Shown here one piece after another: positions 1 to 63,376 of a DNA stretch of 63,376 nucleotides. Positions within the stretch are counted from its first letter, which is position 1, and each line of letters begins with the position of its first letter. Below the pieces are notes generated by a model. That model was given only the letters and a program-made list of their open reading frames with translations, ran no database searches and was not told where the DNA came from. Both the position numbers and the translations under genes were made by a program. Origin of the DNA: Acidobacteriota bacterium (GTDB lineage: Bacteria > Acidobacteriota > Thermoanaerobaculia > UBA5066). The DNA is taken from positions 1 to 63,376 of the forward strand of contig JBDTML010000163.1 in the NCBI GenBank assembly GCA_039934255.1, given 5' to 3'.

Positions 1-392
1 TCATCGACAGCTTCCCCGCCGAGGAGCAGGAGCAGGTCCGCACCGTTCTGGCCGAAGTTCTGAAGGCCGTCGTCGCGCAGGTGCTGCTCAAGAAGAAGGG
101 CGGGGGGCGCGCGCCCGCGTTCGAGGTCCTCCGCGGCTCGTCCGCGCTCTCGAACAGCATCCGCGAAGGCAAGACGGGCATGATCTCGACGCTCATCCAG
201 ACCGGTCGGAACGCCGGGATGATCGGGATGGACCAGTACCTCGCGGATCTCGTCGCGGCGGCCACCGTCGAACCGGACGAGGCGCTCGAGAAGGCGCTCG
301 ACAAGGAGCAGTTCAAGAGCCTCGTCGAGAAGCGAAAGGCCGCGGCGACCCGCCCGGCGGGGCCCGTGGCGGGCGCTGCTCTCGAGCCCTGA
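1..392 (+). CDS. pilT: Type IV pilus retraction ATPase PilT/PilU family, C-terminal fragment (5' end lies outside the window)
   Basis: The frame is open from base 3. The translation IDSFPAEEQEQVRTVLAEVLKAVVAQVLLKKKGGGRAPAFEVL...NSIREGKTGMISTLIQTGRNAGMIGMDQYLADLV matches the conserved PilT C-terminal region (..NLIREgK..Qi.s.iQtG...GM.t.Dq.L). The stop is at 390-392. Confidence 0.85.
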   Translation, partial: IDSFPAEEQEQVRTVLAEVLKAVVAQVLLKKKGGGRAPAFEVLRGSSALSNSIREGKTGMISTLIQTGRNAGMIGMDQYLADLVAAATVEPDEALEKALDKEQFKSLVEKRKAAATRPAGPVAGAALEP

Positions 393-422
393 CGGCGCGC
401 CTCACGATCGAGACGGACGCCC

Positions 423-2195
423 TCACGGGGCAGCGGGCAGCGTGAGGACGAACCGCGCGCCCGACAGTTCGGGCGACCGTTCGACCGTCACGGCGCCGCC
501 GTGGAGGAGCGCGATCTTGGCGACGAGCGCCAGGCCGAGCCCCGTCCCCGTGTCCTTCGTGGAATAGAACGGGACGAAGAGCTTGCCGGCGGCCTCCGCG
601 GACACTCCGGGGCCGTCGTCCTCGACCGCGATTCGCGCGAATCCTCCCGTCGCACCCTCGCCGCGGACGACGACGCGGCCCGCCCGGCCTCCCGCGGCGG
701 CGGCCTCGCACGCGTTTTTCACCAGGTTCACGAGCGCGCGGCGCACGAGCGCCGGGTCGGCAATCGCGGGCGCGAACGTCCCCGTCGCTTCCACGCGGAC
801 GCCCGGCGTCAACACGCGCTGCTCCTCGGCGATCTCGAACGCGAGGGCGCGGAGATCGCACGGGCCGGCCTCGAGCTGCTCCGGTCTCGCGAAGAAGAGA
901 AAATCACCGGTCACGCGTGCCACGTGCTCGGCCTCGGCCTGGATCGCGTCGAGCTGGCGCCCGCGCGCGACCGGGTCTCCCGTCTTCGCGGCAAGGCGCG
1001 CCCAGCCGAGAATCGTGCCGGTCGCGTTGCGGAACTCGTGGGCGATGCCCGCCGACATCTCGCCGAGCGCCGCGAGCTCGCGGCGGGACGAGAGCTCCCT
1101 CTCCAGACGCCGCGTGCTCGTGCGGTCCTCGAGAAACAGGAGGACGCCCAGGATGGATTTTCCGGAGTCGAGGATCGGCACGGCCGTCAGCTCGACGAGT
1201 CGCGCGTCCGCGCCCTTTCCGATCGTCAGCTCGAGGGAGAGCGTCGGCGAGCCCGTTCGCGCCGCCTCCACCGCCGCGCGGAGAGCGGGCACCTTTTCGA
1301 TGGCCGCCTCCGCTCCCGCGGCGAGGCTCCCTTCGCCCAGGCTCAAGAGGTCGCGGGCGGGCGCGTTCGCCCGCGTCAGGCGGCCCGCGGCATCCACGAC
1401 GACGAGCCCGCCGGGGTGTGAACGCACGAGCGTCTCGGCGGTCACAGCGAGATCGTCCGCGCGCCGCTGCTCGGAGCGGCGAAGCCCCTCCAGCTCGCCC
1501 GTGCGCTTCTTGAGCTCCTCGACCGTGCGCTGGAAGGTGGCGATCGCCGTCTCGGCTTCGTCCCCGCCGGCCCGCGCCGCCGGCACGAGGCCCCCCGCTC
1601 CCTTTGCGGTCTCCGTGAGGGCGTCGATCGGCTCGGCGAGCCGCCGGAGGAACGGCACCACGAGAAGGACGAGGACGCCCGCGGCCGCGGGGACCGCGAC
1701 AGAAAGGATGCGGGCGTTGCGGCGGGCCTCCACGCTCGGCGTTCCGTCCCAGGCGACCCTCAGGATTCGCGTCGCCCCCGGGAGAGCGATGGTGATCGAC
1801 GGAGTTCCGCCGTCGGCCCCCGCCACGACAGGGTCGGGGGCGGGCCGCTCGCCCGGCGGCAACGCGCCGGGCGCGAGCCCCGCGTCCGGGAGAAACGAAG
1901 CCTCTGCGAGGCGATCTCCTCGCGCGTCGTAGAGCGCCGCGCCCCGGGCGTTCAGCTCGCGGAGAAGACGCGTGACGGGCGCATCCGAGACGAACGCGAG
2001 CGCGGGATCCGGCGACCCACCGAGGCGATCCGCGACGGCGCGCGTCTCGGCGGTCAGGCGCCTGAGATTCTCGCCCCCGCCCCACGCCGCGGTGTTGCGC
2101 AGCACCACGACGGCCGTCCCGGCAAGGAAGAGCAGCGTCGCGAGACCGCCCACGATCACGATGCGCACCTCACGCTCGAACGCGCGTTCCGTCAC
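423..2195 (-). CDS. Membrane-bound PAS-type sensor histidine kinase (possibly PilS-like, given its position)
   Basis: C-terminal half of ORF 423..2651. It has the H-box AHEFRNATGTILGW, the N-box LVNLVKNACEA, and the G-boxes DDGPGV and GTGLGLALV. One N-terminal TM is present (IVIVGGLATLLFLAGTAVVVL). I place the start at GTG 2195-2193, which overlaps the pilD stop as GTGA. The upstream 152 aa of the tracked ORF are Arg-rich and overlap pilD in another frame. Confidence 0.85.
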   Translation of the reverse strand: MTERAFEREVRIVIVGGLATLLFLAGTAVVVLRNTAAWGGGENLRRLTAETRAVADRLGGSPDPALAFVSDAPVTRLLRELNARGAALYDARGDRLAEASFLPDAGLAPGALPPGERPAPDPVVAGADGGTPSITIALPGATRILRVAWDGTPSVEARRNARILSVAVPAAAGVLVLLVVPFLRRLAEPIDALTETAKGAGGLVPAARAGGDEAETAIATFQRTVEELKKRTGELEGLRRSEQRRADDLAVTAETLVRSHPGGLVVVDAAGRLTRANAPARDLLSLGEGSLAAGAEAAIEKVPALRAAVEAARTGSPTLSLELTIGKGADARLVELTAVPILDSGKSILGVLLFLEDRTSTRRLERELSSRRELAALGEMSAGIAHEFRNATGTILGWARLAAKTGDPVARGRQLDAIQAEAEHVARVTGDFLFFARPEQLEAGPCDLRALAFEIAEEQRVLTPGVRVEATGTFAPAIADPALVRRALVNLVKNACEAAAAGGRAGRVVVRGEGATGGFARIAVEDDGPGVSAEAAGKLFVPFYSTKDTGTGLGLALVAKIALLHGGAVTVERSPELSGARFVLTLPAAP

Positions 2196-3370
2196 GGCAG
2201 AAGCCTCGGAACCCAGGGCAGCCCGCCGGCGATCGCGTCCCACGCCGAGCGCCCCGCCACGAAAGCCACGAGCGCGCCACAGGCAAGAAAGACGCCGAAC
2301 GGCACGTCGACTCGCGCGAGAAGCACGAGGAGCCCGGCCGGCGTCGCCTCGGCGCGCGCCGCGAGAACCCGGAAGAAGTCGGCGCCGTCGTCGAGCGCGA
2401 GGCGCCCGTGCGCGGCGGGCTCTCCGCGGCGGGCCCGCGTCCCGGCGAGCCGGACGAATGCGAGGAGACGGCCGGCGGTCGGAACGTCCGCGGTCAGGCG
2501 CATTCCGTCCGCCGCGGCCCCCGGAATCTCGCGGAAACGCGGCGAAGCCGAAAGGACGCGGCCGTCGTCCGCGACGAGGAGCCCGGCGCGGGCCGCCACG
2601 GCGAGCGCGGCAGAGGACGACGCACGAGCGCGCCGCGCCTCGAGGGACCAACGCAGAGCGCGGATCAGCGTCGCGCCGCCCGCGACCACCGTGCCCGCGA
2701 GGGAGGCGAAGAAGAGCGTGAGGAACACGCCCGCGGGTCCCGTGAACGCGCCCGCCATCGCGAGCATCTTCACGTCACCTTCCCCCATGCCTTCCTGTCC
2801 GCGCAGCCTTTTGTACACCCGGCGCACCCCTTCGAGAAAGAGCGCGCCGGCGAGCGCGCCCGCGAACGCCTCGAAGAGGTGGCTCCCGGCGAAGAACCTC
2901 ACGAGGCCGTGGTCCGAGACCGCGGCAGCCCGGTCGCGGAGCGCCGCGAGGACGAGACCGAGCACGAGAGTCCCGAGCGTCACCTCGTCGGGCAGGGTGC
3001 GCGCCTCGAGGTCCGTCGCCGCGAGGATCACCGAGGCCGCCGCGAGAAAAGCGGCCGAGGCCGCGACGAACGTCGGCCCGTAAAGAAATCCGGCGCCGAG
3101 AAAGAGAAACGCCACGAGTAATTCGACGAGCACGTAGCGTACGGGGATGGGCGCGCCGCAGCGGCGGCAACGGCCGCGGAGGAGGAGCCAGGACAAGACG
3201 GGCACGTTGTCGAAGAACGCGATCGGCGCACCGCAGGAGGGGCAGCTGGAGCGCGGGCGGACGACGGAGAGCCCGCGTGGCAAGCGGTGGATGCACACGT
3301 TTGCGAAGGAGCCCACGATCGCGCCCGTCGCGAAGAAGAGGCCCAGGAGGACGCCCTCCATGGCATTCAT
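2192..3370 (-). CDS. pilD: Prepilin peptidase / N-methyltransferase (A24 family, PilD) with a roughly 115-aa insertion before the last TM
   Basis: Zn-finger pairs CPSCGAPI and CRRCGAPI are present. The first catalytic Asp region is ATDLEARTLPDEV and the second is GMGEGDVKMLAMAG. The terminal PFG helix is VPFGVFLACGALVAF. The product is 392 aa, versus about 250-290 aa for typical PilD. Confidence 0.9.
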   Translation of the reverse strand: MNAMEGVLLGLFFATGAIVGSFANVCIHRLPRGLSVVRPRSSCPSCGAPIAFFDNVPVLSWLLLRGRCRRCGAPIPVRYVLVELLVAFLFLGAGFLYGPTFVAASAAFLAAASVILAATDLEARTLPDEVTLGTLVLGLVLAALRDRAAAVSDHGLVRFFAGSHLFEAFAGALAGALFLEGVRRVYKRLRGQEGMGEGDVKMLAMAGAFTGPAGVFLTLFFASLAGTVVAGGATLIRALRWSLEARRARASSSAALAVAARAGLLVADDGRVLSASPRFREIPGAAADGMRLTADVPTAGRLLAFVRLAGTRARRGEPAAHGRLALDDGADFFRVLAARAEATPAGLLVLLARVDVPFGVFLACGALVAFVAGRSAWDAIAGGLPWVPRLLP

Positions 3371-5655
3371 GGGCGCCTCTCCCCCGCGAGAGCGAGGCCG
3401 GCGAGCACGACCAGCGACGCCAGCGAAACCGCCGCGCCGGCGCGAAACGCGAGCGGACGGTAGACGAGCTCGAGATGGTGGGGGCCCGCCGGCAGGAGAA
3501 CCGCGGAAAGCGCGAGATCCGCGCGGCGCAGCGGGACCTCCGTGCCATCGAGGCGGGCCTCCCAGCCGCGAGCGTACGCGCGCGTGAGGACGAGGAAACC
3601 CGCCTCCGAAGCCTCCGTGTCGACCGTCAGGCGCTCCGGCGCGTCCACCACGACACGCGCGACGGAGAAGCTCCTCCCCGCGCGCGCCGGCGGAAGCGGT
3701 CCCGCGGGTGGAGCGAGGAGCACGACGGCCTCGGGATCGAAGTCCCGCGCGGAAAGAGCGCGGAACGCGGCGGCGTCGTCCGCTTCCCGCGACGCGCGCG
3801 CGAAGAAGACGCGCCCCGCCGAACGCGAGAGGCGGTAAAGGAAGACGCCGGCTCCCTGCCGCTCGAGCCGGACCCCGGGAATCGTCGTCGGAAACGGCGA
3901 CACGACGTGCCGCACGTCCGCCAGCGAGAAAATCGTCTCAGGGTTTCCTCCCGAAAGCGCGGCCCCGAGGAGGCGCCTCATCCAGGGGTTCCCGATGGGC
4001 GAGGGCGACGCCGCTGAGGAGAGGCCGAGGGGAAGGTTCGTGTAGCCCGAGAGCAACGCCCGCGCCCGCGCCGCGGCCATGCCTCCCCACTCGCCGCCCG
4101 TTTCGCGCGCGAGAATTCCTCCGTCCGACACGACGGGAAAAAACCGGCCGGGCTCTCCGGCGAATGCCGCCATGCCCGGCGCCGGATCCGCGAGGTTCGC
4201 CGTCGAGAAGAGGCCGGCCGTCGCGCCCAGGAGGGGAATTATCACGAGCGCGCCCAGGGCGGCGCCCGACCACTCGGGGCCCGGCCGCCCGGACATACGG
4301 AAGGATGCAAGCAGGATCCCGCCGGCCGCCGCCGCAAGAAGCGTGGCCCAGGCCGCAGCTCCCGTCGCGCGGCCGGCGAAGAGTCCCAGGCCCAGAAGCG
4401 CGAGCGTGGTCGCCCCGAGAACGAAGAGGGGGGCGAGCCGGGACAGGGCGGGCGCCGACATCCGGTCGCCGTCTTCCGGTTCGCGACCCTTCGGCCACGC
4501 AAACAGCCTACCGTGTCGCCACCCATCGAGTCCCGCGCCGGCGAGACCCGCGAGCGCGAACTGCGTGAGAACGAACCATCGCGCAGGGAACCGGAGGCCC
4601 CTCGCGATGCCAAGGTCCCAGAGGATCGGGAGAAGTCCGCCTCGCGCCCCCAGTGCGAGGATGAGCCCAAGCAGCGCCAGGACGGCGAGCCCGAGAAGCA
4701 GCCGTGGCCGCGCGGCGAGCCCCGCGCCAGCTCCCGCCGCGAGAACAAAGACGAGCGGAGACAGCGCGAGGGTCGCGAGGTAGCCGCCGCGCCCCGGCGC
4801 CGCATGGCGCGTCGACGCGTCGGTCGGCGGCAGGACGAGATCGAGAAGATCCGACGCGCCGACGGGACGCGCAAGCGCTTCGGCGCGCGTGGCTCCGGCG
4901 AGCCGGCCCGAGGAGGCGGCGTACTCGAAGAAAGGAAACGCGACGGCGGCGGTGAGCGCGGCTCCGAGGAGCAACCCGCCCGCGAGCCGCGCGAGCGGCC
5001 GGCCCCTGTCGATCCCCCCGGCCGGCTCCTCGTGCCGCGTGAACAGCGCGAGGAGGACGGCAGACGTCGCCCCCACGACCGCGAGCGCGGGTTCCCCCGC
5101 GAGGAACGAAAGGGCGACCGCAACTGCGAGCCCCGCGGGGGAGCCGCCGATCGCAACGAGACGGGCCGCGGCGAAAAGCCAGGGGAGAAACGCCGCGGTT
5201 TCGAAGTTGTTGTACACGAGCGCGAGCGACAAGAACGCTCCGCTCCCCGCATAAGCCGCCGCTCCAAGAAGCGCCCCGCCGCGCGAGGTGCCGAGGCCGA
5301 AGAGCCAGGCCGCAACTCCGGACGCGGCGATCGCGAGATGGAGAGCGATGCCGAGAAGGGGCCCGAGGGAGCCGGGGAGCAGGAACGGGAGGTCCCCCGG
5401 GTAGAAGACGCCGGTCTGGAGCTGGGCGAGCCACGGCTCCCCGCACCCGGACAGCGGATTCCACAGGGGCAGGCCCGTCGCCCAACGGAAAGCCGTGTAC
5501 GACTTCATCGGCCAGAAGAAATCGGCTAGGTCACCGCGCGCGGGCACGCCCCCGGAGAGCAGGCTCGGAGCCAGGAACACCGCCGCGAACGCAAGCCCAA
5601 GGGCGCCACCGAGGAGCGCCGTCCGTCCCGTCGTTCCGCGACCTTGCACCTTCAC
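3367..5655 (-). CDS. YfhO-like polytopic membrane protein (putative GT-C glycosyltransferase), copy 1
   Basis: The motif DLADFFWPMKSYTAFRWATGLPLWNPLSGCGEPWLAQLQTGVFYPGDLPFLLP is typical of the YfhO family. There are many TM helices. The C-terminal module reads ..YARGWEARLDGTEVPLRRADLALSAVLLPAGPHHLELVYRP. I chose the start at GTG 5655 (or 5649) because the upstream part of ORF 3367..5976 overlaps the pilin gene and is Ser/Thr/Arg junk. The gene has an ATGA overlap with pilD. Confidence 0.75.
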   Translation of the reverse strand: MKVQGRGTTGRTALLGGALGLAFAAVFLAPSLLSGGVPARGDLADFFWPMKSYTAFRWATGLPLWNPLSGCGEPWLAQLQTGVFYPGDLPFLLPGSLGPLLGIALHLAIAASGVAAWLFGLGTSRGGALLGAAAYAGSGAFLSLALVYNNFETAAFLPWLFAAARLVAIGGSPAGLAVAVALSFLAGEPALAVVGATSAVLLALFTRHEEPAGGIDRGRPLARLAGGLLLGAALTAAVAFPFFEYAASSGRLAGATRAEALARPVGASDLLDLVLPPTDASTRHAAPGRGGYLATLALSPLVFVLAAGAGAGLAARPRLLLGLAVLALLGLILALGARGGLLPILWDLGIARGLRFPARWFVLTQFALAGLAGAGLDGWRHGRLFAWPKGREPEDGDRMSAPALSRLAPLFVLGATTLALLGLGLFAGRATGAAAWATLLAAAAGGILLASFRMSGRPGPEWSGAALGALVIIPLLGATAGLFSTANLADPAPGMAAFAGEPGRFFPVVSDGGILARETGGEWGGMAAARARALLSGYTNLPLGLSSAASPSPIGNPWMRRLLGAALSGGNPETIFSLADVRHVVSPFPTTIPGVRLERQGAGVFLYRLSRSAGRVFFARASREADDAAAFRALSARDFDPEAVVLLAPPAGPLPPARAGRSFSVARVVVDAPERLTVDTEASEAGFLVLTRAYARGWEARLDGTEVPLRRADLALSAVLLPAGPHHLELVYRPLAFRAGAAVSLASLVVLAGLALAGERRP

Positions 5656-5677
5656 GATTCTAGGCCCGGAAAAGAAA

Positions 5678-5699
5678 AGAGCCCCCGTGAGGGGGCTCT
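5678..5699 (-). terminator. Intrinsic terminator downstream of pilin gene 1
   Basis: On the minus strand the sequence reads AGAGCCCCC-UCAC-GGGGGCUCU followed by UUUCUUUUCC. This is a 9-bp GC stem, a 4-nt loop and a U-rich tail, 26 nt after the pilin stop. Confidence 0.8.
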
Positions 5700-5725
5700 C
5701 GGATCGGGTCGGAGCGGGAGGACGA

Positions 5726-6229
5726 TTACCGCTGCGAGCCCGCGGGGTACTGGAGGAACTGGCCGTCGACGAAGACGATGTCCTCGTTGAAGTCCGTGGT
5801 CTCTCCGCCGGCTTTCGAGGTGGAGATTCCGTCTTTGCCGTAAGACACCATGCCGTAGTTCTGGTTGTTGGCGTCGACGGAGTACGTGAAGTACGACTGC
5901 CAACCGTCCACGATGGGCAGGAGGCGGATGTAAGTCGGCGCGACCTGCTTGTTGAAGCCGGATCCTGCCGCGCCAAATGTCGTGCTGCCGAGGGTCAGGG
6001 TCGAGGGGAGCACGATTCCAGCCGCCGCCGGATAGTGGTTGAAGTCCACGGCGTACGCCTCGGCGGCCGTGCCCGCGGAGCGAACGTCGGCCATCGTCCT
6101 CTTCTGCTTGGCGCGCTGAATGGCGTTGAGCAGGTTGGGGATGGCGATCGCGACGATGATGCCGATGATCGCGACGACGATCAGAAGCTCGATCAACGTA
6201 AAGCCCTTGTTGTTGTTCCTCTTCTTCAT
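5726..6229 (-). CDS. Type IV pilin / GspG-like pseudopilin with a prepilin N-terminal cleavage-methylation motif
   Basis: The N-terminus is MKKRNNNKG/FTLIELLIVVAIIGIIVAIAIPNLLNAIQRAKQKRTMADVRS.., with the class III signal peptide motif G-FTLIEL. An AGGAGG Shine-Dalgarno sits 8 nt upstream of the ATG. Confidence 0.92.
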   Translation of the reverse strand: MKKRNNNKGFTLIELLIVVAIIGIIVAIAIPNLLNAIQRAKQKRTMADVRSAGTAAEAYAVDFNHYPAAAGIVLPSTLTLGSTTFGAAGSGFNKQVAPTYIRLLPIVDGWQSYFTYSVDANNQNYGMVSYGKDGISTSKAGGETTDFNEDIVFVDGQFLQYPAGSQR

Positions 6230-6259
6230 GAGATGAACCTCCTAATCCCTGATCTGCTT

Positions 6260-6275
6260 TCAAGACCCGTGCCGT
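6260..6275 (-). promoter_or_regulatory. Possible sigma54 (-24/-12) type promoter for pilin gene 1
   Basis: The minus strand reads cGGCACGGGTCTTGAAAGC. GG and TTG are spaced as in TGGCACG-N4-TTGC, but the -12 dinucleotide is GA rather than GC. It lies about 30-45 nt upstream of the ATG. Confidence 0.35.
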
Positions 6276-6402
6276 GGGCTTCCGACGCTGAATCAGGCTC
6301 GTTCGGGCAAAAATTAGGCCGCGAGCACGGCGCCGTTACGAATTTTTGTCGGGGGTAGCGGGGACCGCCGGACACCGTTTGTCGGTGCCACACCGGCCGC
6401 GA

Positions 6403-6888
6403 TCAATGCTGCGCGCCGTCCGGAAACTGAACGAACGTCCCGTCCACGAGGATGATGTCGGCGTTGAAATTCGTGGTCGCGCCGCCCAGGGGACTCGCCT
6501 CCGGGGCGCCGTCCGCTCCCGCCGAGCGAAGGGCGAAATCGCCCCTCGACGAGCTCCCCCCATAGAGGAAAAAAGAGTTCCACCCGTCCACGAGCGGCAC
6601 CATCCGGATGTAGGTCGGGCCCAGAGTGCCGGAAATGACACCGACCGTGCTGGTGGGCAGCGAAAGCCCCGAGGGCAGGGAGATCGCCGCCGCCGCCGGA
6701 TAGAAGTTATGGTCCGTGGCGTAGGCGTCGAGGGCGGTCGCAATCGTCTTCATGTCGCCCATCGAACGCTTCTGCTTCGCGCGCTGGATCGCATTGATCA
6801 TGTTCACGATCGCGATCGCGGCGATGAGGCCGATGATCGTCACGACGATCAGAAGCTCGATGAGCGTGAATCCCCGGCGTCTCGGCAT
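6403..6888 (-). CDS. Type IV pilin / GspG-like pseudopilin, tandem paralogue
   Basis: The N-terminus is MPRRRG/FTLIELLIVVTIIGLIAAIAIVNMINAIQRAKQKRSMGDMKT.., and the fold-level pattern matches pilin 1 (..YA.D.N.YPAAA..). I prefer the ATG at 6888 over the tracked start at 6924. The leader is then a normal length, and the 6924 codon falls inside the putative promoter. Confidence 0.88.
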   Translation of the reverse strand: MPRRRGFTLIELLIVVTIIGLIAAIAIVNMINAIQRAKQKRSMGDMKTIATALDAYATDHNFYPAAAAISLPSGLSLPTSTVGVISGTLGPTYIRMVPLVDGWNSFFLYGGSSSRGDFALRSAGADGAPEASPLGGATTNFNADIILVDGTFVQFPDGAQH

Positions 6889-6920
6889 GCTCCCTCGTAA
6901 CCCGAATCCCCCCGTGCTAC

Positions 6921-6936
6921 TCAAGAAACGTGCCTC
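6921..6936 (-). promoter_or_regulatory. Possible sigma54 (-24/-12) type promoter for pilin gene 2
   Basis: The minus strand reads aGGCACGTTTCTTGAGTAG. This is the same GGCACG-N4-TTGA architecture seen upstream of pilin 1. Confidence 0.35.
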
Positions 6937-6976
6937 GAATCGGGGCCCCGGGGCCCGCCTTTAGAATGGATCCAAC

Positions 6977-8512
6977 GTGATCCCCCGCCCACCGTTCGCT
7001 TCCGGTCTGACGCTCGAGCAGGAGCTGGCTGAATTCGAGATCCTGAAACCGCGCCTGGCCGAGGTCTGGGATTCGATTTCCGGGCGGGACGATCAGCCGC
7101 ACACCTCGGTCGTAGTGCCGTCGCTGACGCTCGACCAGGCGGAGATGAGGAAGCTCGACGGTGCGAGCTTCTACGAGGAAAGGCTTCTCTTCCTCCTCAT
7201 TCGGCTACGCAACCCGCGGGCGCGCGTCGTCTTCGTGACCTCGCAGCCCGTTCACCCCCTCGTCCTCGAGTATTACTTCCAACTCCTCGTCGGAATTCCT
7301 GCGAGTCACGCCCGCGGCCGGCTGACGCTGCTCTGCGCCCACGACGCCTCACCCCGCTCGCTCACGGAGAAGATCCTGGAGCGGCCGCGCCTCATCGAGC
7401 GCATCCGGCAGGGGATTCCCGACCGCTCGCGCGCGTACCTGACCGTCTTCAACTCGACGCCTCTCGAGCGCAAGCTCGCCGTTCTCCTCGGCGTGCCGCT
7501 GAACGGCGTCGACCCCGCCCTGAACGCGTACGGAACGAAATCCGGCAGCCGAAAGGTCTTCCGGGAGGCCGGTGTGTCCGTGCCCGCCGGTTTCGAGGAC
7601 CTGAGGGACGCTGCCGACATCGAGGGAGCTCTCGTGGCGCTCAAGGAGCGGAATCCCGCCCTCCGCCGGGCGGTGGTGAAGCTGAACGACAGCTTCTCCG
7701 GTGAAGGCAATGCGGTCCTTCGTTACCCGGATTCAGGGCGTCTCACGGAGGCCGTACACGCGGCACTTCCAAACGTGGAGTTCTCGGTCCCCTGGGAGAC
7801 CTGGGAGGAGTACCACGGCAAGTTTCAGCGGATGGGCGGCATCGTCGAGGAGTTCGTCGAGGCCCCCTGCAAGATGTCACCGAGCGTGCAGCTTCGAAGC
7901 GACCCGCACGGCAGCGTGATCCCGATCTCGACCCACGATCAGATCCTCGGTGGTCCGAGCGGACAGGTCTTCCTCGGCTGCCTGTTCCCGGCCGCGGACG
8001 ACTACCGGATGCTCATCCACGACGAAGCCCTGCGGATCGGCAGGGTTCTCGCCGCGAAGGGCGTCGTGAGCCGGTTCGCCGTCGACTTCCTCGTGACCCG
8101 CGAGGACGACGCCGCGCCCTGGAAGGCCTGGGCTCTCGAGATCAACCTCCGCATGGGAGGGACGACGCACCCTTACCTCGCGCTCCAGTTCCTGACGGGC
8201 GGGCAGCTCGACGGAGAGACGGGCCTCTTCCATTCGCCACGAGGCTCGCCGAAGTTCTACCGCGCGACGGACAACCTCCGCTCGGACACGTTCCGCGGCC
8301 TCCTTCCCGAGGATCTCATCGAGATCGTCACGATCAACTCCCTCCACTACAGCCACAACTCCGAGTCCGGGGTGCTGTTTCACCTCGTCGGCGCGCTCTC
8401 GGAATACGGCAAACTCGGAATGACGGCCATCGGGAACTCGCGCGAAGAGGTCGAGGCGATCTACGGCAAGACCCTCCGGATTCTCGACCACGAAGCCGGC
8501 ATGGGCCGGTGA
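6977..8512 (+). CDS. ATP-grasp family protein, PGM1-like peptide/carboxylate-amine ligase type
   Basis: GTG start. The N-terminal pre-ATP-grasp pattern is present (..SVVVPSLTLDQAEMRKLDGASFYEERLLFLLIRLRNPRARVVFVTSQPV..), followed by an ATP-grasp core (..GTKSGSRKVFREAGVSVPAG...VVKLNDSFSGEGN...FAVDFLV...WKAWALEINLRMGGTTHP). Confidence 0.65.
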   Translation: MIPRPPFASGLTLEQELAEFEILKPRLAEVWDSISGRDDQPHTSVVVPSLTLDQAEMRKLDGASFYEERLLFLLIRLRNPRARVVFVTSQPVHPLVLEYYFQLLVGIPASHARGRLTLLCAHDASPRSLTEKILERPRLIERIRQGIPDRSRAYLTVFNSTPLERKLAVLLGVPLNGVDPALNAYGTKSGSRKVFREAGVSVPAGFEDLRDAADIEGALVALKERNPALRRAVVKLNDSFSGEGNAVLRYPDSGRLTEAVHAALPNVEFSVPWETWEEYHGKFQRMGGIVEEFVEAPCKMSPSVQLRSDPHGSVIPISTHDQILGGPSGQVFLGCLFPAADDYRMLIHDEALRIGRVLAAKGVVSRFAVDFLVTREDDAAPWKAWALEINLRMGGTTHPYLALQFLTGGQLDGETGLFHSPRGSPKFYRATDNLRSDTFRGLLPEDLIEIVTINSLHYSHNSESGVLFHLVGALSEYGKLGMTAIGNSREEVEAIYGKTLRILDHEAGMGR

Positions 8513-8558
8513 AATCGCGGACGCGCACGTGACCCATGGGGCGAGATAGCATCCGTCC

Positions 8559-10061
8559 ATGGTCCGCCTCACGCGCCAGGCCGGAGTCCTCCTGCACCCG
8601 ACATCCCTGCCGTCGCGCTTCGGCATGGGGGATCTGGGGCCGGCTGCCGACGCGTTCCTCGACTGGGCGTCCGAGGCGGGGCTGAAGCTCTGGCAGGTAC
8701 TGCCTCCGGGACCGACCGGTCCTCACCATTCCCCCTATGACGGCCTCTCGGCCTTCGCCGGCGATCCGCTTCTCGTCTCCCCCGAATGGCTCGTCGAGGA
8801 AGGTCTCCTGCCGGCCGGCGCCCTAGAGGGTGCCCCGGATTTCCCCGCGGGCCGCATCGACTGGGAGCGCGTCGTCCCGTTCCGCCGGCGCCTCCTCGAG
8901 GAGTCGTTTCGCCACGCGCGCTCCCTCGGCGGAAAGATCGAAGAAGAGATCGCGCGCTTCACGAGCGCCTCGTCGCAATCCGCATGGCTGGCCGATTGGG
9001 CGCTCTTCGCCGCTCTTCGCGAAAGGAACGAGGCGCGGCCCTGGACCGAATGGGATCCGGCCCTCCAGCACCGCGAAGAGGCCGCTCTCGCCGCGGCGCG
9101 TGCCGAGCTCGCCGCGGAAATCGGTTTCCACACCTACGCGCAATTCCTTTTCTTCCGGCAATGGCAACGGGTCAAGGCCGCCGCGAACGCGCGCGGCATC
9201 TCGATCCTCGGGGACATACCCATCTACGTCGCGGGGGACAGCGCCGACGTCTGGGCGCACCGCAGGCTTTTCGCCCTCGGAGACGACGGGCGGCCCGCCG
9301 CCGTGGCCGGCGTTCCTCCGGACGATTTCAGCGCGGACGGCCAGCTCTGGGGCCATCCCCTCTACCGGTGGAACGTCCTCGCCGACGAGGGGTACGACTG
9401 GTGGATCGAGCGGATTCGCCTGAATCTCCGGCTCGCTGATGCGGTGCGGCTCGACCACTTCCGGGGGTTCTCGGCCTACTGGGAAGTGCCCGCCGGCGCC
9501 GCGACCGCGCGCGAGGGACGCTGGGTGAACGGACCCGGCCTCATGCTCTTCATGGCCATCCAGCACGCGCTCGGTGACGTCGCTCTCGTGGCGGAAGACC
9601 TCGGCGTTCTCACGGACGAGGTGAGGCGGCTTCTCGAGGTCCTCGGCCTGCCGGGCATGAAGGTGCTCCAGTTCGCCTTCGGCGAGCTCGACAGCGAGCA
9701 CCTGCCGCACCATCACGTTTCCAACGGCGTCGTGTACACGGGCACGCACGACAACGACACGACGCGCGCCTGGTACGCGGCGCTCGACGACGACACGAAG
9801 ACGCGATTCCGCGACTACCTCGGCACGGACGGGAAGGACGCGGCCTGGGACCTCATCCGTGCCGCGTACGCTTCCGTCGCGGAGCGGGCGATCGTGCCCC
9901 TGCAGGACATCCTCGACCTCGGAGCGGAGGGCCGCATGAACGTTCCCGGGCGCACGGGCGAGAACTGGGACTGGCGGGCCGCGAAGGATGCGTTCTCGCC
10001 CGAGCGCGCCCGGCGCCTTCGTCGCCTCGCGGAGCTGACGGGGCGCGCCGGAGCCCTCTAG
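8559..10061 (+). CDS. malQ: 4-alpha-glucanotransferase (amylomaltase, GH77)
   Basis: The N-terminus RQAGVLLHPTSLPSRFGMGDLGPAADAFLDWASEAGLKLWQVLPPGPTG..SPYDGLSAFAGDPLLVSPE and the later motifs GDIPIYV and VVYTGTHDNDT are canonical MalQ motifs. Confidence 0.95.
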   Translation: MVRLTRQAGVLLHPTSLPSRFGMGDLGPAADAFLDWASEAGLKLWQVLPPGPTGPHHSPYDGLSAFAGDPLLVSPEWLVEEGLLPAGALEGAPDFPAGRIDWERVVPFRRRLLEESFRHARSLGGKIEEEIARFTSASSQSAWLADWALFAALRERNEARPWTEWDPALQHREEAALAAARAELAAEIGFHTYAQFLFFRQWQRVKAAANARGISILGDIPIYVAGDSADVWAHRRLFALGDDGRPAAVAGVPPDDFSADGQLWGHPLYRWNVLADEGYDWWIERIRLNLRLADAVRLDHFRGFSAYWEVPAGAATAREGRWVNGPGLMLFMAIQHALGDVALVAEDLGVLTDEVRRLLEVLGLPGMKVLQFAFGELDSEHLPHHHVSNGVVYTGTHDNDTTRAWYAALDDDTKTRFRDYLGTDGKDAAWDLIRAAYASVAERAIVPLQDILDLGAEGRMNVPGRTGENWDWRAAKDAFSPERARRLRRLAELTGRAGAL

Positions 10062-11374
10062 GTCCTCTCGCTTCCCGGAAAGCGGTCGGACGGGAGGAGG
10101 ATGACCGACTCCCCCAGCCCGCCCGCCGCGTTGCCCCCGCGATACGCCTCTTCCCCGTGCACCTGGCGGTCGAGGCCCTCCAGCTCGGCGCGAAGCTCGA
10201 CCCGCAGAGGCGTGACGGACTTGACGAGAAGGAGGACGGCGGCCGTGGCCACGGCCGTGTAGAGAAAGACGATCGCGACGGCGGCGATCTGGACACCGAG
10301 CAGCGCCGCGCCTCCCGCGAGGAGCCCGTTGCCGCCGTCCGGGTTCGCCGCCTTCGAGGCGAAGACGCCGGTCAGGATCGATCCCGTGATCCCGCCGATG
10401 CCGTGGCACGCGAAGACGTCGAGCGTGTCGTCGAGGGACGTGCGCCCCCGTAAGCGAAGGGCCGTGAAGCTCGCGAGCGCCGTGAGCGCCCCGATCGCGA
10501 TCGCCGAGAGCGGCGACACGAATCCGGCCCCCGGCGTGATGCCGACGAGCCCGACGACCGCGCCCGTCGCCGCGCCGACCGCCGTCGCATGGCCGCCGAA
10601 ATGGTTCTCGAGGAGGAGCCAGGTGAGAAGGGCTGCCGCCGCCCCGGCGTTCGTCGTGACGAACGCGAGCGACGCGACGCCGTTTGCCCCCAGCGCCGAT
10701 CCGGCGTTGAAACCGAACCACCCGAACCACAGCAGGCCCGAGCCGAGGAGCACGTACGGGACGTTGTGCGGGATCAGCGCGACACGCTTGTGGTCCTGGC
10801 GCGCGCCGAGCATGCGCGCGGCGACGAGCGCGGCCGTTCCGGCCGTCACGTGAACGACCGTGCCCCCGGCGAAGTCCAGCGCGCCCCACCCGCGCAGGAA
10901 TCCTCCCGTGCCCCAGACCCAGTGTGCGACGGGGGCGTACACGGCGAGACTCCAGAGACCGATGAAGAGAATGTACGCGCGAAAGCTCATCCGCTCGACG
11001 ATCGCGCCCGAGATCAGAGCGGGGGTGATCGTCGCGAACATGCCCTGGAAGACGAAAAATGCGAGGTGCGGAACCGTCGCGGCGTAGGCCGGCTCGGGGG
11101 CCGCGCCGACGCCGCCGAGTCCAAGCCACTTCAGCCCCCCGAGGAACGCCGAGCCCGGCGCGAACGCGAGCGAGTACCCGGCCAGCATCCAGAGGATTCC
11201 TCCGATGCCCATGGCCACGTACGTCATCATGAGCGTGTTGAGCGTGTTCTTCCGCCGCACGAGGCCGCTGTAGAAGAAGGCCAGCCCCGGGTTCATGACG
11301 AAAACGAGCGCGGCCGAGCCGAGAAGCCAGGCGGTATCGCCGGCGTTTATCGCGGGCAGAGCGGCGCCGTTCAC
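10058..11374 (-). CDS. amt: Ammonium transporter (Amt family)
   Basis: The sequence reads INAGDTAWLLGSAALVFVMNPGLAFFYSGLVRRKNTLNTLMM...FAGGTVVHVTAGTAALV...VFACHGIGGITGSILTGVF. GTG start with a GTGA overlap with glnK. Confidence 0.95.
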   Translation of the reverse strand: MNGAALPAINAGDTAWLLGSAALVFVMNPGLAFFYSGLVRRKNTLNTLMMTYVAMGIGGILWMLAGYSLAFAPGSAFLGGLKWLGLGGVGAAPEPAYAATVPHLAFFVFQGMFATITPALISGAIVERMSFRAYILFIGLWSLAVYAPVAHWVWGTGGFLRGWGALDFAGGTVVHVTAGTAALVAARMLGARQDHKRVALIPHNVPYVLLGSGLLWFGWFGFNAGSALGANGVASLAFVTTNAGAAAALLTWLLLENHFGGHATAVGAATGAVVGLVGITPGAGFVSPLSAIAIGALTALASFTALRLRGRTSLDDTLDVFACHGIGGITGSILTGVFASKAANPDGGNGLLAGGAALLGVQIAAVAIVFLYTAVATAAVLLLVKSVTPLRVELRAELEGLDRQVHGEEAYRGGNAAGGLGESVILLPSDRFPGSERT

Positions 11375-11772
11375 GAGGGGTCGCCCTTCGCGACACGGAT
11401 CGCGCGCGCCTGGACTTCGCCGGCCGAGACCGGCGTCAGCGCCTGGACGTCCTGCTCGCCGGTCCGGATCCGGATCACGCGGTCGAGCGGCTGGACGAAG
11501 ATCTTGCCGTCGCCGACCTCTCCCGTGCGGGCGCCCGCGATGATGGCCGCGATCGTGGCTTCGACAAAAGGCTCGGAGACGGCGATGTCGATGCGCACCT
11601 TCTCGACGAATTCGAAGACGATCGTCGTTCCGCGGTACTGCTCGACCGTTTCGTGCTCGCCGCCGTGCCCTTGCACGCGCGACAGGGAAATCCCCGTGAC
11701 ACCCATGCGGAACAGCTCAGCCTTCACGTCCGCGAGCTTTTCGGGGCGGATGATCGTCGTGATGAGTTTCAT
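11371..11772 (-). CDS. glnK: P-II nitrogen regulatory protein (GlnK/GlnB) with an extended C-terminus
   Basis: The sequence reads MKLITTIIRPEKLADVKAELFRMGVTGISLSRVQGHGGE..YRGTT...ARTGEVGDGKIFVQPLDRVIRIRTGE. It sits immediately upstream of amt. The product is 133 aa, versus about 112 aa typically. Confidence 0.92.
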   Translation of the reverse strand: MKLITTIIRPEKLADVKAELFRMGVTGISLSRVQGHGGEHETVEQYRGTTIVFEFVEKVRIDIAVSEPFVEATIAAIIAGARTGEVGDGKIFVQPLDRVIRIRTGEQDVQALTPVSAGEVQARAIRVAKGDPS

Positions 11773-11827
11773 GACGGCGCGTTGTATCGTCTTTCGAAGT
11801 CGAAGAGAAGGCTTGGTTGGAGGCTCG

Positions 11828-12409
11828 GTGGTTCGAACGATCCGGGTAGAACCGGGGGGCGGGATCGGCTCGATCGGGGCCTACCCGGCCGGGGACGAAG
11901 AGGACGTGGCCCTGAAGGACGGCACGGCGGTGCACCTGCGGCCGATCAGGGACACCGACGAGGCGGGTCTCCTCTCTCTCTACGACCGCCTCTCGCCCGA
12001 AAGCCTCTATTTCCGCTTCTTCGCGGTACCCGACAAGGACCTGGGGAAGATCGCGTACCTCACGCACGTCGACTACGATCGGCGCTACGCGATCGTCGCC
12101 GAGACGGCGGGCGATGTCGTGGGCATCGCGCGCTGGGAGAGCCTCGCCGACCGGCCGGGCCACGTGGAAGTCGCGTTCACCGTGGCCGACGCCTTTCAGG
12201 GTCGCGGACTGGGCAGCATCCTCTTCCGGCGTCTCGCCGAGCTGGCGCGGGCGCGGGGAATCGCGGTCTTCGAGGCCGAGGTTCTGAAGAACAACGAGCG
12301 CATGCTGCGCGTCTTCGAGCGCACGGATCTCCCGACGGCGACGCGCGACCAGGGGAGCATCCTGACGATCCTCATGGCGCTCGACCCGCTGGCGCCCCCG
12401 CCCGCCTGA
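11828..12409 (+). CDS. GNAT family N-acetyltransferase
   Basis: The last 193 aa of shadow ORF 10589..12409 read ..YFRFF..IVAETAGDVVGIARWE...VEVAFTVADAFQGRGLGSILFRRLAELARARGIAVFEAEVLKNNERMLRVFER (acetyl-CoA motif Q/RxxGxG). GTG at 11828 is preceded by GGAGG at 11819-11823. Confidence 0.8.
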   Translation: MVRTIRVEPGGGIGSIGAYPAGDEEDVALKDGTAVHLRPIRDTDEAGLLSLYDRLSPESLYFRFFAVPDKDLGKIAYLTHVDYDRRYAIVAETAGDVVGIARWESLADRPGHVEVAFTVADAFQGRGLGSILFRRLAELARARGIAVFEAEVLKNNERMLRVFERTDLPTATRDQGSILTILMALDPLAPPPA

Positions 12410-12440
12410 TCCGGCGCCGTATCCCTATACTTGCCGCGCG

Positions 12441-13583
12441 GTGGCCGCGGAACCACTTCCCAAGAGCATCGGCCGGTACGAGATTGTCCGTCTGCTCGGC
12501 CGGGGCGGCATGGGCGAGGTCTACCTCGCGACGGATTCCGCGCTGGGCCGCCAGGTCGCCATCAAGATTCTCCCGGCCGCCCTTCAGAGCGACGCGAAGA
12601 TGCGCGGGCGTTTCATGAATGAAGCACGCGCCGTCGCGGCACTGAACCATCCCAACGTGATCACGATCCACGACCTCGCGACGACGGACGCGCGCGACAC
12701 AGGAGTGCCTCCCGGAGCCCTCTATCTCGTCCTCGAGTACCTCGAAGGCGAGGGACTGGACGAGATCATGGACAGGAGGCGCCTCTCGGTCTCGGAGTGC
12801 CTCGACATCGCGATTCAGGCGCTCGAGGGCCTCAAGGTGGCGCATCAGAGCCGCATCCTGCATCGGGACGTCACCCCCTCGAACCTCATGCTCGCGCCCA
12901 ACGGCCACGTTAAGGTGCTCGACTTCGGGCTGAGCAAGATCCTCTCCGAGGGCGCCCGCGACGCGTCGCGGACTCACCTTCACACGGGAGAAGGGATGAT
13001 CGTCGGCACCCTCGACTACCTGTCGCCGGAACAGGCCCTCGGCAACCCCCTGGACGAGAGGTCCGACCTCTTCTCCCTGGGCATCGTCTTCTACCAGATG
13101 CTGTCCGGCGTGCACCCGTTCTCGGGCGCGAGCGTGACGCAGATGGTGGCCAAGATGATGACGAAGGAAGCCGATCCCTGGCCGGAGCCCGACCTCGTGC
13201 CCGAAAGCCTCAAGCAGATCGTCGCGCGCGCCCTCCGCAAAGACCCGGCCGAACGTTACGGCAGCGCGGGCCAGATGATTCTCGACCTCGTGGTTGCGCG
13301 GCGCGATCTGCACGCCCGGCCCGCGAGGGGAGCCGTCACGCGCGAAGTTCCCGCCCTCGCCCCCGTCTCCGCCTCCGTCGCCGACTCCACGGCGCCCCTC
13401 CGGAGGCCCCGCTCCACGGCCGCGGCCGTGACCAGCGAAATGCCCGTACCGCGGAAGGGGCCTCTGCTCCTCCTCCTCGGAGCGAGTCTCGTGTTGATCG
13501 CCGGGACCGCCGTTTTCGCGGCCCGGGGCTGCGGCCGATTCCGGACGCTCGCGCCCCGCGCCGGAGCTTCGATCTTGAGATAG
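12441..13583 (+). CDS. Serine/threonine protein kinase (Hanks type) with a C-terminal TM anchor
   Basis: Motifs present: GRGGMGEVYLA (P-loop), VAIKIL, HRDVTPSNLM (catalytic loop), DFGLSK, and GTLDYLSPEQ. The C-terminal hydrophobic segment is LLLLLGASLVLIAGTAVFAA. GTG start. Confidence 0.92.
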   Translation: MAAEPLPKSIGRYEIVRLLGRGGMGEVYLATDSALGRQVAIKILPAALQSDAKMRGRFMNEARAVAALNHPNVITIHDLATTDARDTGVPPGALYLVLEYLEGEGLDEIMDRRRLSVSECLDIAIQALEGLKVAHQSRILHRDVTPSNLMLAPNGHVKVLDFGLSKILSEGARDASRTHLHTGEGMIVGTLDYLSPEQALGNPLDERSDLFSLGIVFYQMLSGVHPFSGASVTQMVAKMMTKEADPWPEPDLVPESLKQIVARALRKDPAERYGSAGQMILDLVVARRDLHARPARGAVTREVPALAPVSASVADSTAPLRRPRSTAAAVTSEMPVPRKGPLLLLLGASLVLIAGTAVFAARGCGRFRTLAPRAGASILR

Positions 13584-13656
13584 GCTTCACGCCAGCTTCA
13601 CACATCCACTGCACCGAGTGGTGACGATCATGCCGTTGTTCGAAGGAGGGATTTCG

Positions 13657-16611
13657 ATGTCTCGAGTGATTCGTTCTATCGCCGTATTCACGGTTGCCCT
13701 GGCGCTCGCTCTCGTGTGGCCCCCCGCACCGCTCTTTGCGCAGAGCAGCGCGGGATCCATCTCGGGCACCGTGGCCGACGCCTCCGGCGGGCCCCTCCCG
13801 GGCGCGAGCGTGACCGCGAAGAACACGAAGACGGGGTCCACGCGGACGACCGTCTCCAACGCCGCGGGAGCGTTCAACTTTCCGCTTCTCTCCGTGGGCG
13901 TCTATGGCGTGACCGCGGACCTCTCCGGCTTCGGCTCGGCGACGAAAACCGGAATCGAAGTAAACGTCGGCGGCGACGTCACGCTCAAGTTCGTGCTCGC
14001 TCTCTCGAGCGTGAAGACGGCGGTGACCGTCACCGAGGAGGCGCCGCTCATCGAGACGACGCGCACGCAGCAAAGCGCCGTCGTGAACGAGAATTACATC
14101 GCGAACCTCCCGACGAACGGGCGTAACTTCATCGATTTCGTCCTCACGACGCCGGGCGTCACGAAGGACCCGCGCCTCGGCGACATCAGCTTCGCCGGCC
14201 AGCGCGGCACGCTGAACAGCCTCGTGATCGACGGCGCCGACAACAACAACACGTTCTTCGGCCAGGCCCTCGGCCGCACCGGCTCGGGCCGCGCGCCCTA
14301 CCAGTTCAGCCAGGACGCCGTGAAGGAGTTCCAGGTCAACCGGAACGCGTACACGGCCGAGTACGGACGGGCAGGCGGCGCGGTCATCAACGTCGTGACG
14401 AAGTCGGGCACGAACGAGTTCCACGGAAGCGCGTTCGAGTTCTTCCGCGACAAGGGCATGAACGCGAACGACTACGTCAACGTGATCAACGGCCGCGACA
14501 AGAGCAACTACCACTACAACCAGTTCGGTGCGAGCTTCGGCGGGCCGATCCTCAAGGACAGGCTCTTCTTCTTCGCGAACTACGACGGGCAGCGCAACAC
14601 GAACGGGCAGCCCGTCATCCTTTCCACCGGCGCCCTCCCAACGGACGCGAACACCACGGCCGGTCTCGCGAAGCTCACCGCCGTCGCGGGCCCGTACGAC
14701 CGCGGCCAGAACCAGGACGTCTATCTCGCGAAGGCCGACTACGACGCGGGCTCCTCGACGCACGTCTCCGTGCGTTACAACCGCCAGGAGTTCACGGGCG
14801 TGAACAACGAGAACGGCGGCACGACACAGTCCGTCACGCACTCGGGCAACTCGCTCGTCAAGACGGATACCGTCACCGCCTCCCTCACGAATTCCTTCGG
14901 GGCATCGCTTTTCAACGAACTGCGCGGCCAGTACGCGAGGGACTCCGAGCCCGGCCTCGCGAACAGCGCGGACCCCGAGGCGCTGATTCAGGACGTCGGA
15001 AACTTCGCCTTCACGATCGGGCGGAACAACTTCAGCCCACGCGAGACGACGATCACCCGCTATCAGGTCGCCGACGCCGTGACGCTCCTGTTCGGAAACC
15101 ACGCCGTGAAGGGCGGTTTCGACTTCAATCGCGACCTGATCCTGAACTGGTTCCCCGGAAACTTCTCCGGCAGCTATACCTTCAACTCGATCGCCTCTTA
15201 CAACCTCGGACAACCCATCCGGTTCGTCCAGGCGTTCGGGGGCCCCGGAACGAGCGGCCCCTTCACGAACCCCGATCTCTCGGAGATCGGACTCTTCCTG
15301 CAGGACGAGTGGCGGCCGACCCCGAGCCTCACCCTCAACCTCGGCCTCAGGTACGACAAGCAGGGCATCGCGCAACCCACGGTGAGGAACCCGGACGCGC
15401 AGCTCCTCGCGGCGGGCATCGACACGAGCGTCATCAAGGAGGACACGAACAACGTCGCCGTCCGCCTCGGGTTCGCGTGGTCGCCGAAGGGCCAGGACGC
15501 CACGGTCGTGCGGGGCGGATACGGCATGTTCTACGGCCGGACGCCCTCGATCATGATCGGCACCGCGATGTCGAATAACGGAGTCAACGTGCAGACGCTG
15601 ACGTTCACGGGCGCCCAGATGCCGACGTACCCGAACATCTTCCCCTCGATCCCGACGGGCGTCGCCCTGCCGAAGCCGACGATCTTCGTCTTCGACCCGA
15701 ACTTCGAGAACCCGCTCGTCCACCAGGCGAGCCTCGGCATCGAGCATGCGATGTCGAACGACTACTCGGTCGGCCTGTCCTATCTCTACGTGAAGGGCAC
15801 CAAGCTCCAGCGCTCGACGGACATCAACGTCGGATCCCCATCCGTCGTCAACTTCACGGACGCCGCCGGGAACGTCTATCCCATCACGCGCTACGGCGCC
15901 GACCGTCCCTTCACGAACTTCGCGCGCGTCGTCCAGTTCCAGAGCACGGCGGAATCCAACTACAACGGCGTCACGCTCGAGCTCAACAAGCGCTTCTCGA
16001 ACAACTGGCAGGCGCGCGTCGCGTACACGTTCGGCAAGGTGCTCGACACGAAGCCCGACGCGACCTCGGTCGTCCCGGGCGGCGGCGACGACGCCAAACA
16101 GGCCTCCGACCCGAAGAACTTCCAGGCGGACTACGCCCCGGGAGACGCCGACCAGCGCCATCGCATCGTTTTCTCGGCCTACTGGAGCCTTCCGTACTAC
16201 CGCAGCGCGGGCGGTCTCGGGCAGGCCCTGTTCGGAGGATGGTCGCTCTCGGGGATCGTCACGCTCGCGAGCGGCCAGCCGTATTCGCCGATCCTCTCGC
16301 CGCTCAACGACATCAACAACGACGGAAACAACCGCAACGACCGCGCCCCGGGCTTCTCGCGCAATTCGTTCAACTACCCGACGTTCTTCTCGATCGACCC
16401 GCGCATCACGAAGGACGTCCCGCTCGGAGGGGTGACGCTCCAGGTGATTCTCGAGGCCTTCAACGTGTTGAATCGGTCGAACATCGTGAGCGTGAACCAG
16501 GGCTACTACGGTGCGAACGGAACGGTGCTCACGCCGCTCGCGAGCTTCGGCGCGCCGACCGCTTCGTTCGGCCCCCGCATCCTCCAGCTCGCCGCAAAAT
16601 TGATCTTCTGA
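13657..16611 (+). CDS. TonB-dependent-receptor-like outer-membrane protein with an N-terminal carboxypeptidase-regulatory-like domain
   Basis: The ATG at 13657 is preceded by GAAGGAGGG. The signal peptide is MSRVIRSIAVFTVALALALVWPPAPLFA/QS, followed by ISGTVADASGGPLPGASVTAKNTKTGSTRTTVSNAAGAFNF (CarboxypepD_reg). A plug-like segment (LPTNGRNFIDF) and a long beta-rich region follow, ending in a terminal Phe (..AAKLIF). Confidence 0.85.
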   Translation: MSRVIRSIAVFTVALALALVWPPAPLFAQSSAGSISGTVADASGGPLPGASVTAKNTKTGSTRTTVSNAAGAFNFPLLSVGVYGVTADLSGFGSATKTGIEVNVGGDVTLKFVLALSSVKTAVTVTEEAPLIETTRTQQSAVVNENYIANLPTNGRNFIDFVLTTPGVTKDPRLGDISFAGQRGTLNSLVIDGADNNNTFFGQALGRTGSGRAPYQFSQDAVKEFQVNRNAYTAEYGRAGGAVINVVTKSGTNEFHGSAFEFFRDKGMNANDYVNVINGRDKSNYHYNQFGASFGGPILKDRLFFFANYDGQRNTNGQPVILSTGALPTDANTTAGLAKLTAVAGPYDRGQNQDVYLAKADYDAGSSTHVSVRYNRQEFTGVNNENGGTTQSVTHSGNSLVKTDTVTASLTNSFGASLFNELRGQYARDSEPGLANSADPEALIQDVGNFAFTIGRNNFSPRETTITRYQVADAVTLLFGNHAVKGGFDFNRDLILNWFPGNFSGSYTFNSIASYNLGQPIRFVQAFGGPGTSGPFTNPDLSEIGLFLQDEWRPTPSLTLNLGLRYDKQGIAQPTVRNPDAQLLAAGIDTSVIKEDTNNVAVRLGFAWSPKGQDATVVRGGYGMFYGRTPSIMIGTAMSNNGVNVQTLTFTGAQMPTYPNIFPSIPTGVALPKPTIFVFDPNFENPLVHQASLGIEHAMSNDYSVGLSYLYVKGTKLQRSTDINVGSPSVVNFTDAAGNVYPITRYGADRPFTNFARVVQFQSTAESNYNGVTLELNKRFSNNWQARVAYTFGKVLDTKPDATSVVPGGGDDAKQASDPKNFQADYAPGDADQRHRIVFSAYWSLPYYRSAGGLGQALFGGWSLSGIVTLASGQPYSPILSPLNDINNDGNNRNDRAPGFSRNSFNYPTFFSIDPRITKDVPLGGVTLQVILEAFNVLNRSNIVSVNQGYYGANGTVLTPLASFGAPTASFGPRILQLAAKLIF

Positions 16612-16636
16612 ATCGGACGTCTCGAATGGCCTGAAC

Positions 16637-16706
16637 GTGTTTTCCTGCTTAGAAGGGTGTGTGAGCCCATCGCTCATTCATCCTTCTAGGCAATCGAGAA
16701 TTCCCT
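16637..16706. repeat. Inverted pair of the AT-rich 'CTTAGAAGG' repeat family (arms F1 and F2)
   Basis: tgCTTAGAAGG (16646-16656) and CCTTCTAGGca (16682-16692) can pair over 11 bp including one G-U, with a 25-nt loop. The left arm resembles the copies at 29426-29448 and 42231-42262. The pair lies between convergent genes, and the right arm encodes the last residues of the RluA-like protein. Confidence 0.55.
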
Positions 16707-17367
16707 CGTAATCCGCCGGCAGAGGCGCCGTGACGTCGATTCCCAATTCCGCGACCTCGATCCGCCAGGCGTGGAGCAGCGGATGTGTGAGCCGCGAGAG
16801 CGCCTCGCGCAGGGCGCGGTCCCTCACGCCATGCCAGCGGCTGGCGCCCCCGTAGAAGTCGTCGCCCACGATCGGGTGGCCATTCGCGGAAAGATGGACG
16901 CGGATCTGGTGCGTGCGTCCGGTTTCGGGGTGGAGCTCGAGATCGGCGAGCGACGGGAATCTCCCGAGCGTTGCGTAGAGCGTGACGGACGGCTTCCCGT
17001 CGGCCCAGACGCGCATCTTGCGCCCGTCCTTCGGGTCGCGCGCGAGCGCGAGGTCGATCGTCCCCTTCGCGGGCACCGGGTGGCCCCAGACGAGCGCACG
17101 GTACGTCTTCCGGGCGCGGCGCTCCTGAAGCGAGAGGCTGAGCGCGCGATGCGCGGCGGGGGTTTTCGCGAAGAGGACGACGCCCGACGTTCCCGCGTCG
17201 AGGCGGTGCACGAGAAGCGGGAGAGGGTCCGGCAGAGCGACCCCGCAGGCCGCCAGCAGACGCCGGACCGCATCTTCCGCGGACTTGCCCTCCTTCGAAG
17301 ACGTCGCCATCGAGACGCCAGGAGGCTTGTCGAGAGCCAGGACGTCTTCGTTCGCGAAGAGGATCAC
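16678..17367 (-). CDS. RluA family pseudouridine synthase
   Basis: The sequence reads ..ILFANEDVLALDKPPGVSM...LLVHRLDAGTSGVVLFAKT...TYRALVWG...GRTHQIRVHL.. (HRLD catalytic motif). GTG at 17367 overlaps the upstream stop as GTGA. The longer tracked ORF (to 17787) is Arg-rich and overlaps the upstream gene. Confidence 0.88.
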   Translation of the reverse strand: MILFANEDVLALDKPPGVSMATSSKEGKSAEDAVRRLLAACGVALPDPLPLLVHRLDAGTSGVVLFAKTPAAHRALSLSLQERRARKTYRALVWGHPVPAKGTIDLALARDPKDGRKMRVWADGKPSVTLYATLGRFPSLADLELHPETGRTHQIRVHLSANGHPIVGDDFYGGASRWHGVRDRALREALSRLTHPLLHAWRIEVAELGIDVTAPLPADYEGILDCLEG

Positions 17368-17852
17368 CGCGCCGGAAGCTCGTCCACGTTCGTCATGACG
17401 ACGCGGGATTCCGCGTAGATGACGCGCGACGCGTAGCGGCGCTTCTTCACGACTTTCGTCTCGACGAGAACCATCCGTCCCGACGCCAGGTCTTCGGGAA
17501 CGGACGCGTCCCTCGCGAGGGGGTATTTCACGAGCTGTCCCGCGGGTGACGTCACCGTGATCGATCTTCCCGGCACGTATCCCGTCACGGTCGACGCGGC
17601 CGAGCGCCCGAGCATGACGGGCTTGCCCGGGGCGAGGCCCGACTTCAGCCGGACGCGGCCGGCCGCCGGGAACGCGACGAGCGGCGGCGCGGAAACGGTC
17701 GGTCCGCCCTCGGGCGTCGGGGCGGAAGCGGGTGCCGTCGTTTCCGGGACGGGTGTCGGGGCGGCCTCCTGCGCGGAGAGCCGCCAACCGGTTAGCGCCA
17801 TCAGTGAACCGAAAGCGACGCGGAAAATGGACGGGAACGCGCCGGCTTTCAA
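17364..17852 (-). CDS. Secreted hypothetical protein (signal peptide, Pro/Thr-rich linker, small beta-rich domain)
   Basis: The N-terminus is MKAGAFPSIFRVAFGSLMALTGWRLSAQEA, followed by a PT-rich linker. The C-terminal domain is related to the upstream paralogue (GRSITVTSP..LA.D..VPEDLASGRMVLVE). Confidence 0.6.
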   Translation of the reverse strand: MKAGAFPSIFRVAFGSLMALTGWRLSAQEAAPTPVPETTAPASAPTPEGGPTVSAPPLVAFPAAGRVRLKSGLAPGKPVMLGRSAASTVTGYVPGRSITVTSPAGQLVKYPLARDASVPEDLASGRMVLVETKVVKKRRYASRVIYAESRVVMTNVDELPAR

Positions 17853-18466
17853 CGGACCGGCGACTGCGCGGCGGAGAACTTGGACTTCGGCGGCGCCTTG
17901 GGCGGCGTCTGCCGCGACACGAGGTCTGCGGTCTTCCCGCTGCCGGGGCCCTCGAACGGAACGCGGACGACGACGCGGTCTCCGGTCGCGAGACCTTCGT
18001 ACACGCGCGCGCCCGGCGCGAGAGCCACGGTGCGCGTGCGCCCGTTCTTCTCGACGATCGTGATCGAGACGCCCTTCGCGTAGGCCTTGACGCGTCCCCG
18101 GAGCGATAGGAACGCCGCCTTGACCTCCGCCGGGCCGGTCGGGCCGGGAGGCGGAGCCGGAGCGGCGGCCGGCAGGGTGGTTCCCCCGCCCGTGACGCCG
18201 ACGACGCCCGTCGAGGGGGCCGGCGTCGCGGACGGATCCACCGCGCCGCGATTCGTCCGAACGTATCCCTCGGAGTCCGTCGGCATCGAGCCGCTCGGCC
18301 GCGCGACGCCTTCCTTGTTCGGCTGATCCGGGAGAGACGGCGCCACGACGTGCTGTTCGGCGGGCGTCGACGCCGGCGCCGGCGGGATGGGCGTCGGCGC
18401 TTGCGCGCGTGCCGAGCCGCCGGCGGCGGACGCGAGGGCGAGGACTGCGGCGAGGGCGACCTTCAT
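17849..18466 (-). CDS. Secreted hypothetical protein, paralogue of 17364..17852
   Basis: The signal peptide is MKVALAAVLALASAAGGSARA/QA, followed by a long Pro-rich linker. The C-terminal module is GVSITIVEKNGRTRTVALAPGARVYEGLATGDRVVVRV. ATGA overlap with the downstream gene. Confidence 0.6.
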   Translation of the reverse strand: MKVALAAVLALASAAGGSARAQAPTPIPPAPASTPAEQHVVAPSLPDQPNKEGVARPSGSMPTDSEGYVRTNRGAVDPSATPAPSTGVVGVTGGGTTLPAAAPAPPPGPTGPAEVKAAFLSLRGRVKAYAKGVSITIVEKNGRTRTVALAPGARVYEGLATGDRVVVRVPFEGPGSGKTADLVSRQTPPKAPPKSKFSAAQSPVR

Positions 18467-18508
18467 ATGCGAATTGTAGTCTTTGGGGTCACGGGTTCCG
18501 CAGCGTCC

Positions 18509-19984
18509 TCAGGCGGACTCCGGCGTGCGCGGTCGGACCCCTCGGTCGGGAAACCTCGAGGAAACGACGAGGTTGACGAGGGCGAGAGCGAGGAGCACGG
18601 CGAAAACCGGCAGGAGCGACTGCTCGAGCGCGAGACGCATCTCGCGGGGGACGTGCCCCTCCGTCAGGAGAGATCCGGCCGAATCGGCAGCCGCACCCAT
18701 CCGGCGCGTCAGGCCGGCCGCGAGAATCCCTCCCAGCGCCCCCACGCCCAGCGAGCCGCCCACCGTTCGGAAGAAAGGCACGAGGCTCGTCGCGACGCCC
18801 CGCCGATGCTCTGGGGCCACGTTCTGGATCGCGAGCACCTGGGCAAGAGACGAGGGGCCGAGCCCGGCTCCGATCAAGCCGCACGCCGCGCTGATCGCGG
18901 CCACCGGGGCGTCGAATCGAGCCGCCATGAGGAGCCCAACGAAACCGATCAGGATGAGAATCGCGCCGGCTTGCGCGGTCTTCCGAAATCCGAATCGGAC
19001 GATCACGCGCGCCGCAGCCGCCGCCGAGATCGCCCAGAAGAGGACGAGCGGCGTGATGACCGCGCCCGCCGCCCCCGCGGTGCCGCCGCGCGCTCCCTGC
19101 ACGAAGAGCGGCACGAACGTATCCACCCCGTAAATCGTTGTCCCGAGGAGGATGCCTCCCATGTAGGGGGCTGCCGTCTCCGCGTGCCGAAAGAGCTCCG
19201 GTGGGATGAGTGGGTGCCTGCGCCCGGCCTGGAGCCGCGCGAAAAGGACGAGCAGGGCGAGACCCAGGAACCCGAGAAAAAGGCGCACCCCCGTCCCGAG
19301 GGCCCCCGCTCCCGCTCTCTGAAGGACGGCGAAGAGTAGCGCCGCGATCCCGAGAGCCAGCGTGAGCGCGCCCGCGACGTCGAGCGGGTCGGACCCGGGT
19401 TTGCGCGACTCGATCATCTTCGTCGCGACGAGAAACAGGGCGACGAGCCCGAGCGGCACGTTGATCGTGAAGATGGACCGCCAACCGAACGTCAGCGTCA
19501 GGAAGGCGCCGAGAAGCGGGCCCACGAGGCTCGCGAATCCCCAGACGCCGCTGAAGAACGCCTGCACCCGCGCGCGTTCCTCGAGCGAATAAAGGTCGCC
19601 CGAGACCGTGAGCGCGATCGGGACGAGGCCGCCCGCGCCGAGGCCCTGGAGGCCGCGCGCGACGATGAGCTGCGGCATCGACCGGGCCAGCGCGCACGCC
19701 ACCGCCCCCGCCAGGAACACGAGAGTCGCGCTCATGAGGACGCGCCGCCTCCCGTAGACGTCGGCGAGCCGGCCGTAGATCGGCATCGTGATCGTGGAGG
19801 CGAGAAGGTAGATCGAGAAGACCCAGGAGTAGAGCGGCAGCCCGTGGAGCTCGCCGATGATCGTCGGCATCGCCGTCGACACGACCGTCGACTCGAACGA
19901 CGACAGGGCCGTCACGAGAAGCAGTGCGATCGTCACGGCCCGGCGCCGCGCGGGATCGAAGCGGGGCGCGACGGAGGCCGACAT
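18509..19984 (-). CDS. MFS transporter, DHA2 (EmrB/QacA-like, 14-TMS) family
   Basis: The sequence reads FESTVVSTAMPTIIGELHG...GRLADVYGRRRVL...ARGLQGLGAGGL. About 14 hydrophobic segments are visible by eye. Confidence 0.88.
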   Translation of the reverse strand: MSASVAPRFDPARRRAVTIALLLVTALSSFESTVVSTAMPTIIGELHGLPLYSWVFSIYLLASTITMPIYGRLADVYGRRRVLMSATLVFLAGAVACALARSMPQLIVARGLQGLGAGGLVPIALTVSGDLYSLEERARVQAFFSGVWGFASLVGPLLGAFLTLTFGWRSIFTINVPLGLVALFLVATKMIESRKPGSDPLDVAGALTLALGIAALLFAVLQRAGAGALGTGVRLFLGFLGLALLVLFARLQAGRRHPLIPPELFRHAETAAPYMGGILLGTTIYGVDTFVPLFVQGARGGTAGAAGAVITPLVLFWAISAAAAARVIVRFGFRKTAQAGAILILIGFVGLLMAARFDAPVAAISAACGLIGAGLGPSSLAQVLAIQNVAPEHRRGVATSLVPFFRTVGGSLGVGALGGILAAGLTRRMGAAADSAGSLLTEGHVPREMRLALEQSLLPVFAVLLALALVNLVVSSRFPDRGVRPRTPESA

Positions 19985-20040
19985 CGGCGGCAGAGAGTAG
20001 CAGGCGCAACCGCACTAGAATCCCGATCCGGAGGCGCGCG

Positions 20041-20751
20041 ATGAAGCTCGAGGGCCGGGTCGTTCTCATCACGGGCGCCGGGCGCGGGATCGGCCGCGCG
20101 CTGGCGCACGCCTTCGCGGCGGCGGGGGCGAAGGTGGCTCTTCTCGGAAAGACGAAGAAGAACCTGCTCGAGGTCCAGAAGGAGCTGAAGGACTCCGGCG
20201 CCGCGACCGTCGTCCTCGCGGCGGACGTCTCGGACGAGGGGGCGGTCTCGCGCGCCGTCGCCGCCGCCGAGCAGCAGCTCGGGCCGGTGGACGTCCTCGT
20301 GAACAACGCGGGCGTCTTCGCGCTGGCGCCCATCGAGAAGATGGACACGGTGGCCTTCGACCGCATGCTCGCCATCAACCTCCGCGGTCCCTTCCTGATG
20401 TCCCGCGCCGTGCTGCCGGGTATGAAATCCCGCAAGCGCGGGCACATCGTGAACATCTCGTCGACGGCGGGCCGACGGGGGTTCGCGGGAGGCGGCGCGT
20501 ACTGCGCGTCGAAATTCGGGCTCGCGGGCCTCACCGAGGCGATGCGTTACGAAGCCCGCGCCTCGAACGTGCGCGTGACGTGCGTCTTCCCGTCCACGGT
20601 GAACACCGACCTCGTCAAAAAGGCAGGAATGGACTTCGTGCCCGAACGCGCGATCCAGCCGGAGGACGTCGCGAACGCGATCGTGTCGCTCGTGGCGATG
20701 GACGACCGCGCGATGACGACGGCCCTCGAGATCTGGCAGACGAACCCGTGA
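20041..20751 (+). CDS. SDR family oxidoreductase
   Basis: The sequence reads MKLEGRVVLITGAGRGIGRALA (TGxxxGxG), NNAG, and SSTAG..YCASK (catalytic YxxxK). GGAGG lies 6 nt upstream of the ATG at 20041. Confidence 0.9.
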   Translation: MKLEGRVVLITGAGRGIGRALAHAFAAAGAKVALLGKTKKNLLEVQKELKDSGAATVVLAADVSDEGAVSRAVAAAEQQLGPVDVLVNNAGVFALAPIEKMDTVAFDRMLAINLRGPFLMSRAVLPGMKSRKRGHIVNISSTAGRRGFAGGGAYCASKFGLAGLTEAMRYEARASNVRVTCVFPSTVNTDLVKKAGMDFVPERAIQPEDVANAIVSLVAMDDRAMTTALEIWQTNP

Positions 20752-21521
20752 CGTCGAAACATGGAGTCCCCAAGCCCCACACGCCCGCGGCGCCCCCCCA
20801 CGCGAAGGGCACCTCCCGGCCCCTCCCCCGCCATCACCACGTGGAGGCCCACTTCTCGGGCTCGGAGACCGTGCGCGACGTCGTGCTCGGGATGTCCGAC
20901 GGCCTCACGGTCCCGTTCGCCCTCGCGGCCGGACTTTCCGGCGCGGTCGCGAGCTCGCGGGTCATCCTCGTGGCGGGCGTCGCCGAGCTGGCCGCGGGCG
21001 CGATCGCCATGGGCCTCGGCGGTTATCTGGCCGCGAAGAGCGAGGCCGACACGTGGCATAGCGAGCTGAAGCGCGAGTACGAGGAGGTGAAGGACGTTCC
21101 CGCGGAAGAGCAGGAAGAGGTCCGCAAGGTCTTCCGCGGCTGGGGCCTCGTGGGCGAAACGCTCGAGGCGGCCACGCACGCCGTTTGCTCGGATCACGAT
21201 CGCTGGGTGGACTTCATGATGCGCGAGGAGCTCAACCTCTCGGAGCCCGACCCGAAGCGGGCCCGCGTCTCGGCGCTCACGATCGGCGGCTCGTACGTGG
21301 CGGGCGGGGCGATTCCGCTGTCCCCCTATCTCCTCGGGGTCCCCGTGACCACGGCGCTCGCCACGTCGGTCGTCGTCACCCTTCTCGCGCTGGCCGTGTT
21401 CGGGGCGTTCAAGGGCAAGCTCACGGGCCGCCCGATCCTCAGCGAGGCGCTGCGCACCGTCTTCGTCGGGGCGCTCGCATCCGGAGCGGCGTATACGTTG
21501 GCCCGACTGATTTCCGGTTGA
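20748..21521 (+). CDS. VIT1/CCC1 family iron/manganese transporter
   Basis: The sequence reads ..VRDVVLGMSDGLTVPFALAAGLSGA...AGAIAMGLGGYLAAKSE...five TM pattern.. The in-frame GTG at 20748 overlaps the SDR stop as GTGA. Confidence 0.82.
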   Translation: MTSKHGVPKPHTPAAPPHAKGTSRPLPRHHHVEAHFSGSETVRDVVLGMSDGLTVPFALAAGLSGAVASSRVILVAGVAELAAGAIAMGLGGYLAAKSEADTWHSELKREYEEVKDVPAEEQEEVRKVFRGWGLVGETLEAATHAVCSDHDRWVDFMMREELNLSEPDPKRARVSALTIGGSYVAGGAIPLSPYLLGVPVTTALATSVVVTLLALAVFGAFKGKLTGRPILSEALRTVFVGALASGAAYTLARLISG

Positions 21522-21660
21522 CATGCCGGGGCGGAAGCCGGGGCTTGAGACGGGGACTCAACGGAGTGATCCGTTTGCACCATTGAGGAAGACCGGGTCC
21601 GCCCGCACTCTGACGCGCACCCGAAGGGTCCATTCCGGGAACCTTTCCTGATCATTTTCC

Positions 21661-23454
21661 ATGGGAGAAGGCGAGGCCGCTGTGCAAAACCGAACTATCA
21701 CGATCGCCATGGTCGGCGCAGGGGGCGACGGAATCGTCACGATGGCCGACGTCCTCTCGCAGGCCGCCGCGCGCGACGGCCTCAACGTCCTCAAGACAGA
21801 GGCTTACGGCCCGCAGATCCGGGGCGGCGAGTCCTCCAGCGTGGTCCGTCTCAGCGGGGACCCGATCTACGAATCCGGCGACGCCGCGGACGTCCTCGTC
21901 GTCTTCAGCTGGGCCGACTTCAGCCGTTTCAAGGGCGAGTGCACGCCCGCAAGGAACGCCGTCGTCCTCTCGGACGAAGCCGATCCCGTCGCCCGCACCC
22001 CCGAGGACCTTGGGCTCTCGGCGGACGCCGTCTGGATCAAGCTGCCGTTTGGAAAGCTGTCCACGGACTCGGGGGCGAAGGGATCGAAGAACCTCGTGGG
22101 CCTGGGCGTTCTCACGGCTCTCTTCGGCCTGCCCGAAGGCACGCTTCGCCGCGCGATCGTCTCCCGCTTCGGGCGGAAGAAAGCGGCCGTCGGCGAAATG
22201 GCCTTGAAGGCGTTCGAGGCCGGCCTCCTCCTCGGTGGGACGCTCCCCCCGATGCCGGAGCGCCGGCTCGCCTTCACGCCGGGACCCGCCAAGCTCATCA
22301 TGTCGGGCAACGAGGCGACGGCGATCGGCGCCCTGCACGCGGGCTGCCGCTACTTCGCGGGCTACCCCATCACGCCCTCCACGGAGATCCTCATGTTCCT
22401 CGACGAGTGGCTTCCGAAGATGGGCGGCTCGCTCGTCCAGACGGAAGACGAGCTCTCCGCGATCGGCGCCGTCCTCGGCGCCTCCTTCGCGGGCGAGAAG
22501 GCGATGACGGCGACCTCGGGCCCGGGCCTCTCGCTCATGACCGAAATGCTCGGGCTCGCGTCGATGGCCGAGCTCCCCTGTGTCGTCGTGAACGTGCAGC
22601 GCGGGGGTCCCTCGACCGGTCTCCCCACGAAGAGCGAGCAGTCGGACCTCTTCCAGGCGGTCTTCGCCGGGCACGGCGACATGCCGCGCGTCGTCCTCGC
22701 CTGCTCGGACGTGGAGGACTCTTTTCACACGACGGTCGATGCGTTCAACATCGCGGAGGAGTACCAGATTCCCGTCATCGTCCTCTCCGACCAGCTCGTC
22801 GCCGGACGGCGGGAGACGTTCGACCCGGCGTCCCTCGTCCACGAGGTCCGCGAGCGGCGGCTCCCCTCCGCCGACGAGCTGACCGACTACCACCGCTACC
22901 GGGAGACCGCCGACGGCGTTTCGCCGATGGCGCGTCCGGGCGTCAAAGGCGGGATCTACCAGACGAACGGCCTCGAGCACGACGCGGAAGGCAGCCCCGG
23001 CTCCGGGTTTCTCCTTCACGAGAGCATGAACGCCAAGCGCTACCGCAAGCTCGGCCCCATCCGGGACGCCTACACATTTCACCGGCGCTACGGCCCGGAG
23101 GCCGCGGACGTCGGGATCGTCTGCTGGGGCTCGTCGAAGGGAGCCGTGCGCGAGGCCGTCCGGCGCGCGAACGAGCGGGGTGAGAAAGTGGCCGCCTTCG
23201 TGCCACAGATGATCTACCCGTTCCCGACGAAGGAATTCGAAGCCTTCCAGAAAAGCGTCAAGAGTCTTCTCGTCGTCGAGCTCTCCTACGCGGCGCAGTT
23301 CTACAAGTACCTCCGCACATTCCTCGATCTTCCCCTCGATCGAACACGCGTCTACAAGAGGTCGGGCGGCAAGAACCTGACCGTCGCCGAGGTGGACGCG
23401 GAGATCGTCGCGCTCGTCGCGTCCCAGCGCGCCCAGGAAAAGGTGTCCGCATGA
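21661..23454 (+). CDS. korA: 2-oxoacid:ferredoxin oxidoreductase, fused gamma/alpha subunit (KorA-like)
   Basis: The N-terminal gamma-like segment is MVGAGGDGIVTMADVLSQAAARDGLNVLKTEAYGPQIRGGES. The alpha domain follows (GNEATAIGALHAGCRYFAGYPITPSTEI...TEDELSAIGAVLGASFAG.KAMTATSGPGLSLM). Confidence 0.92.
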   Translation: MGEGEAAVQNRTITIAMVGAGGDGIVTMADVLSQAAARDGLNVLKTEAYGPQIRGGESSSVVRLSGDPIYESGDAADVLVVFSWADFSRFKGECTPARNAVVLSDEADPVARTPEDLGLSADAVWIKLPFGKLSTDSGAKGSKNLVGLGVLTALFGLPEGTLRRAIVSRFGRKKAAVGEMALKAFEAGLLLGGTLPPMPERRLAFTPGPAKLIMSGNEATAIGALHAGCRYFAGYPITPSTEILMFLDEWLPKMGGSLVQTEDELSAIGAVLGASFAGEKAMTATSGPGLSLMTEMLGLASMAELPCVVVNVQRGGPSTGLPTKSEQSDLFQAVFAGHGDMPRVVLACSDVEDSFHTTVDAFNIAEEYQIPVIVLSDQLVAGRRETFDPASLVHEVRERRLPSADELTDYHRYRETADGVSPMARPGVKGGIYQTNGLEHDAEGSPGSGFLLHESMNAKRYRKLGPIRDAYTFHRRYGPEAADVGIVCWGSSKGAVREAVRRANERGEKVAAFVPQMIYPFPTKEFEAFQKSVKSLLVVELSYAAQFYKYLRTFLDLPLDRTRVYKRSGGKNLTVAEVDAEIVALVASQRAQEKVSA

Positions 23455-24344
23455 GCGAAGCCGTCGCGCTCCCTCCCGAGTCTCCCGCTCCGTTCAAGCC
23501 GGCCGATTACAAAACCGACCTGAAGCCCGTCTGGTGCGCCGGCTGCGGCGACTTCGGCGTCCTGACCGGCCTCTACCGCGCGCTCACCGAGCTGCAGGTG
23601 AAGCCCTGGGAGACGGTCGTCGTCTCGGGCATCGGCTGCTCGTCGCGCCTCCCCGGCTACGTCGACACGTTCGGCGTGAACAGCCTCCACGGCCGCGCCC
23701 TCCCGCTCGCGGCGGGAGTCAAGGTTGCGCGCCCGGACCTCACCGTCATCGCGGTGGGAGGCGACGGCGACGGCCTCGCGATCGGCGGCAACCACTTCCT
23801 GCACGCCGCGCGGCGGAACCTGGACGTCACCTACCTCATCATGGACAATGAGATCTACGGCCTCACGAAGGGCCAGGCCGCGCCCACGACTCCCGCCGGT
23901 GACAAAACGAAGTCCACTCACTACGGCAACCCCGAGCCCGCGGTCGATCCCTGCGAGCTCGCGATCTCGGTCGGCGCGACGTGGGTCGGGCGGGCCTTTT
24001 CGGGCGACCTCAAGGGCACCGTCGAGCTCATGGTCAAGGCCCTTCGCCACAAGGGCTTTGCGTTCCTGAACGTCATGTCTCCCTGTGTCACCTGGCGCGG
24101 CGACGACCAGTTCAAGACGCTCAAGGCGAAGCAGAGGCAGCTCCCCGAGAACCACGACGCCTCGTCGCGCGCGGCGGCGCTCCTTTACACGCGCGAGACC
24201 GAATTCGTGACGACCGGGGTCCTCTTCGACGTCTCGGAGCCCACGCTCCTCGACCGCCTCGCAACCGTCAAGGTGAACGCCCTCGCCGGCAAGCCGCAGT
24301 CGACCGTGCAGGACATCATCAAGAGCTTCCAGCCGTCGTTCTGA
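23451..24344 (+). CDS. korB: 2-oxoacid:ferredoxin oxidoreductase beta subunit (TPP-binding, KorB-like)
   Basis: The sequence reads WCAGCGDFGVL...GIGCSSRLPGY...GGDGDGLAIGGNHFLHAARRNLDVTYLIMDNEIYGLTKGQ. ATGA overlap with korA. Confidence 0.92.
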   Translation: MSEAVALPPESPAPFKPADYKTDLKPVWCAGCGDFGVLTGLYRALTELQVKPWETVVVSGIGCSSRLPGYVDTFGVNSLHGRALPLAAGVKVARPDLTVIAVGGDGDGLAIGGNHFLHAARRNLDVTYLIMDNEIYGLTKGQAAPTTPAGDKTKSTHYGNPEPAVDPCELAISVGATWVGRAFSGDLKGTVELMVKALRHKGFAFLNVMSPCVTWRGDDQFKTLKAKQRQLPENHDASSRAAALLYTRETEFVTTGVLFDVSEPTLLDRLATVKVNALAGKPQSTVQDIIKSFQPSF

Positions 24345-24366
24345 CGGCGCTTCGCCCCCGGGCTTC

Positions 24367-24395
24367 GGGCCGCGCTCGCGCGGCCCTTTTCTTTC
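24367..24395 (+). terminator. Intrinsic terminator after korB
   Basis: GGGCCGCG-CTCG-CGCGGCCC (8-bp stem, 4-nt loop) is followed by TTTTCTTTC. Confidence 0.8.
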
Positions 24396-24399
24396 GCCC

Positions 24400-25983
24400 T
24401 CAGCGCCCCCGCATCTCGTAGACGAAGCCCATGCCGGGCGTCTTCTTCTCCTCGAGCGTGGCGCGGTAGGCGCGGGCGGCGTCCACGTCCGGGAATTCGC
24501 CCACGACGACGCGATACCAGACGCCCTTGTCCCCGAGATCGACCTCGACGGCGCGCGCGGGCGACCCGAGCGCCGCGCCGAGCTTCGCGGCTTCCTTCGC
24601 CGCGCTCGCGCGGTCCTTCGTCGAGGAGAAGTGGATGACGTAAACGGCGGGCTTCCCGGTCCAGTCGGGCGTCACAAGAAGCGCGGCCTTGCCCCTCGGC
24701 AGCGCGGGCGCGGGTTTCGCAGCAGGGGCCGAGGGCTTCGCGGCCGCCGCCGGAGCGGCTGTCGGCGCCACGGCGGGCACGGAAACGGCGACGGGAGCGG
24801 CTGGCAATTCATCAGGCTTCTTGCGCACGAGCGGCGCGACCGGTTTCACGATCTCGTTCCTGAAAACGTATTCGCGCACGGCCCACGCGAGCCCCGCCCC
24901 GACCGCGAGAACGAGCGCGACGGCCACGATCCAGCCCCGCCGACCGGAACGTGGCGGTGCCGGCGGACGAGAATCAGGCGACTTGAAGTGGAATTCCTCC
25001 ATCGCCGGCTGTGTGTTGTCCTCCAGCAGGTCGTCGCTGATCGGGGGCACCTCGGACATGGACATGGCCCTGGCCGGCGGCTCGAGCGGCACGTAAGGCT
25101 CATCCGCCTCCCGGATCGCGGGCATGGCTGGGATCGACGGCGCGGTCGGCGCCCTGAGGAAGCGTTCGAACCCCGCCGCAGAACGGGCCGCCGGGAGCGG
25201 CTCGACGGGCAGCGACGGGGGCTCCGGCCCCCTGGGATGCTCGAGCGGAATCGACGGGGCGGCTACGACGGCCGGCCTCGACAGGGGTCTGGGCTTCGCC
25301 GGAGCCTCCGTGGGCAGCTCGCCGAAGAGATCGCCCATGGCAGAAGGCTGCAGCTCGCGCGGCGGCAGAGGCTCGCGCGGCGGCAGAGGCTCGCGCGGCG
25401 GCGACGGCTCGGTCTCCGCGGGCGCGGCCGCTTCGGGAGCGAACGTGATGGGCTCCGGTGCCGGCCTGGAGTCGCGCACAGGCTCGCTGGGCGCGGAGAT
25501 CCCGACCGGACCTCGCGACCTGTGCGGGATCGGCAGGATCGCCGACCGAAACGGCGCGTCCTCGGCCTGAATCGGCAGATCCTTCTCCCAGTTCAGATCC
25601 GAACGCGACGCCAGATCCTGGAAGGGATCGTCGGCCTGCACAGGCTTCGCCGGCGGCGGCGACGCCGGCGGCTCGCGCGCGGGCGCCGGCCGGGCGGGAA
25701 AAACGGGCATGGGCGGAGACGCAGGCTCCGCAACGGGCATTACCGACCCGTCCCGCTCGAGCTGGAGGCGCGCCCGCCTCACGAGGACGTCCAGCGGCGC
25801 GGCTTCGAATCCCTGCTTCACCTTCGCCAGCTCCTCGGCAACCACGCTGCGCGCCGCCTTGAACAGCACCGCCGGATCCGCCGAAACGGTCTTGGCGAGA
25901 TCGCGCACGACGTCCGTCACGGCCGGCAGCATCCTCTTCCGGGGCTCCGAATCTCGCGGGAATCCGGTGTCGAGCGGGCTCAT
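24400..25983 (-). CDS. Bitopic protein: long Pro-rich cytoplasmic region, one TM, periplasmic SPOR (septal peptidoglycan-binding) domain
   Basis: The ATG at 25983 overlaps the MamK-like stop as ATGA. The TM is GWIVAVALVLAVGAGLAWAV at about aa 365-385. The C-terminal SPOR-like fold reads AVYVIHFSSTKDRASAAKEAAKLGA...GVWYRVVVGEFPDVDAARAYRATLE. The portion of the tracked ORF upstream of 25983 overlaps the actin gene. Confidence 0.8.
   Translation of the reverse strand: MSPLDTGFPRDSEPRKRMLPAVTDVVRDLAKTVSADPAVLFKAARSVVAEELAKVKQGFEAAPLDVLVRRARLQLERDGSVMPVAEPASPPMPVFPARPAPAREPPASPPPAKPVQADDPFQDLASRSDLNWEKDLPIQAEDAPFRSAILPIPHRSRGPVGISAPSEPVRDSRPAPEPITFAPEAAAPAETEPSPPREPLPPREPLPPRELQPSAMGDLFGELPTEAPAKPRPLSRPAVVAAPSIPLEHPRGPEPPSLPVEPLPAARSAAGFERFLRAPTAPSIPAMPAIREADEPYVPLEPPARAMSMSEVPPISDDLLEDNTQPAMEEFHFKSPDSRPPAPPRSGRRGWIVAVALVLAVGAGLAWAVREYVFRNEIVKPVAPLVRKKPDELPAAPVAVSVPAVAPTAAPAAAAKPSAPAAKPAPALPRGKAALLVTPDWTGKPAVYVIHFSSTKDRASAAKEAAKLGAALGSPARAVEVDLGDKGVWYRVVVGEFPDVDAARAYRATLEEKKTPGMGFVYEMRGR
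25354..25407. repeat. Tandem 18-nt repeat (about 3 copies) encoding PPREPL repeats in the SPOR protein
   Basis: The plus strand reads ctcgcgcggcggcagagg twice, followed by a degenerate third copy ctcgcgcggcggcgacgg. The translated minus strand reads PPREPLPPREPLPPRE. Confidence 0.8.
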
Positions 25984-26999
25984 GCCGAGAGCGGCTCCCA
26001 GTCTCCTTCGGGCGCGTCGAGTGCGATGGCGAGGCCGCCATTCGAGCCCGCGAAAACCGGATCGTCCACGGCGCGCACGCGGCCGCCGCCGATCTCGGCG
26101 AGCGCCTTCTCGAGCGCCGCCTGGAGACCGGGCAGCTGCGAGCCGCCGCCCGCGAGAACGATGTTGCGCTGCACCTTTTCCTGGTATTCCGGCTCGACCT
26201 TCGAGAGGAGGTCGAGCATCGTCTCGGTGATGGGCCCGACGATGCTTTCGCAGGCCTTCTTCATCTCGGCCGTGATGTCGACGTCGGCCGGCTTCCCCTT
26301 CACGGGGAACCGCACGACGACCGGACCCGGCGGGCTCCCGACGAAGCTGTGCTTCTCTTTCCATTCGCGCACCATGTGAATCGAGAAACGGCCGTCCGGG
26401 TTCTTCGCCTTCACGAGCGTCATGAGCTGCTCGTCGATGGAGTCGCCCGCGTGTGTCAGCGTGCGCTGATCGTCTTCGGTCGGGTAGCGGCCGTTCATGA
26501 CACAGAAATCCGTCGTTCCCGCGCCGATGTCGATGACCATCGTGTGGAGCAGCGCGTCCATCCCGTACGCCACGGCGAACGGCTCGGACACGATGAGGAG
26601 GGCGTCCGCGACCCCCTTAACCGCCGTGCGCAGGTGCTGGCGGGAGACGCGCAGGGCCTCGGCGGGCACGCCGACGACGGCCTGTATCGACTGGCCCTCC
26701 TTTCGGCCGGCCAGACCGATGAGGTGCTTGAGGAGCTCGTGCACGGCCTCCTCGTCCTTCGTGGAACCCTGCTTGATGAGACCGCGCTCCAGAGGGCGAT
26801 GCAGGTCGAGCATGGGCCGGTTCTCGAGCGCCTCGGCGCCGAAGAGAATCGGCTTCTTCACGACCTTGCGGGCCACCATGTCCAGGGGCCAGCCCACGTA
26901 GCTCTCCACGACGTGGTGCGCGCCGTTCGAGGCCGTAATGGCGCTCCGCGACGTGCCGAGGTCGATCCCGACGTGGAGAACGTCCTTCTTCCCGCTCAT
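25980..26999 (-). CDS. Actin-like ATPase of the MreB/MamK superfamily, closest by motif pattern to MamK
   Basis: Motifs present: GIDLGTSRSAI (phosphate 1), VVGVPAEA, VSEPFAVAYG, VIDIGAGTTDFCV (phosphate 2), WKEKHSFVG, FPVKGKPADVDITAEMKKACE, EYQEKVQRNIVLAGGGSQLPGL (adenosine). These blocks parallel MamK as I recall it (IVDIGAGTTDICA, VKEQFSFVG, FRAAGKPVRADVTE, PEYQATVLQNIVFAGGGSRIRGL). The start at ATG 26999 (MSGKKDVLHVGIDLG) is preferred. Confidence 0.85.
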   Translation of the reverse strand: MSGKKDVLHVGIDLGTSRSAITASNGAHHVVESYVGWPLDMVARKVVKKPILFGAEALENRPMLDLHRPLERGLIKQGSTKDEEAVHELLKHLIGLAGRKEGQSIQAVVGVPAEALRVSRQHLRTAVKGVADALLIVSEPFAVAYGMDALLHTMVIDIGAGTTDFCVMNGRYPTEDDQRTLTHAGDSIDEQLMTLVKAKNPDGRFSIHMVREWKEKHSFVGSPPGPVVVRFPVKGKPADVDITAEMKKACESIVGPITETMLDLLSKVEPEYQEKVQRNIVLAGGGSQLPGLQAALEKALAEIGGGRVRAVDDPVFAGSNGGLAIALDAPEGDWEPLSA

Positions 27000-27000
27000 G

Positions 27001-27993
27001 TCAACTCCGTCTGGAGGGCGGATGGTTCCGCGCCTCCGCATACGCGAGGATTCCGTTCGAAAGGGCCTGTGCGATCTGCTGACGATAACCGGGATCCCTG
27101 AGATGCCGCGCCTCTTCGTCGTTCGAGACGGTCGCGACCTCCGCGAGGATGCCCGGCATCTCCGTGGCGATGAGGACGACGAACGGCGCGCTCCTCACGC
27201 CGCGATCCTGGAGCCGGGGAACGACGGGCCGGAGCGAGGTCACGAGGCCGCCCTGCACGGACTCGGCGAACTTCCGGGACTCGCCCTGGCGGGAGTCCGC
27301 GAGGACCCCTTCGAGAAGGCGCCGGAAGTCGGCCATCGTGTACCCCGAGGAGCGGTTCTCGTCCCCGGCCAGCTGCTGGACGTGCGGGTCGGTCGTGGTC
27401 CCGAGAAAGTACGTCTCGACGCCGCGCTTGTCCTTCACCGAGGGAAGAGAGTTCACGTGAATCGAGACGAAAAGATCGGACTTCCTCGCGTTCGCGAAGA
27501 CCACGCGGTCCTTCAGGGACAGGGTCGAGTCCGCCTCGCGTGTGAGGGACACGGTGATCTTCTGGGCGACGAGCAGGTCGCGAAGGCGGCGCGCCACGTC
27601 GAGCGTCACGTCCTTTTCCGCGATACCGGAAGCCGTCGCGCCCGGGTCCGTCCCGCCGTGCCCCGGGTCGATGACGACGGAGCGCACCTCGAGCCGGAAG
27701 AGCGAAGGCTCGAGGCCGTTCGGCGCGTTGACGACCGTCGCGGGCACGGCGGGCACCGCGGGCGGCGCCGAAACGACGAGGAAGTCCGTTCGCTCGCCCT
27801 TCCCCGTCGTCAGCGCGTTGATCGAGAGGAACAGCGCGAGCGGGACGACTACGAACACGGACGCGCGGAAGAGGCGCCGACGCACGCGGTCCGCGCGTCT
27901 GAGCCCGCGGGGCAGACGGCCCTCGATGACGTCCACGTTCTCGCGGATCGCGTCCTTGAGGATTGATTGCCGGAGTCGCTTCACGTCGGCCAT
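27001..27993 (-). CDS. N-acetylmuramoyl-L-alanine amidase (Amidase_3, AmiA/B/C type) with an N-terminal TM anchor
   Basis: The sequence reads VVIDPGHGGTDPGA...EKDVTLDVARRL...SLKDRVVFANARKSDLFVSIHVNS...GVETYF...VLIATEMPGILAEV. Confidence 0.9.
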   Translation of the reverse strand: MADVKRLRQSILKDAIRENVDVIEGRLPRGLRRADRVRRRLFRASVFVVVPLALFLSINALTTGKGERTDFLVVSAPPAVPAVPATVVNAPNGLEPSLFRLEVRSVVIDPGHGGTDPGATASGIAEKDVTLDVARRLRDLLVAQKITVSLTREADSTLSLKDRVVFANARKSDLFVSIHVNSLPSVKDKRGVETYFLGTTTDPHVQQLAGDENRSSGYTMADFRRLLEGVLADSRQGESRKFAESVQGGLVTSLRPVVPRLQDRGVRSAPFVVLIATEMPGILAEVATVSNDEEARHLRDPGYRQQIAQALSNGILAYAEARNHPPSRRS

Positions 27994-27995
27994 CG

Positions 27996-28769
27996 TTAAC
28001 CCAAAAAGGGTAACACCTGCGCGCCTTTCGACTGCAGGAGCCAGCGCGTCGCGGCGTGGCTCGGGTTCCCCAGAACCATCGCCGGCTCGCCCTCCTCGAC
28101 GACGACACCGTCCGCGAGAATCACGACGCGCGTGGCGAAATCGCGCACGAGATCGTCGTCGTGCGTCGCGACGACGAGCGTCCGGCCGTCCTCCTTCACG
28201 AGTCGGGCGAGGGCGCGCCCCAGCTCGTTGCGGCGCGCGGGATCGAGCGAGGCCGTCGGCTCGTCCATCAGGAGGAGCGGGGGCTCCATCGCGAGAGCCC
28301 GCGCAATGGCGACGCGCTGCGCCTCGCCGCCCGACAGCTCGCGGGGCAGCGCTTTCTCGAGGTGCCCGACGCCGAGCGTGCCGAAGAGCGCGCGGGCACG
28401 CGCCTCCGCGGTCTCTCGCCGCACCCTCGCGACGTGGACGGGCGCCAGCGTCACGTTATCGAGGACCGGGAGGTGCTCGAAGAGCCCGTGGTGCTGAAAG
28501 ACCATTCCGACGCGCGCGCGGAGGGCGCGGAGCGTCCCGCCCGCGGGCGGCGGGCCGGGCTCGAGCGCGACTCCGTCCAACGTGATCCTTCCGGCGTCGA
28601 AGCCCTCGAGGCCGGCGACGGCCCGGAGGACCGTCGTCTTCCCTCCTCCCGAGAGCCCCATGAGGGCCACGAACTCGCCGCGCGCGACGGAAAGCGTCAC
28701 GCCGTTCAGGACACCCGTGGATCCGCGCGAAAGCCTCAGGTCGTCGATCGCGAGGAAGGGAGCGCTCAC
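27996..28769 (-). CDS. Polar amino-acid ABC transporter ATP-binding protein
   Basis: Motifs present: Walker A GLSGGGKTT, Q-loop VFQHHGLF, signature LSGGEAQRVAIARAL, and Walker B LLLMDEPTASLD. GTG at 28769 overlaps the upstream stop as GTGA. Confidence 0.9.
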   Translation of the reverse strand: MSAPFLAIDDLRLSRGSTGVLNGVTLSVARGEFVALMGLSGGGKTTVLRAVAGLEGFDAGRITLDGVALEPGPPPAGGTLRALRARVGMVFQHHGLFEHLPVLDNVTLAPVHVARVRRETAEARARALFGTLGVGHLEKALPRELSGGEAQRVAIARALAMEPPLLLMDEPTASLDPARRNELGRALARLVKEDGRTLVVATHDDDLVRDFATRVVILADGVVVEEGEPAMVLGNPSHAATRWLLQSKGAQVLPFLG

Positions 28770-30367
28770 GCGGAGGCCGCCTTCCAGCGCCCCTCGAGCC
28801 GCCGCGCGAGACGCGAAAGCGGCAGGGACATGGCGAGGTAGAGCGCCGCGCAAAGAGCGCCCGGAATCGCCCAGCTCGCGATGTTCGTCGCGAAAATGGC
28901 CGTCTGCTTCGTGAGCTCGACGACCGTCACGACGGATACGAGCGAAGAATCCTTGAGGAGGGCGACGAAGTCGTTCGTCATCGGCGCGAGCGCGAGCCGG
29001 AAGGCCTGGGGGCCGCGTACGAGGCGGAGGACCTGCCCCTCGGTGAGCCCGAGCGTGCGCGCGGCCTCGAGCTGTCCCTTCGGCACTGCCTCGAGCGCGC
29101 CCCGGTAGATCTCGCTTTCGTACGCGGCGTAGTTGAGGCCGAGCCCGAGGAGCGCCGCGACGAATGCGGGCAGGCGCACGACGGACGAGAGCCCGTAGTA
29201 GAGGACGAAGAGCTGGAGGAGTACCGGCGTCCCGCGCGTGATCTCGACGTACGCCGTCAGCAAGAAGCGCACGGGCGTGTTCCCGTACACCCGGCCGCTC
29301 GCGATGGCCACGCCGAGCACGACGGCGAGCGCCATCGAAAGGCACGAAAGCACGATGGTGACAAGGGATGCTCTCAGGAGAGAGGGGAGATAAGAGATCA
29401 CGAGAGAAAGAGAGGAGGAAGAGAAGATTTTCTTAGAAGGTGAAGAGGAAGAGGGAGAAGAGGCGGGCTGCGCCAGGGCGCCCGCTCGCAGCGCTTCGGC
29501 GCCGCCCGGCGCCTCTTTGCCATTCGAGGAAATCCTCGTCCCCGTCCCCTCCGAAATCCGAAGCAAAGAATTTTCTATTTCCTTCTCCTGGAATTTCTCC
29601 TGTTCTCCATCCCACACGTTCCACTTCTCGAAGATCTTTCGCAGCGTCCCGTCCCGCATCTTTTCCCTCAGGATCGAGTCGATCCGGTCCCTGAGCCCCG
29701 CGTTCTCCTTCGCGAGAACGCCGACGTAGCGCCCCGTCGCGATCGTCGCGGGCTGGATGGCGAGGCCCGCGACGCGCCGCACCGAGCGCGCCGCCAGGAC
29801 GTGATCGAGGAGCACCGCGTCCAGCCTGCCCTTCGCGAGGTCCTCGTAGGGATGCACGTCGTCGTCGTAGGAGACGGGGACGATGCCGTCCGTCTTCTCC
29901 GAGGCGGCGAGAAGGTCCCACGCGATCGTGCCCGCGAGCGTCCCGACCCTTCGGCCGCGGAGGTCGGCAACCGAGCGGAAGCGGCCGGTGTCGGCGGCCC
30001 GGACCGCGAGCACTTCCCGGAACTCGAAGTACGGGATCGTCAAAGCGAGCGCCTCCCGGCGCTGGGGCGTGTCTTCGACGCCCGACATGCCGATCTCGAA
30101 ATCGCCCCGCGCGACGGACTGGTCGATCGTCTGGTACGCCACCTGCACGAACTGCGATCTCCGGCCGAGGCCTTCCGCGAGCGAGGACGCGATCTCGACG
30201 TCGAATCCGCGCAACTTCCCCGGATCCGCCGGGTCGGCCTCGACGAACGGCGCGCCCCCCTCCGCGTCGCCGCCCCACCGCAGGACGAGCGAATCGGGCC
30301 CCGCCGCGCGCGCCGCGCCCGCGGCGCCCGCGGACAGCAGGGCCGCGACGAGGACGGCCCGGATCAC
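28766..30367 (-). CDS. Fused periplasmic substrate-binding domain and permease of a polar amino-acid ABC transporter
   Basis: The signal peptide is VIRAVLVAALLSAGAAGAARA. The SBP_bac_3-like part reads GFDVEIASSLAEGLGR...VAYQTIDQSVARGDFEIGMSGV...YF. A low-GC Ser-rich linker follows. The permease carries the EAA-type loop (..YESEIYRGALEAVPKGQLEAARTLGL..). GTG at 30367 overlaps the psd stop as GTGA. Confidence 0.82.
   Translation of the reverse strand: MIRAVLVAALLSAGAAGAARAAGPDSLVLRWGGDAEGGAPFVEADPADPGKLRGFDVEIASSLAEGLGRRSQFVQVAYQTIDQSVARGDFEIGMSGVEDTPQRREALALTIPYFEFREVLAVRAADTGRFRSVADLRGRRVGTLAGTIAWDLLAASEKTDGIVPVSYDDDVHPYEDLAKGRLDAVLLDHVLAARSVRRVAGLAIQPATIATGRYVGVLAKENAGLRDRIDSILREKMRDGTLRKIFEKWNVWDGEQEKFQEKEIENSLLRISEGTGTRISSNGKEAPGGAEALRAGALAQPASSPSSSSPSKKIFSSSSLSLVISYLPSLLRASLVTIVLSCLSMALAVVLGVAIASGRVYGNTPVRFLLTAYVEITRGTPVLLQLFVLYYGLSSVVRLPAFVAALLGLGLNYAAYESEIYRGALEAVPKGQLEAARTLGLTEGQVLRLVRGPQAFRLALAPMTNDFVALLKDSSLVSVVTVVELTKQTAIFATNIASWAIPGALCAALYLAMSLPLSRLARRLEGRWKAASA
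29411..29610. repeat. AT-rich repeat pair (arms A1 29411-29463 and A2 29556-29610) inside the SBP-permease linker
   Basis: A1 contains gattttcttagaaggtgaagagg (29426-29448), which is 21/23 identical to 56982-57004. A2 (aagaattttctatttccttctcctggaatttctcctgttctcc) carries the same motif family in the opposite orientation. GC content here is far below the surrounding sequence, and rare codons (TCT, AAA, ATT, AGA) are used. Confidence 0.6.
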
Positions 30368-31206
30368 GTCTCGAAGCTCCCGAGCCGCTCTCCCACTTTC
30401 ACGGGCCCGAGTCCGCGGGCGGGAAGCCACTCCGCGGCCCTCGGCCCGCCGACGAGGAGGACGACCGTCGAGCCGAGCTCGAAGGCCCCGAGATCGTCGC
30501 CGGAGGAGCACGGAAGATTCGACACCTCGAGACGGCCGCGGCGCGGCAGGAATCGCCCCGCGAGCCAGCGCGGGTCCACCACGACCCCCCCCACGTGCGT
30601 CGCCGCGACCATGACAGCGGCGACGACGAGTCCCTCGTCCTCCCGCGCGCCCCGTGCGATCCAGTAGGCGCGCCGGTTTCTCACGTAGAGCCGCGGCGTC
30701 GCGGCCGTGGAGGCGGCGTTGACGGGCCAGAGCTCCCCTTCCACGCGCCCGACCGCGACGCACGCTCCCGAGAGCGGGACGTGAATGCGGTGATAGTCCT
30801 TCGGCGCGAGGTAAAGCGTGACGTAGTGCGCGCCCGACAACTCGGAGGCGACGGCGTCCCCGTCGAGAAGCTCGTCGAGGCGGTACGGCAGACCCTTGGC
30901 CTGGATGAGCGTGCCCTCCTCCACCCGCCCCGCGGCGATCACGACCCCGTCGACCGGCGAATTGACTCCGCCCGCCACCGCCGGCGCCTGCGGCCTCGAA
31001 CCAGGCTTCAGCCTTCGTGTGAAGAAGTCGAGAAATGACACATACGCGCCGATCTCCTTCTCCGCTTCGTCGAGATTCGCCCCGAATGCCGATGCGAAGC
31101 GCAAGAGAAGCGGGCGGCGCAGGCCTTCGAGGAGACGCAGCCGGGCGAGCGCTCCGACCGCGAGAGAGCCCGCCTTCTTGGGATAGAAACGCAGAAGGCG
31201 ATGCAT
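30364..31206 (-). CDS. psd: Phosphatidylserine decarboxylase proenzyme
   Basis: The sequence reads ..FFTRRLKPGSRP...SPVDGVV...YVTLYLAPKDYHRIHVPLSG...FELGSTVVLL (LGST self-cleavage motif). Confidence 0.9.
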   Translation of the reverse strand: MHRLLRFYPKKAGSLAVGALARLRLLEGLRRPLLLRFASAFGANLDEAEKEIGAYVSFLDFFTRRLKPGSRPQAPAVAGGVNSPVDGVVIAAGRVEEGTLIQAKGLPYRLDELLDGDAVASELSGAHYVTLYLAPKDYHRIHVPLSGACVAVGRVEGELWPVNAASTAATPRLYVRNRRAYWIARGAREDEGLVVAAVMVAATHVGGVVVDPRWLAGRFLPRRGRLEVSNLPCSSGDDLGAFELGSTVVLLVGGPRAAEWLPARGLGPVKVGERLGSFET

Positions 31207-31217
31207 GGCCCGCGCTC

Positions 31218-31595
31218 TTACCGTACCGCCGCGATCGCCTGGATCTCGACCTGCCAGCCGCCGCGGAATTCGTTGACGGGCACGATGGCGCGCGCGGGGC
31301 GATGCGCGCCCATGACGCGCGCGTAAACCTCGTTGACGCGGCTCCAGAACGCGGCGTCCGAGACGTAGACCGTCATCTGCAGGACGTGGCTGAGGTCGCT
31401 GCCCGCCGCCTCGACGACGGCCTTCACGTTCAGGAGCGCGCGCTCGGTCTGCTCTTCCAGGGTTCCAGGAGGCGCGTCCGGCCGGGCGGCGTCCTTGCCG
31501 AGCTGGCCCGCGACGTACACGAGGCCCCCGTAGATGATTCCTTGTGAATAATGCCCTGCGGGCGGGGGCGCATCCTTCGTGAAGACGGCCTCCAC
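31218..31595 (-). CDS. ridA: RidA/YjgF family reactive-intermediate deaminase
   Basis: The sequence reads APPPAGHYSQGIIYGGLVYVAGQLG...ALLNVKAVVEAAGSDLSHVLQMTVYV...PARAIVPV..LRGGWQVEIQAIA. GTG start 1 nt after the pip stop. Confidence 0.9.
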   Translation of the reverse strand: MEAVFTKDAPPPAGHYSQGIIYGGLVYVAGQLGKDAARPDAPPGTLEEQTERALLNVKAVVEAAGSDLSHVLQMTVYVSDAAFWSRVNEVYARVMGAHRPARAIVPVNEFRGGWQVEIQAIAAVR

Positions 31596-31596
31596 G

Positions 31597-32544
31597 TCAG
31601 ACCTTCTTCTTGAACTCTTCCGTCGCCTCGACGAGCGCGCTCGAGATCCCCGGCTCGTCCGCCGCGTGGCCGGCCGCGGGCACGACGACGAGCCGCGCCT
31701 CGGGCCAGGCCGCCGAGAGGTCCCAGGCCGACTGCATGGGGCAGACGAGGTCGTAACGGCCCTGCACGATGGTGCCCGGCAGCGTGCGGAGACGCCATGC
31801 GTCGCTCAGGAGCTGGCTGTCGCTTTCGAGGAACGTGCCGTTGATGAAATAGTGCGCTTCGATTCGCGCGAGCGCGATCTCGCGCTCGAGGTCCTCCGGA
31901 TCGGGAGATTTCGTGTCGGGTACGAGATGGCTGGCGGCCCCTTCGAACGCGTTCCACGCAAGAGCGGCCTCGCGGCGGAGCACGGCATCCTCGGACGTGA
32001 GCCGCCGGTGGTACGCGCGCACGATCGACCCGCGCTCGCGCGTCGACAGGGGCGCCAGGAATTCCTCCCAGGCGTCGGGCACGATGCGGCGCATGCCGTC
32101 CGTGAAGCTCCACTCGATCTCCCACTTCCGCGCGAGGAAGATTCCGCGGAGGATGAGACCGGTGACACGCTCCGGGTGCTTCTCGGCATAGGCGAGGCCC
32201 AGCGTCGACCCCCACGAACCTCCGAAGACGAGCCACTTCTCGATCCCGAGATGCTCACGGATCTTCTCGGTGTCCGCCACCAGATCCCACGTCGTGTTCT
32301 CGCGCAGCTCGCCGAGCGGCGTCGACTTCCCCGCGCCGCGCTGGTCGAAGAGGATGATCCGCCAGAACGTGGGGTCGAAGAACCGGCGGTGGATCGGGGA
32401 CAAGCCGGCGCCCGGGCCGCCGTGAAAGAAGACGACCGGACGGCCGGACGGATTGCCCGCTTCCTCGACGTGCAGCTCGTGAATGTCCGAAACACGCAGC
32501 CGGAGCGTGCGGGTCGGCTCGAGATCGGGAAAAAGGGACGGCAT
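31597..32544 (-). CDS. pip: Prolyl aminopeptidase (proline iminopeptidase, S33)
   Basis: The last 315 aa of ORF 31597..35205 read VVFFHGGPGAG..FDQRGAGKSTP...NTTWDLVADTEKIREHLGIEKWLVFGGSWGSTLGLAYA (GGSWG nucleophile elbow). The ATG is at 32544. Confidence 0.92.
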   Translation of the reverse strand: MPSLFPDLEPTRTLRLRVSDIHELHVEEAGNPSGRPVVFFHGGPGAGLSPIHRRFFDPTFWRIILFDQRGAGKSTPLGELRENTTWDLVADTEKIREHLGIEKWLVFGGSWGSTLGLAYAEKHPERVTGLILRGIFLARKWEIEWSFTDGMRRIVPDAWEEFLAPLSTRERGSIVRAYHRRLTSEDAVLRREAALAWNAFEGAASHLVPDTKSPDPEDLEREIALARIEAHYFINGTFLESDSQLLSDAWRLRTLPGTIVQGRYDLVCPMQSAWDLSAAWPEARLVVVPAAGHAADEPGISSALVEATEEFKKKV

Positions 32545-32585
32545 GAACGGATTATGAGCGAGGCGCGCCTCCGGGACGCCCCTCT

Positions 32586-35500
32586 TCAGAAGGCTCCGGC
32601 GATCGCGTCCCAGAAGTCGCAACGGGACGTTCGCACCCCGGCCCCCGGCGCAATCACGTTGTCGAACCCGAGAAATGTGTCGAGAGCCGCGTCGTAGCGG
32701 GGCCAGGGCGATGCGCCGGGAGCGTTCGGGTCTCCCTTCGCGGCGAACCGGGACCAGTACCCGTTCATCGCGTCCGAAAGCGCCCGCTCTCGCTCGGAGG
32801 GCGTGAAGCCCGGGAACTTGTCGAGGGTCCCGAAGACGAACGGGAGCTCCAGCGAGTGGTACGCGCCGTACGAAGCGGCAGACAACGAATCCAGAGCCTT
32901 GGTGAAGAAGTAACGAAACACGGGCTCGGTCTGGCTGGGCGCCGCCGCGCGCGCGATTCGCCGCGCCGGACACACGTAGATCTCGTCGGTCGTCGCCGCG
33001 ATCCAGGCCTTCTGCGGCGTCGCGAAGGCGCTCGAGGGGTACTCCGCGAGAACGCGCGAGCCGAGGAGGCCTCCGTAGAAAGAAAAGATCGCCGACCGAA
33101 AGGCCGCGTCCGTGGGGAGAGAAGGGGCGTCGAGAGAGGTCTCGTCGGCATTCGCGCCGACGAGAAGCGGGACATGGTGATGTCTGCCGGCCGAGAGCGC
33201 GTCCAGCGGCGACTCGGGGAGAACGAAGCCATCCACGTTGGGGCCGTACGCGACGGCATCGGGGCGTCCCGCCGACACGAGCGTCTCCGCGCTCACGGTT
33301 CTGAGACACGCGGCCACGTCGGACGCTCCGCGGCAACCCGCCGCCTCGACGATCGTCTCGCCGGCCGCCTCCGCCTCGCGGAGCGTCGGCTGGCTGCAAT
33401 GTCCGCTTTCGATGAGCGCGCGCGCGAAGAGCCCCTTCGCGAGCGGAGAGGCGAGAAGGGAGCAGACGTCCGCCCCTCCCGCCGACTCGCCGCCGACGAG
33501 CACCCCGTCCGGGTCGCCGCCGAATGCCGCGATGTTGCGCCGCACCCACTGTAGAGCGGCGATCTGGTCGAGAAGACCGCCGTTCCCCGAAACGCCCTCC
33601 GCGCTCTCGGAGTCGAGCGCGGGGTGTGCGAGAAAGCCAAGAGTGGAGAGCCGGTAGTTGATCGTCACGACGACGACTCCGCCCTTTTCCACGAAGGCCT
33701 CGCCGTCGTAAACCGGAAAACTCCCCGCGCCCTGCACGTTCCCGCCGCCGTGAATCCAGAACACGACCGGCGCGCGCAGGAGAGAAGGCGTGGCCGGCGC
33801 CCACACGTTGAGCACGAGGCAGTCCTCCGACCCGACGACCTGGCCCGAGCCCGTCGCCTGCGCGCAGATACTTCCGAACCCGGACGTATCGCGGACGGTC
33901 GTCCATGGGTCGGGAGGCACCGGAGGACGAAATCGGAGCGCCCCGAGCGGAGGCGCCGCGTAGGGAATTCCGCGGTAGACCAGCGCCTGGCCCATCCGAA
34001 AGCCCCGCACCGTTCCGCCGGACGTCGGCACGACGGCGGGAACGGAAGCGACGTCGAGGGTCAGCGCGGCGGTTCCCGTGCCGCAGGAGTTCGTCGAAGA
34101 CAGCCGATAGGTCGTCAGGGCCGCGGGAGTCAGCGTCAGCGTGTTGCCGGGCGTCGACGTGATCCCGCCCGGGTCGGTGCGCACGGCTGGCCCCCCCGCG
34201 AAAACGGAGACCGTCACCGGAGTTCCAGGCGCCGCCCGAAGGGGCACGACCGAGAGAATGTCGATCGAGGGCACCGCGCACGCGGAAGGCTTCGGCATCG
34301 CAGGCGCCACCACGGCGTCCCCCGTGACGTTGTCGACGACGCTCGCGTACGCATCGGCGGATCCCGTCGTCAACGTGACGTCGACGCGAGCTCCGAACGG
34401 CGCGCCTGCTGCCGCCCCGAACCATCCCTCGAGCCCCTGCTGCCGCCATTCGGTCGGCCCGAGGAGGAATGCCTTTCTCGCGGTCTCGGCGCCGGCGAGG
34501 TCCCGAAGCGTGAGAAAGCCGCTCGCACCCCCGGGTCCGCCCAGAACGGCGATGTTCGTGCGGAAGCCAGGCGATGCGCCGGAGTTGACGAGCCCGGGCA
34601 GTGTGGCCTCGCGCCCGGCGGCGGTCAGGCCAGCCGTCCAGGTAATGGCGCGAAGGCCCGCGCTGAACCCCCCGGGACGCGCACCGGCTGGATCCGCGTT
34701 GCGTGTGCGCCCAGCCGCGAGAAACGGACCCGACGCCCGGAGGAGGATCGCGCCGGCCACGCCCTCGCCCAGACCGAAGCCGCCCGGCCCGAGGACGTCG
34801 GCGATCTCGACGAGCGCGCGCGGCGCGAGCGTGCGTGTGAAGGACGCCGCGGAGGGGAAGCCAACCGGCGCCCCCGTCACGACGAGCGGGGCCAGGCCGG
34901 GATTGAAGATCCGAAGATCGGTCGTCCAGTGGGTTCCGTTCAGACCCCCGGCACGTGCCGCGCCGTCCAGGAGAACATCGCCATTCTCGAAAGGCACGCG
35001 CTCGGCGACGACCGCGATGCCGTCCCCCGTGACATTGTCGACGACGGCCGTGAATCCGATCGCCCGCCCGCGCGTGACCTCTATCGTGACCCGGCCCGTC
35101 ACCAGGCTCGGGAGGGCCGCGAGATCGCCGGTTGACGCCTGCCACGTGACCGGCGCCGCCGACGCGACCCGCGCCGAGCCGCGTGCGAAGCCCGATTCGT
35201 CCCACACCGTCACGATCGCCTCGCTATCGGGATCGAGGAGCGCGAGATTCACGTTCGTGCGGTAACCGCGGACGTAATCGGCGGAGCTCGAGAGCCAGAT
35301 CGCGTGGCCCGTCTCTCCCGGCAAGAGCGTTCCCTCGTCGCCCACTGCCGTGAGAGAGACGCCGTACGTAGCCGCGGGATCGGCCACGTTCACCGTCGAG
35401 CCGCGCACGATGAGGGGAACGTCACTCGAAATCGTGAGCGTGCCGAACGTGCCTTCGAGGCCGAAGAGATCCGAAAGAGCATTCGAGAAGGCCAGGGACG

Positions 35501-35762
35501 CGCCCGCCGGCAGGACCTTCGTGACAGCAGCCGGAGCGGAAAAACCTCCCGCAGGGACGAGCCCGATCGCCACCGTCGCCTCGAGCGGCCCCGGATTCAC
35601 GACGAACACGTTCGAATGGAAGACCGTCCCGTTCAGCCCGCGTGTATTCGCGACGCCCGGGAGAAAGAGCGTGGCGGCCGGCGCCTGGGAAGCGAGACCG
35701 AGGAGGCATGCCGCGCTCACGAGGCGGCTGACGATGGTGGGGGTGTCTCCCGGACGGATCAA
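32586..35762 (-). CDS. Secreted multidomain protein: two tandem unknown modules of about 230 aa, an Ig-like spacer, and a C-terminal type-B carboxylesterase
   Basis: The C-terminal part reads YRGIPYAAPPLGALRF...LVLNVWAP...VFWIHGGGN...GNGGLLDQIAALQWV..NIAAFGGDPDGVLVGGESAGG (GESAG). In the N-terminal part, both modules start ..GLNGT(V/H).. ..NPG.. and end ..VVDNVTGD... The TTG start at 35762 is uncertain. Confidence 0.8.
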   Translation of the reverse strand: MIRPGDTPTIVSRLVSAACLLGLASQAPAATLFLPGVANTRGLNGTVFHSNVFVVNPGPLEATVAIGLVPAGGFSAPAAVTKVLPAGASLAFSNALSDLFGLEGTFGTLTISSDVPLIVRGSTVNVADPAATYGVSLTAVGDEGTLLPGETGHAIWLSSSADYVRGYRTNVNLALLDPDSEAIVTVWDESGFARGSARVASAAPVTWQASTGDLAALPSLVTGRVTIEVTRGRAIGFTAVVDNVTGDGIAVVAERVPFENGDVLLDGAARAGGLNGTHWTTDLRIFNPGLAPLVVTGAPVGFPSAASFTRTLAPRALVEIADVLGPGGFGLGEGVAGAILLRASGPFLAAGRTRNADPAGARPGGFSAGLRAITWTAGLTAAGREATLPGLVNSGASPGFRTNIAVLGGPGGASGFLTLRDLAGAETARKAFLLGPTEWRQQGLEGWFGAAAGAPFGARVDVTLTTGSADAYASVVDNVTGDAVVAPAMPKPSACAVPSIDILSVVPLRAAPGTPVTVSVFAGGPAVRTDPGGITSTPGNTLTLTPAALTTYRLSSTNSCGTGTAALTLDVASVPAVVPTSGGTVRGFRMGQALVYRGIPYAAPPLGALRFRPPVPPDPWTTVRDTSGFGSICAQATGSGQVVGSEDCLVLNVWAPATPSLLRAPVVFWIHGGGNVQGAGSFPVYDGEAFVEKGGVVVVTINYRLSTLGFLAHPALDSESAEGVSGNGGLLDQIAALQWVRRNIAAFGGDPDGVLVGGESAGGADVCSLLASPLAKGLFARALIESGHCSQPTLREAEAAGETIVEAAGCRGASDVAACLRTVSAETLVSAGRPDAVAYGPNVDGFVLPESPLDALSAGRHHHVPLLVGANADETSLDAPSLPTDAAFRSAIFSFYGGLLGSRVLAEYPSSAFATPQKAWIAATTDEIYVCPARRIARAAAPSQTEPVFRYFFTKALDSLSAASYGAYHSLELPFVFGTLDKFPGFTPSERERALSDAMNGYWSRFAAKGDPNAPGASPWPRYDAALDTFLGFDNVIAPGAGVRTSRCDFWDAIAGAF

Positions 35763-35771
35763 GGGGAGAGC

Positions 35772-37290
35772 TTATTCGATCCCGAAGAACGCGCGAATCG
35801 CCGCGAGCGTGAGTGGCTGCGAGCGTTCGGCCCGCTGGCGCTGGGCCTCGGCGTTGAGCCCCTCGCGCACGGCCGCGAGCGCCGCGTCGCGCTCGGCCGC
35901 GAGCTTGGCGATCGCCTCGGCGACCGCGGGCCGCCTCTCGAGGATCTCCCTGAAGTGACCCTTTTCGACGCGCCACGCCTCGGCGTCCGTCAGGGCGACA
36001 ACCGACGCCTTGCGCGGCTGCCCCGTCAGGAGGCCCATCTCGCCGAAGAAATCGGGCGCCGAGAGAGTGGCGACGGGGCGCGGCGCGGAGCCGTCCACCG
36101 AGACACGCACCTCGACGCGCCCCTCCGTGAGGACGTAGAGGTGATGTCCTTCGGCCCCCTGGACCACGAGCGACTCCCCCGCGGCGAACGGTGTGAAGGC
36201 GACCGTCTCCGCCAGGAGAGCGCGCTCGTCCGGAGTGAGCGGCGCGAAAATGGACACGCGCTCGAGCAGTGCGCGCCGCGCGCCCTGCTCGGTCTCGAGC
36301 GCGCGGCCGCGGCTCTCCGCGTCGTCCGGCCTGACGACGACGTGGCGGACCGGGACGGAAAGAGCGAGAGAGGCCCGGCGCAGCGCAAACCAGACGCGCG
36401 CCCTCACGACGGAATCCGTCGCGTCCGCGCGGAACATGTCCGTGAGCCAGTAGCGCACCGCGAAGCGCGAGGAGTTCTCGGCGAAGTCGACGAAAATGCA
36501 CTCGGGCGCCGGCTCGCGCTCGACGTCCGGGATCGCGTCGCGCCGGAGGGCTTCCTCGACGCGCGCGATCACCTCGGTCGGCGCGGCGTCCGCGTCCACG
36601 TTGAACCACACCCAGCGGCGCTCCGTGTCGACGGCGCCCATCCCGCGGCCGCGCAGGACGACCGCATTCTTCATGAAGAGGGAGTTCGGCACGACGGCGA
36701 GATCGCGGTTGCGCGTCTCGATCGACGTCTGCCTCCAGCCGACCTCCCGCACGAGTCCGGTGAACTCGCCGTACGTGACCCAGTCGCCGGCCTTCACGGA
36801 CCCGTCGAGCTGGAGCGCGAGGCCGCCCATGACGTTGCCGAGCGTGTCCTGCAGGGCCCAGCCGACGACGGCCGTGAGGACGGCGGACGTCGCGACGATG
36901 CCGACGACCTCGACGCGCCCGGACGAAAGCACGGCGAGCGTGGCCGCGATGCTGCCTGCGGCGATCGCGAGGTCCCGGAGAATTCGCGGCGGACGCATCT
37001 TCGCGAGCGGCAAGAGGACGTCGAAGAGCAGCGTCCCGAAGAGCGCGACCGCGGCGACCGCGGCGATCGCGCGCCCCGTGAGGTCCAGCGCCGGGGCCGC
37101 CGCGGAGATGCCGATCTCGGGGGCGAGGTGGCCGGCCGCATGGACGGCGAAGCCGAGCACGCCGAGGAGTACGACCCGAAGGACGCGGCGCCGCTCGCGG
37201 CGGTCGGCGAGCGCGACGAAAAACGCGGCCGCGGCGAACGCGAGTGCGTCCCGGAGGACCGAGTGCGTCAGGAAAGGCTCGGACGGCAAG
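35772..37290 (-). CDS. Mechanosensitive (MscS-family) channel fused to a cyclic-nucleotide-binding domain
   Basis: The MscS core reads LQDTLGNVMGGLALQLDGSVKAGDWVTYGEFTGLVREVGWRQTSIETRNRDLAVVPNS. The C-terminal cNMP-binding part reads FFGEMGLLTGQPRKASVVA. The start is uncertain; I chose TTG at 37290. The upstream part of the tracked ORF is Arg/Ser-rich and overlaps the divergent sigma gene. Confidence 0.8.
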
Positions 37291-37347
37291 AGAGCCCGAT
37301 TATGCCCGGAGCGGTCACGAAACCGCCGCAGCCGACATATCCTCCGT

Positions 37348-37875
37348 GTGGCGAACGAAGTGAAAGCGCCCCAGGAGGCCATTGACGACGCGCTCCTCGT
37401 CGCGCGCAAACTCGAGGGCTTTTTTCGGCGAAGGGGCCACGGCGAGGACGCCCGAGACCTCGTCCAGGACCTCTTCGTCGTCTTGCTGTCCCGCCGGGAC
37501 CCGGTCAGCGTCGATCCCCCCGGGCGCTTCCGTTCTTTCCTGTACGCCATCGCGTATCGGCTCGGCGCAAATGCGAAGCGGCGTCGCCGACGAAATTCGG
37601 GCGAATCCCTCGACCGGCTCGAGACCGAACGGGCCACGTCTGCCCCGTCCCCCGAGCAGCTGACGCTTCTCAGGGGGAACGTCCATCGCGCTGCGGCGGC
37701 CCTCGAAGCGCTACCCGCGGAGGTTCGGCGCACCCTCCTCCTCGTCGCCGACGAAGGCCATTCGACCCGGAATGTCGCGGCCCTCATGAACGTCTCGGAA
37801 GAGGTGGTTCGCGCGCGGCTCAGCCGTGGACGGAAGCGTCTCGCCGCGGTCCTCGAAGGAAAGGAAGAACAATGA
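37348..37875 (+). CDS. ECF (group IV) sigma-70 family factor
   Basis: The last 175 aa of ORF 36496..37875 carry a region-2-like segment (DLVQDLFVVLL...FRSFLYAIAYRL) and a region-4 segment (ALEALPAEVRRTLLLVADEGHSTRNVAALMNVSEEVVRARLSRGRKRL). The proposed start is GTG at 37348. Confidence 0.8.
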   Translation: MANEVKAPQEAIDDALLVARKLEGFFRRRGHGEDARDLVQDLFVVLLSRRDPVSVDPPGRFRSFLYAIAYRLGANAKRRRRRNSGESLDRLETERATSAPSPEQLTLLRGNVHRAAAALEALPAEVRRTLLLVADEGHSTRNVAALMNVSEEVVRARLSRGRKRLAAVLEGKEEQ

Positions 37876-38153
37876 ACCCGAATGCCGAAGAGACCCGTCT
37901 CGCCGACGCGCTCGTCGTCGCGGCCATGAGCGCGGGCCGATTCGAGAGGCTGAGCCGCCTCGCCGGTCGCGCGCTCGTCGCCGGCTCCTTGCTCATGGCC
38001 GCCGTCTTCGGTCTGCGGTCCGCCACGCGGCCCGCGACGGTCTACGTGATTCAGGGCGATTCCACCGGCGTCGTCCTCACCGGGCCGGGCGTCGCGCGGC
38101 GTAGCGAGAGGGCATCGGTCCCGGTCGCCCCGAGAAAAGGAGATCGCACATGA
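37872..38153 (+). CDS. Putative single-pass anti-sigma factor
   Basis: 93 aa with an ATGA overlap with the sigma gene. There is one hydrophobic helix (ALVAGSLLMAAVFGL). The call rests on position only. Confidence 0.45.
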   Translation: MNPNAEETRLADALVVAAMSAGRFERLSRLAGRALVAGSLLMAAVFGLRSATRPATVYVIQGDSTGVVLTGPGVARRSERASVPVAPRKGDRT

Positions 38154-39313
38154 TCCCGTCGCTCGCCCTCGCTCTGACCCTCGCGCTCGCGTCGCCCGCC
38201 GCCGAACCGGAAGCCTCCGGCGCTCCCCCCGCGGCGTCGGGGGCTCGCGCGCACCTCGACGAGAGGGTCACTCTGAATCTGCACGAGGCCGACCTCGGTC
38301 AGGTGCTCGAGCGCCTCGCGACCCTCCTCGGCAGGACGCTGATCCTCCAGCCGGGAATCGAGGGGACCGTCACACTCGAAGCCCGGGAAAGTCGCGTGTC
38401 GGACGTGATCGCTGGGCTCGAGACGTCTCATGCACTTTCGATTCGTCTCGATGGAGCGCGCATGTACGTCACGAAGGCCGGCGAGAAAACACGAACAGCA
38501 CCGGGAAAGCCCGACGAAGAGGCTCTCGATCGCGCTTTTCTCTCCGATGGTTCGCTCTCCCGGCGGCCCGCGGCCGAGAAACCGAATCTCTTCGACGGTT
38601 CGTTCGAGTTCCGCGAGGAGGGATCGGGCACCTCGGCGGTGTGGGAGATCGGCGGGTCGCTCGCAACCGTGACCCTCCCCGGATGCTCCGTGCCTCTGCC
38701 GGTCATCCTTCTCCCGGGCGACACGTACGACCGCGTTCCGCGAGTCGTCTTCGGGCCCCCTCGCGGCACGGCCGCGCTTGCGAGGATCGTCGCTCCCGGT
38801 GCTCGTTTTCGGCTGCCCGAATGCTCCGCGCCTCTCACTCTCCAGGCACTCGGCTCGAGGGACGGCGCGTCGAAGGCGGTGCCCGCTTCGCAGACGGGAC
38901 AGTTCCTGCTCACCGTGCAGATCCTCGACGCCGGCGCGGGCGGCGACGAAGTGCTTTTCGCCCCCCGCATCCAGCTCGTTGCCGGGGCAGCAGGCACGCT
39001 TCAGTCCGGGTCGCACGAGACGGCGGCTGCCGGAGTGCTTCTGGATCGAAGCTTCTACACGAGCGTCGCCGTCCTCGACGCCGGAGACACAGACGCACTC
39101 GTGGTCTGCTCGATTTCCGTCACACGTGACGTAGAGCCCGGGCCCCGCCAGCCTCCGGTCACCATCCGGATCGCGCGAGCGGACGAATCGCTGCGGCTGT
39201 CTTACGGAAAGCCGGAGCGCATCACCGTGTCACCCACCTTCGGTCGGGGGCGCTCCGCCCTCGTCCTCGAGCTCACCCTCGAGCGCCCGGCGGAAAAGCG
39301 CAGAGGTCGCTAG
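38150..39313 (+). CDS. Secreted hypothetical protein with an N-terminal STN/secretin-N0-like module
   Basis: The signal peptide is MIPSLALALTLALASPAA. The next segment, VTLNLHEADLGQVLERLATLLGRTLILQPGIEGTVTLEARESRVSDVIAGL, resembles the short secretin/TonB N-terminal domain. I do not recognise the remainder. ATGA overlap with the upstream gene. Confidence 0.55.
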   Translation: MIPSLALALTLALASPAAEPEASGAPPAASGARAHLDERVTLNLHEADLGQVLERLATLLGRTLILQPGIEGTVTLEARESRVSDVIAGLETSHALSIRLDGARMYVTKAGEKTRTAPGKPDEEALDRAFLSDGSLSRRPAAEKPNLFDGSFEFREEGSGTSAVWEIGGSLATVTLPGCSVPLPVILLPGDTYDRVPRVVFGPPRGTAALARIVAPGARFRLPECSAPLTLQALGSRDGASKAVPASQTGQFLLTVQILDAGAGGDEVLFAPRIQLVAGAAGTLQSGSHETAAAGVLLDRSFYTSVAVLDAGDTDALVVCSISVTRDVEPGPRQPPVTIRIARADESLRLSYGKPERITVSPTFGRGRSALVLELTLERPAEKRRGR

Positions 39314-40461
39314 GCGCCCTCGCGCGCAAGGCTCACGACCGGCCGGCCGGAGAGGTCGATGGCCGGCAGGAGCGAGGAAGCGACGGCGACGAGGAGGGAG
39401 AGGCCGGCGACGGACGCGACCATCGTGGCGTCGGTGTTCAGCATCGCGCCGATCCCCGCCCACTGCGTCTCGATGAGCGCGTTTTCGATGAGCCGGGCGA
39501 ACAGGGCCATGAAGCCGACGGCGAGGACGGCGCCTCCCCCCCCGAAAAACGCGCTCTCGAGAACGAGCAGCCGGAGGACCGTCCCGCGCGAGAACCCGAG
39601 GATGAGAAGCAGCGCGGCCTCTCCCCGCCTCTCCCGCGCGGACATCGCGAGCGTGTTGCTCGTGATGAGAAAGAGCGTGAAGGCCGTCGCGAGGCCGATC
39701 CCGCCGAGGAGCAGCTGCACGTTCCCGATCATGTCCATGAACATGAGCTGCCACTGTTTCTCGCTCATCGCCCTGATCGGAACGGGCGCGCTGTCGAACC
39801 GGCGTTCGATCTCGGCCGTCACGCGCGCCACGTCGGAGCGCGACTTCGCGAGGATCCAGAACATCCCGACCCGGCCCGCGTCTCCCGTCGCGTTCTCGAA
39901 GTACTTGCGGTGGACGTAGAGCCCGTTGTCGAGCTTGTACGTCATGACGCCTCGGATCGTGGTTTCGATGACGCCACCCTGCACGGGCGCCTTGAGGACG
40001 ATCCGGTCGCCGATCTTCCAGCCGTGCTGCTTCGCGAGGATCGGGCCGATGACCGACCCTGTGGGGTCGGCCTTCCACGCGGCGATCTGGTCGGCCGGGA
40101 TCTTCGCCTCCTTGTAGACCTCGAGGAACGCGTCCGCGGGGGCCGACGAGAGCGGAACCTGGTTCTCGGGCCGGTCGTTCTGCCAGAAGGCCATCAGGAA
40201 ATCGAAAGGACAAACGCGCTGGATGCCGGACACGTCCTCGAGCTTCGCGAGATACGCCATCGGGAGCTTTTCGAACATCGACGTCTTCGCCATGACCATC
40301 GCGCGGCTGCCCATGTTCTCGGACCAATCGTTCTTGAGTGCCCCGTTCACGAGGTAGAGGAACCCCACGAGCCCGGCGGAGAGACCGATCGCGACGACCG
40401 TGAGCGCACTCCGGAGCGGCCGGCTCGTGACGTGGCGGACGGCCAGGCGGACCGGAGTCAT
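39310..40461 (-). CDS. FtsX/MacB-type ABC transporter permease (no cognate ATPase adjacent)
   Basis: The sequence reads MTPVRLAVRHVTSRPLRSALTVVAIGLSAGLV, then a large periplasmic region, then three C-terminal TMs with ..SARERRGEAALLLILGFSRGTVLRLLVLES.. (FtsX motif). ATGA overlap with the upstream gene. Confidence 0.82.
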   Translation of the reverse strand: MTPVRLAVRHVTSRPLRSALTVVAIGLSAGLVGFLYLVNGALKNDWSENMGSRAMVMAKTSMFEKLPMAYLAKLEDVSGIQRVCPFDFLMAFWQNDRPENQVPLSSAPADAFLEVYKEAKIPADQIAAWKADPTGSVIGPILAKQHGWKIGDRIVLKAPVQGGVIETTIRGVMTYKLDNGLYVHRKYFENATGDAGRVGMFWILAKSRSDVARVTAEIERRFDSAPVPIRAMSEKQWQLMFMDMIGNVQLLLGGIGLATAFTLFLITSNTLAMSARERRGEAALLLILGFSRGTVLRLLVLESAFFGGGGAVLAVGFMALFARLIENALIETQWAGIGAMLNTDATMVASVAGLSLLVAVASSLLPAIDLSGRPVVSLAREGA

Positions 40462-41504
40462 GCAGGCACGACGAGCCTGGTTCCCCGGATCGACTCGATG
40501 AAGCGCGCGCCGAACGCCTCCGAGGGCGTGTGGACGCCGGGAGCGACCTCGCCGGCGAGGACCCTTTTCGCGATCGCGATCGACGTCTCGGCCGTTAGCG
40601 CATAACCCTCCACCGTTTCGAGCGTGCCCGTCACGGAGCGTCCGTCCTTCGTGACGCGCCCCCAGAGGAACGAGCGCTCCCGCGCGCGCTCCTCCGCCGT
40701 GGGACCCTTCACGCTCCTGTCGATGCGCCTCATGAGAAAGCGCTGTACGAACGGCAGACCGAGGACCGGTGCGAGCCGGCGCATGCGCCGTGCATTGGCG
40801 ACGGCGGACGGGGGGACCGCCATGTAAACCTCGATGTTCGGTATCCCCGTCGAGCGCCATGCGGTCGCGAGGTCACCCCACGGAATCGTCATCGCGAGGC
40901 GCGGCTCGGGAAGCGGAGCCTCCATCGTCTTCCATGCCGACGGGACACCGACGAGCTTTCCGTCGACGCGCACGAGCCCGCCCTTGTGGGCGCCTTCGAC
41001 CATCGTCTTCATCGTTCCCGCGCTCGGCTTGAAGCCCCGGAAGGCGAGCGTGAGCGTCTCCGCCCCCGGCAGGGCTTCCGAGAGCGCTTTCGCGAGGCAG
41101 TCCGAAGGCACGACATCGAACCCCGTGCCCGGAAGGACGGGGATTCCCGCGTTCTTCGCGTCAGAGTCGCGCGCGAACGCGGCCTCGAATACCGCGACCT
41201 CGCCCGTGATGTCGAGATAGGCGGTCTTCGCAACGAGGCAGCCTTCGAGCACGGGGGCGCTCGTCTTCGAGAAAGGTCCTGCCGCGAGAAGCACCGCGGA
41301 GAAGGGCTCGAGGAGTCGCCCCACGGTCCCGGAATCCTCGAGTCCGAAGCAGAGGCTCTTGAGGCCGTGCGCCTTCGCGATCGACTCGACAGCCTCCGCG
41401 CGGCGGCCCGCGAGGGTGGGCCGGAGGCCCTCGCGAAGCGCCACCTCGAGGATGAGCTTCCCGGTATACCCGTTGGCGCCGTAGAGGAGCAGGCCCGACT
41501 TCAT
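40458..41504 (-). CDS. Saccharopine dehydrogenase-like NAD(P)-binding protein
   Basis: The sequence reads MKSGLLLYGANGYTGKLILEVALREGLRPTLAGRR (Rossmann GxxGxxG) ...YLDITGE... RBS GGAAGGAG. ATGA overlap with the upstream gene. Confidence 0.8.
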   Translation of the reverse strand: MKSGLLLYGANGYTGKLILEVALREGLRPTLAGRRAEAVESIAKAHGLKSLCFGLEDSGTVGRLLEPFSAVLLAAGPFSKTSAPVLEGCLVAKTAYLDITGEVAVFEAAFARDSDAKNAGIPVLPGTGFDVVPSDCLAKALSEALPGAETLTLAFRGFKPSAGTMKTMVEGAHKGGLVRVDGKLVGVPSAWKTMEAPLPEPRLAMTIPWGDLATAWRSTGIPNIEVYMAVPPSAVANARRMRRLAPVLGLPFVQRFLMRRIDRSVKGPTAEERARERSFLWGRVTKDGRSVTGTLETVEGYALTAETSIAIAKRVLAGEVAPGVHTPSEAFGARFIESIRGTRLVVPA

Positions 41505-42904
41505 GAAGGAACTCCTTCCGCCGCGCCGGGCGCATCTCCCAGACGGACGCCGCAGACGTTCGAGAGATCGCGGCACGCGTCGACTTCGTCCTCCGCGCCG
41601 CGTGCCGCCTCGTCGGACAGGACGTAACGAAACGCGCCGTCGCCGGGGAAGACGACGCCGTTCTCGAGGACGCGGCGCGGCCCGCCGACGCCGAAGAGGC
41701 CGGAGTCCATCACGATCCACATCCAGTCGGCCTCGCGGGCGAGGCCGGCATGGGCGAAAACGTCGCCTAGGCGGAAGGCGGGCGAGGCTTCGCAAGAAGA
41801 AGAAGGAGAAATTTGCTTAGAAAGGAAGACGGAGAGAGCTTCGAAGCCTCTTGGATCGAATGAGCGCATCGCGCCCTTCCCGTCTTCGAGCGTCAGGAGC
41901 GGGGCGCCCTCCGGAATAAGCGCGTCCGCCAGCACTTTCTCCCATTCAAAGAAATCTCCCTGTCCCTCTCCCCCCCCCGTGTCCGGGTCCTTCAAGATGA
42001 CGTCCACCCGGCTGTCGCGCCGCCAGGACGTCGGCTCGGTCGAGAGCCGGCCCCCCGCGATCTCGTGGACCCGCCAGCCCGCTGTCGTGTGAAAGAGGCC
42101 CTTCGCGCGCGCGACGCGGCCGCGTGTGATATTTCCGGACCGCAGCGCCTGGAGGGCGGTGAGAAGGCGGTCTGCGTCGAAGACTCTCTCCGGCGGGTAC
42201 GCAACGCCCTTCCCGACATGTCCTTCGGAGGAATTCGGATTTCCATGAAGGTGGTGTGACGCCCGCGCCTCGAGAAGGGTCGCGGCGGCAGCGGTCGCGG
42301 GGCGCTCGAGATCCCAGACCTCGTCGGGGAGGACGCCGTGCTTCGCCCGCACGATCAGCAGCTTCGGCGGCGCCAATGTGCGGAGGAACTCTTCACTTCT
42401 AAGAATCTCTTCTTCTCCGGCGACATCGCACCGATTTACGACGATCACGTCGGCGACGTCGATCTGGTCCCGGAACAGCCCGCTCCGCGCGTACTCGCCC
42501 GCCACGTCCTGCTGCGGATCCAGCAGCGTGATGACGGGGCGCACGTCGAAGCGCTGCGCCCAGCGCGGGCCGCGCAGGAGGTCGACGAGCTCGGACGGCC
42601 GCGCGAGCCCCGTGGGCTCGAGGACGAAGCGCGTCGGGGCCACGAGGTCCGAGACCTCTTCGAGCGACGCCTCGAGATCGGCCATCGCCGTACAGCACAC
42701 GCAGCCGCCCGGCACCTCCTTGAGAACGCAGCTCGCGCAGTCCGAGAGAAGCGCTCCGTCGACGCCGAGCGTGCCGAATTCGTTCACGATGACCGCGATC
42801 CGTTCGCGATCGGCCCGGCGCGCGAGAAGGTCCTTCACGGCGGTCGTCTTCCCGGCGCCCAGAAAACCCGAGAGGACGTGAAAGGGGACTCTCACGGACC
42901 TCAT
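41501..42904 (-). CDS. CobW/G3E-family GTPase (metallochaperone-like) with an extra C-terminal region of about 170 aa of unknown function
   Basis: Motifs present: P-loop LSGFLGAGKTT, the CxCC metal motif GGCVCCT, NRCD, and the His-rich linker HHLHGNPNSSEGH, followed by a CobW_C-like segment. I cannot assign the remainder (..FEWEKVLADA...DWMWIVMDSGLFGV..). The start at ATG 42904 is tentative. Confidence 0.8.
   Translation of the reverse strand: MRSVRVPFHVLSGFLGAGKTTAVKDLLARRADRERIAVIVNEFGTLGVDGALLSDCASCVLKEVPGGCVCCTAMADLEASLEEVSDLVAPTRFVLEPTGLARPSELVDLLRGPRWAQRFDVRPVITLLDPQQDVAGEYARSGLFRDQIDVADVIVVNRCDVAGEEEILRSEEFLRTLAPPKLLIVRAKHGVLPDEVWDLERPATAAAATLLEARASHHLHGNPNSSEGHVGKGVAYPPERVFDADRLLTALQALRSGNITRGRVARAKGLFHTTAGWRVHEIAGGRLSTEPTSWRRDSRVDVILKDPDTGGGEGQGDFFEWEKVLADALIPEGAPLLTLEDGKGAMRSFDPRGFEALSVFLSKQISPSSSCEASPAFRLGDVFAHAGLAREADWMWIVMDSGLFGVGGPRRVLENGVVFPGDGAFRYVLSDEAARGAEDEVDACRDLSNVCGVRLGDAPGAAEGVPS
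41794..41975. repeat. AT-rich repeat pair (arms 41794-41840 and 41932-41975) inside the CobW-like gene, at the CobW_C / extra-domain junction
   Basis: The left arm is aagaagaagaaggagaaatttgcttagaaaggaagacggagagag. Its reverse complement is 15/16 identical to 57123-57138 over cctttct[a/c]agcaaat. The right arm is ctttctcccattcaaagaaatctccctgtccctctcc, in the opposite orientation. A 9-nt inverted repeat (gaggcttcg / cgaagcctc) flanks the left arm. Confidence 0.55.
42228..42420. repeat. AT-rich repeat pair (arms 42228-42262 and 42383-42420) inside the CobW-like gene
   Basis: The left arm ggatttccatgaaggtggtgtgacgcc resembles 16640-16667 (ttttcctgcttagaagggtgtgtgagcc). The right arm ctcttcacttctaagaatctcttcttctcc is the reverse orientation of the 29426-29448 core. 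Confidence 0.5.
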
Positions 42905-42958
42905 CCTACCGCCGATATTTTCGACACGAACCCGCCCTGCGTGCGTAAGATTCGCGCG

Positions 42959-44914
42959 ATGTCCAGCAGCGCGGCCGCTTCCCGGAAAACCAAGACCCCG
43001 AAACCGTCCCGCGTCCGGGTCCCCGAAAAATTCGCGGACGCCGAGAAGCTCTACGGCATCGAGAACTGGGGCAAGGGTTTCTTCTCCGTCTCGGACGACG
43101 GAAACCTCCTCGTTCACCCCACCCGAGAGAGTCACCGCTTCGTGGACCTCAAGGGAGTCATCGACGACGTCGCCCTGCGCGGCATCTCGACGCCGGTCGT
43201 CGTGCGGTTTCCGCAGATCCTCGACGCCACCGTCAAGGAGCTCAACGAGGCCTTCCTGCGCGCGATCAAGGAGTACGAGTACGAGGGGGTCTTCCGGGGC
43301 GTGTTCCCGATCAAGGTGAACCAGAAGAAGGTCGTCGTGCGCGAAATCATCCAGTCGGGCCGCAAGTACGGCTACGGGCTGGAGGCCGGGAGCAAGCCCG
43401 AGCTCCTCGCGGCCCTCTCACAGGACCTCGGCCCGGACTGCCTCATCACGACGAACGGTTACAAGGACGAGGCGTTCATCAAGCTCGCGCTGAACGGGCT
43501 CCGGATGGGCAAGACGGTCGTTCTCATCCTCGAGAAGGTTTCCGAGCTCGAGCGGATTCTCGACGTCGCGAAGAAGCGCGGCGTGAGGCCCCTGATCGGC
43601 ATGCGCAGCAAGCTCTACGCGCGCGGCTCGGGCAAGTGGGCGAAGTCGGGCGGGGAGGCCGCGAAGTTCGGCCTTACGACGACCGAGATGCTCGACGCCG
43701 TCGAGATCCTCCGCCGGCGGAAGATGCTCGACTGCCTCGTCATGATCCACTTCCACATCGGCTCGCAGATCACGGACATCCGCAAGGTCAAGAACGCGAT
43801 CAAGGAAGCGGGCCGCGTCTACGCGAAGCTCTACCGCTCGGGCGTCGAGGTGCAGTTCCTGAACCTGGGCGGGGGGCTCGGCGTCGACTACGACGGCTCG
43901 AAGACGGCGTTCGACTCGTCGATGAACTACACGGTCCAGGAGTACGCGAACGACATCGTGTACACGATCAAGTCGATCTGCGACGAGGAGAAAGTGCCCG
44001 TCCCGACGCTCGTCACCGAGTCGGGCCGCGCGATCACGGCGTACCACTCGGTCCTCGTGACGAACGTCCTCGACGTGGCGGACCGCATCGAGCAGGGCCG
44101 CACCGTGAAGCTCGACGGCGACGAGAACCACGTCGTGCGCGAGCTCTACGACGTGTGGCAAGGGGTCACGGCGAAAACCATGCGCGAGAGCTACCACGAC
44201 GCGCTGCAATACAAGGAAGAGCTTTTCACGCTCTTCAACCTCGGCTACGTCTCGCTCGAAGACCGCAGCAAGGGCGAGATCCTCTACTGGAACATCTGCG
44301 AGCGCATCCGCCGGCACCTCCACACGCTCAAGGACATCCCCGAGGAGTTCGAGCAGCTCGAAGTGATGCTCGCCGACAAGTACGTCATGAACTTCTCCGT
44401 CTTCCAGTCGCTGCCCGACGTGTGGGCGATCGACCAGCTGTTCCCCATACTCCCGATCCACCGCCTGCGCGAGCGCCCCACCGAGCACGGCACGCTCGCG
44501 GACATCACGTGCGATTCGGACGGCAAGATCGAGAAGTTCATCGACCTCCGTGACATCAAGGAGGCGCTTCCTCTCCATCCGTTCCACAAGGGGACGCCGT
44601 ACTACATCGGCTTCTGCCTCGTCGGGGCGTACCAGGACGTCCTCGGCGACCTCCACAACCTCTTCGGCGAGGCGCACGAGGTGCTCGCGAGCGTGGACGA
44701 CGACGGCCGCACGCGCATCCAGGACGTCCTGCCCGGCGAGTCCTGCGAGCGGGTCCTCTCGTATATGAACTACGACCGCGACGAGATCCTCGACGGCATC
44801 TGGCGCCAGCTCCGCCGCGCCACCGAGCGCAAGAAGGTCAAGGAGCCCGAGGCGAAGGCCATCGCGAAGGATTTCGAGCAGGTCCTGTCGCAGTACACCT
44901 ACCTCGAGGACTAA
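42959..44914 (+). CDS. speA: Biosynthetic arginine decarboxylase
   Basis: The sequence reads ..YGIENWGKGFFSVSDDGNLLVHP...VVVRFPQIL...FPIKVNQ...GLEAGSKPEL...HFHIGSQI...LGGGLGVDYDGS... The ATG is at 42959. The upstream part of the tracked ORF is antisense shadow. Confidence 0.93.
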   Translation: MSSSAAASRKTKTPKPSRVRVPEKFADAEKLYGIENWGKGFFSVSDDGNLLVHPTRESHRFVDLKGVIDDVALRGISTPVVVRFPQILDATVKELNEAFLRAIKEYEYEGVFRGVFPIKVNQKKVVVREIIQSGRKYGYGLEAGSKPELLAALSQDLGPDCLITTNGYKDEAFIKLALNGLRMGKTVVLILEKVSELERILDVAKKRGVRPLIGMRSKLYARGSGKWAKSGGEAAKFGLTTTEMLDAVEILRRRKMLDCLVMIHFHIGSQITDIRKVKNAIKEAGRVYAKLYRSGVEVQFLNLGGGLGVDYDGSKTAFDSSMNYTVQEYANDIVYTIKSICDEEKVPVPTLVTESGRAITAYHSVLVTNVLDVADRIEQGRTVKLDGDENHVVRELYDVWQGVTAKTMRESYHDALQYKEELFTLFNLGYVSLEDRSKGEILYWNICERIRRHLHTLKDIPEEFEQLEVMLADKYVMNFSVFQSLPDVWAIDQLFPILPIHRLRERPTEHGTLADITCDSDGKIEKFIDLRDIKEALPLHPFHKGTPYYIGFCLVGAYQDVLGDLHNLFGEAHEVLASVDDDGRTRIQDVLPGESCERVLSYMNYDRDEILDGIWRQLRRATERKKVKEPEAKAIAKDFEQVLSQYTYLED

Positions 44915-44937
44915 GCTTCGAGGGGCCGGTCGTTCGC

Positions 44938-44978
44938 TTGTTCTTCTACCTTCTAGGAAAATCTTCCTCTTAGGAGGT
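44938..44978. repeat. Single copy of the AT-rich repeat in the speA / beta-lactamase spacer
   Basis: The reverse complement of 44944-44967 is ggaagattttcctagaaggtagaa, which is 18/19 identical to 29424-29442 over gaagattttc[c/t]tagaaggt. Its 3' end runs into the AGGAGG RBS of the beta-lactamase gene. Confidence 0.6.
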
Positions 44979-44983
44979 TCCCG

Positions 44984-45883
44984 TTGAACGTCGTTCTCCC
45001 CATCGCTCTCGCCGCCCTCGCGGCCGTTCCGTCGGCGGCCGCCCCGGACCCCGCGGCCGCCTCCATCGTCCGCGCCGGTGCGGACGCCGAAAAGGCCTCC
45101 GGCGCGGTGATCGGTTTTTCCGTTCTCCACATCGAGTCCGGCCGGCACGTTGCTCACCGCGGCGGCGACACATTTCAGATGGCGAGCGTCTTCAAGGTGC
45201 CCGTCGCAATCGCGATCCTCGACGCCGTCGAGAAAGGAAAGCTGCGGCTCGATCAGGAGGCCGAGATTCGGGAGTCGGACCGGATGGAGATCGGTCCGAT
45301 CTACGACGAGTGGAAACCCGGGATGCGCGTGACGGTCGAGCGAATGGTCGACGTCATGCTCGTCGACAGCGACAACACCTCCGCGGACGTCCTCATCGGC
45401 CTCCTCGGCGGGCCGCACGCCGTCGAGAAGGCGCTGACGGCGAAAGGCGTCTCCGGCATCCGGATCTCGCTCGACGAAAAGGGCCTCGGCGCCGCGATGA
45501 AGAAGGATCTCGCCGCGCTCGAGAGGGGCTCCGAGAACGGCGCGAGCCCCGACGCGATGGCGGGGCTGCTCGTGCGCCTCTTCAAGGGCGAGCTCCTTTC
45601 GCGTCCGTCCACGGACCGCATCCTCGACGCGATGCGCCGGTGCGCGACGGGCGGCCGCCGGCTCCGCGCGGGTCTTCCGAAAGGCACGGAGGTCTTCGAC
45701 AAGACAGGCACACTGCGCTCGTGCGCGAACGACTCCGGAATCGTGACTCTCAAGGACGGTTCGCACATCGTCCTCGCCGTCTTCGCCCGCGGCGGAAAGG
45801 ACGCCGCCGCACGCGAGAGCGCGATTGCCTCGGTCGCGAAGGCCGCGTGGGAGACGTTCGCGCCGGCTACGTCGGCTCGGTGA
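44984..45883 (+). CDS. Class A (serine) beta-lactamase family protein
   Basis: The signal peptide is present, along with the SxxK motif MASVFK, the SDN motif VDSDNTSAD, and the KTG motif FDKTGT. TTG start 6 nt after AGGAGG. Confidence 0.85.
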   Translation: MNVVLPIALAALAAVPSAAAPDPAAASIVRAGADAEKASGAVIGFSVLHIESGRHVAHRGGDTFQMASVFKVPVAIAILDAVEKGKLRLDQEAEIRESDRMEIGPIYDEWKPGMRVTVERMVDVMLVDSDNTSADVLIGLLGGPHAVEKALTAKGVSGIRISLDEKGLGAAMKKDLAALERGSENGASPDAMAGLLVRLFKGELLSRPSTDRILDAMRRCATGGRRLRAGLPKGTEVFDKTGTLRSCANDSGIVTLKDGSHIVLAVFARGGKDAAARESAIASVAKAAWETFAPATSAR

Positions 45884-46532
45884 AGCGAAGGTTGGGGAGA
45901 ACTTCCAGCATCGCCTTCGTCCCGGCTTCCGTGACCTTCGACTTGCCGACGAGGAGTACCTCGAGGCTCTTCATCTCCATGAGGTTCCGCATCCCGGCGT
46001 CGCCGACCTGAGTATCGAAGACACTGAGTTTGCGGAGGTGCGTGAGCCCCTTCACGCTGCGAAGTCCCTCGTCCGTCACCTTCGTCCCGCCGATCAAAAG
46101 GGTCTCGAGCTCGGAGAGGCCCCTCAGGGAGGCGAGACCGGCGTCGCCGATCCGGGTCCGGAAGAGATTCAGGAAGCGGAGATTCGTGAGCTCCTTCAGG
46201 TGCGGGGCACCCGCGTCGGAGATCTTCGTGAGGCGAAGGTCGAGCGTGCGGAGGTCTTTCAGGGACCCGAGGCTCACGAGGTCCTCGTCGGTCACCGCAG
46301 AGCCGTGGAGGTCGATATTCACAACGGGACGGTCGGGCCGCTCCGCGTCGCGTTCGAAGGTTCCTCCGAGCCTTTCGACGGCGGCCAGCGCCCGTTCGTC
46401 CCCGGCGGCTTGAACGGGACGCGCGCACGCGCCGAGAACGGACGCCGCAACGAGCAAGCGGAAGAACGGTTTCATGAGTTCCCTCCGACGCCTCATACGA
46501 GACGCCGTCGCGACGGGTTTCCGCGGCGTCAC
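45867..46532 (-). CDS. Secreted leucine-rich-repeat protein
   Basis: About 24-aa LRR units are present (LKDLRTLDLRLTKISDAGAPHLKELTNLRFLNLFRTRIGDAGLASLRGLSELETLLIGGTKVTDEGL..). The signal peptide MKPFFRLLVAASVLGACA begins at the alternative ATG 46475. The 46532 ATG would form an ATGA overlap with the upstream small ORF. The start is unresolved. Confidence 0.8.
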   Translation of the reverse strand: MTPRKPVATASRMRRRRELMKPFFRLLVAASVLGACARPVQAAGDERALAAVERLGGTFERDAERPDRPVVNIDLHGSAVTDEDLVSLGSLKDLRTLDLRLTKISDAGAPHLKELTNLRFLNLFRTRIGDAGLASLRGLSELETLLIGGTKVTDEGLRSVKGLTHLRKLSVFDTQVGDAGMRNLMEMKSLEVLLVGKSKVTEAGTKAMLEVLPNLRFTEPT

Positions 46533-46792
46533 GGGCGCCGCGGTCCGCCCGCCTCGTCGTGCTCGGTCTCGGCGCTCTCGTCCCGTTGCAGCTCGACGAG
46601 CGTCTCGACCCGCCGGTCCGCCTGCAGGTGCTTCTGGAGCTCGAGCATTCCGACGCCCTGGAGGTTCGGCCGGCCCGAGGGTTTCCCGTAGATGCGCCGC
46701 TGGCGCCAGCCCTCGAGGACAATCACGAGGACGACGGCGGCCGCGACGCCGAAGAGCACGAGGCCGTCGCCCGAAACGTTCATCACCATCAT
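46529..46792 (-). CDS. Small hypothetical membrane protein
   Basis: 87 aa with one N-terminal TM (LVLFGVAAAVVLVIVL) and an acidic C-terminus. No recognisable motif. The coding call rests on ORF context only. Confidence 0.4.
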   Translation of the reverse strand: MMVMNVSGDGLVLFGVAAAVVLVIVLEGWRQRRIYGKPSGRPNLQGVGMLELQKHLQADRRVETLVELQRDESAETEHDEAGGPRRP

Positions 46793-46833
46793 CCTACTCG
46801 GGCAGCGGGCCTGTGTTGCGATAGATTCCAGCC

Positions 46834-47394
46834 ATGGTCGAGTCCCTGACGACGCCCTATCTGCTCCTGGCCGCGCCCGTGATGCTCGACCCGAACTTCT
46901 CGAAGACCGTCGTGGTCATGGGCCATCACACGCGCGAGGGCGCGCTGGGCTGGATCGTGAACCGCCTGCTCGGCGAGCCGGCCATCAAGCTCCTCGCGCC
47001 GCCGCTCGACACGGCCGTTCACCCGGAGACCCCGCTCCGGGTCGGCGGGCCCGTCCTGACGAACGGGCTCGTTGCGCTGTTTCCCGACGAGGTGCAGGAC
47101 GTCGATTCGATCGAGATGGCGCCGGGGCTCCGCGTGTCGGCCGCCGCCGAAATTCTCCCCAGGCTCTTCACGGCTCCCCCGTCCGCGGGCACGCCCGGGC
47201 TCCTCGTCATGGGGTATTCCGGCTGGGCGGCCGACCAGCTCGAGAGCGAGATGGAGGAGGGCGCCTGGCTCGTCCTTCCGTGGAACCCCGGGCTTGTCTT
47301 CACGAACGACGTCGACCGGCTCTGGGAGCGCGCGCTCGCGCGCCTCGGCGTCGATCCGGCGTCCGTGTCCTCGTCCTCCACCGGCGTGAGCTGA
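46834..47394 (+). CDS. yqgE: YqgE/AlgH family protein (UPF0301)
   Basis: The sequence reads LLLAAPVMLDPNFSKTVVVMGHHTREGALGWIVNR...GGPV...GYSGWAADQLESEMEEGAWLV. Confidence 0.88.
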   Translation: MVESLTTPYLLLAAPVMLDPNFSKTVVVMGHHTREGALGWIVNRLLGEPAIKLLAPPLDTAVHPETPLRVGGPVLTNGLVALFPDEVQDVDSIEMAPGLRVSAAAEILPRLFTAPPSAGTPGLLVMGYSGWAADQLESEMEEGAWLVLPWNPGLVFTNDVDRLWERALARLGVDPASVSSSSTGVS

Positions 47395-47395
47395 C

Positions 47396-48376
47396 GTGAA
47401 CGAGCTTTCCGCTCTCGTGCTCCGGAACGGCGTTGGTTTCGTCTTTCTGAACGTCCTCCTCCAGCAGCTCGGCGTTCCGGTCCCCGCGGTCCCGACCCTT
47501 CTCGTCGCGGGCGCTCTCGCGGCCGACGGAAGGCTGCCTTTCGGAAGCCTGCTTGCCGCCGCATTCCTCGCTACGGTCGCGGCCGACACGGCCTGGTTCC
47601 TGCTCGGCCGGCGCTACGGGCAGAGGGTCCTCAAGGCGCTCTGCAAGCTGTCGCTCTCTCCCGATTCCTGCGTCAGGCAAACCGAGGGCCTCTTCGATTC
47701 GTATGGCCTCCGGTCGCTGCTCTTCGCGAAATTCGTTCCCGGTTACTCCACCGTGGCGCCGCCCCTCGCCGGCGCGGCGGGCGCGACGCTGCCCCGCTTC
47801 CTCGTATTCACGTCGGGTGGAACTCTGCTCTGGGCGGGAACCGCGCTCGGTCTCGGCCTCGTCTTCCATGGCGCGATCGACCGGGTTCTGGCCTTTCTCT
47901 CGAGTCTCGGCAGCGGCGCGTTCGCTCTGCTGGCGGGAGGCCTCGTTCTCTACGTCGCCGTCAAATGGACCCAGCGGCGCCGCTTCTACAGGTTTCTCCG
48001 AATGGCCCGCATCGGCGTCCACGACCTTCGGCGGCTCATGGACGACGGACAGACGCCCTTGATCGTCGACGTCCGCTCCAACAACGCCCGAAACCGCGAT
48101 CCCCGAAGGATTCCCGGAGCGATCGTCGTCAACATCCTCGAGCTGGACGAGAAGATCGGCCACCTGCCGACGGACCGGGAGATCGTTCTCTACTGCACGT
48201 GACCCAACGAAGCCTCGGCGGCCCGTGTGGCACGCCTCCTCATGGACCGCGGGTTCGCCCTCGTCCGCCCGCTCGAAGGCGGGCTCGACGCGTGGGAAGA
48301 GGCCGGTTACCAGGTCGAGATCGAGGCCGAGCGGATTCCCATGAGCCCGACGGGCTCATTCTCGCCAGCGCCCTGA
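47396..48376 (+). CDS. DedA (SNARE-associated) membrane domain fused to a rhodanese domain, interrupted by in-frame TGA at 48200-48202 (candidate selenocysteine; alternatively a nonsense-disrupted gene)
   Basis: The DedA part reads LQQLGVPVPAVPTLLVAGALA...FAKFVPGYSTVAPPLAG. The rhodanese part reads LIVDVRS...IPGAI...REIVLYCT-TGA-PNEASAARVARLLMDRGFALVRPLEGGLDAWEEAGYQVE. The same frame continues for 58 codons past the TGA, to the stop at 48374-48376. Confidence 0.7.
48217..48236 (+). promoter_or_regulatory. SECIS-like hairpin 15 nt downstream of the in-frame UGA
   Basis: GGCGGCC-CGUGU-GGC(A)CGCC forms 7 GC-rich base pairs with one bulged A. The 5-nt apical loop contains G/U. Confidence 0.4.
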
Positions 48377-48380
48377 ACCT

Positions 48381-48791
48381 TCACGCCCGCTCCCAGGTTT
48401 CCTCCACCACGACGTCCGGGTGGAGCGAAAGCCTCACGGGACAGGTCTTGCCCGCGTGGACCAGCTTCTGGAAGTCCGCCTCGTCGCAGGGCGACGAAAC
48501 GCGGTAGCGCGCCACGAGCTTCGCGATGCGCCGCGGGGGCGCGGGCGTCATGTGCTTCTCGATGTCGAACGTCACGCCCGTCAGGGGAATCCCGTTCCGC
48601 GTGGCGTACAGACTCAGCGTCGTCGTCGCGCATACCGCGAGGGACGCCGCACAGAGATCCGTCGGCGAAAAGCGACTCCCGTCGCCGCCGTTGTCCTTCG
48701 GCGCCGTCGTTTCGAGAACCGCTCCGGAAGGGCCGTGTCGGAGCTCGGTGCCGGTGGGAGAGGTGAGCCTGCCTGAAATCGAAACGCTCAT
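48381..48791 (-). CDS. OsmC/Ohr family peroxiredoxin-like protein
   Basis: The sequence reads ..GGDGSRFSPTDLCAASLAVCATTTL... and ..HAGKTCPVRLSL.. (two conserved Cys regions of OsmC). Confidence 0.85.
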   Translation of the reverse strand: MSVSISGRLTSPTGTELRHGPSGAVLETTAPKDNGGDGSRFSPTDLCAASLAVCATTTLSLYATRNGIPLTGVTFDIEKHMTPAPPRRIAKLVARYRVSSPCDEADFQKLVHAGKTCPVRLSLHPDVVVEETWERA

Positions 48792-48806
48792 GGAGGCGAG
48801 TCTAGT

Positions 48807-49649
48807 TCAGGGTGTGTCGTGCGTGCCGGACAGAGGCCAGACCGGGAGCAGGAGGAATGCCTCGGGATTCACGCGGGCGCCATTCAACCTCGCGGCCCAG
48901 TGCAGGTGAGGGCCCGTCACGCGTCCGGTGGCGCCGACGAGGCCGAGGATCGCTCCTTTGGCGACGATGTCCCCGTCCTTCACGTCCACGCGCGAGAGGT
49001 GCATGTATTGCGTGAAGAGCCCCCCGCCGTGATCGAGGAGAACGGTGCCGCCCGAGAAGTAGAGGTCGCCGGCGAGGGCCACCCGGCCCGCCGCGGCGGC
49101 GGCGACCGGCGTGCCTTTCGGCGCGGGCATGTCGAGGCCCCCGTGGAAGCTCTGCGTCTTTCCGTTGTAAACGCGCCGCGCGCCGAAGTTCGCGCCTTCG
49201 AACGCGACCGGCCGCGCAAAGGACGACCAGCGGCGCGACGCCTCCGCGCTCCGGTAAGCGGCGTTCACCCGCGCGCCGTCCGCCTTTACCCGCTCCTGCT
49301 CCGCCGGAGGGACTTCGACGTACTTCGGGTCCACCGACAGCTTCTGGATGCGGAAGGCGCCGCGGATAACCTTGAGCGGGAGAGCGAGACGCGCCGCGCC
49401 GTCCGGCGACTCGACGACCACCTCCCGCGTCCCGACCTTCGCGTCGAGGTCGAGGCCGAAGAGGCCGCGGAAGCTCCGGCCGGAAGGGTCCCGCTCGAGG
49501 GGAATGCGCCGCTCGCCGTCCACGAGGACGAGGCCCGTGAGCGCCGCGTCGCTCGTGACGCGGATCCCGGCGACACCGCCCTGCGGCAGCGTCCTCGGAG
49601 CCGCCGTCGCCGTGAGGACGGCCGCGAGAAGAATGGAAGAAGCGCTCAC
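48807..49649 (-). CDS. M23 family metallopeptidase (LytM/lysostaphin-like)
   Basis: The sequence reads FHGGLDMPAPKGTPVAAAAAGRV...LLDHGGGLFTQYMHLS...GATGRVTGPHLHW. GTG at 49649 overlaps the acylase stop as GTGA. Confidence 0.9.
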   Translation of the reverse strand: MSASSILLAAVLTATAAPRTLPQGGVAGIRVTSDAALTGLVLVDGERRIPLERDPSGRSFRGLFGLDLDAKVGTREVVVESPDGAARLALPLKVIRGAFRIQKLSVDPKYVEVPPAEQERVKADGARVNAAYRSAEASRRWSSFARPVAFEGANFGARRVYNGKTQSFHGGLDMPAPKGTPVAAAAAGRVALAGDLYFSGGTVLLDHGGGLFTQYMHLSRVDVKDGDIVAKGAILGLVGATGRVTGPHLHWAARLNGARVNPEAFLLLPVWPLSGTHDTP

Positions 49650-51934
49650 GGGACGAACCCCGCCTCTTCCCGCGCGGGCCTCGCGAGACGGGTCGCCCCG
49701 CCCGACGGATCCCCGTCCCGCCAGAACGGAAGCTGATCGAGGCGATGCCGCGAGCCCGTGTGCCCGGAGACGCCGAATGGGACGACGAGCGTGGTCTCGT
49801 CCGGCGCGCCCCAGTCCACGATGAGACGCATGGACTGTCCGAACGCCCCCGACGCGACGCGCACGACGCCCGTCGCTCCCTGTTGCGGAAAGGAGGGCGG
49901 ATTGAAGAGCCAGGAAAGGCCGGGTACCCGTCCGAGCGGATGGCGAACGGCGAGCCGGTTCGCTTCGCCCCAGGTCCAGCGAGACGCGTTCTTCCCATTC
50001 CTCGCCTCCAGATCGGCGCGCGCGTCCTCCCACGCGCCTTTCACGAAGGCGGCCTTCGCGCCGAGACCGGCGCCCCTGAACGCCGCGTCGTCCGCGCGCG
50101 CGAGATCCAGGACGCGGTACTCGGCGAGGCCGAAGTCCGGAGCGACGCGCCACGCCTTCAAGGCCCGCTCCGCGAACCTCCGGCGAAAAACGCGCGCGAC
50201 GAGAAAGCGCGAGGACGCCGCTTCGGCGCGCCCGTCCCAGCTGGTGAAGCGCTCGCGAAAATCCGGCGGCAGAAGCGGCGCGACCGCCTCCATCGTGGCG
50301 GCGAGAACGGCCGACACCGTGTCGAGCTGGATGGCCTCGACGGCGGCACGATCGAGCTTCTGTCCTGCGCGCCCCGCCCCTTCGAGGAGGGTCGCGATCC
50401 GCCGCGCGCGGGCGGGCGAGGGCCAGTCGGTCCCGAGAACCCCGGGCCAGCTCGTGCCCGCGACGCGCTGGTTCGCAGTCGCGAGAAAGCCTTCCTTCGG
50501 ATTCAAGACCCGCGGCATCTCGGACTGGGGAACGAACCCGCGCCAGTCGTTTCGGGCGTCCGAGCCGTCATAGGGAATGCTGCCGTCCGTTCCCGGGCGC
50601 CGGACCGGCACGAGGCCCGTCGCCCGCCAGCCGATGTTCCCTGCCGCATCCGCCCACACGACGTTCTGCCCGGGCGCGAGGAACCCGCTGAGAGCTGTCT
50701 CGACGCTCTCCGCGTCCCCCGCCCGCATCACGCTCGACGAAGGGAGCCTCAGATTCGCGGGGTCGAGAGCGACCCACTTCAGCGCGAGATTTCCCGTGAC
50801 GAGGGGACCGTGCGACGTCGAACGGACGACGAGCCGTTCGGCGGCGCCGCCTCGGACCGAAATCGTCTCCTCGCGCCCGGCGACTTTCTCCCACTCCGTG
50901 CCGCGCCTGGCCCGTCCGCCGACGATCGACTCGCGGTACAGATCCTCGACGTCGGAACACAGGTTCGTGAAACCCCACGCGACACGCTCGTTCCGCCCGA
51001 GCGTCACGCCGGGCAGGCCGGGCAGAGTGACACCCTCGACGAGATGCCCGCTGATGACGAATCGCATCGGCAGCCAGATTCCCGGCGCGCCGAGTCCGAG
51101 GTGAGGATCGTTCGCGAGGATCGGCTTGCCGCTCTTGGTGAGCGCGCCGGAAACGGCCCAGCTGTTCGACCCCGGGACTTCGTCAGGATCTCCCCGCTCT
51201 CTGAAGCCGAGGGCCGAAAGAGCCGGACGCGACGCCGCGTCGCCCGCGAGAGGTAGCGGCGGTAACTCGGGCTTCCCGGCGTCCGGAACGAGCACGAGAT
51301 CGTCGGAAGTGAAGCCGGAGGTGAGGAAGCGTCGCACCGAGGCCGGCCGCGAGAGGAGGCGCTCCACGGCGATCTCCTTCCTCCACGTGGAGGACAGCTC
51401 CTCGCACATCATGAGGAGGACGCGCAGCGCATCTGCAGGCGTGTACCGTCGCGGCGTCAGGCGCAGGAGGGTGAACTCGAGACCCCATCGCCGCAGGTGC
51501 GAATCCACGAAAGCATTGATGCCGTCGGTCAGCGCGACGACGTCCGCGCTCTCGTCCGCCGGCAGAAGCGGGACGGCCGCTTCTGCCACTCTCGAGAAGC
51601 CGTAGATGCGATGCAGCCGGTCGGACGGGAGCGCGACGGGGCCGAAAATCTCGGCGAGCTCGCCGCCCGCCAGCCGGCGCTGCAGCTCCATCTGGAAGAG
51701 TCTCTCGCGTGCCGTCAGGTAACCCTGGGCGCGATACGCGTCCCCGGCATCGGAGGCCGTCACGGTGGCGACGCCCCGGTCGTCGAACGCGACGCTCACG
51801 TTCGCGCGCAGTCCGGGGATCTTCGGAAACGAGAGGTCCGGAAGGTTCCGAGTGACGAGAATACCGAGGGTGGCCCCGGCGAGCACGGCCGCGGCGCCGG
51901 CCGCCGCCGCGATCCCCGCGAGCACGCGCTTCAT
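49646..51934 (-). CDS. Penicillin acylase family (S45 Ntn-hydrolase; penicillin/AHL acylase-like)
   Basis: The sequence reads ..DAYRAQGYLTARERLFQMEL...GSNSWAVSGALTKSGKPILANDPHLGL.. (self-processing SNS nucleophile region). The signal/TM is at the N-terminus. Confidence 0.9.
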   Translation of the reverse strand: MKRVLAGIAAAAGAAAVLAGATLGILVTRNLPDLSFPKIPGLRANVSVAFDDRGVATVTASDAGDAYRAQGYLTARERLFQMELQRRLAGGELAEIFGPVALPSDRLHRIYGFSRVAEAAVPLLPADESADVVALTDGINAFVDSHLRRWGLEFTLLRLTPRRYTPADALRVLLMMCEELSSTWRKEIAVERLLSRPASVRRFLTSGFTSDDLVLVPDAGKPELPPLPLAGDAASRPALSALGFRERGDPDEVPGSNSWAVSGALTKSGKPILANDPHLGLGAPGIWLPMRFVISGHLVEGVTLPGLPGVTLGRNERVAWGFTNLCSDVEDLYRESIVGGRARRGTEWEKVAGREETISVRGGAAERLVVRSTSHGPLVTGNLALKWVALDPANLRLPSSSVMRAGDAESVETALSGFLAPGQNVVWADAAGNIGWRATGLVPVRRPGTDGSIPYDGSDARNDWRGFVPQSEMPRVLNPKEGFLATANQRVAGTSWPGVLGTDWPSPARARRIATLLEGAGRAGQKLDRAAVEAIQLDTVSAVLAATMEAVAPLLPPDFRERFTSWDGRAEAASSRFLVARVFRRRFAERALKAWRVAPDFGLAEYRVLDLARADDAAFRGAGLGAKAAFVKGAWEDARADLEARNGKNASRWTWGEANRLAVRHPLGRVPGLSWLFNPPSFPQQGATGVVRVASGAFGQSMRLIVDWGAPDETTLVVPFGVSGHTGSRHRLDQLPFWRDGDPSGGATRLARPAREEAGFVP

Positions 51935-51946
51935 GGACCCCCGAAC

Positions 51947-52519
51947 TCAGCCCTTCTTCTTCGTGGGCGCCAGCTTCGCGAGAGGCTCGACCCACATCTC
52001 CTCCACGCGGCGCTGCTTGTCGGACATGCCCATCCGATAGCGCAGGCGCACCCGGCACTCCGGGACCGCCCAGGACGACACACCCGGGTCGGAGGCGACG
52101 GGCGTTCCCTTGCCGTAGCGCTCGAGGATTCCTTCGTAAAGTCCGGAAGGCGGGTCGAGGAGGTAGTGCAGTGCCACGACGGTCGCGTCGGCCGCGTCGG
52201 ACGAATAGGTCACGTCCACGATCCATGGCCGCTTCTCTGGGGTGTGCAGGACCTTCACGTCCCGAACGACCGTCTTCTTCGCCGGCTCGTGCAGGGCCAT
52301 CCGCTCGAAAGAAAACGCGCGGGTCTGCCCGATTTCGAGGCCTGCCATTCCGGGGCAGGGGGGCGGCGTCGGGTGGGCCACGGGGGTGCCCGTCGACGGG
52401 GCCGCCGAGCCCGTCTGGGGACCCGTCTGCTGCGTTTGGACCTGAATCTGCGCGTTCGCGGGAAGGGTGGCGAGACCCGCCAGAAAAAGGGCCGTGCAAA
52501 GGAAAAGGAAAGGTTTCAT
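51947..52519 (-). CDS. Secreted hypothetical protein
   Basis: The signal peptide is MKPFLFLCTALFLAGLATLPANA/QI. RBS CAGGAG. No recognisable domain. Confidence 0.6.
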   Translation of the reverse strand: MKPFLFLCTALFLAGLATLPANAQIQVQTQQTGPQTGSAAPSTGTPVAHPTPPPCPGMAGLEIGQTRAFSFERMALHEPAKKTVVRDVKVLHTPEKRPWIVDVTYSSDAADATVVALHYLLDPPSGLYEGILERYGKGTPVASDPGVSSWAVPECRVRLRYRMGMSDKQRRVEEMWVEPLAKLAPTKKKG

Positions 52520-52572
52520 CCAAACTCCTGAATGGGATGCCCGGCCGCGCCGGCACGAGGTCTTTCCTTAAC

Positions 52573-52587
52573 GCGAGGAGCGTGCCA
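52573..52587 (-). promoter_or_regulatory. Possible sigma54 promoter upstream of the 51947..52519 gene
   Basis: The minus strand reads TGGCACGCTCCTCGC. GG and GC are spaced exactly as in TGGCACG-N4-TTGC (the -12 element is TCGC). It lies 54 nt upstream of the ATG. Confidence 0.35.
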
Positions 52588-52619
52588 GACCCGGCCTTCG
52601 AAGTGTAACAGCCGCTTCA

Positions 52620-54050
52620 TCAGGGCGCGGTCGCGAACTCGAGGAGAACCCGCCTCGTCCGCCCGATCCCATCGATGAAAAGTGGAAGCGAAATGCGTTC
52701 GTTCGGGTGATGGATCGTCGCCGCATCGTAGATGTTCACGGCGAAGGGGGACACGCCGTAAACGCGGAGGCCGCGGGCGCGAATGGCGGCCGCCGACGTG
52801 GCCTGCCCGCTCAGGATATAGGGCCCGACGGGTGCCTTCTCCGGGTCCAGACCGTAAACGTTCTCGATTGCGCGCCAGGCGTTCCCCTCGGTGGGGCTCG
52901 ATACGGAGTCACGGGTCTCGAAAAAGCGGCGGAGGCCGAAGCCCCGGCTCCGAACCCAGCTCTCGAGCTCGGCGCGCGCGGACGCGACCGGGCTTCCCGG
53001 CAGCAGCGTTCTGACGACGCGCATGGAAAAGCCGTCGGATTCCTTTTCGACCCTGCCCGTATAGATGCTGTCCTTGAGAAGTGAACGGTAGACTTCCGGA
53101 ACGTCCTTCCAGAGCTCCGCCTCCGGAACGAGCTTCTCGGCTCCATCCATCATGTAGCGGCCCCAGACATCCGATCGCGAGGGCGCGATGAACCGCAGGA
53201 ACTCCCTCACGGCGGGGACTACGCGGACGGGTTGCTGCTGATCCCGGGCCTTCAGGAATTCGCGGAAATCCTCGAGCGGCTTCGCGGCAGACGACAGGGC
53301 GGCCACGGAGAGAACCGCCTTCTCCATCGTCTCGATGCCGAAGCGCTCGACCTGCTGGGTCTTGACCTCGTTGACTCCTCCCTCGTTGAAGACGTCCGTC
53401 ACGCCCGCGAGGAGGTCCGGCCGGTTGTCGAAGAGCCAGCCCATGCCGAGGTCTTCGCGAAATGTCTCTTCTCCGGACTCGACGACGAAGACGATGTCGC
53501 GGAGCGGCACGAGGCCCGCGCGCGTGAGCGAAACCACGGCGAGGAGGTTTGCGATCGTCTGCCCCTTCATGTCGAGCGTCCCGCGCCCGTAGAGGCGATC
53601 GCGCTCGAGCCCGGCGCCTCGCGCGGCCGCGAACGGCGGACTGACCCACGCGCCGAGATCCCCCGCGGGCACCACGTCCGCATGGTTGAGAAGGGCGAGC
53701 GCGCCCTCCTGGCTTCGGCCCTTGATGCGTGCGACGAGGATCGGGCGCTCCGGATCGGCGCCGGTGATCGCCGACGGAATCCCATCGCACGCGAGAACCC
53801 GGGCGAGAAAGTCGATCGCGGGGCGGGTGATTCCGGGCGGATTCGTCGTGTCGATGCGCACGTATTCCACGAGGAGCTTCACGGCCTCGGTCTCCATGGC
53901 CGCGTCCGCCTCGACGTACACCTGGCGAATCGCGATGGGCGCCGCGAGCCGCGACACAATCGCCGGAACAGCCCAGAGAGCGAGCACGGCGAAAGCGGCA
54001 GCGCCCCCGTACAAGGCGAGGCGCCGCTTCGCGCGAGGCCCCAGCGTCAT
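52620..54050 (-). CDS. M20 family metallopeptidase/deacylase with an N-terminal TM anchor
   Basis: The sequence reads ..LLNHADVVPAGDLGAWVSPPFAA...LYGRGTLDMKGQ...FVVESGEE.. The ATG at 54050 overlaps the upstream stop as ATGA. Confidence 0.85.
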   Translation of the reverse strand: MTLGPRAKRRLALYGGAAAFAVLALWAVPAIVSRLAAPIAIRQVYVEADAAMETEAVKLLVEYVRIDTTNPPGITRPAIDFLARVLACDGIPSAITGADPERPILVARIKGRSQEGALALLNHADVVPAGDLGAWVSPPFAAARGAGLERDRLYGRGTLDMKGQTIANLLAVVSLTRAGLVPLRDIVFVVESGEETFREDLGMGWLFDNRPDLLAGVTDVFNEGGVNEVKTQQVERFGIETMEKAVLSVAALSSAAKPLEDFREFLKARDQQQPVRVVPAVREFLRFIAPSRSDVWGRYMMDGAEKLVPEAELWKDVPEVYRSLLKDSIYTGRVEKESDGFSMRVVRTLLPGSPVASARAELESWVRSRGFGLRRFFETRDSVSSPTEGNAWRAIENVYGLDPEKAPVGPYILSGQATSAAAIRARGLRVYGVSPFAVNIYDAATIHHPNERISLPLFIDGIGRTRRVLLEFATAP

Positions 54051-56170
54051 GTTTTTCCAAACGCGGAGGGGCGCAGCGAAACGAGCAGGCTGACGGCGAG
54101 CGCCAGCGCGGTGACCACGGAAATCATGAACCCGATCTTCACCCACCGCGTGTCCGGCCGCAAACGCAGGTGATGACGTCCTTCCGGAACCGCCAGGCCC
54201 GCGAACCCGAACGCGACGCGCGAGACGCGGGCAGGGCTGCCGTCGAGCGTGGCCTCTTCCGCGGCATCCCACAACCGGTACAGCATGAGAAAGCCCGGGC
54301 CCGGCCCCGCAACCTCGACGTCGAGAAAGAGCCCGGAAGGCCGATCGTCGACGGCCAGGATGCGGCCAGCCGCCGGAGCGGGAGAAACTCCCGGGACCGC
54401 TTCGTCGACGTACGCGGTGTCGACGCCGAAGCCGTCCTCGAGAAGTCGCCCGAAGACGGCGCGAGCGTCGGGGGAGGCCGCGAGCTTCGCCGCGAACCGG
54501 TAAGGCGGAACCGGGTCGCGAATCGGCTCGAGACGCGGCCGGTAGCGCCCGTCCTCTTCTCGCTCGCTCCGGACGATCGCCGAGACGCCCGTGCCACGCA
54601 CGATGCGGATGGCGAGCGCCGGCGTTTCCCGGACGGCGCGATTGAGGAGGCGCGTCCACTCGAACGTTTCCGCCGGAAGCGACAGGTCGTAGTCAACCTC
54701 GAATTGATAGGCGACGCCGAAGAGCGACCCGTAGGCCGGGAGCAGCGATTCCCGACCGACGCGGCCCGAGGCCCTGAGGTCGCGCGAGTCGTACACCGGA
54801 ACGGGGGCGTAGAGGTCCCGGAAGAAGAGGCGCGGCGGTGGGGCGGCGCCTGGGGGCGCGGGAAATCCGGCCAGAAGCGTGGGAGCGCGCGTGATGACCG
54901 ACGCATCCTCGAGAGGCATGAGGCGCCGCGCGATTCCCTCCCGATCGATGAAGATCGCGAAAGCGAGGAGTGGCAAGGCGATGCGAAGAGCCCGGGGCGA
55001 CAGGGCGCCCGCGAGGCTCGACAGCCCCAGCGCGGCGAGCCAGGCGAGCCCGAATCCGAGGAGAACCATGTACTTCTCCGGGTACCGGATCCAGCCGAGA
55101 GGCGGCAGCAGCCGCGCGGCGAGCCCGAAGACCGGCGTGGCGCCGCCGAGGGCGAGGAGGAAGCCTGTGGCCGCGAGGAGCACAGCCGCGACCCGTCCCG
55201 GCCCTTTCCGGACGAGTCCGACGACGACGAGAATCCACGCGACTCGCCCCGGCGTCACGGAGGGAAGGTAGGGATAGTCCGGAATTCCGGGAGCCGACGC
55301 GACGACCGCCCAGTCCGCGACCAGCCCGTCCGTGAAGAGGTCTTTGAGGCGCGACAGCACGAATGGGTTCAACGCGGCGGCAGCCGGGCCCATGCCTCCT
55401 CCCGGCGACCGGATACTGCGTGCGGCTGTGGCCGCCCCCGGCAGGATCGCGATCGCGCCGAGCCCGGCGGCGAGAAACGCGCTCGCCACGAGGAGAGCCA
55501 GCGGACGCGCCTCCTGTCGCCACGTCCCGCCTTCACCGCGTGCCGCGAAGAGAACCGCGACGGCGACACACAACGCGAAAATCACGAATTCGGGCGCCGT
55601 CGCGAGAAGAATAAGGGCCGCCGCGATTCCCACCTTCGCCACCTTCGCCACCTCCGCTACCTCGCGCGTACGCGACGCTTTCACGAGGTCGTAGACGAAT
55701 GCGGCAAACCACGGAAGGATCGAGAGCGCGGACATCGTGGGCGGAAACGTGGCGACGGACACCGCCGCCGCGCCGAGCGCGAAGGCGAGTCCCGCGAGGG
55801 CCGCCGGCCCGCGCAAAAGGCCGAGGCGCCTTCCGAAAGCGGCGAATCCGGCGACGGCCACTCCGAGATGCAGAACGATCCACGCCTTCATCGCGGCCCC
55901 GAGGGGCAGCACGAGGAAGAGGATGTTCGCGGGGTCGAACGGCGCCGCCGAGGGAGCGCCGAGAAGCGGCGCCCCTCCCCATCGAAAGCGATCCACCCAG
56001 GGCAGTTCTCCACGAAGGACCGCTTCGACGAGATGAGCCTTCAGCGGAAAGAAATAAAACAGGAGGTCCCGCCCCACCGGAACGCCGGATCCGAAAAGCC
56101 CGCGAAACGGCAGGAGCACGAGAAGGATCGCCCCGACGAGAGGAAGCGATTCGCGCAGACGTGCCTTCAC
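54047..56170 (-). CDS. YfhO-like polytopic membrane protein (putative GT-C glycosyltransferase), copy 2
   Basis: The sequence reads VPVGRDLLFYFFPLKAHLVEAVLRGELPWVDRFRWGGAPLLGAPSAAPFDPANILFLVLP. It has many TMs and a C-terminal module ..VSRVAFGFAGLAVPEGRHHLRLRP.. GTG at 56170 overlaps the upstream stop as GTGA. Confidence 0.72.
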   Translation of the reverse strand: MKARLRESLPLVGAILLVLLPFRGLFGSGVPVGRDLLFYFFPLKAHLVEAVLRGELPWVDRFRWGGAPLLGAPSAAPFDPANILFLVLPLGAAMKAWIVLHLGVAVAGFAAFGRRLGLLRGPAALAGLAFALGAAAVSVATFPPTMSALSILPWFAAFVYDLVKASRTREVAEVAKVAKVGIAAALILLATAPEFVIFALCVAVAVLFAARGEGGTWRQEARPLALLVASAFLAAGLGAIAILPGAATAARSIRSPGGGMGPAAAALNPFVLSRLKDLFTDGLVADWAVVASAPGIPDYPYLPSVTPGRVAWILVVVGLVRKGPGRVAAVLLAATGFLLALGGATPVFGLAARLLPPLGWIRYPEKYMVLLGFGLAWLAALGLSSLAGALSPRALRIALPLLAFAIFIDREGIARRLMPLEDASVITRAPTLLAGFPAPPGAAPPPRLFFRDLYAPVPVYDSRDLRASGRVGRESLLPAYGSLFGVAYQFEVDYDLSLPAETFEWTRLLNRAVRETPALAIRIVRGTGVSAIVRSEREEDGRYRPRLEPIRDPVPPYRFAAKLAASPDARAVFGRLLEDGFGVDTAYVDEAVPGVSPAPAAGRILAVDDRPSGLFLDVEVAGPGPGFLMLYRLWDAAEEATLDGSPARVSRVAFGFAGLAVPEGRHHLRLRPDTRWVKIGFMISVVTALALAVSLLVSLRPSAFGKT

Positions 56171-58398
56171 GGGCGCGCCCCTCGCCGGGCGACAAGAGCG
56201 ACGGCCAGAAGCGACGCGACGGAGAGCGCCCCCCCGGCGAAGAAGGCGGGGTTCTCGTATGCGAGCGCGATCTCGTGGTCTCCGCCCGGAACGTCCACGG
56301 CCATCATGTATCCGTCCGAGGGGCGGATCGCGAGATCCGCCCCGTCCACCCGAGCATGCCAGTTCGGGTCGAACGTCCGCGCGACGAAAAGCACCGCCAC
56401 AGGAAGGCCCACCCGTACCCGGAGGCGGGCCCGGCCCGGCCGGCTCTCCTCCACCGAAACCGTCCCGCCGCCCGCCGGGAGAAAGCAGAACTCCGCGCGC
56501 GCGCCTTCGACGCGCAGGATCCGGTCCTCTCCGAAGCGGCCGATCTCGACGACTCCGGGCGGATCGGGCGGCACCGCCGCCGTCCTCACGAGAGTCACGC
56601 CGAGAGTGCGCAGGCGCGCGACCTTTTCCGCTCCCCATTGGAGTCCCGCGAGTGCGCGGGCGAAGCGCGCCGAGGGAGCTGCCGTCATGCGGTCCACGTC
56701 GTTCTCCCCGGCGTATCGGATCCCGAAGGCGACACCCGCCGCGGGGAGCAGCGGGTCGAATCCGCCGGCCTCGCGCGTCCGGCGCGCGACCGTCGACGCG
56801 GCGCCGGCGCCGTCGTCGTAGAAGCGCCCGGCCCCGATCCGCGCGCGCACGAGCGCGACCTCGGGTGTCTCGCGGCGGTAAAGATCCGGCGGCCCCGCGG
56901 GGCACGTCCCCGCCACGCGCCGCGCCGCGTCGGCCAGAAACAACACGGCAATGATGCTGGCGAGAAGCATCGTGTCACGGCGCTTTTCTTTGAAGGTGAA
57001 GAGGGAGAACGCGACCGCGCACAGGAGAAGGGTCGCGGTGGCCATGAGAAGCGGCGCTCGAAGGACTCCCGCGACGGCGGCACCAGAGGTATCGCCCACA
57101 CCAAGCCCCATCGCCCATATTCCCTTTCTCAGCAAATCTTCCGCGCCGACCGCCAAAGCGAGGAGCGCGCCGCAAACGAGAGCGAGCCCGGTCGCTCCCC
57201 TCCGAAGCAAATCGACGGCTTTTCTTCTCGTCTCCCCCACCTCATCGGAAAACACAGCATCGACGCCGACCGCCGCCGCCCCCGCGAGCGCGAACGTCAC
57301 GAGGAGCCACCATTTCTCCGGATAGCGAAGGACTGAAACGGCCGCCGCGAGGAACGAGGCCCCGGGCAGGAACCGCCCGAACGAGAGCACGGCTCCGCCG
57401 AGCGCGAGAAGAAGCGCGGCTCGTCCCCGCCTGTCGCGCCACGCGGCCGCGGCGAAAAGGAGCGGAACAAGCCCGAGCGCGAGATCCTCGAAGTAGGGGC
57501 TGCCCGCGTCGAACGTGCCCCTGCCCCAATCGAGGGACGTGTCGCCTTGGGGATCGCCCGTGAGCCGCGGTTCGAGAAGCGTGAGGACGCGCGACGGCCT
57601 CACGGACCGGAAGAGGGCTCCGTGTTCGGGCCGCATCTCGATACCCCGCGCGGAGCGGGAAAGCTCGAGGACCGCCGGACAGATCTGGACCGCCGCAAGA
57701 CCCGCGCCGAGACCCAGCGCGAGAAGCGCGCCGGCAATGGCGCGCCCGCGCGCCTGCCCCGCGCCGAACGCCGCAACCGCGAAGAATGCCGCCGCGCCCA
57801 TCAGCGTCACGGCCGGTTCGCCGCCGAGCGCCGCGAGGCCGACGGCGAGCGCCGCGACGGCGCGGGCGCGACCGCGGGCAGCCGCGTCTCCCGAGGCGAG
57901 GCGGGGCGCCTCGGCGAGCGCGAAGGCAAGCGGCAGGACGGCCGCGCACGTCGTCGCGTAGACCGGAAGCGACTGTGCGACGCCCGAAAAGAGGAGAACG
58001 AGCGTCCCCGCGGCACAGGCCTGAGGCGAGAGGCCGATGCGCCGCAGGGAAAAAAAGAAGACCGCGAGGACGAGAAAGATGGCGACGAAAGCGAGAGCCG
58101 TCGGCGAGAGAACGAGGAGGAGCGGCGAGAGCGGCCAGAACGCGGCGGCATTCGGGTCCGCGGCGAAGGGTCTTCCCGCGGACATCCACTCGTTCCAGAC
58201 GGGCATCTCGCCCGCCCCGAAGAGCCGCCCGAGGGCGAGCCTCCAGGGGACGAAGAAGAAGCCCGCGTCGCGCCGATACAGCGTGCCGCCGACCAGGAAA
58301 GGAGCAAACCGGATCGCGGCGGCAGTGAGAACGGCGGCGAGCGCCCATGCAGTGAAACGGGCGCGGAGGCGAGGGGACTCCTCCGGTGCGCGCGTCAC
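56167..58398 (-). CDS. YfhO-like polytopic membrane protein (putative GT-C glycosyltransferase), copy 3
   Basis: The sequence reads GGTLYRRDAGFFFVPWRLALGRLFGAGEMPVWNEWMSAGRPFAADPNAAAFWPLSPLLLVL. It has many TMs and a C-terminal module ..FDPNWHARVDGADLAIRPSDGYMMAVDVPGGDHEIALAYENP. GTG at 58398 lies 5 nt after the upstream stop. Confidence 0.72.
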   Translation of the reverse strand: MTRAPEESPRLRARFTAWALAAVLTAAAIRFAPFLVGGTLYRRDAGFFFVPWRLALGRLFGAGEMPVWNEWMSAGRPFAADPNAAAFWPLSPLLLVLSPTALAFVAIFLVLAVFFFSLRRIGLSPQACAAGTLVLLFSGVAQSLPVYATTCAAVLPLAFALAEAPRLASGDAAARGRARAVAALAVGLAALGGEPAVTLMGAAAFFAVAAFGAGQARGRAIAGALLALGLGAGLAAVQICPAVLELSRSARGIEMRPEHGALFRSVRPSRVLTLLEPRLTGDPQGDTSLDWGRGTFDAGSPYFEDLALGLVPLLFAAAAWRDRRGRAALLLALGGAVLSFGRFLPGASFLAAAVSVLRYPEKWWLLVTFALAGAAAVGVDAVFSDEVGETRRKAVDLLRRGATGLALVCGALLALAVGAEDLLRKGIWAMGLGVGDTSGAAVAGVLRAPLLMATATLLLCAVAFSLFTFKEKRRDTMLLASIIAVLFLADAARRVAGTCPAGPPDLYRRETPEVALVRARIGAGRFYDDGAGAASTVARRTREAGGFDPLLPAAGVAFGIRYAGENDVDRMTAAPSARFARALAGLQWGAEKVARLRTLGVTLVRTAAVPPDPPGVVEIGRFGEDRILRVEGARAEFCFLPAGGGTVSVEESRPGRARLRVRVGLPVAVLFVARTFDPNWHARVDGADLAIRPSDGYMMAVDVPGGDHEIALAYENPAFFAGGALSVASLLAVALVARRGARP
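56981..57145. repeat. AT-rich repeat pair (arms 56981-57010 and 57115-57145) inside YfhO-like copy 3
   Basis: 56982-57004 (gcttttctttgaaggtgaagagg) is 21/23 identical to 29426-29448. 57123-57138 (cctttctcagcaaatc) matches the reverse complement of 41811-41826. A weaker third piece lies at about 57200-57240 (ccgaagcaaatcgacggcttttcttctcgtctccc). Confidence 0.6.
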
Positions 58399-58403
58399 GT
58401 GCC

Positions 58404-59807
58404 TCAGGGCTTCCGCGCGAGAACCAGAAGCGACATCCCGAACGACGGCTCCGTCTTCTCCTCCGCCCGGAGGAGGGGCATCAGCCACTTGAAGGCGCCG
58501 AGCTGCCTCTTCGGCAGGACGCGGCGCTTCAAAAGGCGGGAATTGACCCACCAGCCGAGGACGCCGGGCCGATTCAGGTATCGGACGGATTCCACGGCGA
58601 AGCCCGCGCGCGCGACGAGCGTCGCGAGGGCGCCCTTTTCGTAGCGACGGTAGTGGCGGAGATTCTCGTCGAGCGTGCCGTAAAGCGCCGGCAGGGCGGG
58701 CACGAGAAGCGCGAGGTGCCCTCCGGGTTGTAGAACGCGCAGGAAGTCGGCGAGCGTTCCGGCGTCGTCCTCGATGTGCTCGAGCACGTTCAGGCAGACG
58801 ATCGAGTCGATGCGCTCGCGGCCGAGGTCGGCGCGATCTCCCTCCGTGAGCGGAAACCGGAACGAGGCGACGCGCACGTTGCCCTGCTTCTCGAACCGGT
58901 TGAGGAGCTCGCGCACGTAGTGCGGTTCGATGTCCGACGCGACGACGCGCTCGCGGTCCGCGAAAAACCGCGTCTGGTTGCCCACGCCCGATCCGACCTC
59001 GAGAACGCGCGACCCGAGCCACGCCTCGAACCGCTCGTGAATCCAGCGGTTGTAGACCGACAGCTCGCTCATACGGCGGAGCGTGATCGCGCCCACGTCG
59101 CTTTCGGGCGCTTCCCACCGGAAGTACTTGAGGATCGTCCAGACCGCCTGAAACGCGTCCTTGAGGCCGATCTTCTTGCCTTCCTCGTAGGTCCGCCCGT
59201 TGTACGAGATGGGGACTTCGTAGATCCGGACGCGCATGCGCGCCACCTTGCACGTGATCTCGGGCTCGACGCCGAACCGCTGCGACCTGAGATCCAGCCG
59301 GTCCACGACTCCGCGGGTCATGACCTTGTAGCAGGTCTCCATGTCCGACAGGTTCAGGTCCGTGAACACGTTCGACATGAGCGTGAGGAGGCGGTTGCCG
59401 ACCGTGTGCCAGAAGTAGAGGACACGGTGCCCGTGCGGACTGCCCAGAAAGCGGGATCCGTACACGACCTCGGCCTTGCCCGCGAGGATGGGGCCGAGAA
59501 GAACCGGATATTCCTCGGGGTCGTACTCGAGATCGGCGTCCTGGATCACGACGAGGTCGCCCGTGGAGGCGCGCATGCCGGCCCACACGGCGGCGCCCTT
59601 CCCCATGTTGCGCGTCTGGAGGATCACGCGCACGCCGTTCTTGCCGTCGAGCTCACGGAGAATGTCGCGGGTTCCGTCCGTCGAGCCGTCGTCGACGATC
59701 ACGATCTCGCGTTCGAGATCCCCGAGGTCCACCGCCAGAACCTGCGCGAGAATCTCGCGGATCGTCTGGCGCTCGTTGTACGCCGGCATCACGATCGACA
59801 ACTTCAT
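58404..59807 (-). CDS. Fusion of a GT2 polyprenyl-phosphate-sugar-synthase-like glycosyltransferase and a class I SAM-dependent methyltransferase
   Basis: The GT2 part reads LSIVMPAYNE...VIVDDGSTDGT...GKGAAV...VIQDADLEYDP (DxD)...SDMETCYK. The methyltransferase part reads VLEVGSGVGNQT...CLNVLEHIED...LQPGGHLALLVP. ATGA overlap with the upstream gene. Confidence 0.88.
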   Translation of the reverse strand: MKLSIVMPAYNERQTIREILAQVLAVDLGDLEREIVIVDDGSTDGTRDILRELDGKNGVRVILQTRNMGKGAAVWAGMRASTGDLVVIQDADLEYDPEEYPVLLGPILAGKAEVVYGSRFLGSPHGHRVLYFWHTVGNRLLTLMSNVFTDLNLSDMETCYKVMTRGVVDRLDLRSQRFGVEPEITCKVARMRVRIYEVPISYNGRTYEEGKKIGLKDAFQAVWTILKYFRWEAPESDVGAITLRRMSELSVYNRWIHERFEAWLGSRVLEVGSGVGNQTRFFADRERVVASDIEPHYVRELLNRFEKQGNVRVASFRFPLTEGDRADLGRERIDSIVCLNVLEHIEDDAGTLADFLRVLQPGGHLALLVPALPALYGTLDENLRHYRRYEKGALATLVARAGFAVESVRYLNRPGVLGWWVNSRLLKRRVLPKRQLGAFKWLMPLLRAEEKTEPSFGMSLLVLARKP

Positions 59808-61534
59808 GGGCTCTGCTCTTTCACGTCGTAAAGAACGATGGAGTATCCCACGCGATCGACCGGAGTTCCCCGCGCCGAGACCGTCTGGCGGAGCCGGCCG
59901 AAGCCCGCGGCGCCCACGGGATCACCGTGAAAGGCGGTCGCCTCCGGACCGCAGCACATCAGGAACGAGGAGACCGCCCAGAGGCCCGGACGGACCGGCG
60001 TCACGGCGGGAGCGAACACGGTCGCCCGCGGCGCGTAATACGGCACGTCGCCGCCGCCGAAGTACGCGATCGTCGCGCGCGCCTCGTCCCCCCGCTCCCG
60101 GAGCCGGCGCGCGAGACGCCCGAGGTCCTGCCCCCAGTCGAGATTCGAGTCGTTGAGCCAGGCCGCGCCGTTCGCCGGGCCTCCGGCCGCCTCGTTGAAG
60201 AACGAAAGCTCGTGCGGATGGATTCGAAGGGTCTCGCCGAGCTGCACCACGGCCCCGGCGAGGAGCACCGCCGCCGCCGAGCGCGCGGGAAGGGCCCGGA
60301 AGAGGACGAGGACCGCCGCCGCGAGGAGGAGCGGATACACCGGCAGCATGTGCCGGATGCCGATGTTGTAGGACGTCGCCATGCCGGTGACGAACAAATA
60401 GGCCGGCGGGAGAACGAGCGTGAGGAGCACGAGGTCGGGCAGCACGCGCCGCGCCACCCCCACGACACAGGCGGCGATCAGGATCGCGAGAAAACCGAGT
60501 GAACTCTTCACCGCGAACGCGACGAAGAAGTACTCCCAGAATCCGTCCACGGAGAGCCTGCCGTGCAGGTAATTCACGCCGCCTCCCGTCCGGTTCTGGA
60601 CGGCGATCCCGGCGAGCCCGGCGGCGTAGTGACCCGCCTCCTTCGACAGACGTGAGACCGCGAGAATCCGGTCGATCGTCTCCTGCGGGGCCTGCCGCGA
60701 GACGAGGAAGATCCGCACGGCTTTTCCGGCCTCGGACCCGCTCATGTGGCGCATCGCGACCGCGTAGCTTCCGAGCAGCACGGCCGCCGACGCCACGCCC
60801 GCGAGGAGAAGGCCGCCGAGCGGGAGGAGATCGGGGGGACGGCCCGCGCGCGCGGCGTCGCGGCGCTCCCGGAGGAGGCCCACGAGGGCGAGAATCGCGA
60901 CCATCGGAACGAGAAGCACGCACGAGAACTTCGCGGCGAGGCTCGCGCCCAGCGCCGCGCCCGTGGCGGTCCAGAGCCAGAGAGACCGGCGCTCGAGCGC
61001 GCGCGTGGCGAGGACGAGCGTGGCGAAGAAACCGAGGGCGGCCGCGAGATCGGTGTGGACGACGCCCGCGTGCGCCAGAAGGTTCGGCTCGAAGGCCAGG
61101 ACCGCGGCCGTGAGGACTCCGGCGAGATCGCCCGCCCACGCCCTTACGGCCGAGGCGGCCACGACGACGAGAAGAAAGAAGAGCACGGCGACCGGCGCGC
61201 GCGCGACGCCGAAGAGCTTCTCCGGTGGGAGCGGCGAGTGAAAGCTGAAGGGCCGGGGTTGCTCGGCCGATCCCATGGAAAAAGGGACGTCCATCTTCGG
61301 CGCGCGCCCGCCCGCCGCACGCAGCGCGAAGCCGGACAGGAGCTTCACGAGCGGCGGATGCTCGAGGTTCGCGTAGTACGTCCCCGAGATCGCGTACTCC
61401 GCCCCCGCCAGCGTGTGAAAGGGCTCGTCCATCGTCGGGCTGTCGAGGCGCGTGTGGTCGAAGACCAGTGCGACGCCGCACGTGGCCAGGACGAGCACGG
61501 CAACACGGAACCTCACGCGGGGAGCGTCGGACAC
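59804..61534 (-). CDS. ArnT/PMT-like (GT39/GT83-type) polyprenyl-phosphate-dependent glycosyltransferase
   Basis: The sequence reads SPTMDEPFHTLAGAEYAISGTYYANLEHPPLVKLL (DE..H and HPPL motifs). It has about 10-12 TMs and a C-terminal soluble region. Confidence 0.8.
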   Translation of the reverse strand: MSDAPRVRFRVAVLVLATCGVALVFDHTRLDSPTMDEPFHTLAGAEYAISGTYYANLEHPPLVKLLSGFALRAAGGRAPKMDVPFSMGSAEQPRPFSFHSPLPPEKLFGVARAPVAVLFFLLVVVAASAVRAWAGDLAGVLTAAVLAFEPNLLAHAGVVHTDLAAALGFFATLVLATRALERRSLWLWTATGAALGASLAAKFSCVLLVPMVAILALVGLLRERRDAARAGRPPDLLPLGGLLLAGVASAAVLLGSYAVAMRHMSGSEAGKAVRIFLVSRQAPQETIDRILAVSRLSKEAGHYAAGLAGIAVQNRTGGGVNYLHGRLSVDGFWEYFFVAFAVKSSLGFLAILIAACVVGVARRVLPDLVLLTLVLPPAYLFVTGMATSYNIGIRHMLPVYPLLLAAAVLVLFRALPARSAAAVLLAGAVVQLGETLRIHPHELSFFNEAAGGPANGAAWLNDSNLDWGQDLGRLARRLRERGDEARATIAYFGGGDVPYYAPRATVFAPAVTPVRPGLWAVSSFLMCCGPEATAFHGDPVGAAGFGRLRQTVSARGTPVDRVGYSIVLYDVKEQSP

Positions 61535-61584
61535 CGGGGGGATTGTAGGGGGAGTGACTCCTCGCCCCTGTTACGCTCGCGCCC

Positions 61585-63376
61585 GTGAGCGCGCGCTCCT
61601 CGGGCCTCTCGCGAGACGGGCAGTTCGTCCTCCTGATCTTCCTCGCGGCCCTGGCCTTGCGCCTCGCGTCCTTCCCCGACGCCACGGCCAGAGGATGGCG
61701 GCTCCTGTCGCCGGACTGCTACGGCCACCTCCGGCGCACGGTCTCGGTCGCCCGCAATTTCCCGCGCGTTCCCGTCCGCGATGCGTACCTCAACCATCCC
61801 GACGGCGGCGTCTTCATCTGGCCGCCCGCGTTCGACCTCCTCGCGGGCGGCATTTCGCGCACCCTTTACGGGCGCGCGGCGACGACGGAGCAGGTCCTGA
61901 GGGTCGCGGCCCTCCTCCCCGCATTCCTCGGCGCGCTCCACGTCCTCCCTCTCTTTGCGGTTGCCCGCCGGGTCCTGGGCCGCCGTCGCGCCCGGATCGC
62001 CGTCGTTGCCTACGCCGCGATTCCGGCCGCCGTCCTCTGGGGAGGTTTCGGGCACTTCGACCATCACGTGGCCGAGGCGCTCAACCTGCTCCTCGTTCTC
62101 GCGGCGGGCGCGTGGACCGTTTCCGCGCAGGGGGAAGCTCGATTCGCGCGCGCCGCCGTTTTCGGCGCCGCGATCGCCCTCGCCGTCCTCACGTGGCAGG
62201 GGGCCGTTTTCGTGGCAGGCCTCGCATTCCTCTGGGCGGCGTTCGCGGTCGGCGAAGCCGCGGCTGTGACGGCGCTCGTCGCGACGACCCTCGTCGCCCT
62301 CGCCACGTTGTTCGTCCTTCCTGCCGCGCCCGTCCCCTTTTCGTTCGTCTCCTTCGGCTGGTTCCAGACGCTGCTCCTCGCCGGTGCAAGCGTGCCGATC
62401 CTCGCGCTCGCCGCGTGGCGGGCCGAGAAACCGCGACGCCGGCTCATTTGGGGGGTGCTCGCGGCCGCGGGCCTGGCCGTCGCCCTGCCGAACGCCCACC
62501 GTGTCCTCGCCGCCGCTTTCCACGGAGGCGCTTACGTCTTCAAGGAGGGTGCGGGGGCGAGCGGGCCCGATTTCGCGGACGGAGGTTTTCTCTCTTATCC
62601 GCAGGAGTTCCTGCGCCTCGTCGCCGAGTGCCAGCCTCTCGTCAGCAGCTGGAAATCGCTCGAACGTGCCCTCCGCGAGCTTTCGCCGGGTTTCCTCCTC
62701 GTGCCCCTCGCGGCCGTTCTCTGGGTGACGATCGCGCTCCGTCAGCCGCGCCTGCCACGCTCGCTCGGCCGGATCCTCCTCGCGCTCTTCGCCGCCGCGG
62801 TGTTCGCGATGGCCCTCTTTCAGCAGCGCAACGTGTACTACCTCGCGATCTTCAGCGCCCTCGCGCTCGCCGAGGCTTGCGCGCGCGTGGCCCCCCGCCC
62901 GCGCGGCTTTCCGAGGACGGCTTTCGTGTACCTGCTTGCCGCCGGTCTCGTGATCGTGCCGGGCTGGCCCTATCTTCAGAGAGCCCGCGCCTTCGCAAGC
63001 GGACCCGGTTATGACGTTCTCGAGCTCTTCACGAGGCTGCGCGCCCTCGACCCGCCTCCCGTGGATCCGGCGGCCGTCCCGCAACAGGCTCCGGGAACGA
63101 TTCCCGGCGTGATGCCGCCGTGGTCCGCGGGTCACTTCGTCACCGCGCTCGCGGAGCGGCCGGCCGCGGCGGACCCGTTCGTCTACGGATGGCGCCGGCA
63201 ATGCCGGCTGTTCACGGCGACCGACGATGCCGAGGCGTTCGCGATTTTGAAGGCCGCGAAGTGCCGGTATCTCGTCACGACGGAGCTCACGTCGCTCCTG
63301 GCCGCCTACGCGGCCGCCGCGGGCCGCGCGCCTGCGCCCACGAGCGCGATGTTCGCGCGGCGCGTGCACGAGTCCG
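61585..63376 (+). CDS. STT3/AglB-like oligosaccharyltransferase homologue, 3' end outside the window (ORF not listed in the track because it has no stop here)
   Basis: I translated frame 1 by hand from GTG 61585 and found no stop through 63376 (597 codons). The recognisable blocks are LLSPDCYGHLRRT (first DxD-type motif), HFDHHVAEALN, LRLVAECQPL (SVSE/TIXE-type motif) and MPPWSAGHFVTALAERPAAADPF (at the position of WWDYG). There are many TMs. Confidence 0.7.
   Translation, partial: MSARSSGLSRDGQFVLLIFLAALALRLASFPDATARGWRLLSPDCYGHLRRTVSVARNFPRVPVRDAYLNHPDGGVFIWPPAFDLLAGGISRTLYGRAATTEQVLRVAALLPAFLGALHVLPLFAVARRVLGRRRARIAVVAYAAIPAAVLWGGFGHFDHHVAEALNLLLVLAAGAWTVSAQGEARFARAAVFGAAIALAVLTWQGAVFVAGLAFLWAAFAVGEAAAVTALVATTLVALATLFVLPAAPVPFSFVSFGWFQTLLLAGASVPILALAAWRAEKPRRRLIWGVLAAAGLAVALPNAHRVLAAAFHGGAYVFKEGAGASGPDFADGGFLSYPQEFLRLVAECQPLVSSWKSLERALRELSPGFLLVPLAAVLWVTIALRQPRLPRSLGRILLALFAAAVFAMALFQQRNVYYLAIFSALALAEACARVAPRPRGFPRTAFVYLLAAGLVIVPGWPYLQRARAFASGPGYDVLELFTRLRALDPPPVDPAAVPQQAPGTIPGVMPPWSAGHFVTALAERPAAADPFVYGWRRQCRLFTATDDAEAFAILKAAKCRYLVTTELTSLLAAYAAAAGRAPAPTSAMFARRVHES

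What the first reader, a model, noticed from the sequence alone, without database searches (positions are those of the whole stretch)
47396..48376. In-frame TGA in the rhodanese active-site loop of a DedA-rhodanese fusion: candidate selenocysteine (C-x-U) with a SECIS-like hairpin
The tracked ORF ends at 48202 (...DREIVLYCT*). The same frame then continues for 58 sense codons: PNEASAARVARLLMDRGFALVRPLEGGLDAWEEAGYQVEIEAE..., with the stop at 48374-48376. That continuation is the conserved second half of a rhodanese fold (..GG.DAW..), so the TGA cuts the domain inside its catalytic loop.

In Cys-containing relatives this loop reads, as I recall it, YC-x-C-PNE-x-SA. The TGA would then sit at a Cys column, giving C-T-U.

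A GC-rich hairpin, GGCGGCC-CGUGU-GGC(A)CGCC, lies at 48217-48236. It starts 15 nt after the UGA, within the spacing expected for a bacterial SECIS. Gene callers would truncate this protein. The alternatives are a TGC-to-TGA nonsense mutation (pseudogene) or a base-calling error.
Basis: partly seen in the sequence, partly recalled or inferred. Interest (0 to 1): 0.78.

Follow-up and report, generated by a model that had tools for sequence, protein, structure and literature searches.

The report
Membrane-anchored rhodanese selenoprotein gene, mis-annotated as truncated
The in-frame TGA is almost certainly a selenocysteine codon in the active site of a DedA-rhodanese fusion enzyme; the same TGA and a matching RNA hairpin recur in dozens of soil-bacterial genomes whose public annotations cut the protein short.

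Summary
ORF 47396-48202 ends ...LYCT-TGA. The same frame then runs 57 more sense codons, completing a rhodanese domain, to a TGA stop at 48374-48376.

The TGA sits at the same column in 62 distinct sequences from Thermoanaerobaculia/Acidobacteriota, Rokubacteria and Betaproteobacteria. Another 37 homologues carry TGC or TGT there (LYCT-C-PNEASAA). Purifying selection is equally strong on both sides of the TGA. TGA is also the ordinary stop codon in this window.

The hairpin at 48217-48236 is not unusually stable in this sequence alone (z = -0.34). Comparison supports it strongly:
- Seven codons show no synonymous variation.
- Third-position bases covary: GCC/GTG in 48 sequences, GCG/GTC in 10, one exception.
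- The CGUGU loop is present in 55 of 62 Sec forms.
- Cys forms lack the stem.

The closest named family is NCBIfam NF041203, "rhodanese_LYCAU", a CxU rhodanese selenoprotein. The window protein scores 77-80 bits against a cutoff of 115 and is fused to a DedA membrane domain. I therefore read it as a new architectural variant of a known selenoprotein kind. Public gene calls truncate it at 268 aa.

Not verified: selA, selB, selC or selD in this genome. None lies in the window or in 1.24 Mb of related loci.

The parts
47396..48376 (+). Complete read-through coding sequence: GTG start, 326 codons including UGA-Sec at codon 269, real stop TGA.
   Evidence: tblastn matches to query residues 1-326 in related genomes. 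Full-length Cys homologues of 309-330 aa.
47480..47857 (+). DedA/VTT membrane domain (aa 29-154).
   Evidence: Pfam PF09335, 44.6 bits against a cutoff of 33.9. The AlphaFold model of Cys homologue P0095 is all-helical over residues 2-203.
47912..48010 (+). Last transmembrane helix plus arginine-rich linker (aa ~173-205, ...YVAVKWTQRRRFYRFLRMAR). By the positive-inside rule it places the rhodanese domain on the cytoplasmic side.
   Evidence: Helix 173-203 in the model of homologue P0095. Topology is inferred, not tested.
48020..48301 (+). Rhodanese domain (aa 209-302), interrupted by the UGA in its active-site loop.
   Evidence: Pfam PF00581, 51.5 bits against a cutoff of 22.2. Foldseek top PDB hits are all rhodanese domains: 3ilm, 6mxv, 5ve3, YgaP 5hbo, GlpE 1gmx.
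48194..48196 (+). Cys267 codon (TGC), the C of the C-T-U motif. Candidate resolving or relay thiol.
   Evidence: Invariant or near-invariant in the alignments. In the homologue model the equivalent Cys is the second-to-last residue of the strand at 261-266.
48200..48202 (+). UGA decoded as selenocysteine (Sec269).
   Evidence: TGA is at this column in 62 distinct sequences, and TGC/TGT in 37. The ungapped phmmer alignment to 6mxv places this column on the catalytic Cys of Y-C-GGGFR-S.
48217..48236 (+). SECIS-like hairpin. Stem GGCGGCC / GGC-A-CGCC, bulge at 48232, loop CGUGU at 48224-48228. The core conserved across phyla is 48218-48235 (6 bp plus bulge plus loop).
   Evidence: Codons +5 to +11 have no synonymous variation in 17 relatives. 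93.9% of cells are paired, three pairs show compensatory change, and 0/500 shuffles reach the observed score. 6-7 of 7 pairs form in 61/62 Sec forms, against mostly 2-5 in Cys forms; the loop is CGTGT in 55/62.
48374..48376 (+). True stop codon (TGA) of the selenoprotein gene.
   Evidence: This TGA has no hairpin of the SECIS type after it, and homologues end within a few codons of it.

Best explanation
47396-48376 is one gene for a 326-aa selenoprotein. It has an N-terminal DedA/VTT membrane domain, a final transmembrane helix with an Arg-rich linker, and a C-terminal rhodanese domain whose active-site loop reads Cys267-Thr-Sec269-Pro-Asn-Glu-Ala-Ser.

Decoding (inferred). The UGA at 48200 is decoded as selenocysteine. 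A small mRNA hairpin lies 14-15 nt downstream: a 6-7 bp stem with one bulge and a CGUGU loop whose G-U sits 26-27 nt from the U of UGA. It would recruit SelB-GTP-Sec-tRNA(Sec) to the ribosome, as in other bacterial SECIS elements. Because the hairpin lies inside the coding sequence, it constrains the peptide. Sec forms are locked to Ala-Ala-Arg-Val-Ala-Arg with codons GCG GCC CGU GUG GCN CGC. Cys forms vary and carry Lys instead of the second Arg.

Protein function (inferred). Sec most likely occupies the catalytic nucleophile position of the rhodanese loop. Cys267, two residues upstream on the same strand face, would act as a partner that can form a selenenylsulfide or relay a persulfide or perselenide. 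The domain would then be a high-reactivity sulfur/selenium-transferase or thiol-type redox module held at the cytoplasmic face of the membrane next to a DedA transporter-like domain.

Shown: the conserved UGA, Cys in homologues, coding constraint on both sides, and a conserved, covarying hairpin.

Inferred: SelB dependence, Sec as the catalytic residue, cytoplasmic location, and the chemistry.
For: 1. The TGA is at the same column in the window and 24 genome loci. These are Thermoanaerobaculia/Acidobacteriota MAGs, one Betaproteobacteria MAG and two Rokubacteria MAGs. About 45 metagenome loci also carry it. Together they give 62 distinct TGA sequences against 37 distinct TGC/TGT sequences.

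2. About 90 protein clusters at 64-94% identity are all called at exactly 268 aa. Full-length homologues at 51-60% identity read LYCTCPNEASAA.

3. The synonymous fraction of codon differences is 0.55 downstream of the TGA and 0.60 upstream.

4. TGA is the normal stop in this window. It ends 13 of 19 long ORFs and also ends this gene.

5. Hairpin evidence:
- Codon entropy is zero at +5 to +11. The mean is 0.39 in the +1..+16 zone against 0.97 elsewhere.
- Three pairs show compensatory change, and 0/500 shuffles reach the covariation score.
- Codon +7/+9 pairs are (GCC,GTG) 48, (GCG,GTC) 10, non-complementary 1. In Cys forms the count is 14 complementary to 11 non-complementary.
- When codon +6 is GCC, codon +10 is always GCG (14/14).
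- The Arg codon at +8 is CGT in 57/62 Sec forms. Cys forms use CGC 11, CGT 3, CGG 2.
- Codon +11 is CGC (Arg) in 57/62 Sec forms and AAG/AAA (Lys) in 31/37 Cys forms.
- The stem has 6-7 of 7 pairs in 61/62 Sec forms, against mostly 2-5 in Cys forms.

6. The closest named family is the CxU rhodanese selenoprotein NF041203 (PMC13188914, PMC9312934).

7. Other Sec candidates occur in related lineages. L029, a Thermoanaerobaculia MAG, has a stand-alone FYCA-U rhodanese with its own hairpin. L025, a Rokubacteria MAG, has a Prx-like W-U-PFC gene 3.4 kb from its DedA-rhodanese gene.

8. The ungapped alignment to PDB 6mxv places the Sec column on the catalytic Cys.
Against: - No selA, selB, selD or tRNA-Sec was found in the 63-kb window or in 1.24 Mb of related loci. 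The decoding machinery of this organism is therefore unverified.
- No Rfam family matches the hairpin.
- The hairpin is not thermodynamically exceptional in a 69% GC sequence (z = -0.34), and the single-sequence minimum-energy fold is a different, non-conserved structure.
- Ala-Ala-Arg-Val-Ala in GC-rich coding DNA is intrinsically palindromic, and some Cys forms also fold locally. Mean dG is -8.9 against -11.7 kcal/mol.
- The sequences are phylogenetically related, so covariation counts overstate the number of independent events.
- Which of Cys267 and Sec269 is the catalytic residue rests on one ungapped alignment. Another PDB alignment (6pfz) puts the first Cys on the catalytic position with a 2-residue gap.
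- There is no expression or proteomic evidence.
Confidence: 0.9

Rival explanations
1. Pseudogene or error. A TGC-to-TGA nonsense mutation, or a base-calling or assembly error, truncates a Cys-type DedA-rhodanese gene.
For: A single nucleotide separates TGA from TGC. Cys forms are common. Some related MAG loci do carry frameshifts elsewhere in the gene (L023, L026).
Against: The same TGA occurs in 62 distinct sequences from independent assemblies and several phyla. The downstream frame is under the same purifying selection as the upstream frame. A nonsense mutation would not come with a clade-specific covarying hairpin.
Confidence: 0.01
2. Genuine termination. The cell makes a 268-aa DedA protein with half a rhodanese domain. 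The conserved downstream sequence is a separate small ORF (GTG at 48227, 49 aa) or a conserved regulatory RNA.
For: Gene callers produce exactly this (about 90 clusters of 268 aa). A GTG-start 49-aa ORF exists at 48227-48376. In bacteria, SECIS-dependent read-through is never 100% efficient, so some truncated product is expected anyway (general knowledge).
Against: The break falls inside the catalytic loop of a single compact fold. The residues between the TGA and the GTG (PNEASAAR) are conserved as amino acids and align with Cys-form homologues. Cys forms encode the same domain uninterrupted.
Confidence: 0.03
3. UGA read-through without selenium. The hairpin stimulates near-cognate decoding (Trp or Cys), or the organism charges a suppressor tRNA, so position 269 is not Sec.
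For: The Sec machinery was not found in the sequence available. Structures downstream of stop codons can enhance read-through (general knowledge).
Against: The column is strictly Cys in non-TGA homologues, which is the classic Sec/Cys pair. The nearest curated family is a selenoprotein with the same CxU motif. TGA is the main genuine stop in the window. The hairpin has the geometry of bacterial SECIS elements: an apical loop with G-U about 21 nt after the UGA. Acidobacteria are recorded as Sec users (PMC1794560, Table 2).
Confidence: 0.05

Closest known systems
NCBIfam NF041203 'rhodanese_LYCAU', rhodanese-related (seleno)protein. [quoted passage not shown]
   Same: Rhodanese domain. Sec lies two residues after a conserved Cys in the motif L-Y-C-x-U-P. 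It is the best NCBIfam hit, covering almost the whole profile (positions 20-124 of 126). It is a predicted selenoprotein with no experimental characterisation.
   Different: The score is 77-80 bits against a curated cutoff of 115, so the window protein is not a member by NCBI's criterion. That family is a ~126-aa stand-alone protein, whereas this one is fused behind a ~200-aa DedA membrane domain. The motif is LYCTU rather than LYCAU. The catalogues I could search do not mention a DedA fusion ('DedA' occurs 0 times in PMC13188914).
Cys-type DedA-rhodanese fusion proteins (COG0586 DedA + PF00581), for example P. aeruginosa PA1209. NCBI names them 'DedA family protein/thiosulfate sulfurtransferase GlpE'.
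   Same: Same two-domain architecture. Identity is 51-60% over 94-97% of the length. The active-site peptide LYCT-C-PNEASAA is the same. This is the true orthologous family.
   Different: They carry Cys where this gene has UGA, and they lack the frozen hairpin. Their function is unknown; the literature calls the rhodanese link to undecaprenyl-phosphate flipping 'unclear' (PMC10127716; PMC12893004).
E. coli fdhF-type bacterial SECIS (SelB-binding stem-loop immediately 3' of the UGA). Comparison is from established knowledge, not tested here.
   Same: A stem-loop inside the coding sequence shortly after the UGA. It has a small apical loop containing G-U, a single bulged nucleotide, and a fixed distance from the UGA.
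   Different: The sequence is different. The bulge is on the 3' arm rather than the 5' arm. The loop is CGUGU, and its G-U sits at +26/+27 rather than +23/+24. No Rfam model matches. SelB binding is untested.
TsoB, a rhodanese/DsbD fusion-like selenoprotein (NF045694, UxxxxU; PMC13188914).
   Same: Another case of a rhodanese-domain selenoprotein fused to a membrane module.
   Different: The membrane partner and the Sec motif are different. NF045694 was not among the NCBIfam hits at E <= 0.01.

Membership tests
Bacterial selenoprotein gene (UGA-Sec recoding) | In-frame UGA conserved at the same column in orthologues | tested here: met
   62 distinct TGA sequences from several phyla.
Bacterial selenoprotein gene (UGA-Sec recoding) | Cys at the aligned column in homologues | tested here: met
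   37 distinct TGC/TGT forms. Protein homologues read LYCTCPNEASAA.
Bacterial selenoprotein gene (UGA-Sec recoding) | Protein-coding constraint on both sides of the UGA | tested here: met
   Synonymous share of codon differences is 0.60 upstream and 0.55 downstream. The Pfam rhodanese match spans the UGA.
Bacterial selenoprotein gene (UGA-Sec recoding) | Conserved stem-loop (SECIS) shortly downstream of the UGA | tested here: met
   Frozen synonymous sites, compensatory changes, and presence in Sec forms but not Cys forms. Caveats: single-sequence z = -0.34 and no Rfam hit.
Bacterial selenoprotein gene (UGA-Sec recoding) | selA, selB, selC (tRNA-Sec) and selD in the same genome | not testable with these tools
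   Absent from the window and from 1.24 Mb of related loci.
Bacterial selenoprotein gene (UGA-Sec recoding) | Selenium in the protein (75Se labelling or mass spectrometry) | not testable with these tools
   Requires experiment.
NF041203 rhodanese_LYCAU (CxU rhodanese selenoprotein) | Rhodanese domain with the L-Y-C-x-U motif | tested here: met
   LYC-T-U. The profile is matched over positions 20-124 of 126.
NF041203 rhodanese_LYCAU (CxU rhodanese selenoprotein) | Score at or above the curated cutoff (115 bits) | tested here: not met
   77.4 bits for the full protein and 80.1 bits for the domain alone.
NF041203 rhodanese_LYCAU (CxU rhodanese selenoprotein) | Stand-alone protein of about 126 aa | tested here: not met
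   The domain is fused to a DedA/VTT domain in a 326-aa protein.
DedA/VTT family (PF09335) | Pfam match above the gathering score | tested here: met
   44.6 bits against 33.9.
DedA undecaprenyl-phosphate flippases (UptA, NF052604; PRK10847) | Score above the equivalog cutoff | tested here: not met
   29.5 bits against 250, and 31.7 bits against 236. Flippase activity cannot be assumed.
DedA-rhodanese fusion family (PA1209-like) | Full-length collinear homology with both domains | tested here: met
   51-60% identity over 94-97% of the query to proteins of 309-330 aa that carry PF09335 and PF00581.

The most novel reading that the evidence does not exclude
The selenocysteine marks the rhodanese domain of DedA-rhodanese fusions as a working, highly reactive chalcogen-transfer or redox site that is functionally coupled to the DedA membrane domain. 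For example, it could capture or reduce a sulfur or selenium species, or another oxyanion, that the DedA part moves across the membrane.

This would give the enigmatic DedA-rhodanese fusions a defined chemistry. It would also link them to the old genetic observation that a DedA protein affects selenite uptake in Ralstonia/Cupriavidus metallidurans (Ledgham et al. 2005, cited in PMC10127716).

Nothing here tests that coupling. Gene neighbourhoods give no conserved partner outside one clade.
Probability: 0.12. Interest if true: 0.7.

Novelty: new variant of a known kind. Interest (0 to 1): 0.45.

Why it matters
1. Annotation. Every public gene call I saw for this clade stops at 268 aa and is named only 'DedA' or 'VTT domain-containing protein'. 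That covers about 90 protein clusters from NCBI, JGI, ENA and Logan. A widespread soil-bacterial selenoprotein is therefore missing from protein databases, and its rhodanese domain is cut in half.

2. Selenoproteome. The finding adds a membrane-anchored architecture to the CxU rhodanese selenoproteins. It also shows Sec use in Thermoanaerobaculia and Rokubacteria MAGs.

3. DedA biology. Why DedA domains are fused to rhodanese is an open question. Repeated Sec/Cys exchange at one residue points to that residue as the functional centre and gives a clear mutational target.

4. SECIS evolution. The element is a clean natural example of an RNA structure dictating protein sequence: the Lys-to-Arg change and the frozen Ala-Ala-Arg-Val-Ala-Arg peptide.

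Tried and rejected
- Rfam at gathering thresholds on the whole window, and at E <= 10 on 48150-48300. The only result was a chance Guanidine-III hit on the opposite strand.
- Single-sequence folding. The minimum-energy fold of 48200-48250 is an 11-bp alternative structure. It is complete only in 17 close relatives and is not conserved elsewhere, so I rejected it.
- RNAalifold on 21 sequences kept only the top 3 bp, because the bulge register differs between lineages. I counted pairs in three registers instead.
- Sec machinery. ARAGORN on the window and loci, and tblastn with E. coli SelA, SelB and SelD fetched from NC_000913, found nothing. I ran no further search on E. coli Sel proteins, because the top-120 list would be enterobacterial and could not be tied to this organism.
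- A scan of the window for other TGA-interrupted coding frames found only this gene. The second hit, at 51949, is just two adjacent genes in the same frame.
- The look-up of encoding contigs with the window's 268-aa product found no record, so the sample of origin is unknown.
I modelled the Cys homologue P0095 instead. No coordinates were available, so the geometry of Cys267 and Sec269 could not be measured.
- Neighbourhood analysis for a conserved partner gene. The order YqgE - gene - OsmC-like - M23 - penicillin amidase holds only inside the close Thermoanaerobaculia clade.
- Genetic-code reassignment of TGA was rejected, because TGA ends 13 of 19 long ORFs here.

Full report
**1. The observation**

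The window has 69% G+C.

- Searches show a GTG-start ORF at 47396-48202 that ends ...DREIVLYCT followed by TGA at 48200-48202.
- The same frame continues for 57 sense codons (PNEASAARVARLLMDRGFALVRPLEGGLDAWEEAGYQVEIEAE...) to a TGA at 48374-48376. The 326-aa total is correct.
- With Cys substituted at the TGA, Pfam finds a VTT/DedA domain at aa 29-154 and a rhodanese domain at aa 209-302. The TGA therefore falls inside a single domain.
- The hairpin is at the stated coordinates. GGCGGCC is at 48217-23, CGUGU at 48224-28, and GGC-A-CGCC at 48229-36.

**2. Is the TGA an accident?**

A protein search returned about 90 distinct 90%-identity clusters at 64-94% identity to the query. Every one is exactly 268 aa long. 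They come from JGI, ENA, NCBI and Logan. Where named, they are 'DedA' or 'VTT domain-containing protein' from Thermoanaerobaculia MAGs.

Full-length homologues of 309-330 aa appear only at 51-60% identity. They read LYCT-C-PNEASAA, so the TGA aligns with the second Cys.

I fetched DNA from a genome collection and a metagenome collection and translated it. A TGA sits at this exact column in:
- the window and 24 genome loci, comprising Thermoanaerobaculia/Acidobacteriota MAGs, one Betaproteobacteria MAG and two Rokubacteria MAGs;
- about 45 metagenome contigs.

These give 62 distinct TGA sequences against 37 distinct TGC/TGT sequences. In all TGA forms the downstream peptide PNEA[ST]AARVAR...VRPL.GG.[DE].W is intact.

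Among 16 close relatives, the share of codon differences that are synonymous is 0.55 after the TGA and 0.60 before it. Both sides are under the same protein-level selection.

TGA is the ordinary stop here. It ends 13 of 19 long ORFs and terminates this gene too. A reassigned genetic code is therefore excluded, as are a nonsense mutation, a sequencing error and a decaying pseudogene.

**3. The hairpin**

On thermodynamics alone the hairpin is unremarkable. Folding 48200-48250 gives z = -0.34 against shuffles, and the minimum-energy structure is a different fold. That alternative fold is complete only in close relatives. No Rfam family matches.

The comparative evidence is strong.

- In 17 close relatives, codons +5 to +11 (TCG GCG GCC CGT GTG GCA/G CGC) show no synonymous variation except at the bulged base. 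Flanking four-fold sites vary freely. Mean codon entropy is 0.39 in the +1..+16 zone against 0.97 elsewhere.
- On 21 sequences, 93.9% of cells pair and three pairs carry compensatory changes. None of 500 shuffles reaches the observed covariation score.
- Across the 62 Sec forms, third positions of codons +7 and +9 covary. (GCC,GTG) occurs 48 times, (GCG,GTC) 10 times, and a non-complementary combination once. In Cys forms the split is 14 complementary to 11 not.
- A GCC at codon +6 is always accompanied by GCG at codon +10 (14/14). This moves the bulge by one position.
- The loop Arg codon is the otherwise rare CGT in 57/62 Sec forms. Cys forms use CGC 11, CGT 3 and CGG 2.
- Codon +11 is CGC (Arg) in 57/62 Sec forms but AAG/AAA (Lys) in 31/37 Cys forms.
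- 61/62 Sec forms make 6-7 of the 7 pairs. Cys forms mostly make 2-5. The loop is CGUGU in 55/62 Sec forms.

The core conserved across phyla is a 6-bp stem with one bulge and a 5-nt loop. The seventh, basal pair (48217/48236) is specific to the Thermoanaerobaculia clade.

The element has the layout of a bacterial SECIS: it lies within the coding sequence, about 15 nt after the UGA, with G-U in the apical loop (established knowledge of the E. coli fdhF element). It also visibly shapes the amino-acid sequence of Sec forms. SelB binding itself is inferred.

**4. What could not be shown**

Neither the window nor 1.24 Mb of related loci contains tRNA-Sec (ARAGORN). Neither contains SelA, SelB or SelD (tblastn with the E. 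coli proteins). The tools gave no access to the rest of these genomes.

Indirect support:
- A Thermoanaerobaculia MAG contig (L029) encodes a stand-alone rhodanese with FYCA-TGA-PDE followed by its own hairpin.
- A Rokubacteria contig (L025) has a peroxiredoxin-like gene with W-TGA-PFC and a long palindrome, 3.4 kb from its DedA-rhodanese Sec gene.
- Acidobacteria are listed among phyla with selenoproteins (PMC1794560, Table 2).

**5. The protein**

I modelled the Cys homologue P0095. It is 58% identical to the window protein over its alignment and has an identical active-site peptide. AlphaFold gave mean pLDDT 83.

- Residues 2-203 form a helical membrane domain that ends in a long helix.
- An alpha/beta domain follows. 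Its PDB neighbours are all rhodanese domains: Alr3790, 6mxv, the PRF rhodanese fusion, YgaP and GlpE.
- The linker after the last hydrophobic helix, KWTQRRRFYRFLRMAR, is strongly basic. By the positive-inside rule the rhodanese domain should be cytoplasmic. This is inference.
- In the model, the first Cys is the second-to-last residue of the central strand (261-266). The second Cys, which is the Sec column, opens the loop before the helix.
- The ungapped phmmer alignment to both domains of 6mxv places the Sec column on the catalytic Cys of Y-C-GGGFR-S. An alignment to 6pfz instead puts the first Cys there, with a two-residue gap.

I therefore favour Sec as the catalytic nucleophile and Cys267 as a partner thiol (C-x-U). 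This is not settled.

**6. Evolution and context**

A neighbour-joining tree of the N-terminal 255 residues separates large Sec clades from a large Cys clade. There are a few switches: Cys forms L067 and L077 lie inside Sec clades, and Sec form L106 lies inside the Cys clade. This is the usual pattern of Sec/Cys exchange.

The order YqgE/AlgH - this gene - OsmC-like - M23 peptidase - penicillin amidase is conserved only within the close Thermoanaerobaculia clade. It gives no functional clue that holds across the family.

**7. Comparison with what is known**

- NCBIfam's best match is NF041203, 'rhodanese_LYCAU, rhodanese-related (seleno)protein'. The score is 77-80 bits, below the cutoff of 115.
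- Recent catalogues list this family as a predicted CxU rhodanese selenoprotein (PMC9312934; PMC13188914). Sec at this position of a rhodanese loop is therefore already known.
- DedA-rhodanese fusions with Cys are also known, for example PA1209. Their function is unexplained (PMC10127716, PMC12893004).
- I found no paper connecting DedA with a Sec codon.

The gene is best described as a new architectural variant of a known selenoprotein kind. It is membrane-anchored and fused to DedA, and it has its own SECIS. It is widespread in soil-type MAGs and systematically truncated by annotation pipelines.

**8. Verdict**

Novelty is moderate. The main open points are the Sec machinery of this genome and the biochemical role of the C-T-U site.

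Noticed in passing
L029:2119-3288 (+), TGA at 3151: A Thermoanaerobaculia MAG contig encodes a stand-alone ~108-aa rhodanese with FYCA-TGA-PDE. A hairpin UUCCGCC-GGUCG-GGCGGAA follows directly after the TGA. It is a second Sec-rhodanese type in the same class. Its best NCBIfam hit is NF041203 at 52 bits, below the cutoff of 115.
   Followed up: partly
L025:13685-14590 (+), TGA at 14246: A Rokubacteria contig carries a peroxiredoxin/AhpC-TSA-like gene with FYRGYW-TGA-PFC and a 10-bp palindrome just after the TGA. It lies 3.4 kb downstream of that genome's DedA-rhodanese Sec gene and is a likely UxxC selenoprotein.
   Followed up: partly
L112: TGA at 10805 and 11620: Two tandem copies of the Sec-form active-site region lie on one metagenome contig. 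The second copy appears decayed after VRPQ, suggesting a duplicated or pseudogenised copy.
   Followed up: no
L023 and L026, around 10001-10800: Two MAG loci have frameshifts in the N-terminal DedA part of the gene, while the TGA and the downstream frame are intact. These are probably assembly indel errors rather than real pseudogenes.
   Followed up: no
L106 (TGA at 2670); L067 and L077 (TGC): In the neighbour-joining tree, one Sec form (ILYCQ-U-PSE) is nested in the Cys clade and two Cys forms are nested in Sec clades. This suggests repeated Sec/Cys switching. L106 could alternatively be a recent nonsense mutation.
   Followed up: partly
window 48381-48791 (-): The convergent neighbour is an OsmC-like protein. 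It has a weak match to NF041052, 'OsmC-related (seleno)protein' (33.6 bits, cutoff 95). Here it carries Cys rather than Sec. The adjacency is conserved only in the close Thermoanaerobaculia clade.
   Followed up: partly
window 47392-47398: The upstream YqgE/AlgH-family gene (46834-47394) ends in TGA one base before the GTG start of the DedA-rhodanese gene. This suggests co-transcription or translational coupling. The arrangement is kept in the close clade.
   Followed up: no
window 51947-51949 (-): A second 'in-frame TGA with coding signal on both sides' turned up in my scan. It is only the stop of one gene followed in frame by the start of the penicillin-amidase gene, not a recoding candidate.
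   Followed up: yes

What the first reader, a model, noticed from the sequence alone, without database searches (positions are those of the whole stretch)
52620..61534. Operon of four lipid-carrier-type glycosylation enzymes (ArnT/PMT-like, GT2-methyltransferase fusion, two YfhO-like) coupled to an M20 peptidase, divergent from the STT3-like gene
Five minus-strand genes are joined by ATGA/GTGA overlaps or 5-nt gaps:
- 59804..61534: GT39/83-like
- 58404..59807: GT2 of the dolichyl/polyprenyl-phosphate-sugar synthase type, fused to a SAM methyltransferase
- 56167..58398: YfhO-like
- 54047..56170: YfhO-like
- 52620..54050: a membrane-anchored M20 peptidase

Together with the divergent STT3-like gene, four putative GT-C enzymes share one putative lipid-sugar synthase. 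This pattern is expected for periplasmic glycosylation of proteins or envelope polymers, possibly with a methylated sugar. The number of GT-C paralogues, the GT2-methyltransferase fusion and the coupled peptidase are all unusual. The acceptor is unknown.
Basis: partly seen in the sequence, partly recalled or inferred. Interest (0 to 1): 0.68.

Follow-up and report, generated by a model that had tools for sequence, protein, structure and literature searches.

The report
Periplasmic glycosylation operon, uncultured Acidobacteriota
Five tightly coupled genes in an uncultured Acidobacteriota (Thermoanaerobaculia-like) genome encode a lipid-linked-sugar synthase fused to a methyltransferase, three membrane glycosyltransferases that act outside the cytoplasm, and an exported metal-dependent hydrolase: a real, conserved but uncharacterised variant of a known way of decorating the bacterial envelope.

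Summary
Five minus-strand genes (52620-61534) are joined by ATGA, GTGA and ATGA overlaps and one 5-nt gap. The same order and junctions recur in relatives down to about 45% identity.

Family calls hold:
- A is PMT/PMT_2-like with an invariant DE motif.
- B is a DPM1/ArnC/GtrB-type GT2 fused to an intact class I SAM methyltransferase.
- C and D are distant paralogues. Their AlphaFold models (pLDDT 85 and 89) match GT-C enzymes (AftD, ArnT, STT3, AftA) and show YfhO architecture.
- E is an exported M20 hydrolase with all metal ligands invariant.

Corrections:
Relatives carry a second GT2, a third YfhO-like gene and Arn-like sugar-nucleotide genes just beyond the window end.
- The window holds another YfhO-like gene next to pilin genes.
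- The GT2-methyltransferase fusion is not rare. It occurs in many phyla, often beside a GT-C gene.
- The STT3-like protein lacks the WWDYG motif.

[quoted passage not shown] The acceptor, the sugar and the M20 role are unresolved. It is a new variant of a known kind, of moderate interest.

The parts
59804..61534 (-). Gene A: 576-aa polytopic GT-C glycosyltransferase of the PMT/PMT_2 (GT39/GT83-like) type
   Evidence: Pfam PMT scores 28.0 bits (cut-off 22.7) and PMT_2 26.8 bits (cut-off 26.1). D36-E37, H40, H59, K202 and R394-H395 are invariant in 8 orthologues, including a 22%-identical Chthoniobacter protein that also sits beside a GT2-MT fusion. There is no PDB sequence hit. The fold was not modelled.
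58404..59807 (-). Gene B: 467-aa fusion of a polyprenyl-phosphate glycosyltransferase-type GT2 (aa 1 to about 236, nt about 59100-59807) with a class I SAM methyltransferase (aa about 250-467, nt about 58407-59060). It has no transmembrane helix.
   Evidence: Pfam Glycos_transf_2 3.6e-34; Methyltransf_23, _12, _11, _25 and _31 all above cut-off. Best NCBIfam hits are AglJ, ArnC, PgfS, PpgS and Dol-P-hexose transferase. Best PDB sequences are P. furiosus Dol-P-Man synthase 5mlz (2.5e-23, aa 1-236), ArnC and GtrB sll0501. The motifs DADLEY, GSRF, DMETCYK, E.G.G.G, NVLEH and H.RRY are conserved in 30 fusions from many phyla. B is the most conserved protein of the operon, at 74-79% identity where C is 45-62%.
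56167..58398 (-). Gene C: 743-aa YfhO-like GT-C glycosyltransferase
   Evidence: The AF2 model has pLDDT 85.3 and pTM 0.88. Foldseek top hits are AftD 6w98, ArnT 5f15 and STT3, all at probability 1.0. R43-D44 is invariant in the first loop. A C-terminal beta-sandwich plus a terminal TM helix matches the end of the Pfam YfhO and NCBIfam PgfM1/PgfM2 profiles. Many orthologues carry PF09586.
54047..56170 (-). Gene D: 707-aa YfhO-like GT-C glycosyltransferase, a distant paralogue of C
   Evidence: D itself has no Pfam hit. hhalign of the D family against the C family gives probability 100 and E 2.2e-39 over the full length. BLASTP of C against D gives 8e-7. The AF2 model has pLDDT 89.4 and pTM 0.90. 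Foldseek hits are AftD, STT3, AglB 3wak and AftA 8if8. R34-D35 is invariant. Seven of 36 family members hit Pfam YfhO weakly.
52620..54050 (-). Gene E: 476-aa exported, membrane-anchored M20 metallohydrolase, translationally coupled to D
   Evidence: Pfam Peptidase_M20 1.5e-17. NCBIfam hits are PRK07906 and ArgE/DapE deacylase-type models. The nearest PDB sequences are DapE and PepV. H123, D125, D160, E194-E195, E223 and H447 are invariant. The N-terminus is KRR followed by a 22-residue hydrophobic segment. The diverged variants L008 and L010 have a lipobox there instead.
61535..61584 (.). 50-nt divergent intergenic region between A and the STT3-like gene
   Evidence: Read from the sequence. 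The gap is 26-148 nt in relatives. No sigma-70-like site was found. How the divergent transcripts start is unknown.
61585..63376 (+). STT3/AglB-like GT-C gene, cut off by the window end (about 597 of about 640 codons)
   Evidence: Pfam STT3 1.1e-7 and AglB_core-like 9e-7. TIGR04154 scores 180 bits, below its cut-off of 450. The first-loop D, the GH.DHH motif and the AE..PL motif are conserved, but PWS[A/L]GH replaces WWDYG in all 8 orthologues.

Best explanation
The five genes form one operon encoding the core of a multi-component transmembrane (periplasmic) glycosylation system.

Proposed steps:
1. Inferred from family. B, a peripheral-membrane enzyme, transfers a monosaccharide from a nucleotide sugar to polyprenyl (undecaprenyl) phosphate at the cytoplasmic face. 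This is what Dol-P-Man synthase, ArnC, GtrB and CsbB do.
2. Inferred, weaker. The fused SAM methyltransferase of B methylates that lipid-linked sugar, or its nucleotide precursor, so the donor is a methylated sugar.
3. Not identified here. A flippase encoded elsewhere moves the lipid-linked sugar to the periplasmic face.
4. Fold and catalytic motif shown; activity inferred. The three GT-C enzymes A, C and D each use a conserved acidic residue in their first periplasmic loop to transfer the sugar to a different acceptor position.
5. Export signal and intact active site shown; role inferred. E, the M20 hydrolase made in fixed stoichiometry with D, cleaves an amide bond on the acceptor or product. 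The substrate is most likely a peptide or an amino-acid substituent.

The operon is one arm of a larger divergent locus. In relatives the other arm holds the STT3-like gene, a second GT2, a third YfhO-like gene and often Arn-like genes. The acceptor is unresolved. I rate an envelope glycan or glycolipid slightly above proteins.
For: Operon structure:
- Junctions were read from the sequence.
- Identical order and overlaps occur in L001, L003, L004, L005 and L007, and a diverged variant in L008-L010 and L026.

B as a lipid-sugar synthase:
- Its best structural-sequence relatives are Dol-P-Man synthase, ArnC and GtrB, matched across the catalytic domain and interface helices.
- NCBIfam hits are AglJ, ArnC, PgfS and PpgS.
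- The DXD and SAM motifs are conserved across phyla.

GT-C enzymes:
- AF2 plus Foldseek place C and D in the GT-C fold.
- Acidic first-loop residues are invariant.
- A passes the Pfam cut-offs.

The GT2-MT plus GT-C module recurs outside this clade:
- 13 of 38 fusion loci have a protein of at least 400 aa and at least 6 TM segments within 400 nt, and 5 more have one within 3 kb.
- Of the 8 such neighbours scanned against Pfam, 3 were PMT_2 and 1 YfhO.

E:
- Export signal and invariant metal ligands.
- M20 coupling to a YfhO-like gene is kept in both cluster variants, with 4-nt overlaps in L008 and L010.

Framework: multi-component transmembrane glycosylation systems combine a GT-A C55-P-sugar synthase, a flippase and a GT-C enzyme, and one flippase or donor can serve several GT-Cs (PMC8035078).

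Glycan-acceptor hint: the C-terminal beta-sandwich of C matches beta-sandwich domains of glycoside hydrolases (ranks 26-36).
Against: - No flippase (GtrA, Wzx or ArnE/F-like) lies in the operon. No small 3-4-TM protein was seen among the window genes scanned from 1 to 42904.
- C is below the Pfam YfhO cut-off and D has no hit, so their family placement rests on fold and profile comparison.
- No biochemical precedent for methylation of a polyprenyl-phosphate monosaccharide by a fused domain was found in three literature searches.
- M20 enzymes are not known to act on glycans.
- The sugar identity cannot be read from the sequence.
- Transcription as one mRNA is inferred only from gene spacing.
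Confidence: 0.7

Rival explanations
1. A protein glycosylation system. A (PMT-like) and the YfhO-like enzymes O-glycosylate secreted or envelope proteins, as the S. mutans Pgf system (PgfS with PgfM1 and PgfM2) or actinobacterial Ppm1/PMT do. E trims the glycoprotein or peptide substrate.
For: - A hits the protein O-mannosyltransferase families.
- C matches the PgfM1 and PgfM2 C-termini, and B matches PgfS.
- A further YfhO-like paralogue (3367-5580) lies in one gene string with two type IV pilin-like genes and a prepilin peptidase.
- M20 enzymes act on peptides or N-acyl amino acids.
- The conserved 190-aa secreted protein just downstream has a Q/T/S/P-rich linker.
- An STT3-like gene is adjacent.
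Against: - PMT_2 and YfhO members mostly modify teichoic acids, polysaccharides or lipid A (PMC8035078).
- The STT3-like protein lacks WWDYG.
- C and D carry carbohydrate-binding-like beta-sandwich domains, and their best fold hits are AftD, ArnT and AftA.
- No acceptor has been demonstrated.
Confidence: 0.3
2. A lipid A or LPS-core modification locus related to the Arn (aminoarabinose) pathway. One GT2 acts as ArnC and one GT-C as ArnT, and the others add further substituents.
For: - In relatives the locus is flanked by a UDP-4-keto-pentose/UDP-xylose synthase (ArnA C-terminal type, 556 bits against a cut-off of 294), an ArnD-like deformylase (186 bits) and a formyltransferase.
- The GT2 domain of B matches ArnC (67.7 bits; PDB ArnC 1e-16).
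- ArnT is a top fold hit of C.
- A DedA/VTT-domain gene lies 4.4 kb away.
Against: - The Arn-like genes lie on the other arm, next to the second GT2, and are absent from L003.
- They cannot be seen in this window.
- A has no sequence hit to ArnT structures.
- B scores far below the ArnC cut-off (67.7 against 529).
- The fusion family occurs widely without Arn-like neighbours.
Confidence: 0.2
3. Stepwise periplasmic assembly of a polymer or of a lipid-linked oligosaccharide by successive GT-C enzymes, as in mycobacterial arabinan (AftA-D, Emb) or the ER-lumenal ALG enzymes. This would be building rather than decoration of a pre-made acceptor.
For: - The locus holds five GT-C genes with two Pren-P-sugar synthases.
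- AftD and AftA are the best fold matches of C and D.
- The paralogues have diverged strongly (26% identity), which fits distinct linkages.
Against: - Nothing marks a primer, a chain-length regulator or an exporter in the window.
- Foldseek similarity among GT-C enzymes does not discriminate function.
Confidence: 0.15
4. The genes are merely co-located. The M20 hydrolase and neighbouring periplasmic hydrolases belong to unrelated envelope housekeeping, and synteny reflects shared ancestry within one class.
For: - Genes downstream of E (penicillin amidase, M23 peptidase, OsmC) are also syntenic in relatives although functionally unrelated.
- All E homologues retrieved belong to the same clade.
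Against: - The 4-nt D/E start-stop overlap is kept at 45% identity.
- It is also kept in the rearranged variant clusters L008 and L010, where other genes have been inserted, lost or inverted.
Confidence: 0.1

Closest known systems
Multi-component (three-component) transmembrane glycosylation systems: GtrA/GtrB/GtrC, CsbB/GtcA/YfhO, GtlA/GtcA/GtlB, L. lactis CsdAB/CD/EF with CflA
   Same: A Dpm1-like GT2 is encoded with GT-C enzymes of the PMT_2 and YfhO types. The GT-C first-loop acidic residues are conserved. Several GT-Cs can share a carrier or flippase (PMC8035078).
   Different: - One GT2 is followed by three GT-Cs in a single operon.
- The GT2 has no TM anchor and carries a fused methyltransferase instead.
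- No flippase gene is present.
- An exported M20 hydrolase is translationally coupled.
- The host is a diderm acidobacterium, whereas YfhO functions are known only from Firmicutes.
Streptococcus mutans Pgf system (PgfS, PgfM1, PgfE, PgfM2)
   Same: One GT2 is encoded with two YfhO-like GT-C paralogues in one locus. B hits the PgfS model, and C hits the C-terminal ends of the PgfM1 and PgfM2 models.
   Different: - Scores are far below the equivalog cut-offs (26 against 1500 bits).
- There is no epimerase.
- The methyltransferase, the PMT_2-like enzyme and the M20 are additions.
- A protein acceptor is not shown here.
Arn pathway (ArnA, ArnD, ArnC, ArnT) for lipid A aminoarabinosylation
   Same: The logic of a GT2 Und-P-sugar synthase plus a GT-C transferase is shared. 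ArnA-like and ArnD-like genes flank the locus in relatives. ArnC and ArnT are among the best structural relatives.
   Different: - No equivalog-level match was found.
- The Arn-like genes lie outside the window and on the other arm.
- A is not detectably ArnT by sequence.
Archaeal Agl N-glycosylation (AglJ, AglP methyltransferase, AglB, AglS)
   Same: AglJ is the best NCBIfam hit of B at 124 bits. An STT3/AglB-like gene is adjacent, with TIGR04154 at 180 bits.
   Different: - All scores are below the family cut-offs.
- The STT3-like protein lacks WWDYG.
- The methyltransferase is fused to the GT2.
- The GT-Cs are bacterial YfhO/PMT_2-type enzymes.
Mycobacterial Pren-P-sugar / GT-C pairs (Ppm1/PMT, PpgS/Rv3779, AftA-D)
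   Same: AftD and AftA are the top fold hits of C and D. PpgS is among the hits of both GT2s. Ppm1 is a precedent for fusing the Pren-P-sugar synthase to a second enzyme domain; this last point is from my own knowledge.
   Different: The fused partner is different (a methyltransferase, not Lnt). The sugars are different, the envelope is different, and there is no sequence-level orthology.

Membership tests
GT-C glycosyltransferase, YfhO family (PF09586) | Match to the family profile above the curated cut-off | tested here: not met
   C scores 22.9 bits against a cut-off of 28.5, on the C-terminal 54 residues only. D has no hit. Many C orthologues and 7 of 36 D-family members do hit PF09586. 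The window paralogue 3367-5580 passes at 36.7 bits and is homologous to C.
GT-C glycosyltransferase, YfhO family (PF09586) | GT-C fold of the N-terminal transmembrane module | tested here: met
   The AF2 models have pLDDT 85.3 and 89.4. Every Foldseek hit at E<=0.001 (5 for C, 12 for D) is a GT-C enzyme, namely AftD, ArnT, STT3, AglB and AftA, at probability 1.0.
GT-C glycosyltransferase, YfhO family (PF09586) | Conserved acidic catalytic residue in the first extracytoplasmic loop | tested here: met
   R43-D44 is invariant in 37 C-family sequences and R34-D35 in 36 D-family sequences. The side of the membrane is inferred from the models, not measured.
GT-C glycosyltransferase, YfhO family (PF09586) | Large extracytoplasmic C-terminal domain followed by a terminal TM helix | tested here: met
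   Model secondary structure shows a beta-sandwich at 601-714 and a helix at 717-737 in C, and strands at 529-670 and a helix at 675-699 in D.
Polyprenyl-phosphate glycosyltransferase (Dpm1/GtrB/ArnC-like GT2) | GT-A catalytic domain with a DXD motif, most similar to Pren-P-sugar synthases | tested here: met
   Pfam GT2 scores 118.5 bits. PDB matches are 5mlz DPMS at 2.5e-23 over aa 1-236, then ArnC and GtrB. DADLEY, GSRF and DMETCYK are conserved in 30 sequences.
Polyprenyl-phosphate glycosyltransferase (Dpm1/GtrB/ArnC-like GT2) | C-terminal transmembrane anchor (as in GtrB, ArnC, CsbB and archaeal DPMS) | tested here: not met
   B has no hydrophobic segment, and the methyltransferase domain follows the interface-helix region. 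This feature is not universal. PpgS and the 247-aa GT2 of relatives also lack an anchor.
Polyprenyl-phosphate glycosyltransferase (Dpm1/GtrB/ArnC-like GT2) | Formation of Pren-P-monosaccharide from a nucleotide sugar | not testable with these tools
   This needs a membrane assay with labelled nucleotide sugars.
Class I SAM-dependent methyltransferase | Rossmann-type domain with motif I (E/DxGxGxG) and an acidic motif II residue | tested here: met
   Five Methyltransf Pfam families score above cut-off. LEVGSGVG and D292 are invariant in the clade, and E.G.G.G and NVLEH are conserved across phyla. The substrate is unknown.
PMT/PMT_2 GT-C (GT39/GT83-like) | Profile match and an acidic DE motif in loop 1 | tested here: met
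   PMT scores 28.0 (cut-off 22.7) and PMT_2 26.8 (cut-off 26.1), both marginal. D36-E37 is invariant in 8 sequences.
M20 metallopeptidase/deacylase | Profile match and a complete set of di-zinc ligands with the catalytic Glu | tested here: met
   Pfam scores 64.7 bits. H123, D125, D160, E194, E195, E223 and H447 are invariant.
Three-component / multi-component transmembrane glycosylation system | A dedicated flippase (GtrA, Wzx or ArnE/F type) encoded with the GT2 and GT-C | tested here: not met
   None lies in the operon or in the orthologous loci. No small 3-4-TM protein was seen among the window genes scanned from 1 to 42904. Flippases are often encoded elsewhere and shared (PMC8035078). 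L008 and L010 have two extra unassigned polytopic proteins.
Oligosaccharyltransferase STT3/AglB/PglB (the neighbouring gene) | WWDYG motif that binds the +2 Ser/Thr of the sequon | tested here: not met
   All 8 orthologues have PWS[A/L]GH at the aligned position. The Pfam STT3 and AglB_core domains and the first-loop D, GH.DHH and AE..PL motifs are present.
Operon | Same strand, overlapping or near-abutting genes, with order conserved in distant relatives | tested here: met
   A single transcript is not testable here.
Arn pathway | ArnC and ArnT equivalogs together with ArnA, ArnB and ArnD | tested here: inconclusive
   ArnA-DH-like (above cut-off), ArnD-like (below cut-off) and formyltransferase genes lie in relatives only. 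B scores 67.7 against the ArnC cut-off of 529. A has no ArnT match. ArnB was not seen.

The most novel reading that the evidence does not exclude
The two divergent arms together encode a bacterial pathway that resembles ER-lumenal or archaeal glycan assembly.
- Lipid-linked monosaccharides are made by the two Dpm1-like GT2s, one of them methylated by its fused domain.
- The YfhO-like and PMT-like GT-Cs use them on the periplasmic face to build or extend a glycan.
- A non-canonical STT3-like enzyme without WWDYG then transfers that glycan to an acceptor that is not an N-X-S/T sequon.
- The coupled M20 hydrolase processes the acceptor peptide.

The widespread GT2-methyltransferase plus GT-C module would then be an undescribed general route for placing methylated sugars on the bacterial surface.
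Probability: 0.12. Interest if true: 0.8.

Novelty: new variant of a known kind. Interest (0 to 1): 0.45.

Why it matters
Extracytoplasmic glycosylation by GT-C enzymes is well studied in Firmicutes, mycobacteria and enterobacteria. It is essentially unexplored in Acidobacteriota.

This locus shows three things:
- YfhO-type enzymes have radiated in a diderm lineage. At least three, and probably four to five, paralogues occur per genome.
- A Dpm1-like synthase fused or paired with a SAM methyltransferase forms a recurrent module with GT-C enzymes across many phyla. That points to a testable and, as far as my searches show, undescribed route to methylated surface sugars.
- An exported M20 hydrolase can be hard-wired to a GT-C enzyme.

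The STT3-like neighbour without WWDYG is a candidate for a non-canonical transferase specificity. None of this changes a paradigm, but it gives concrete enzymes for glycoengineering and for understanding the envelopes of abundant soil and sediment bacteria.

Tried and rejected
- Exact-sequence look-ups of window proteins returned nothing, although the contig is the source of P0001. Context therefore had to come from homologues.
- Sequence searches of the PDB with the C and D family profiles and with A gave no meaningful hits. Only fold comparison placed C and D.
- A homologue search with E returned only the same clade, all at 51% identity or more. It could not show whether M20-GT-C coupling exists elsewhere.
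- Three literature searches found nothing on point. The topics were STT3 in Acidobacteria, and GT2-methyltransferase fusions with GT-C or polyprenyl phosphate. The one paper retrieved for methyltransferase domain, GT-C and GT2 (PMC13390465) concerns unrelated Actinoplanes clusters.
- The promoter and terminator scan showed nothing above the shuffled background.
- I rejected B as ArnC. Its score is far below the cut-off, and the fusion family is not linked to Arn genes elsewhere.
- I rejected the STT3-like gene as a canonical N-OST because WWDYG is absent.
- I rejected the small 82-92-aa gene after M20 in some relatives as a component. It is absent from the window and looks cytoplasmic.
- The representative-library search, the metagenome scan and the viral scans were not used. 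They give no context that could be followed up.

Full report
**Source and observation**

The window is a 63,376-nt contig of an uncultured Acidobacteriota MAG. Protein C is 100% identical to an NCBI protein from a contig of exactly that length, and its relatives are labelled Thermoanaerobaculia. G+C is about 70%.

The junctions read directly from the sequence:

| Junction | Arrangement | Coordinates |
|---|---|---|
| A/B | ATGA overlap | 59804-59807 |
| B/C | 5-nt gap | 58399-58403 |
| C/D | GTGA overlap | 56167-56170 |
| D/E | ATGA overlap | 54047-54050 |

The chosen starts agree with orthologue N-termini. No internal terminator-like or promoter-like signal exceeds the shuffled expectation. 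The divergent STT3-like gene starts at about 61585, 50 nt from A, and runs off the window end.

**What each gene is**

| Gene | Coordinates | Size | Assignment |
|---|---|---|---|
| A | 59804-61534 | 576 aa | PMT/PMT_2-type GT-C |
| B | 58404-59807 | 467 aa | Dpm1/ArnC/GtrB-type GT2 fused to a class I SAM methyltransferase |
| C | 56167-58398 | 743 aa | YfhO-like GT-C |
| D | 54047-56170 | 707 aa | YfhO-like GT-C, distant paralogue of C |
| E | 52620-54050 | 476 aa | Exported M20 metallohydrolase |

*Gene A.* It passes the Pfam cut-offs for PMT and PMT_2, though only marginally. D36-E37, H40, H59, K202 and R394-H395 are invariant across eight orthologues. One of these is a 22%-identical Chthoniobacter protein that also sits beside a GT2-methyltransferase fusion.

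*Gene B.*
- It has a strong GT2 domain and five SAM-methyltransferase Pfam families above cut-off.
- The GT2 half is most similar to polyprenyl-phosphate sugar synthases. NCBIfam gives AglJ, ArnC, PgfS, PpgS and Dol-P-hexose transferase.
- Among solved structures, P. furiosus Dol-P-Man synthase is best (2.5e-23 over residues 1-236), followed by ArnC and GtrB.
- B has no transmembrane segment. The methyltransferase domain takes the place of the usual C-terminal anchor.
- B is the most conserved protein of the operon, at 74-79% identity where C is 45-62%.

- C hits Pfam YfhO only over its last 54 residues and below the cut-off. D hits nothing.
- The two families are colinear paralogues. BLASTP gives 8e-7. 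hhalign gives probability 100 and E 2.2e-39 over 663 columns.
- AlphaFold2 models built on alignments of 37 and 36 sequences are confident: pLDDT 85.3 with pTM 0.88 for C, and 89.4 with pTM 0.90 for D.
- In Foldseek against the PDB, every hit at E<=0.001 is a GT-C enzyme. C matches AftD, ArnT and then STT3. D matches AftD, STT3, AglB and AftA.
- Both have an invariant Arg-Asp pair just after the first helix: R43-D44 in C and R34-D35 in D.
- Both have a C-terminal beta-sandwich followed by a terminal helix, which is the YfhO architecture.

*Gene E.*
- It is an M20 hydrolase, nearest to ArgE/DapE-type models and to DapE and PepV structures.
- All metal ligands and the catalytic Glu are invariant.
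- Its N-terminus is KRR followed by a 22-residue hydrophobic segment, which reads as a signal anchor.
- In the diverged cluster variants L008 and L010 the orthologue carries a lipobox instead. Both versions place the enzyme outside the cytoplasm.

**Synteny**

Homologue contigs at 62%, 52%, 47% and 44% identity to C show the same order, PMT_2 / GT2-MT / C / D / M20, with the same 4-nt overlaps. A phmmer screen of all 86 fetched loci gave two results:
- The full cluster occurs only in Thermoanaerobaculia-like loci L001-L007.
- A rearranged variant occurs in L008-L010 and L026.

The variant has an extra GT2-only gene, only one C/D-like gene, and two further unassigned polytopic proteins. It still has the M20 gene overlapping the YfhO-like gene by 4 nt.

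**The window edge hides part of the locus**

In all relatives the STT3-like gene is followed on its own strand by two further genes:
- a second Dpm1-like GT2 of 247 aa, which also hits AglJ and PpgS;
- a third YfhO-like protein of about 761 aa, homologous to C.

Next to these, most relatives carry a set of Arn-like genes:
- a UDP-4-keto-pentose/UDP-xylose synthase of the ArnA C-terminal type (556 bits against a cut-off of 294);
- an ArnD-like deformylase (186 bits, below cut-off);
- a formyltransferase.

L003 lacks these Arn-like genes and L004 lacks the STT3-like gene, so the parts are separable modules. 'Four GT-Cs sharing one synthase' is thus not the real count. The locus has five GT-C genes and two synthases, and the window holds yet another YfhO-like gene (see 'Noticed in passing').

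**The fusion is not rare**

- Full-length fusions at 36-50% identity occur in Bryobacteraceae, Solibacteraceae, Acidobacteriaceae, Vicinamibacterales, Planctomycetota, Chthoniobacter and other Verrucomicrobiia, Myxococcales, Anaeromyxobacter, Anaerolineae, Desulfobaccales and Latescibacteria.
- In Bacteroidota (L023, L039) the GT2 and methyltransferase are two adjacent genes.
- Both catalytic signatures are conserved in 30 fusions from these phyla.

Outside the core clade, 13 of 38 fusion loci have a protein of at least 400 aa and at least 6 TM segments within 400 nt, and five more have one within 3 kb. Eight such neighbours were scanned against Pfam:

| Result | Number |
|---|---|
| PMT_2 | 3 |
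| YfhO | 1 |
| DUF7657 | 1 |
| TPR-bearing membrane protein | 1 |
| No hit | 2 |

The GT2-MT plus GT-C pairing, with A-B as its local instance, is therefore a recurrent module. I found no paper describing it. That is absence from a limited library, not proof of novelty.

**Mechanism**

[quoted passage not shown] In these, a GT-A enzyme makes C55-P-sugar, a flippase moves it, and GT-C enzymes transfer it outside the cytoplasm. Several GT-Cs may share one flippase (PMC8035078).

Shown here:
- gene order and coupling;
- folds and family relations;
- conserved catalytic residues;
- export signals.

Inferred:
- that B makes a polyprenyl-P-monosaccharide;
- that the fused methyltransferase methylates it;
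- that A, C and D serve different acceptor positions;
- that E cleaves an amide bond on the acceptor or product.

Missing: a flippase. None is in the operon, the orthologous loci, or among the window genes scanned from 1 to 42904.

**The acceptor is unresolved**

For a glycan or glycolipid acceptor:
- The C-terminal beta-sandwich of C resembles beta-sandwich domains of glycoside hydrolases (ranks 26-36).
- AftD, ArnT and AftA are the best fold hits.
- Arn-like genes flank the locus in relatives.
- Known bacterial PMT_2 and YfhO enzymes mostly modify teichoic acids or polysaccharides.

For a protein acceptor:
- A belongs to the PMT family.
- B and C give Pgf-like hits.
- The pilin-linked paralogue is suggestive.
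- M20 enzymes act on peptides and N-acyl amino acids.
- The 190-aa secreted protein downstream has an S/T/P/Q-rich linker.

I rate the general mechanism at about 0.7. Within it, I rate a glycan or lipid acceptor slightly above a protein acceptor.

**Comparison with known systems and novelty**

The closest known systems are:
- the Firmicute CsbB/YfhO and GtlA/GtlB systems;
- the S. mutans Pgf locus, which has one GT2 with two YfhO-like enzymes;
- the Arn pathway;
- the archaeal Agl pathway;
- the mycobacterial Pren-P-sugar / GT-C pairs.

No equivalog-level membership is met for any of them. All NCBIfam scores lie far below the curated cut-offs.

The locus is a new variant of a known kind. Its components belong to known families. 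The combination is uncharacterised: three GT-Cs behind an anchorless GT2-methyltransferase fusion, a hard-wired exported M20, and a WWDYG-less STT3-like neighbour, all in a diderm.

**Noticed in passing**

1. Genes 3367-5580. This is a 737-aa YfhO-like GT-C (Pfam YfhO 36.7 bits, above cut-off; hhalign against the C family gives probability 99.7). It lies between two type IV pilin / T2SS-G-like genes and a prepilin peptidase, with no GT2 nearby. It may draw on the donor made by B.
2. The STT3-like protein. Its orthologues have PWS[A/L]GH where canonical oligosaccharyltransferases have WWDYG, while the membrane-domain acidic motifs are kept.
3. A DedA/VTT-rhodanese gene lies at 47396-48202.
4. 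Periplasmic hydrolase genes follow the operon on the same strand and are syntenic in relatives. They are a penicillin-amidase family gene, an M23 peptidase and OsmC (synteny). A class A beta-lactamase-like gene lies further on, on the opposite strand.

**Verdict**

Interest is moderate (0.45).

Noticed in passing
window 2192-6888 (minus strand): There is another YfhO-like GT-C gene at 3367-5580 (737 aa). It passes the Pfam YfhO cut-off, and hhalign against the C family gives probability 99.7. Its N-terminus carries the motif RGDLADFFWP. It lies directly between two type IV pilin / T2SS-G-like genes (5726-6229, 6403-6888) and a prepilin peptidase A24 gene (2192-3361). No GT2 is nearby. This suggests pilin glycosylation of the TfpW kind, possibly using the lipid-linked sugar made by gene B.
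   Followed up: partly
window 61585-63376 (+), and L001:4890-6809, L003:4828-6798, L005:4862-6850, L007, L008, L009, L026: The STT3/AglB-like protein has PWS[A/L]GH at the position of the WWDYG motif in all 8 orthologues. The first-loop Asp, the GH.DHH motif and the AE..PL motif are kept. It is therefore an STT3-fold enzyme that probably does not recognise N-X-S/T sequons.
   Followed up: partly
L001:1-4880, L004:1-6741, L007:3-6294 (beyond the right end of the window): In relatives the STT3-like gene is followed by a 247-aa Dpm1-like GT2 and a YfhO-like protein of about 761 aa. Flanking these are ArnA-C-terminal-like (PRK11908, 556 bits), ArnD-like and formyltransferase genes. The window is cut inside a larger two-armed glycosylation locus.
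   Followed up: partly
window 51947-52519 (-): A 190-aa secreted protein lies just downstream of the M20 gene. It has a signal peptide followed by a Q/T/S/P-rich linker, has no family hit, and is conserved at the same place in L001 and L003. It is a possible glycosylation acceptor.
   Followed up: no
window 47396-48202 (+): A DedA/VTT-domain protein fused to a rhodanese domain lies here, and the gene is syntenic in L001. From my own knowledge, DedA proteins have been linked to undecaprenyl-phosphate recycling and to Ara4N modification. It could recycle the carrier released by the GT-C enzymes.
   Followed up: no
window 44984-45883 (+) and 48381-51934 (-): On the minus strand just downstream of the operon lie a penicillin-amidase family gene (762 aa, weak PvdQ similarity), an M23 peptidase (Pgp3-like) and OsmC, in an order conserved in relatives. 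A class A beta-lactamase-like gene lies further on, on the opposite strand. Whether any of these are functionally tied to the M20 gene is unknown.
   Followed up: no
L023:9989-13006 and L039:9989-12988: In two Bacteroidota genomes the GT2 and the methyltransferase homologous to the two halves of B are separate adjacent genes. They are followed immediately by a polytopic membrane protein, which is PMT_2 in L023. This supports a functional GT2 + MT + GT-C module that predates the fusion.
   Followed up: partly
L008:3866-5422, L008:11540-12934, L010:895-2421, L010:8504-9847: The variant clusters carry two extra polytopic membrane proteins of 447-518 aa with 7-9 predicted TM segments and no Pfam hit. 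They could be flippases or further transferases.
   Followed up: partly
L041:11408-14020: In an Acidobacteriaceae genome the GT2-MT fusion is followed by an 870-aa protein with 14 predicted TM segments. It matches DUF7657 (241 bits) and DUF7654, which are uncharacterised families that may be GT-C-like partners of the fusion.
   Followed up: no
window 61535-61584: Only 50 nt separate the divergent start codons of gene A and the STT3-like gene (26-148 nt in relatives), and no sigma-70-like promoter was found. This raises the possibility of leaderless or overlapping divergent transcripts.
   Followed up: no
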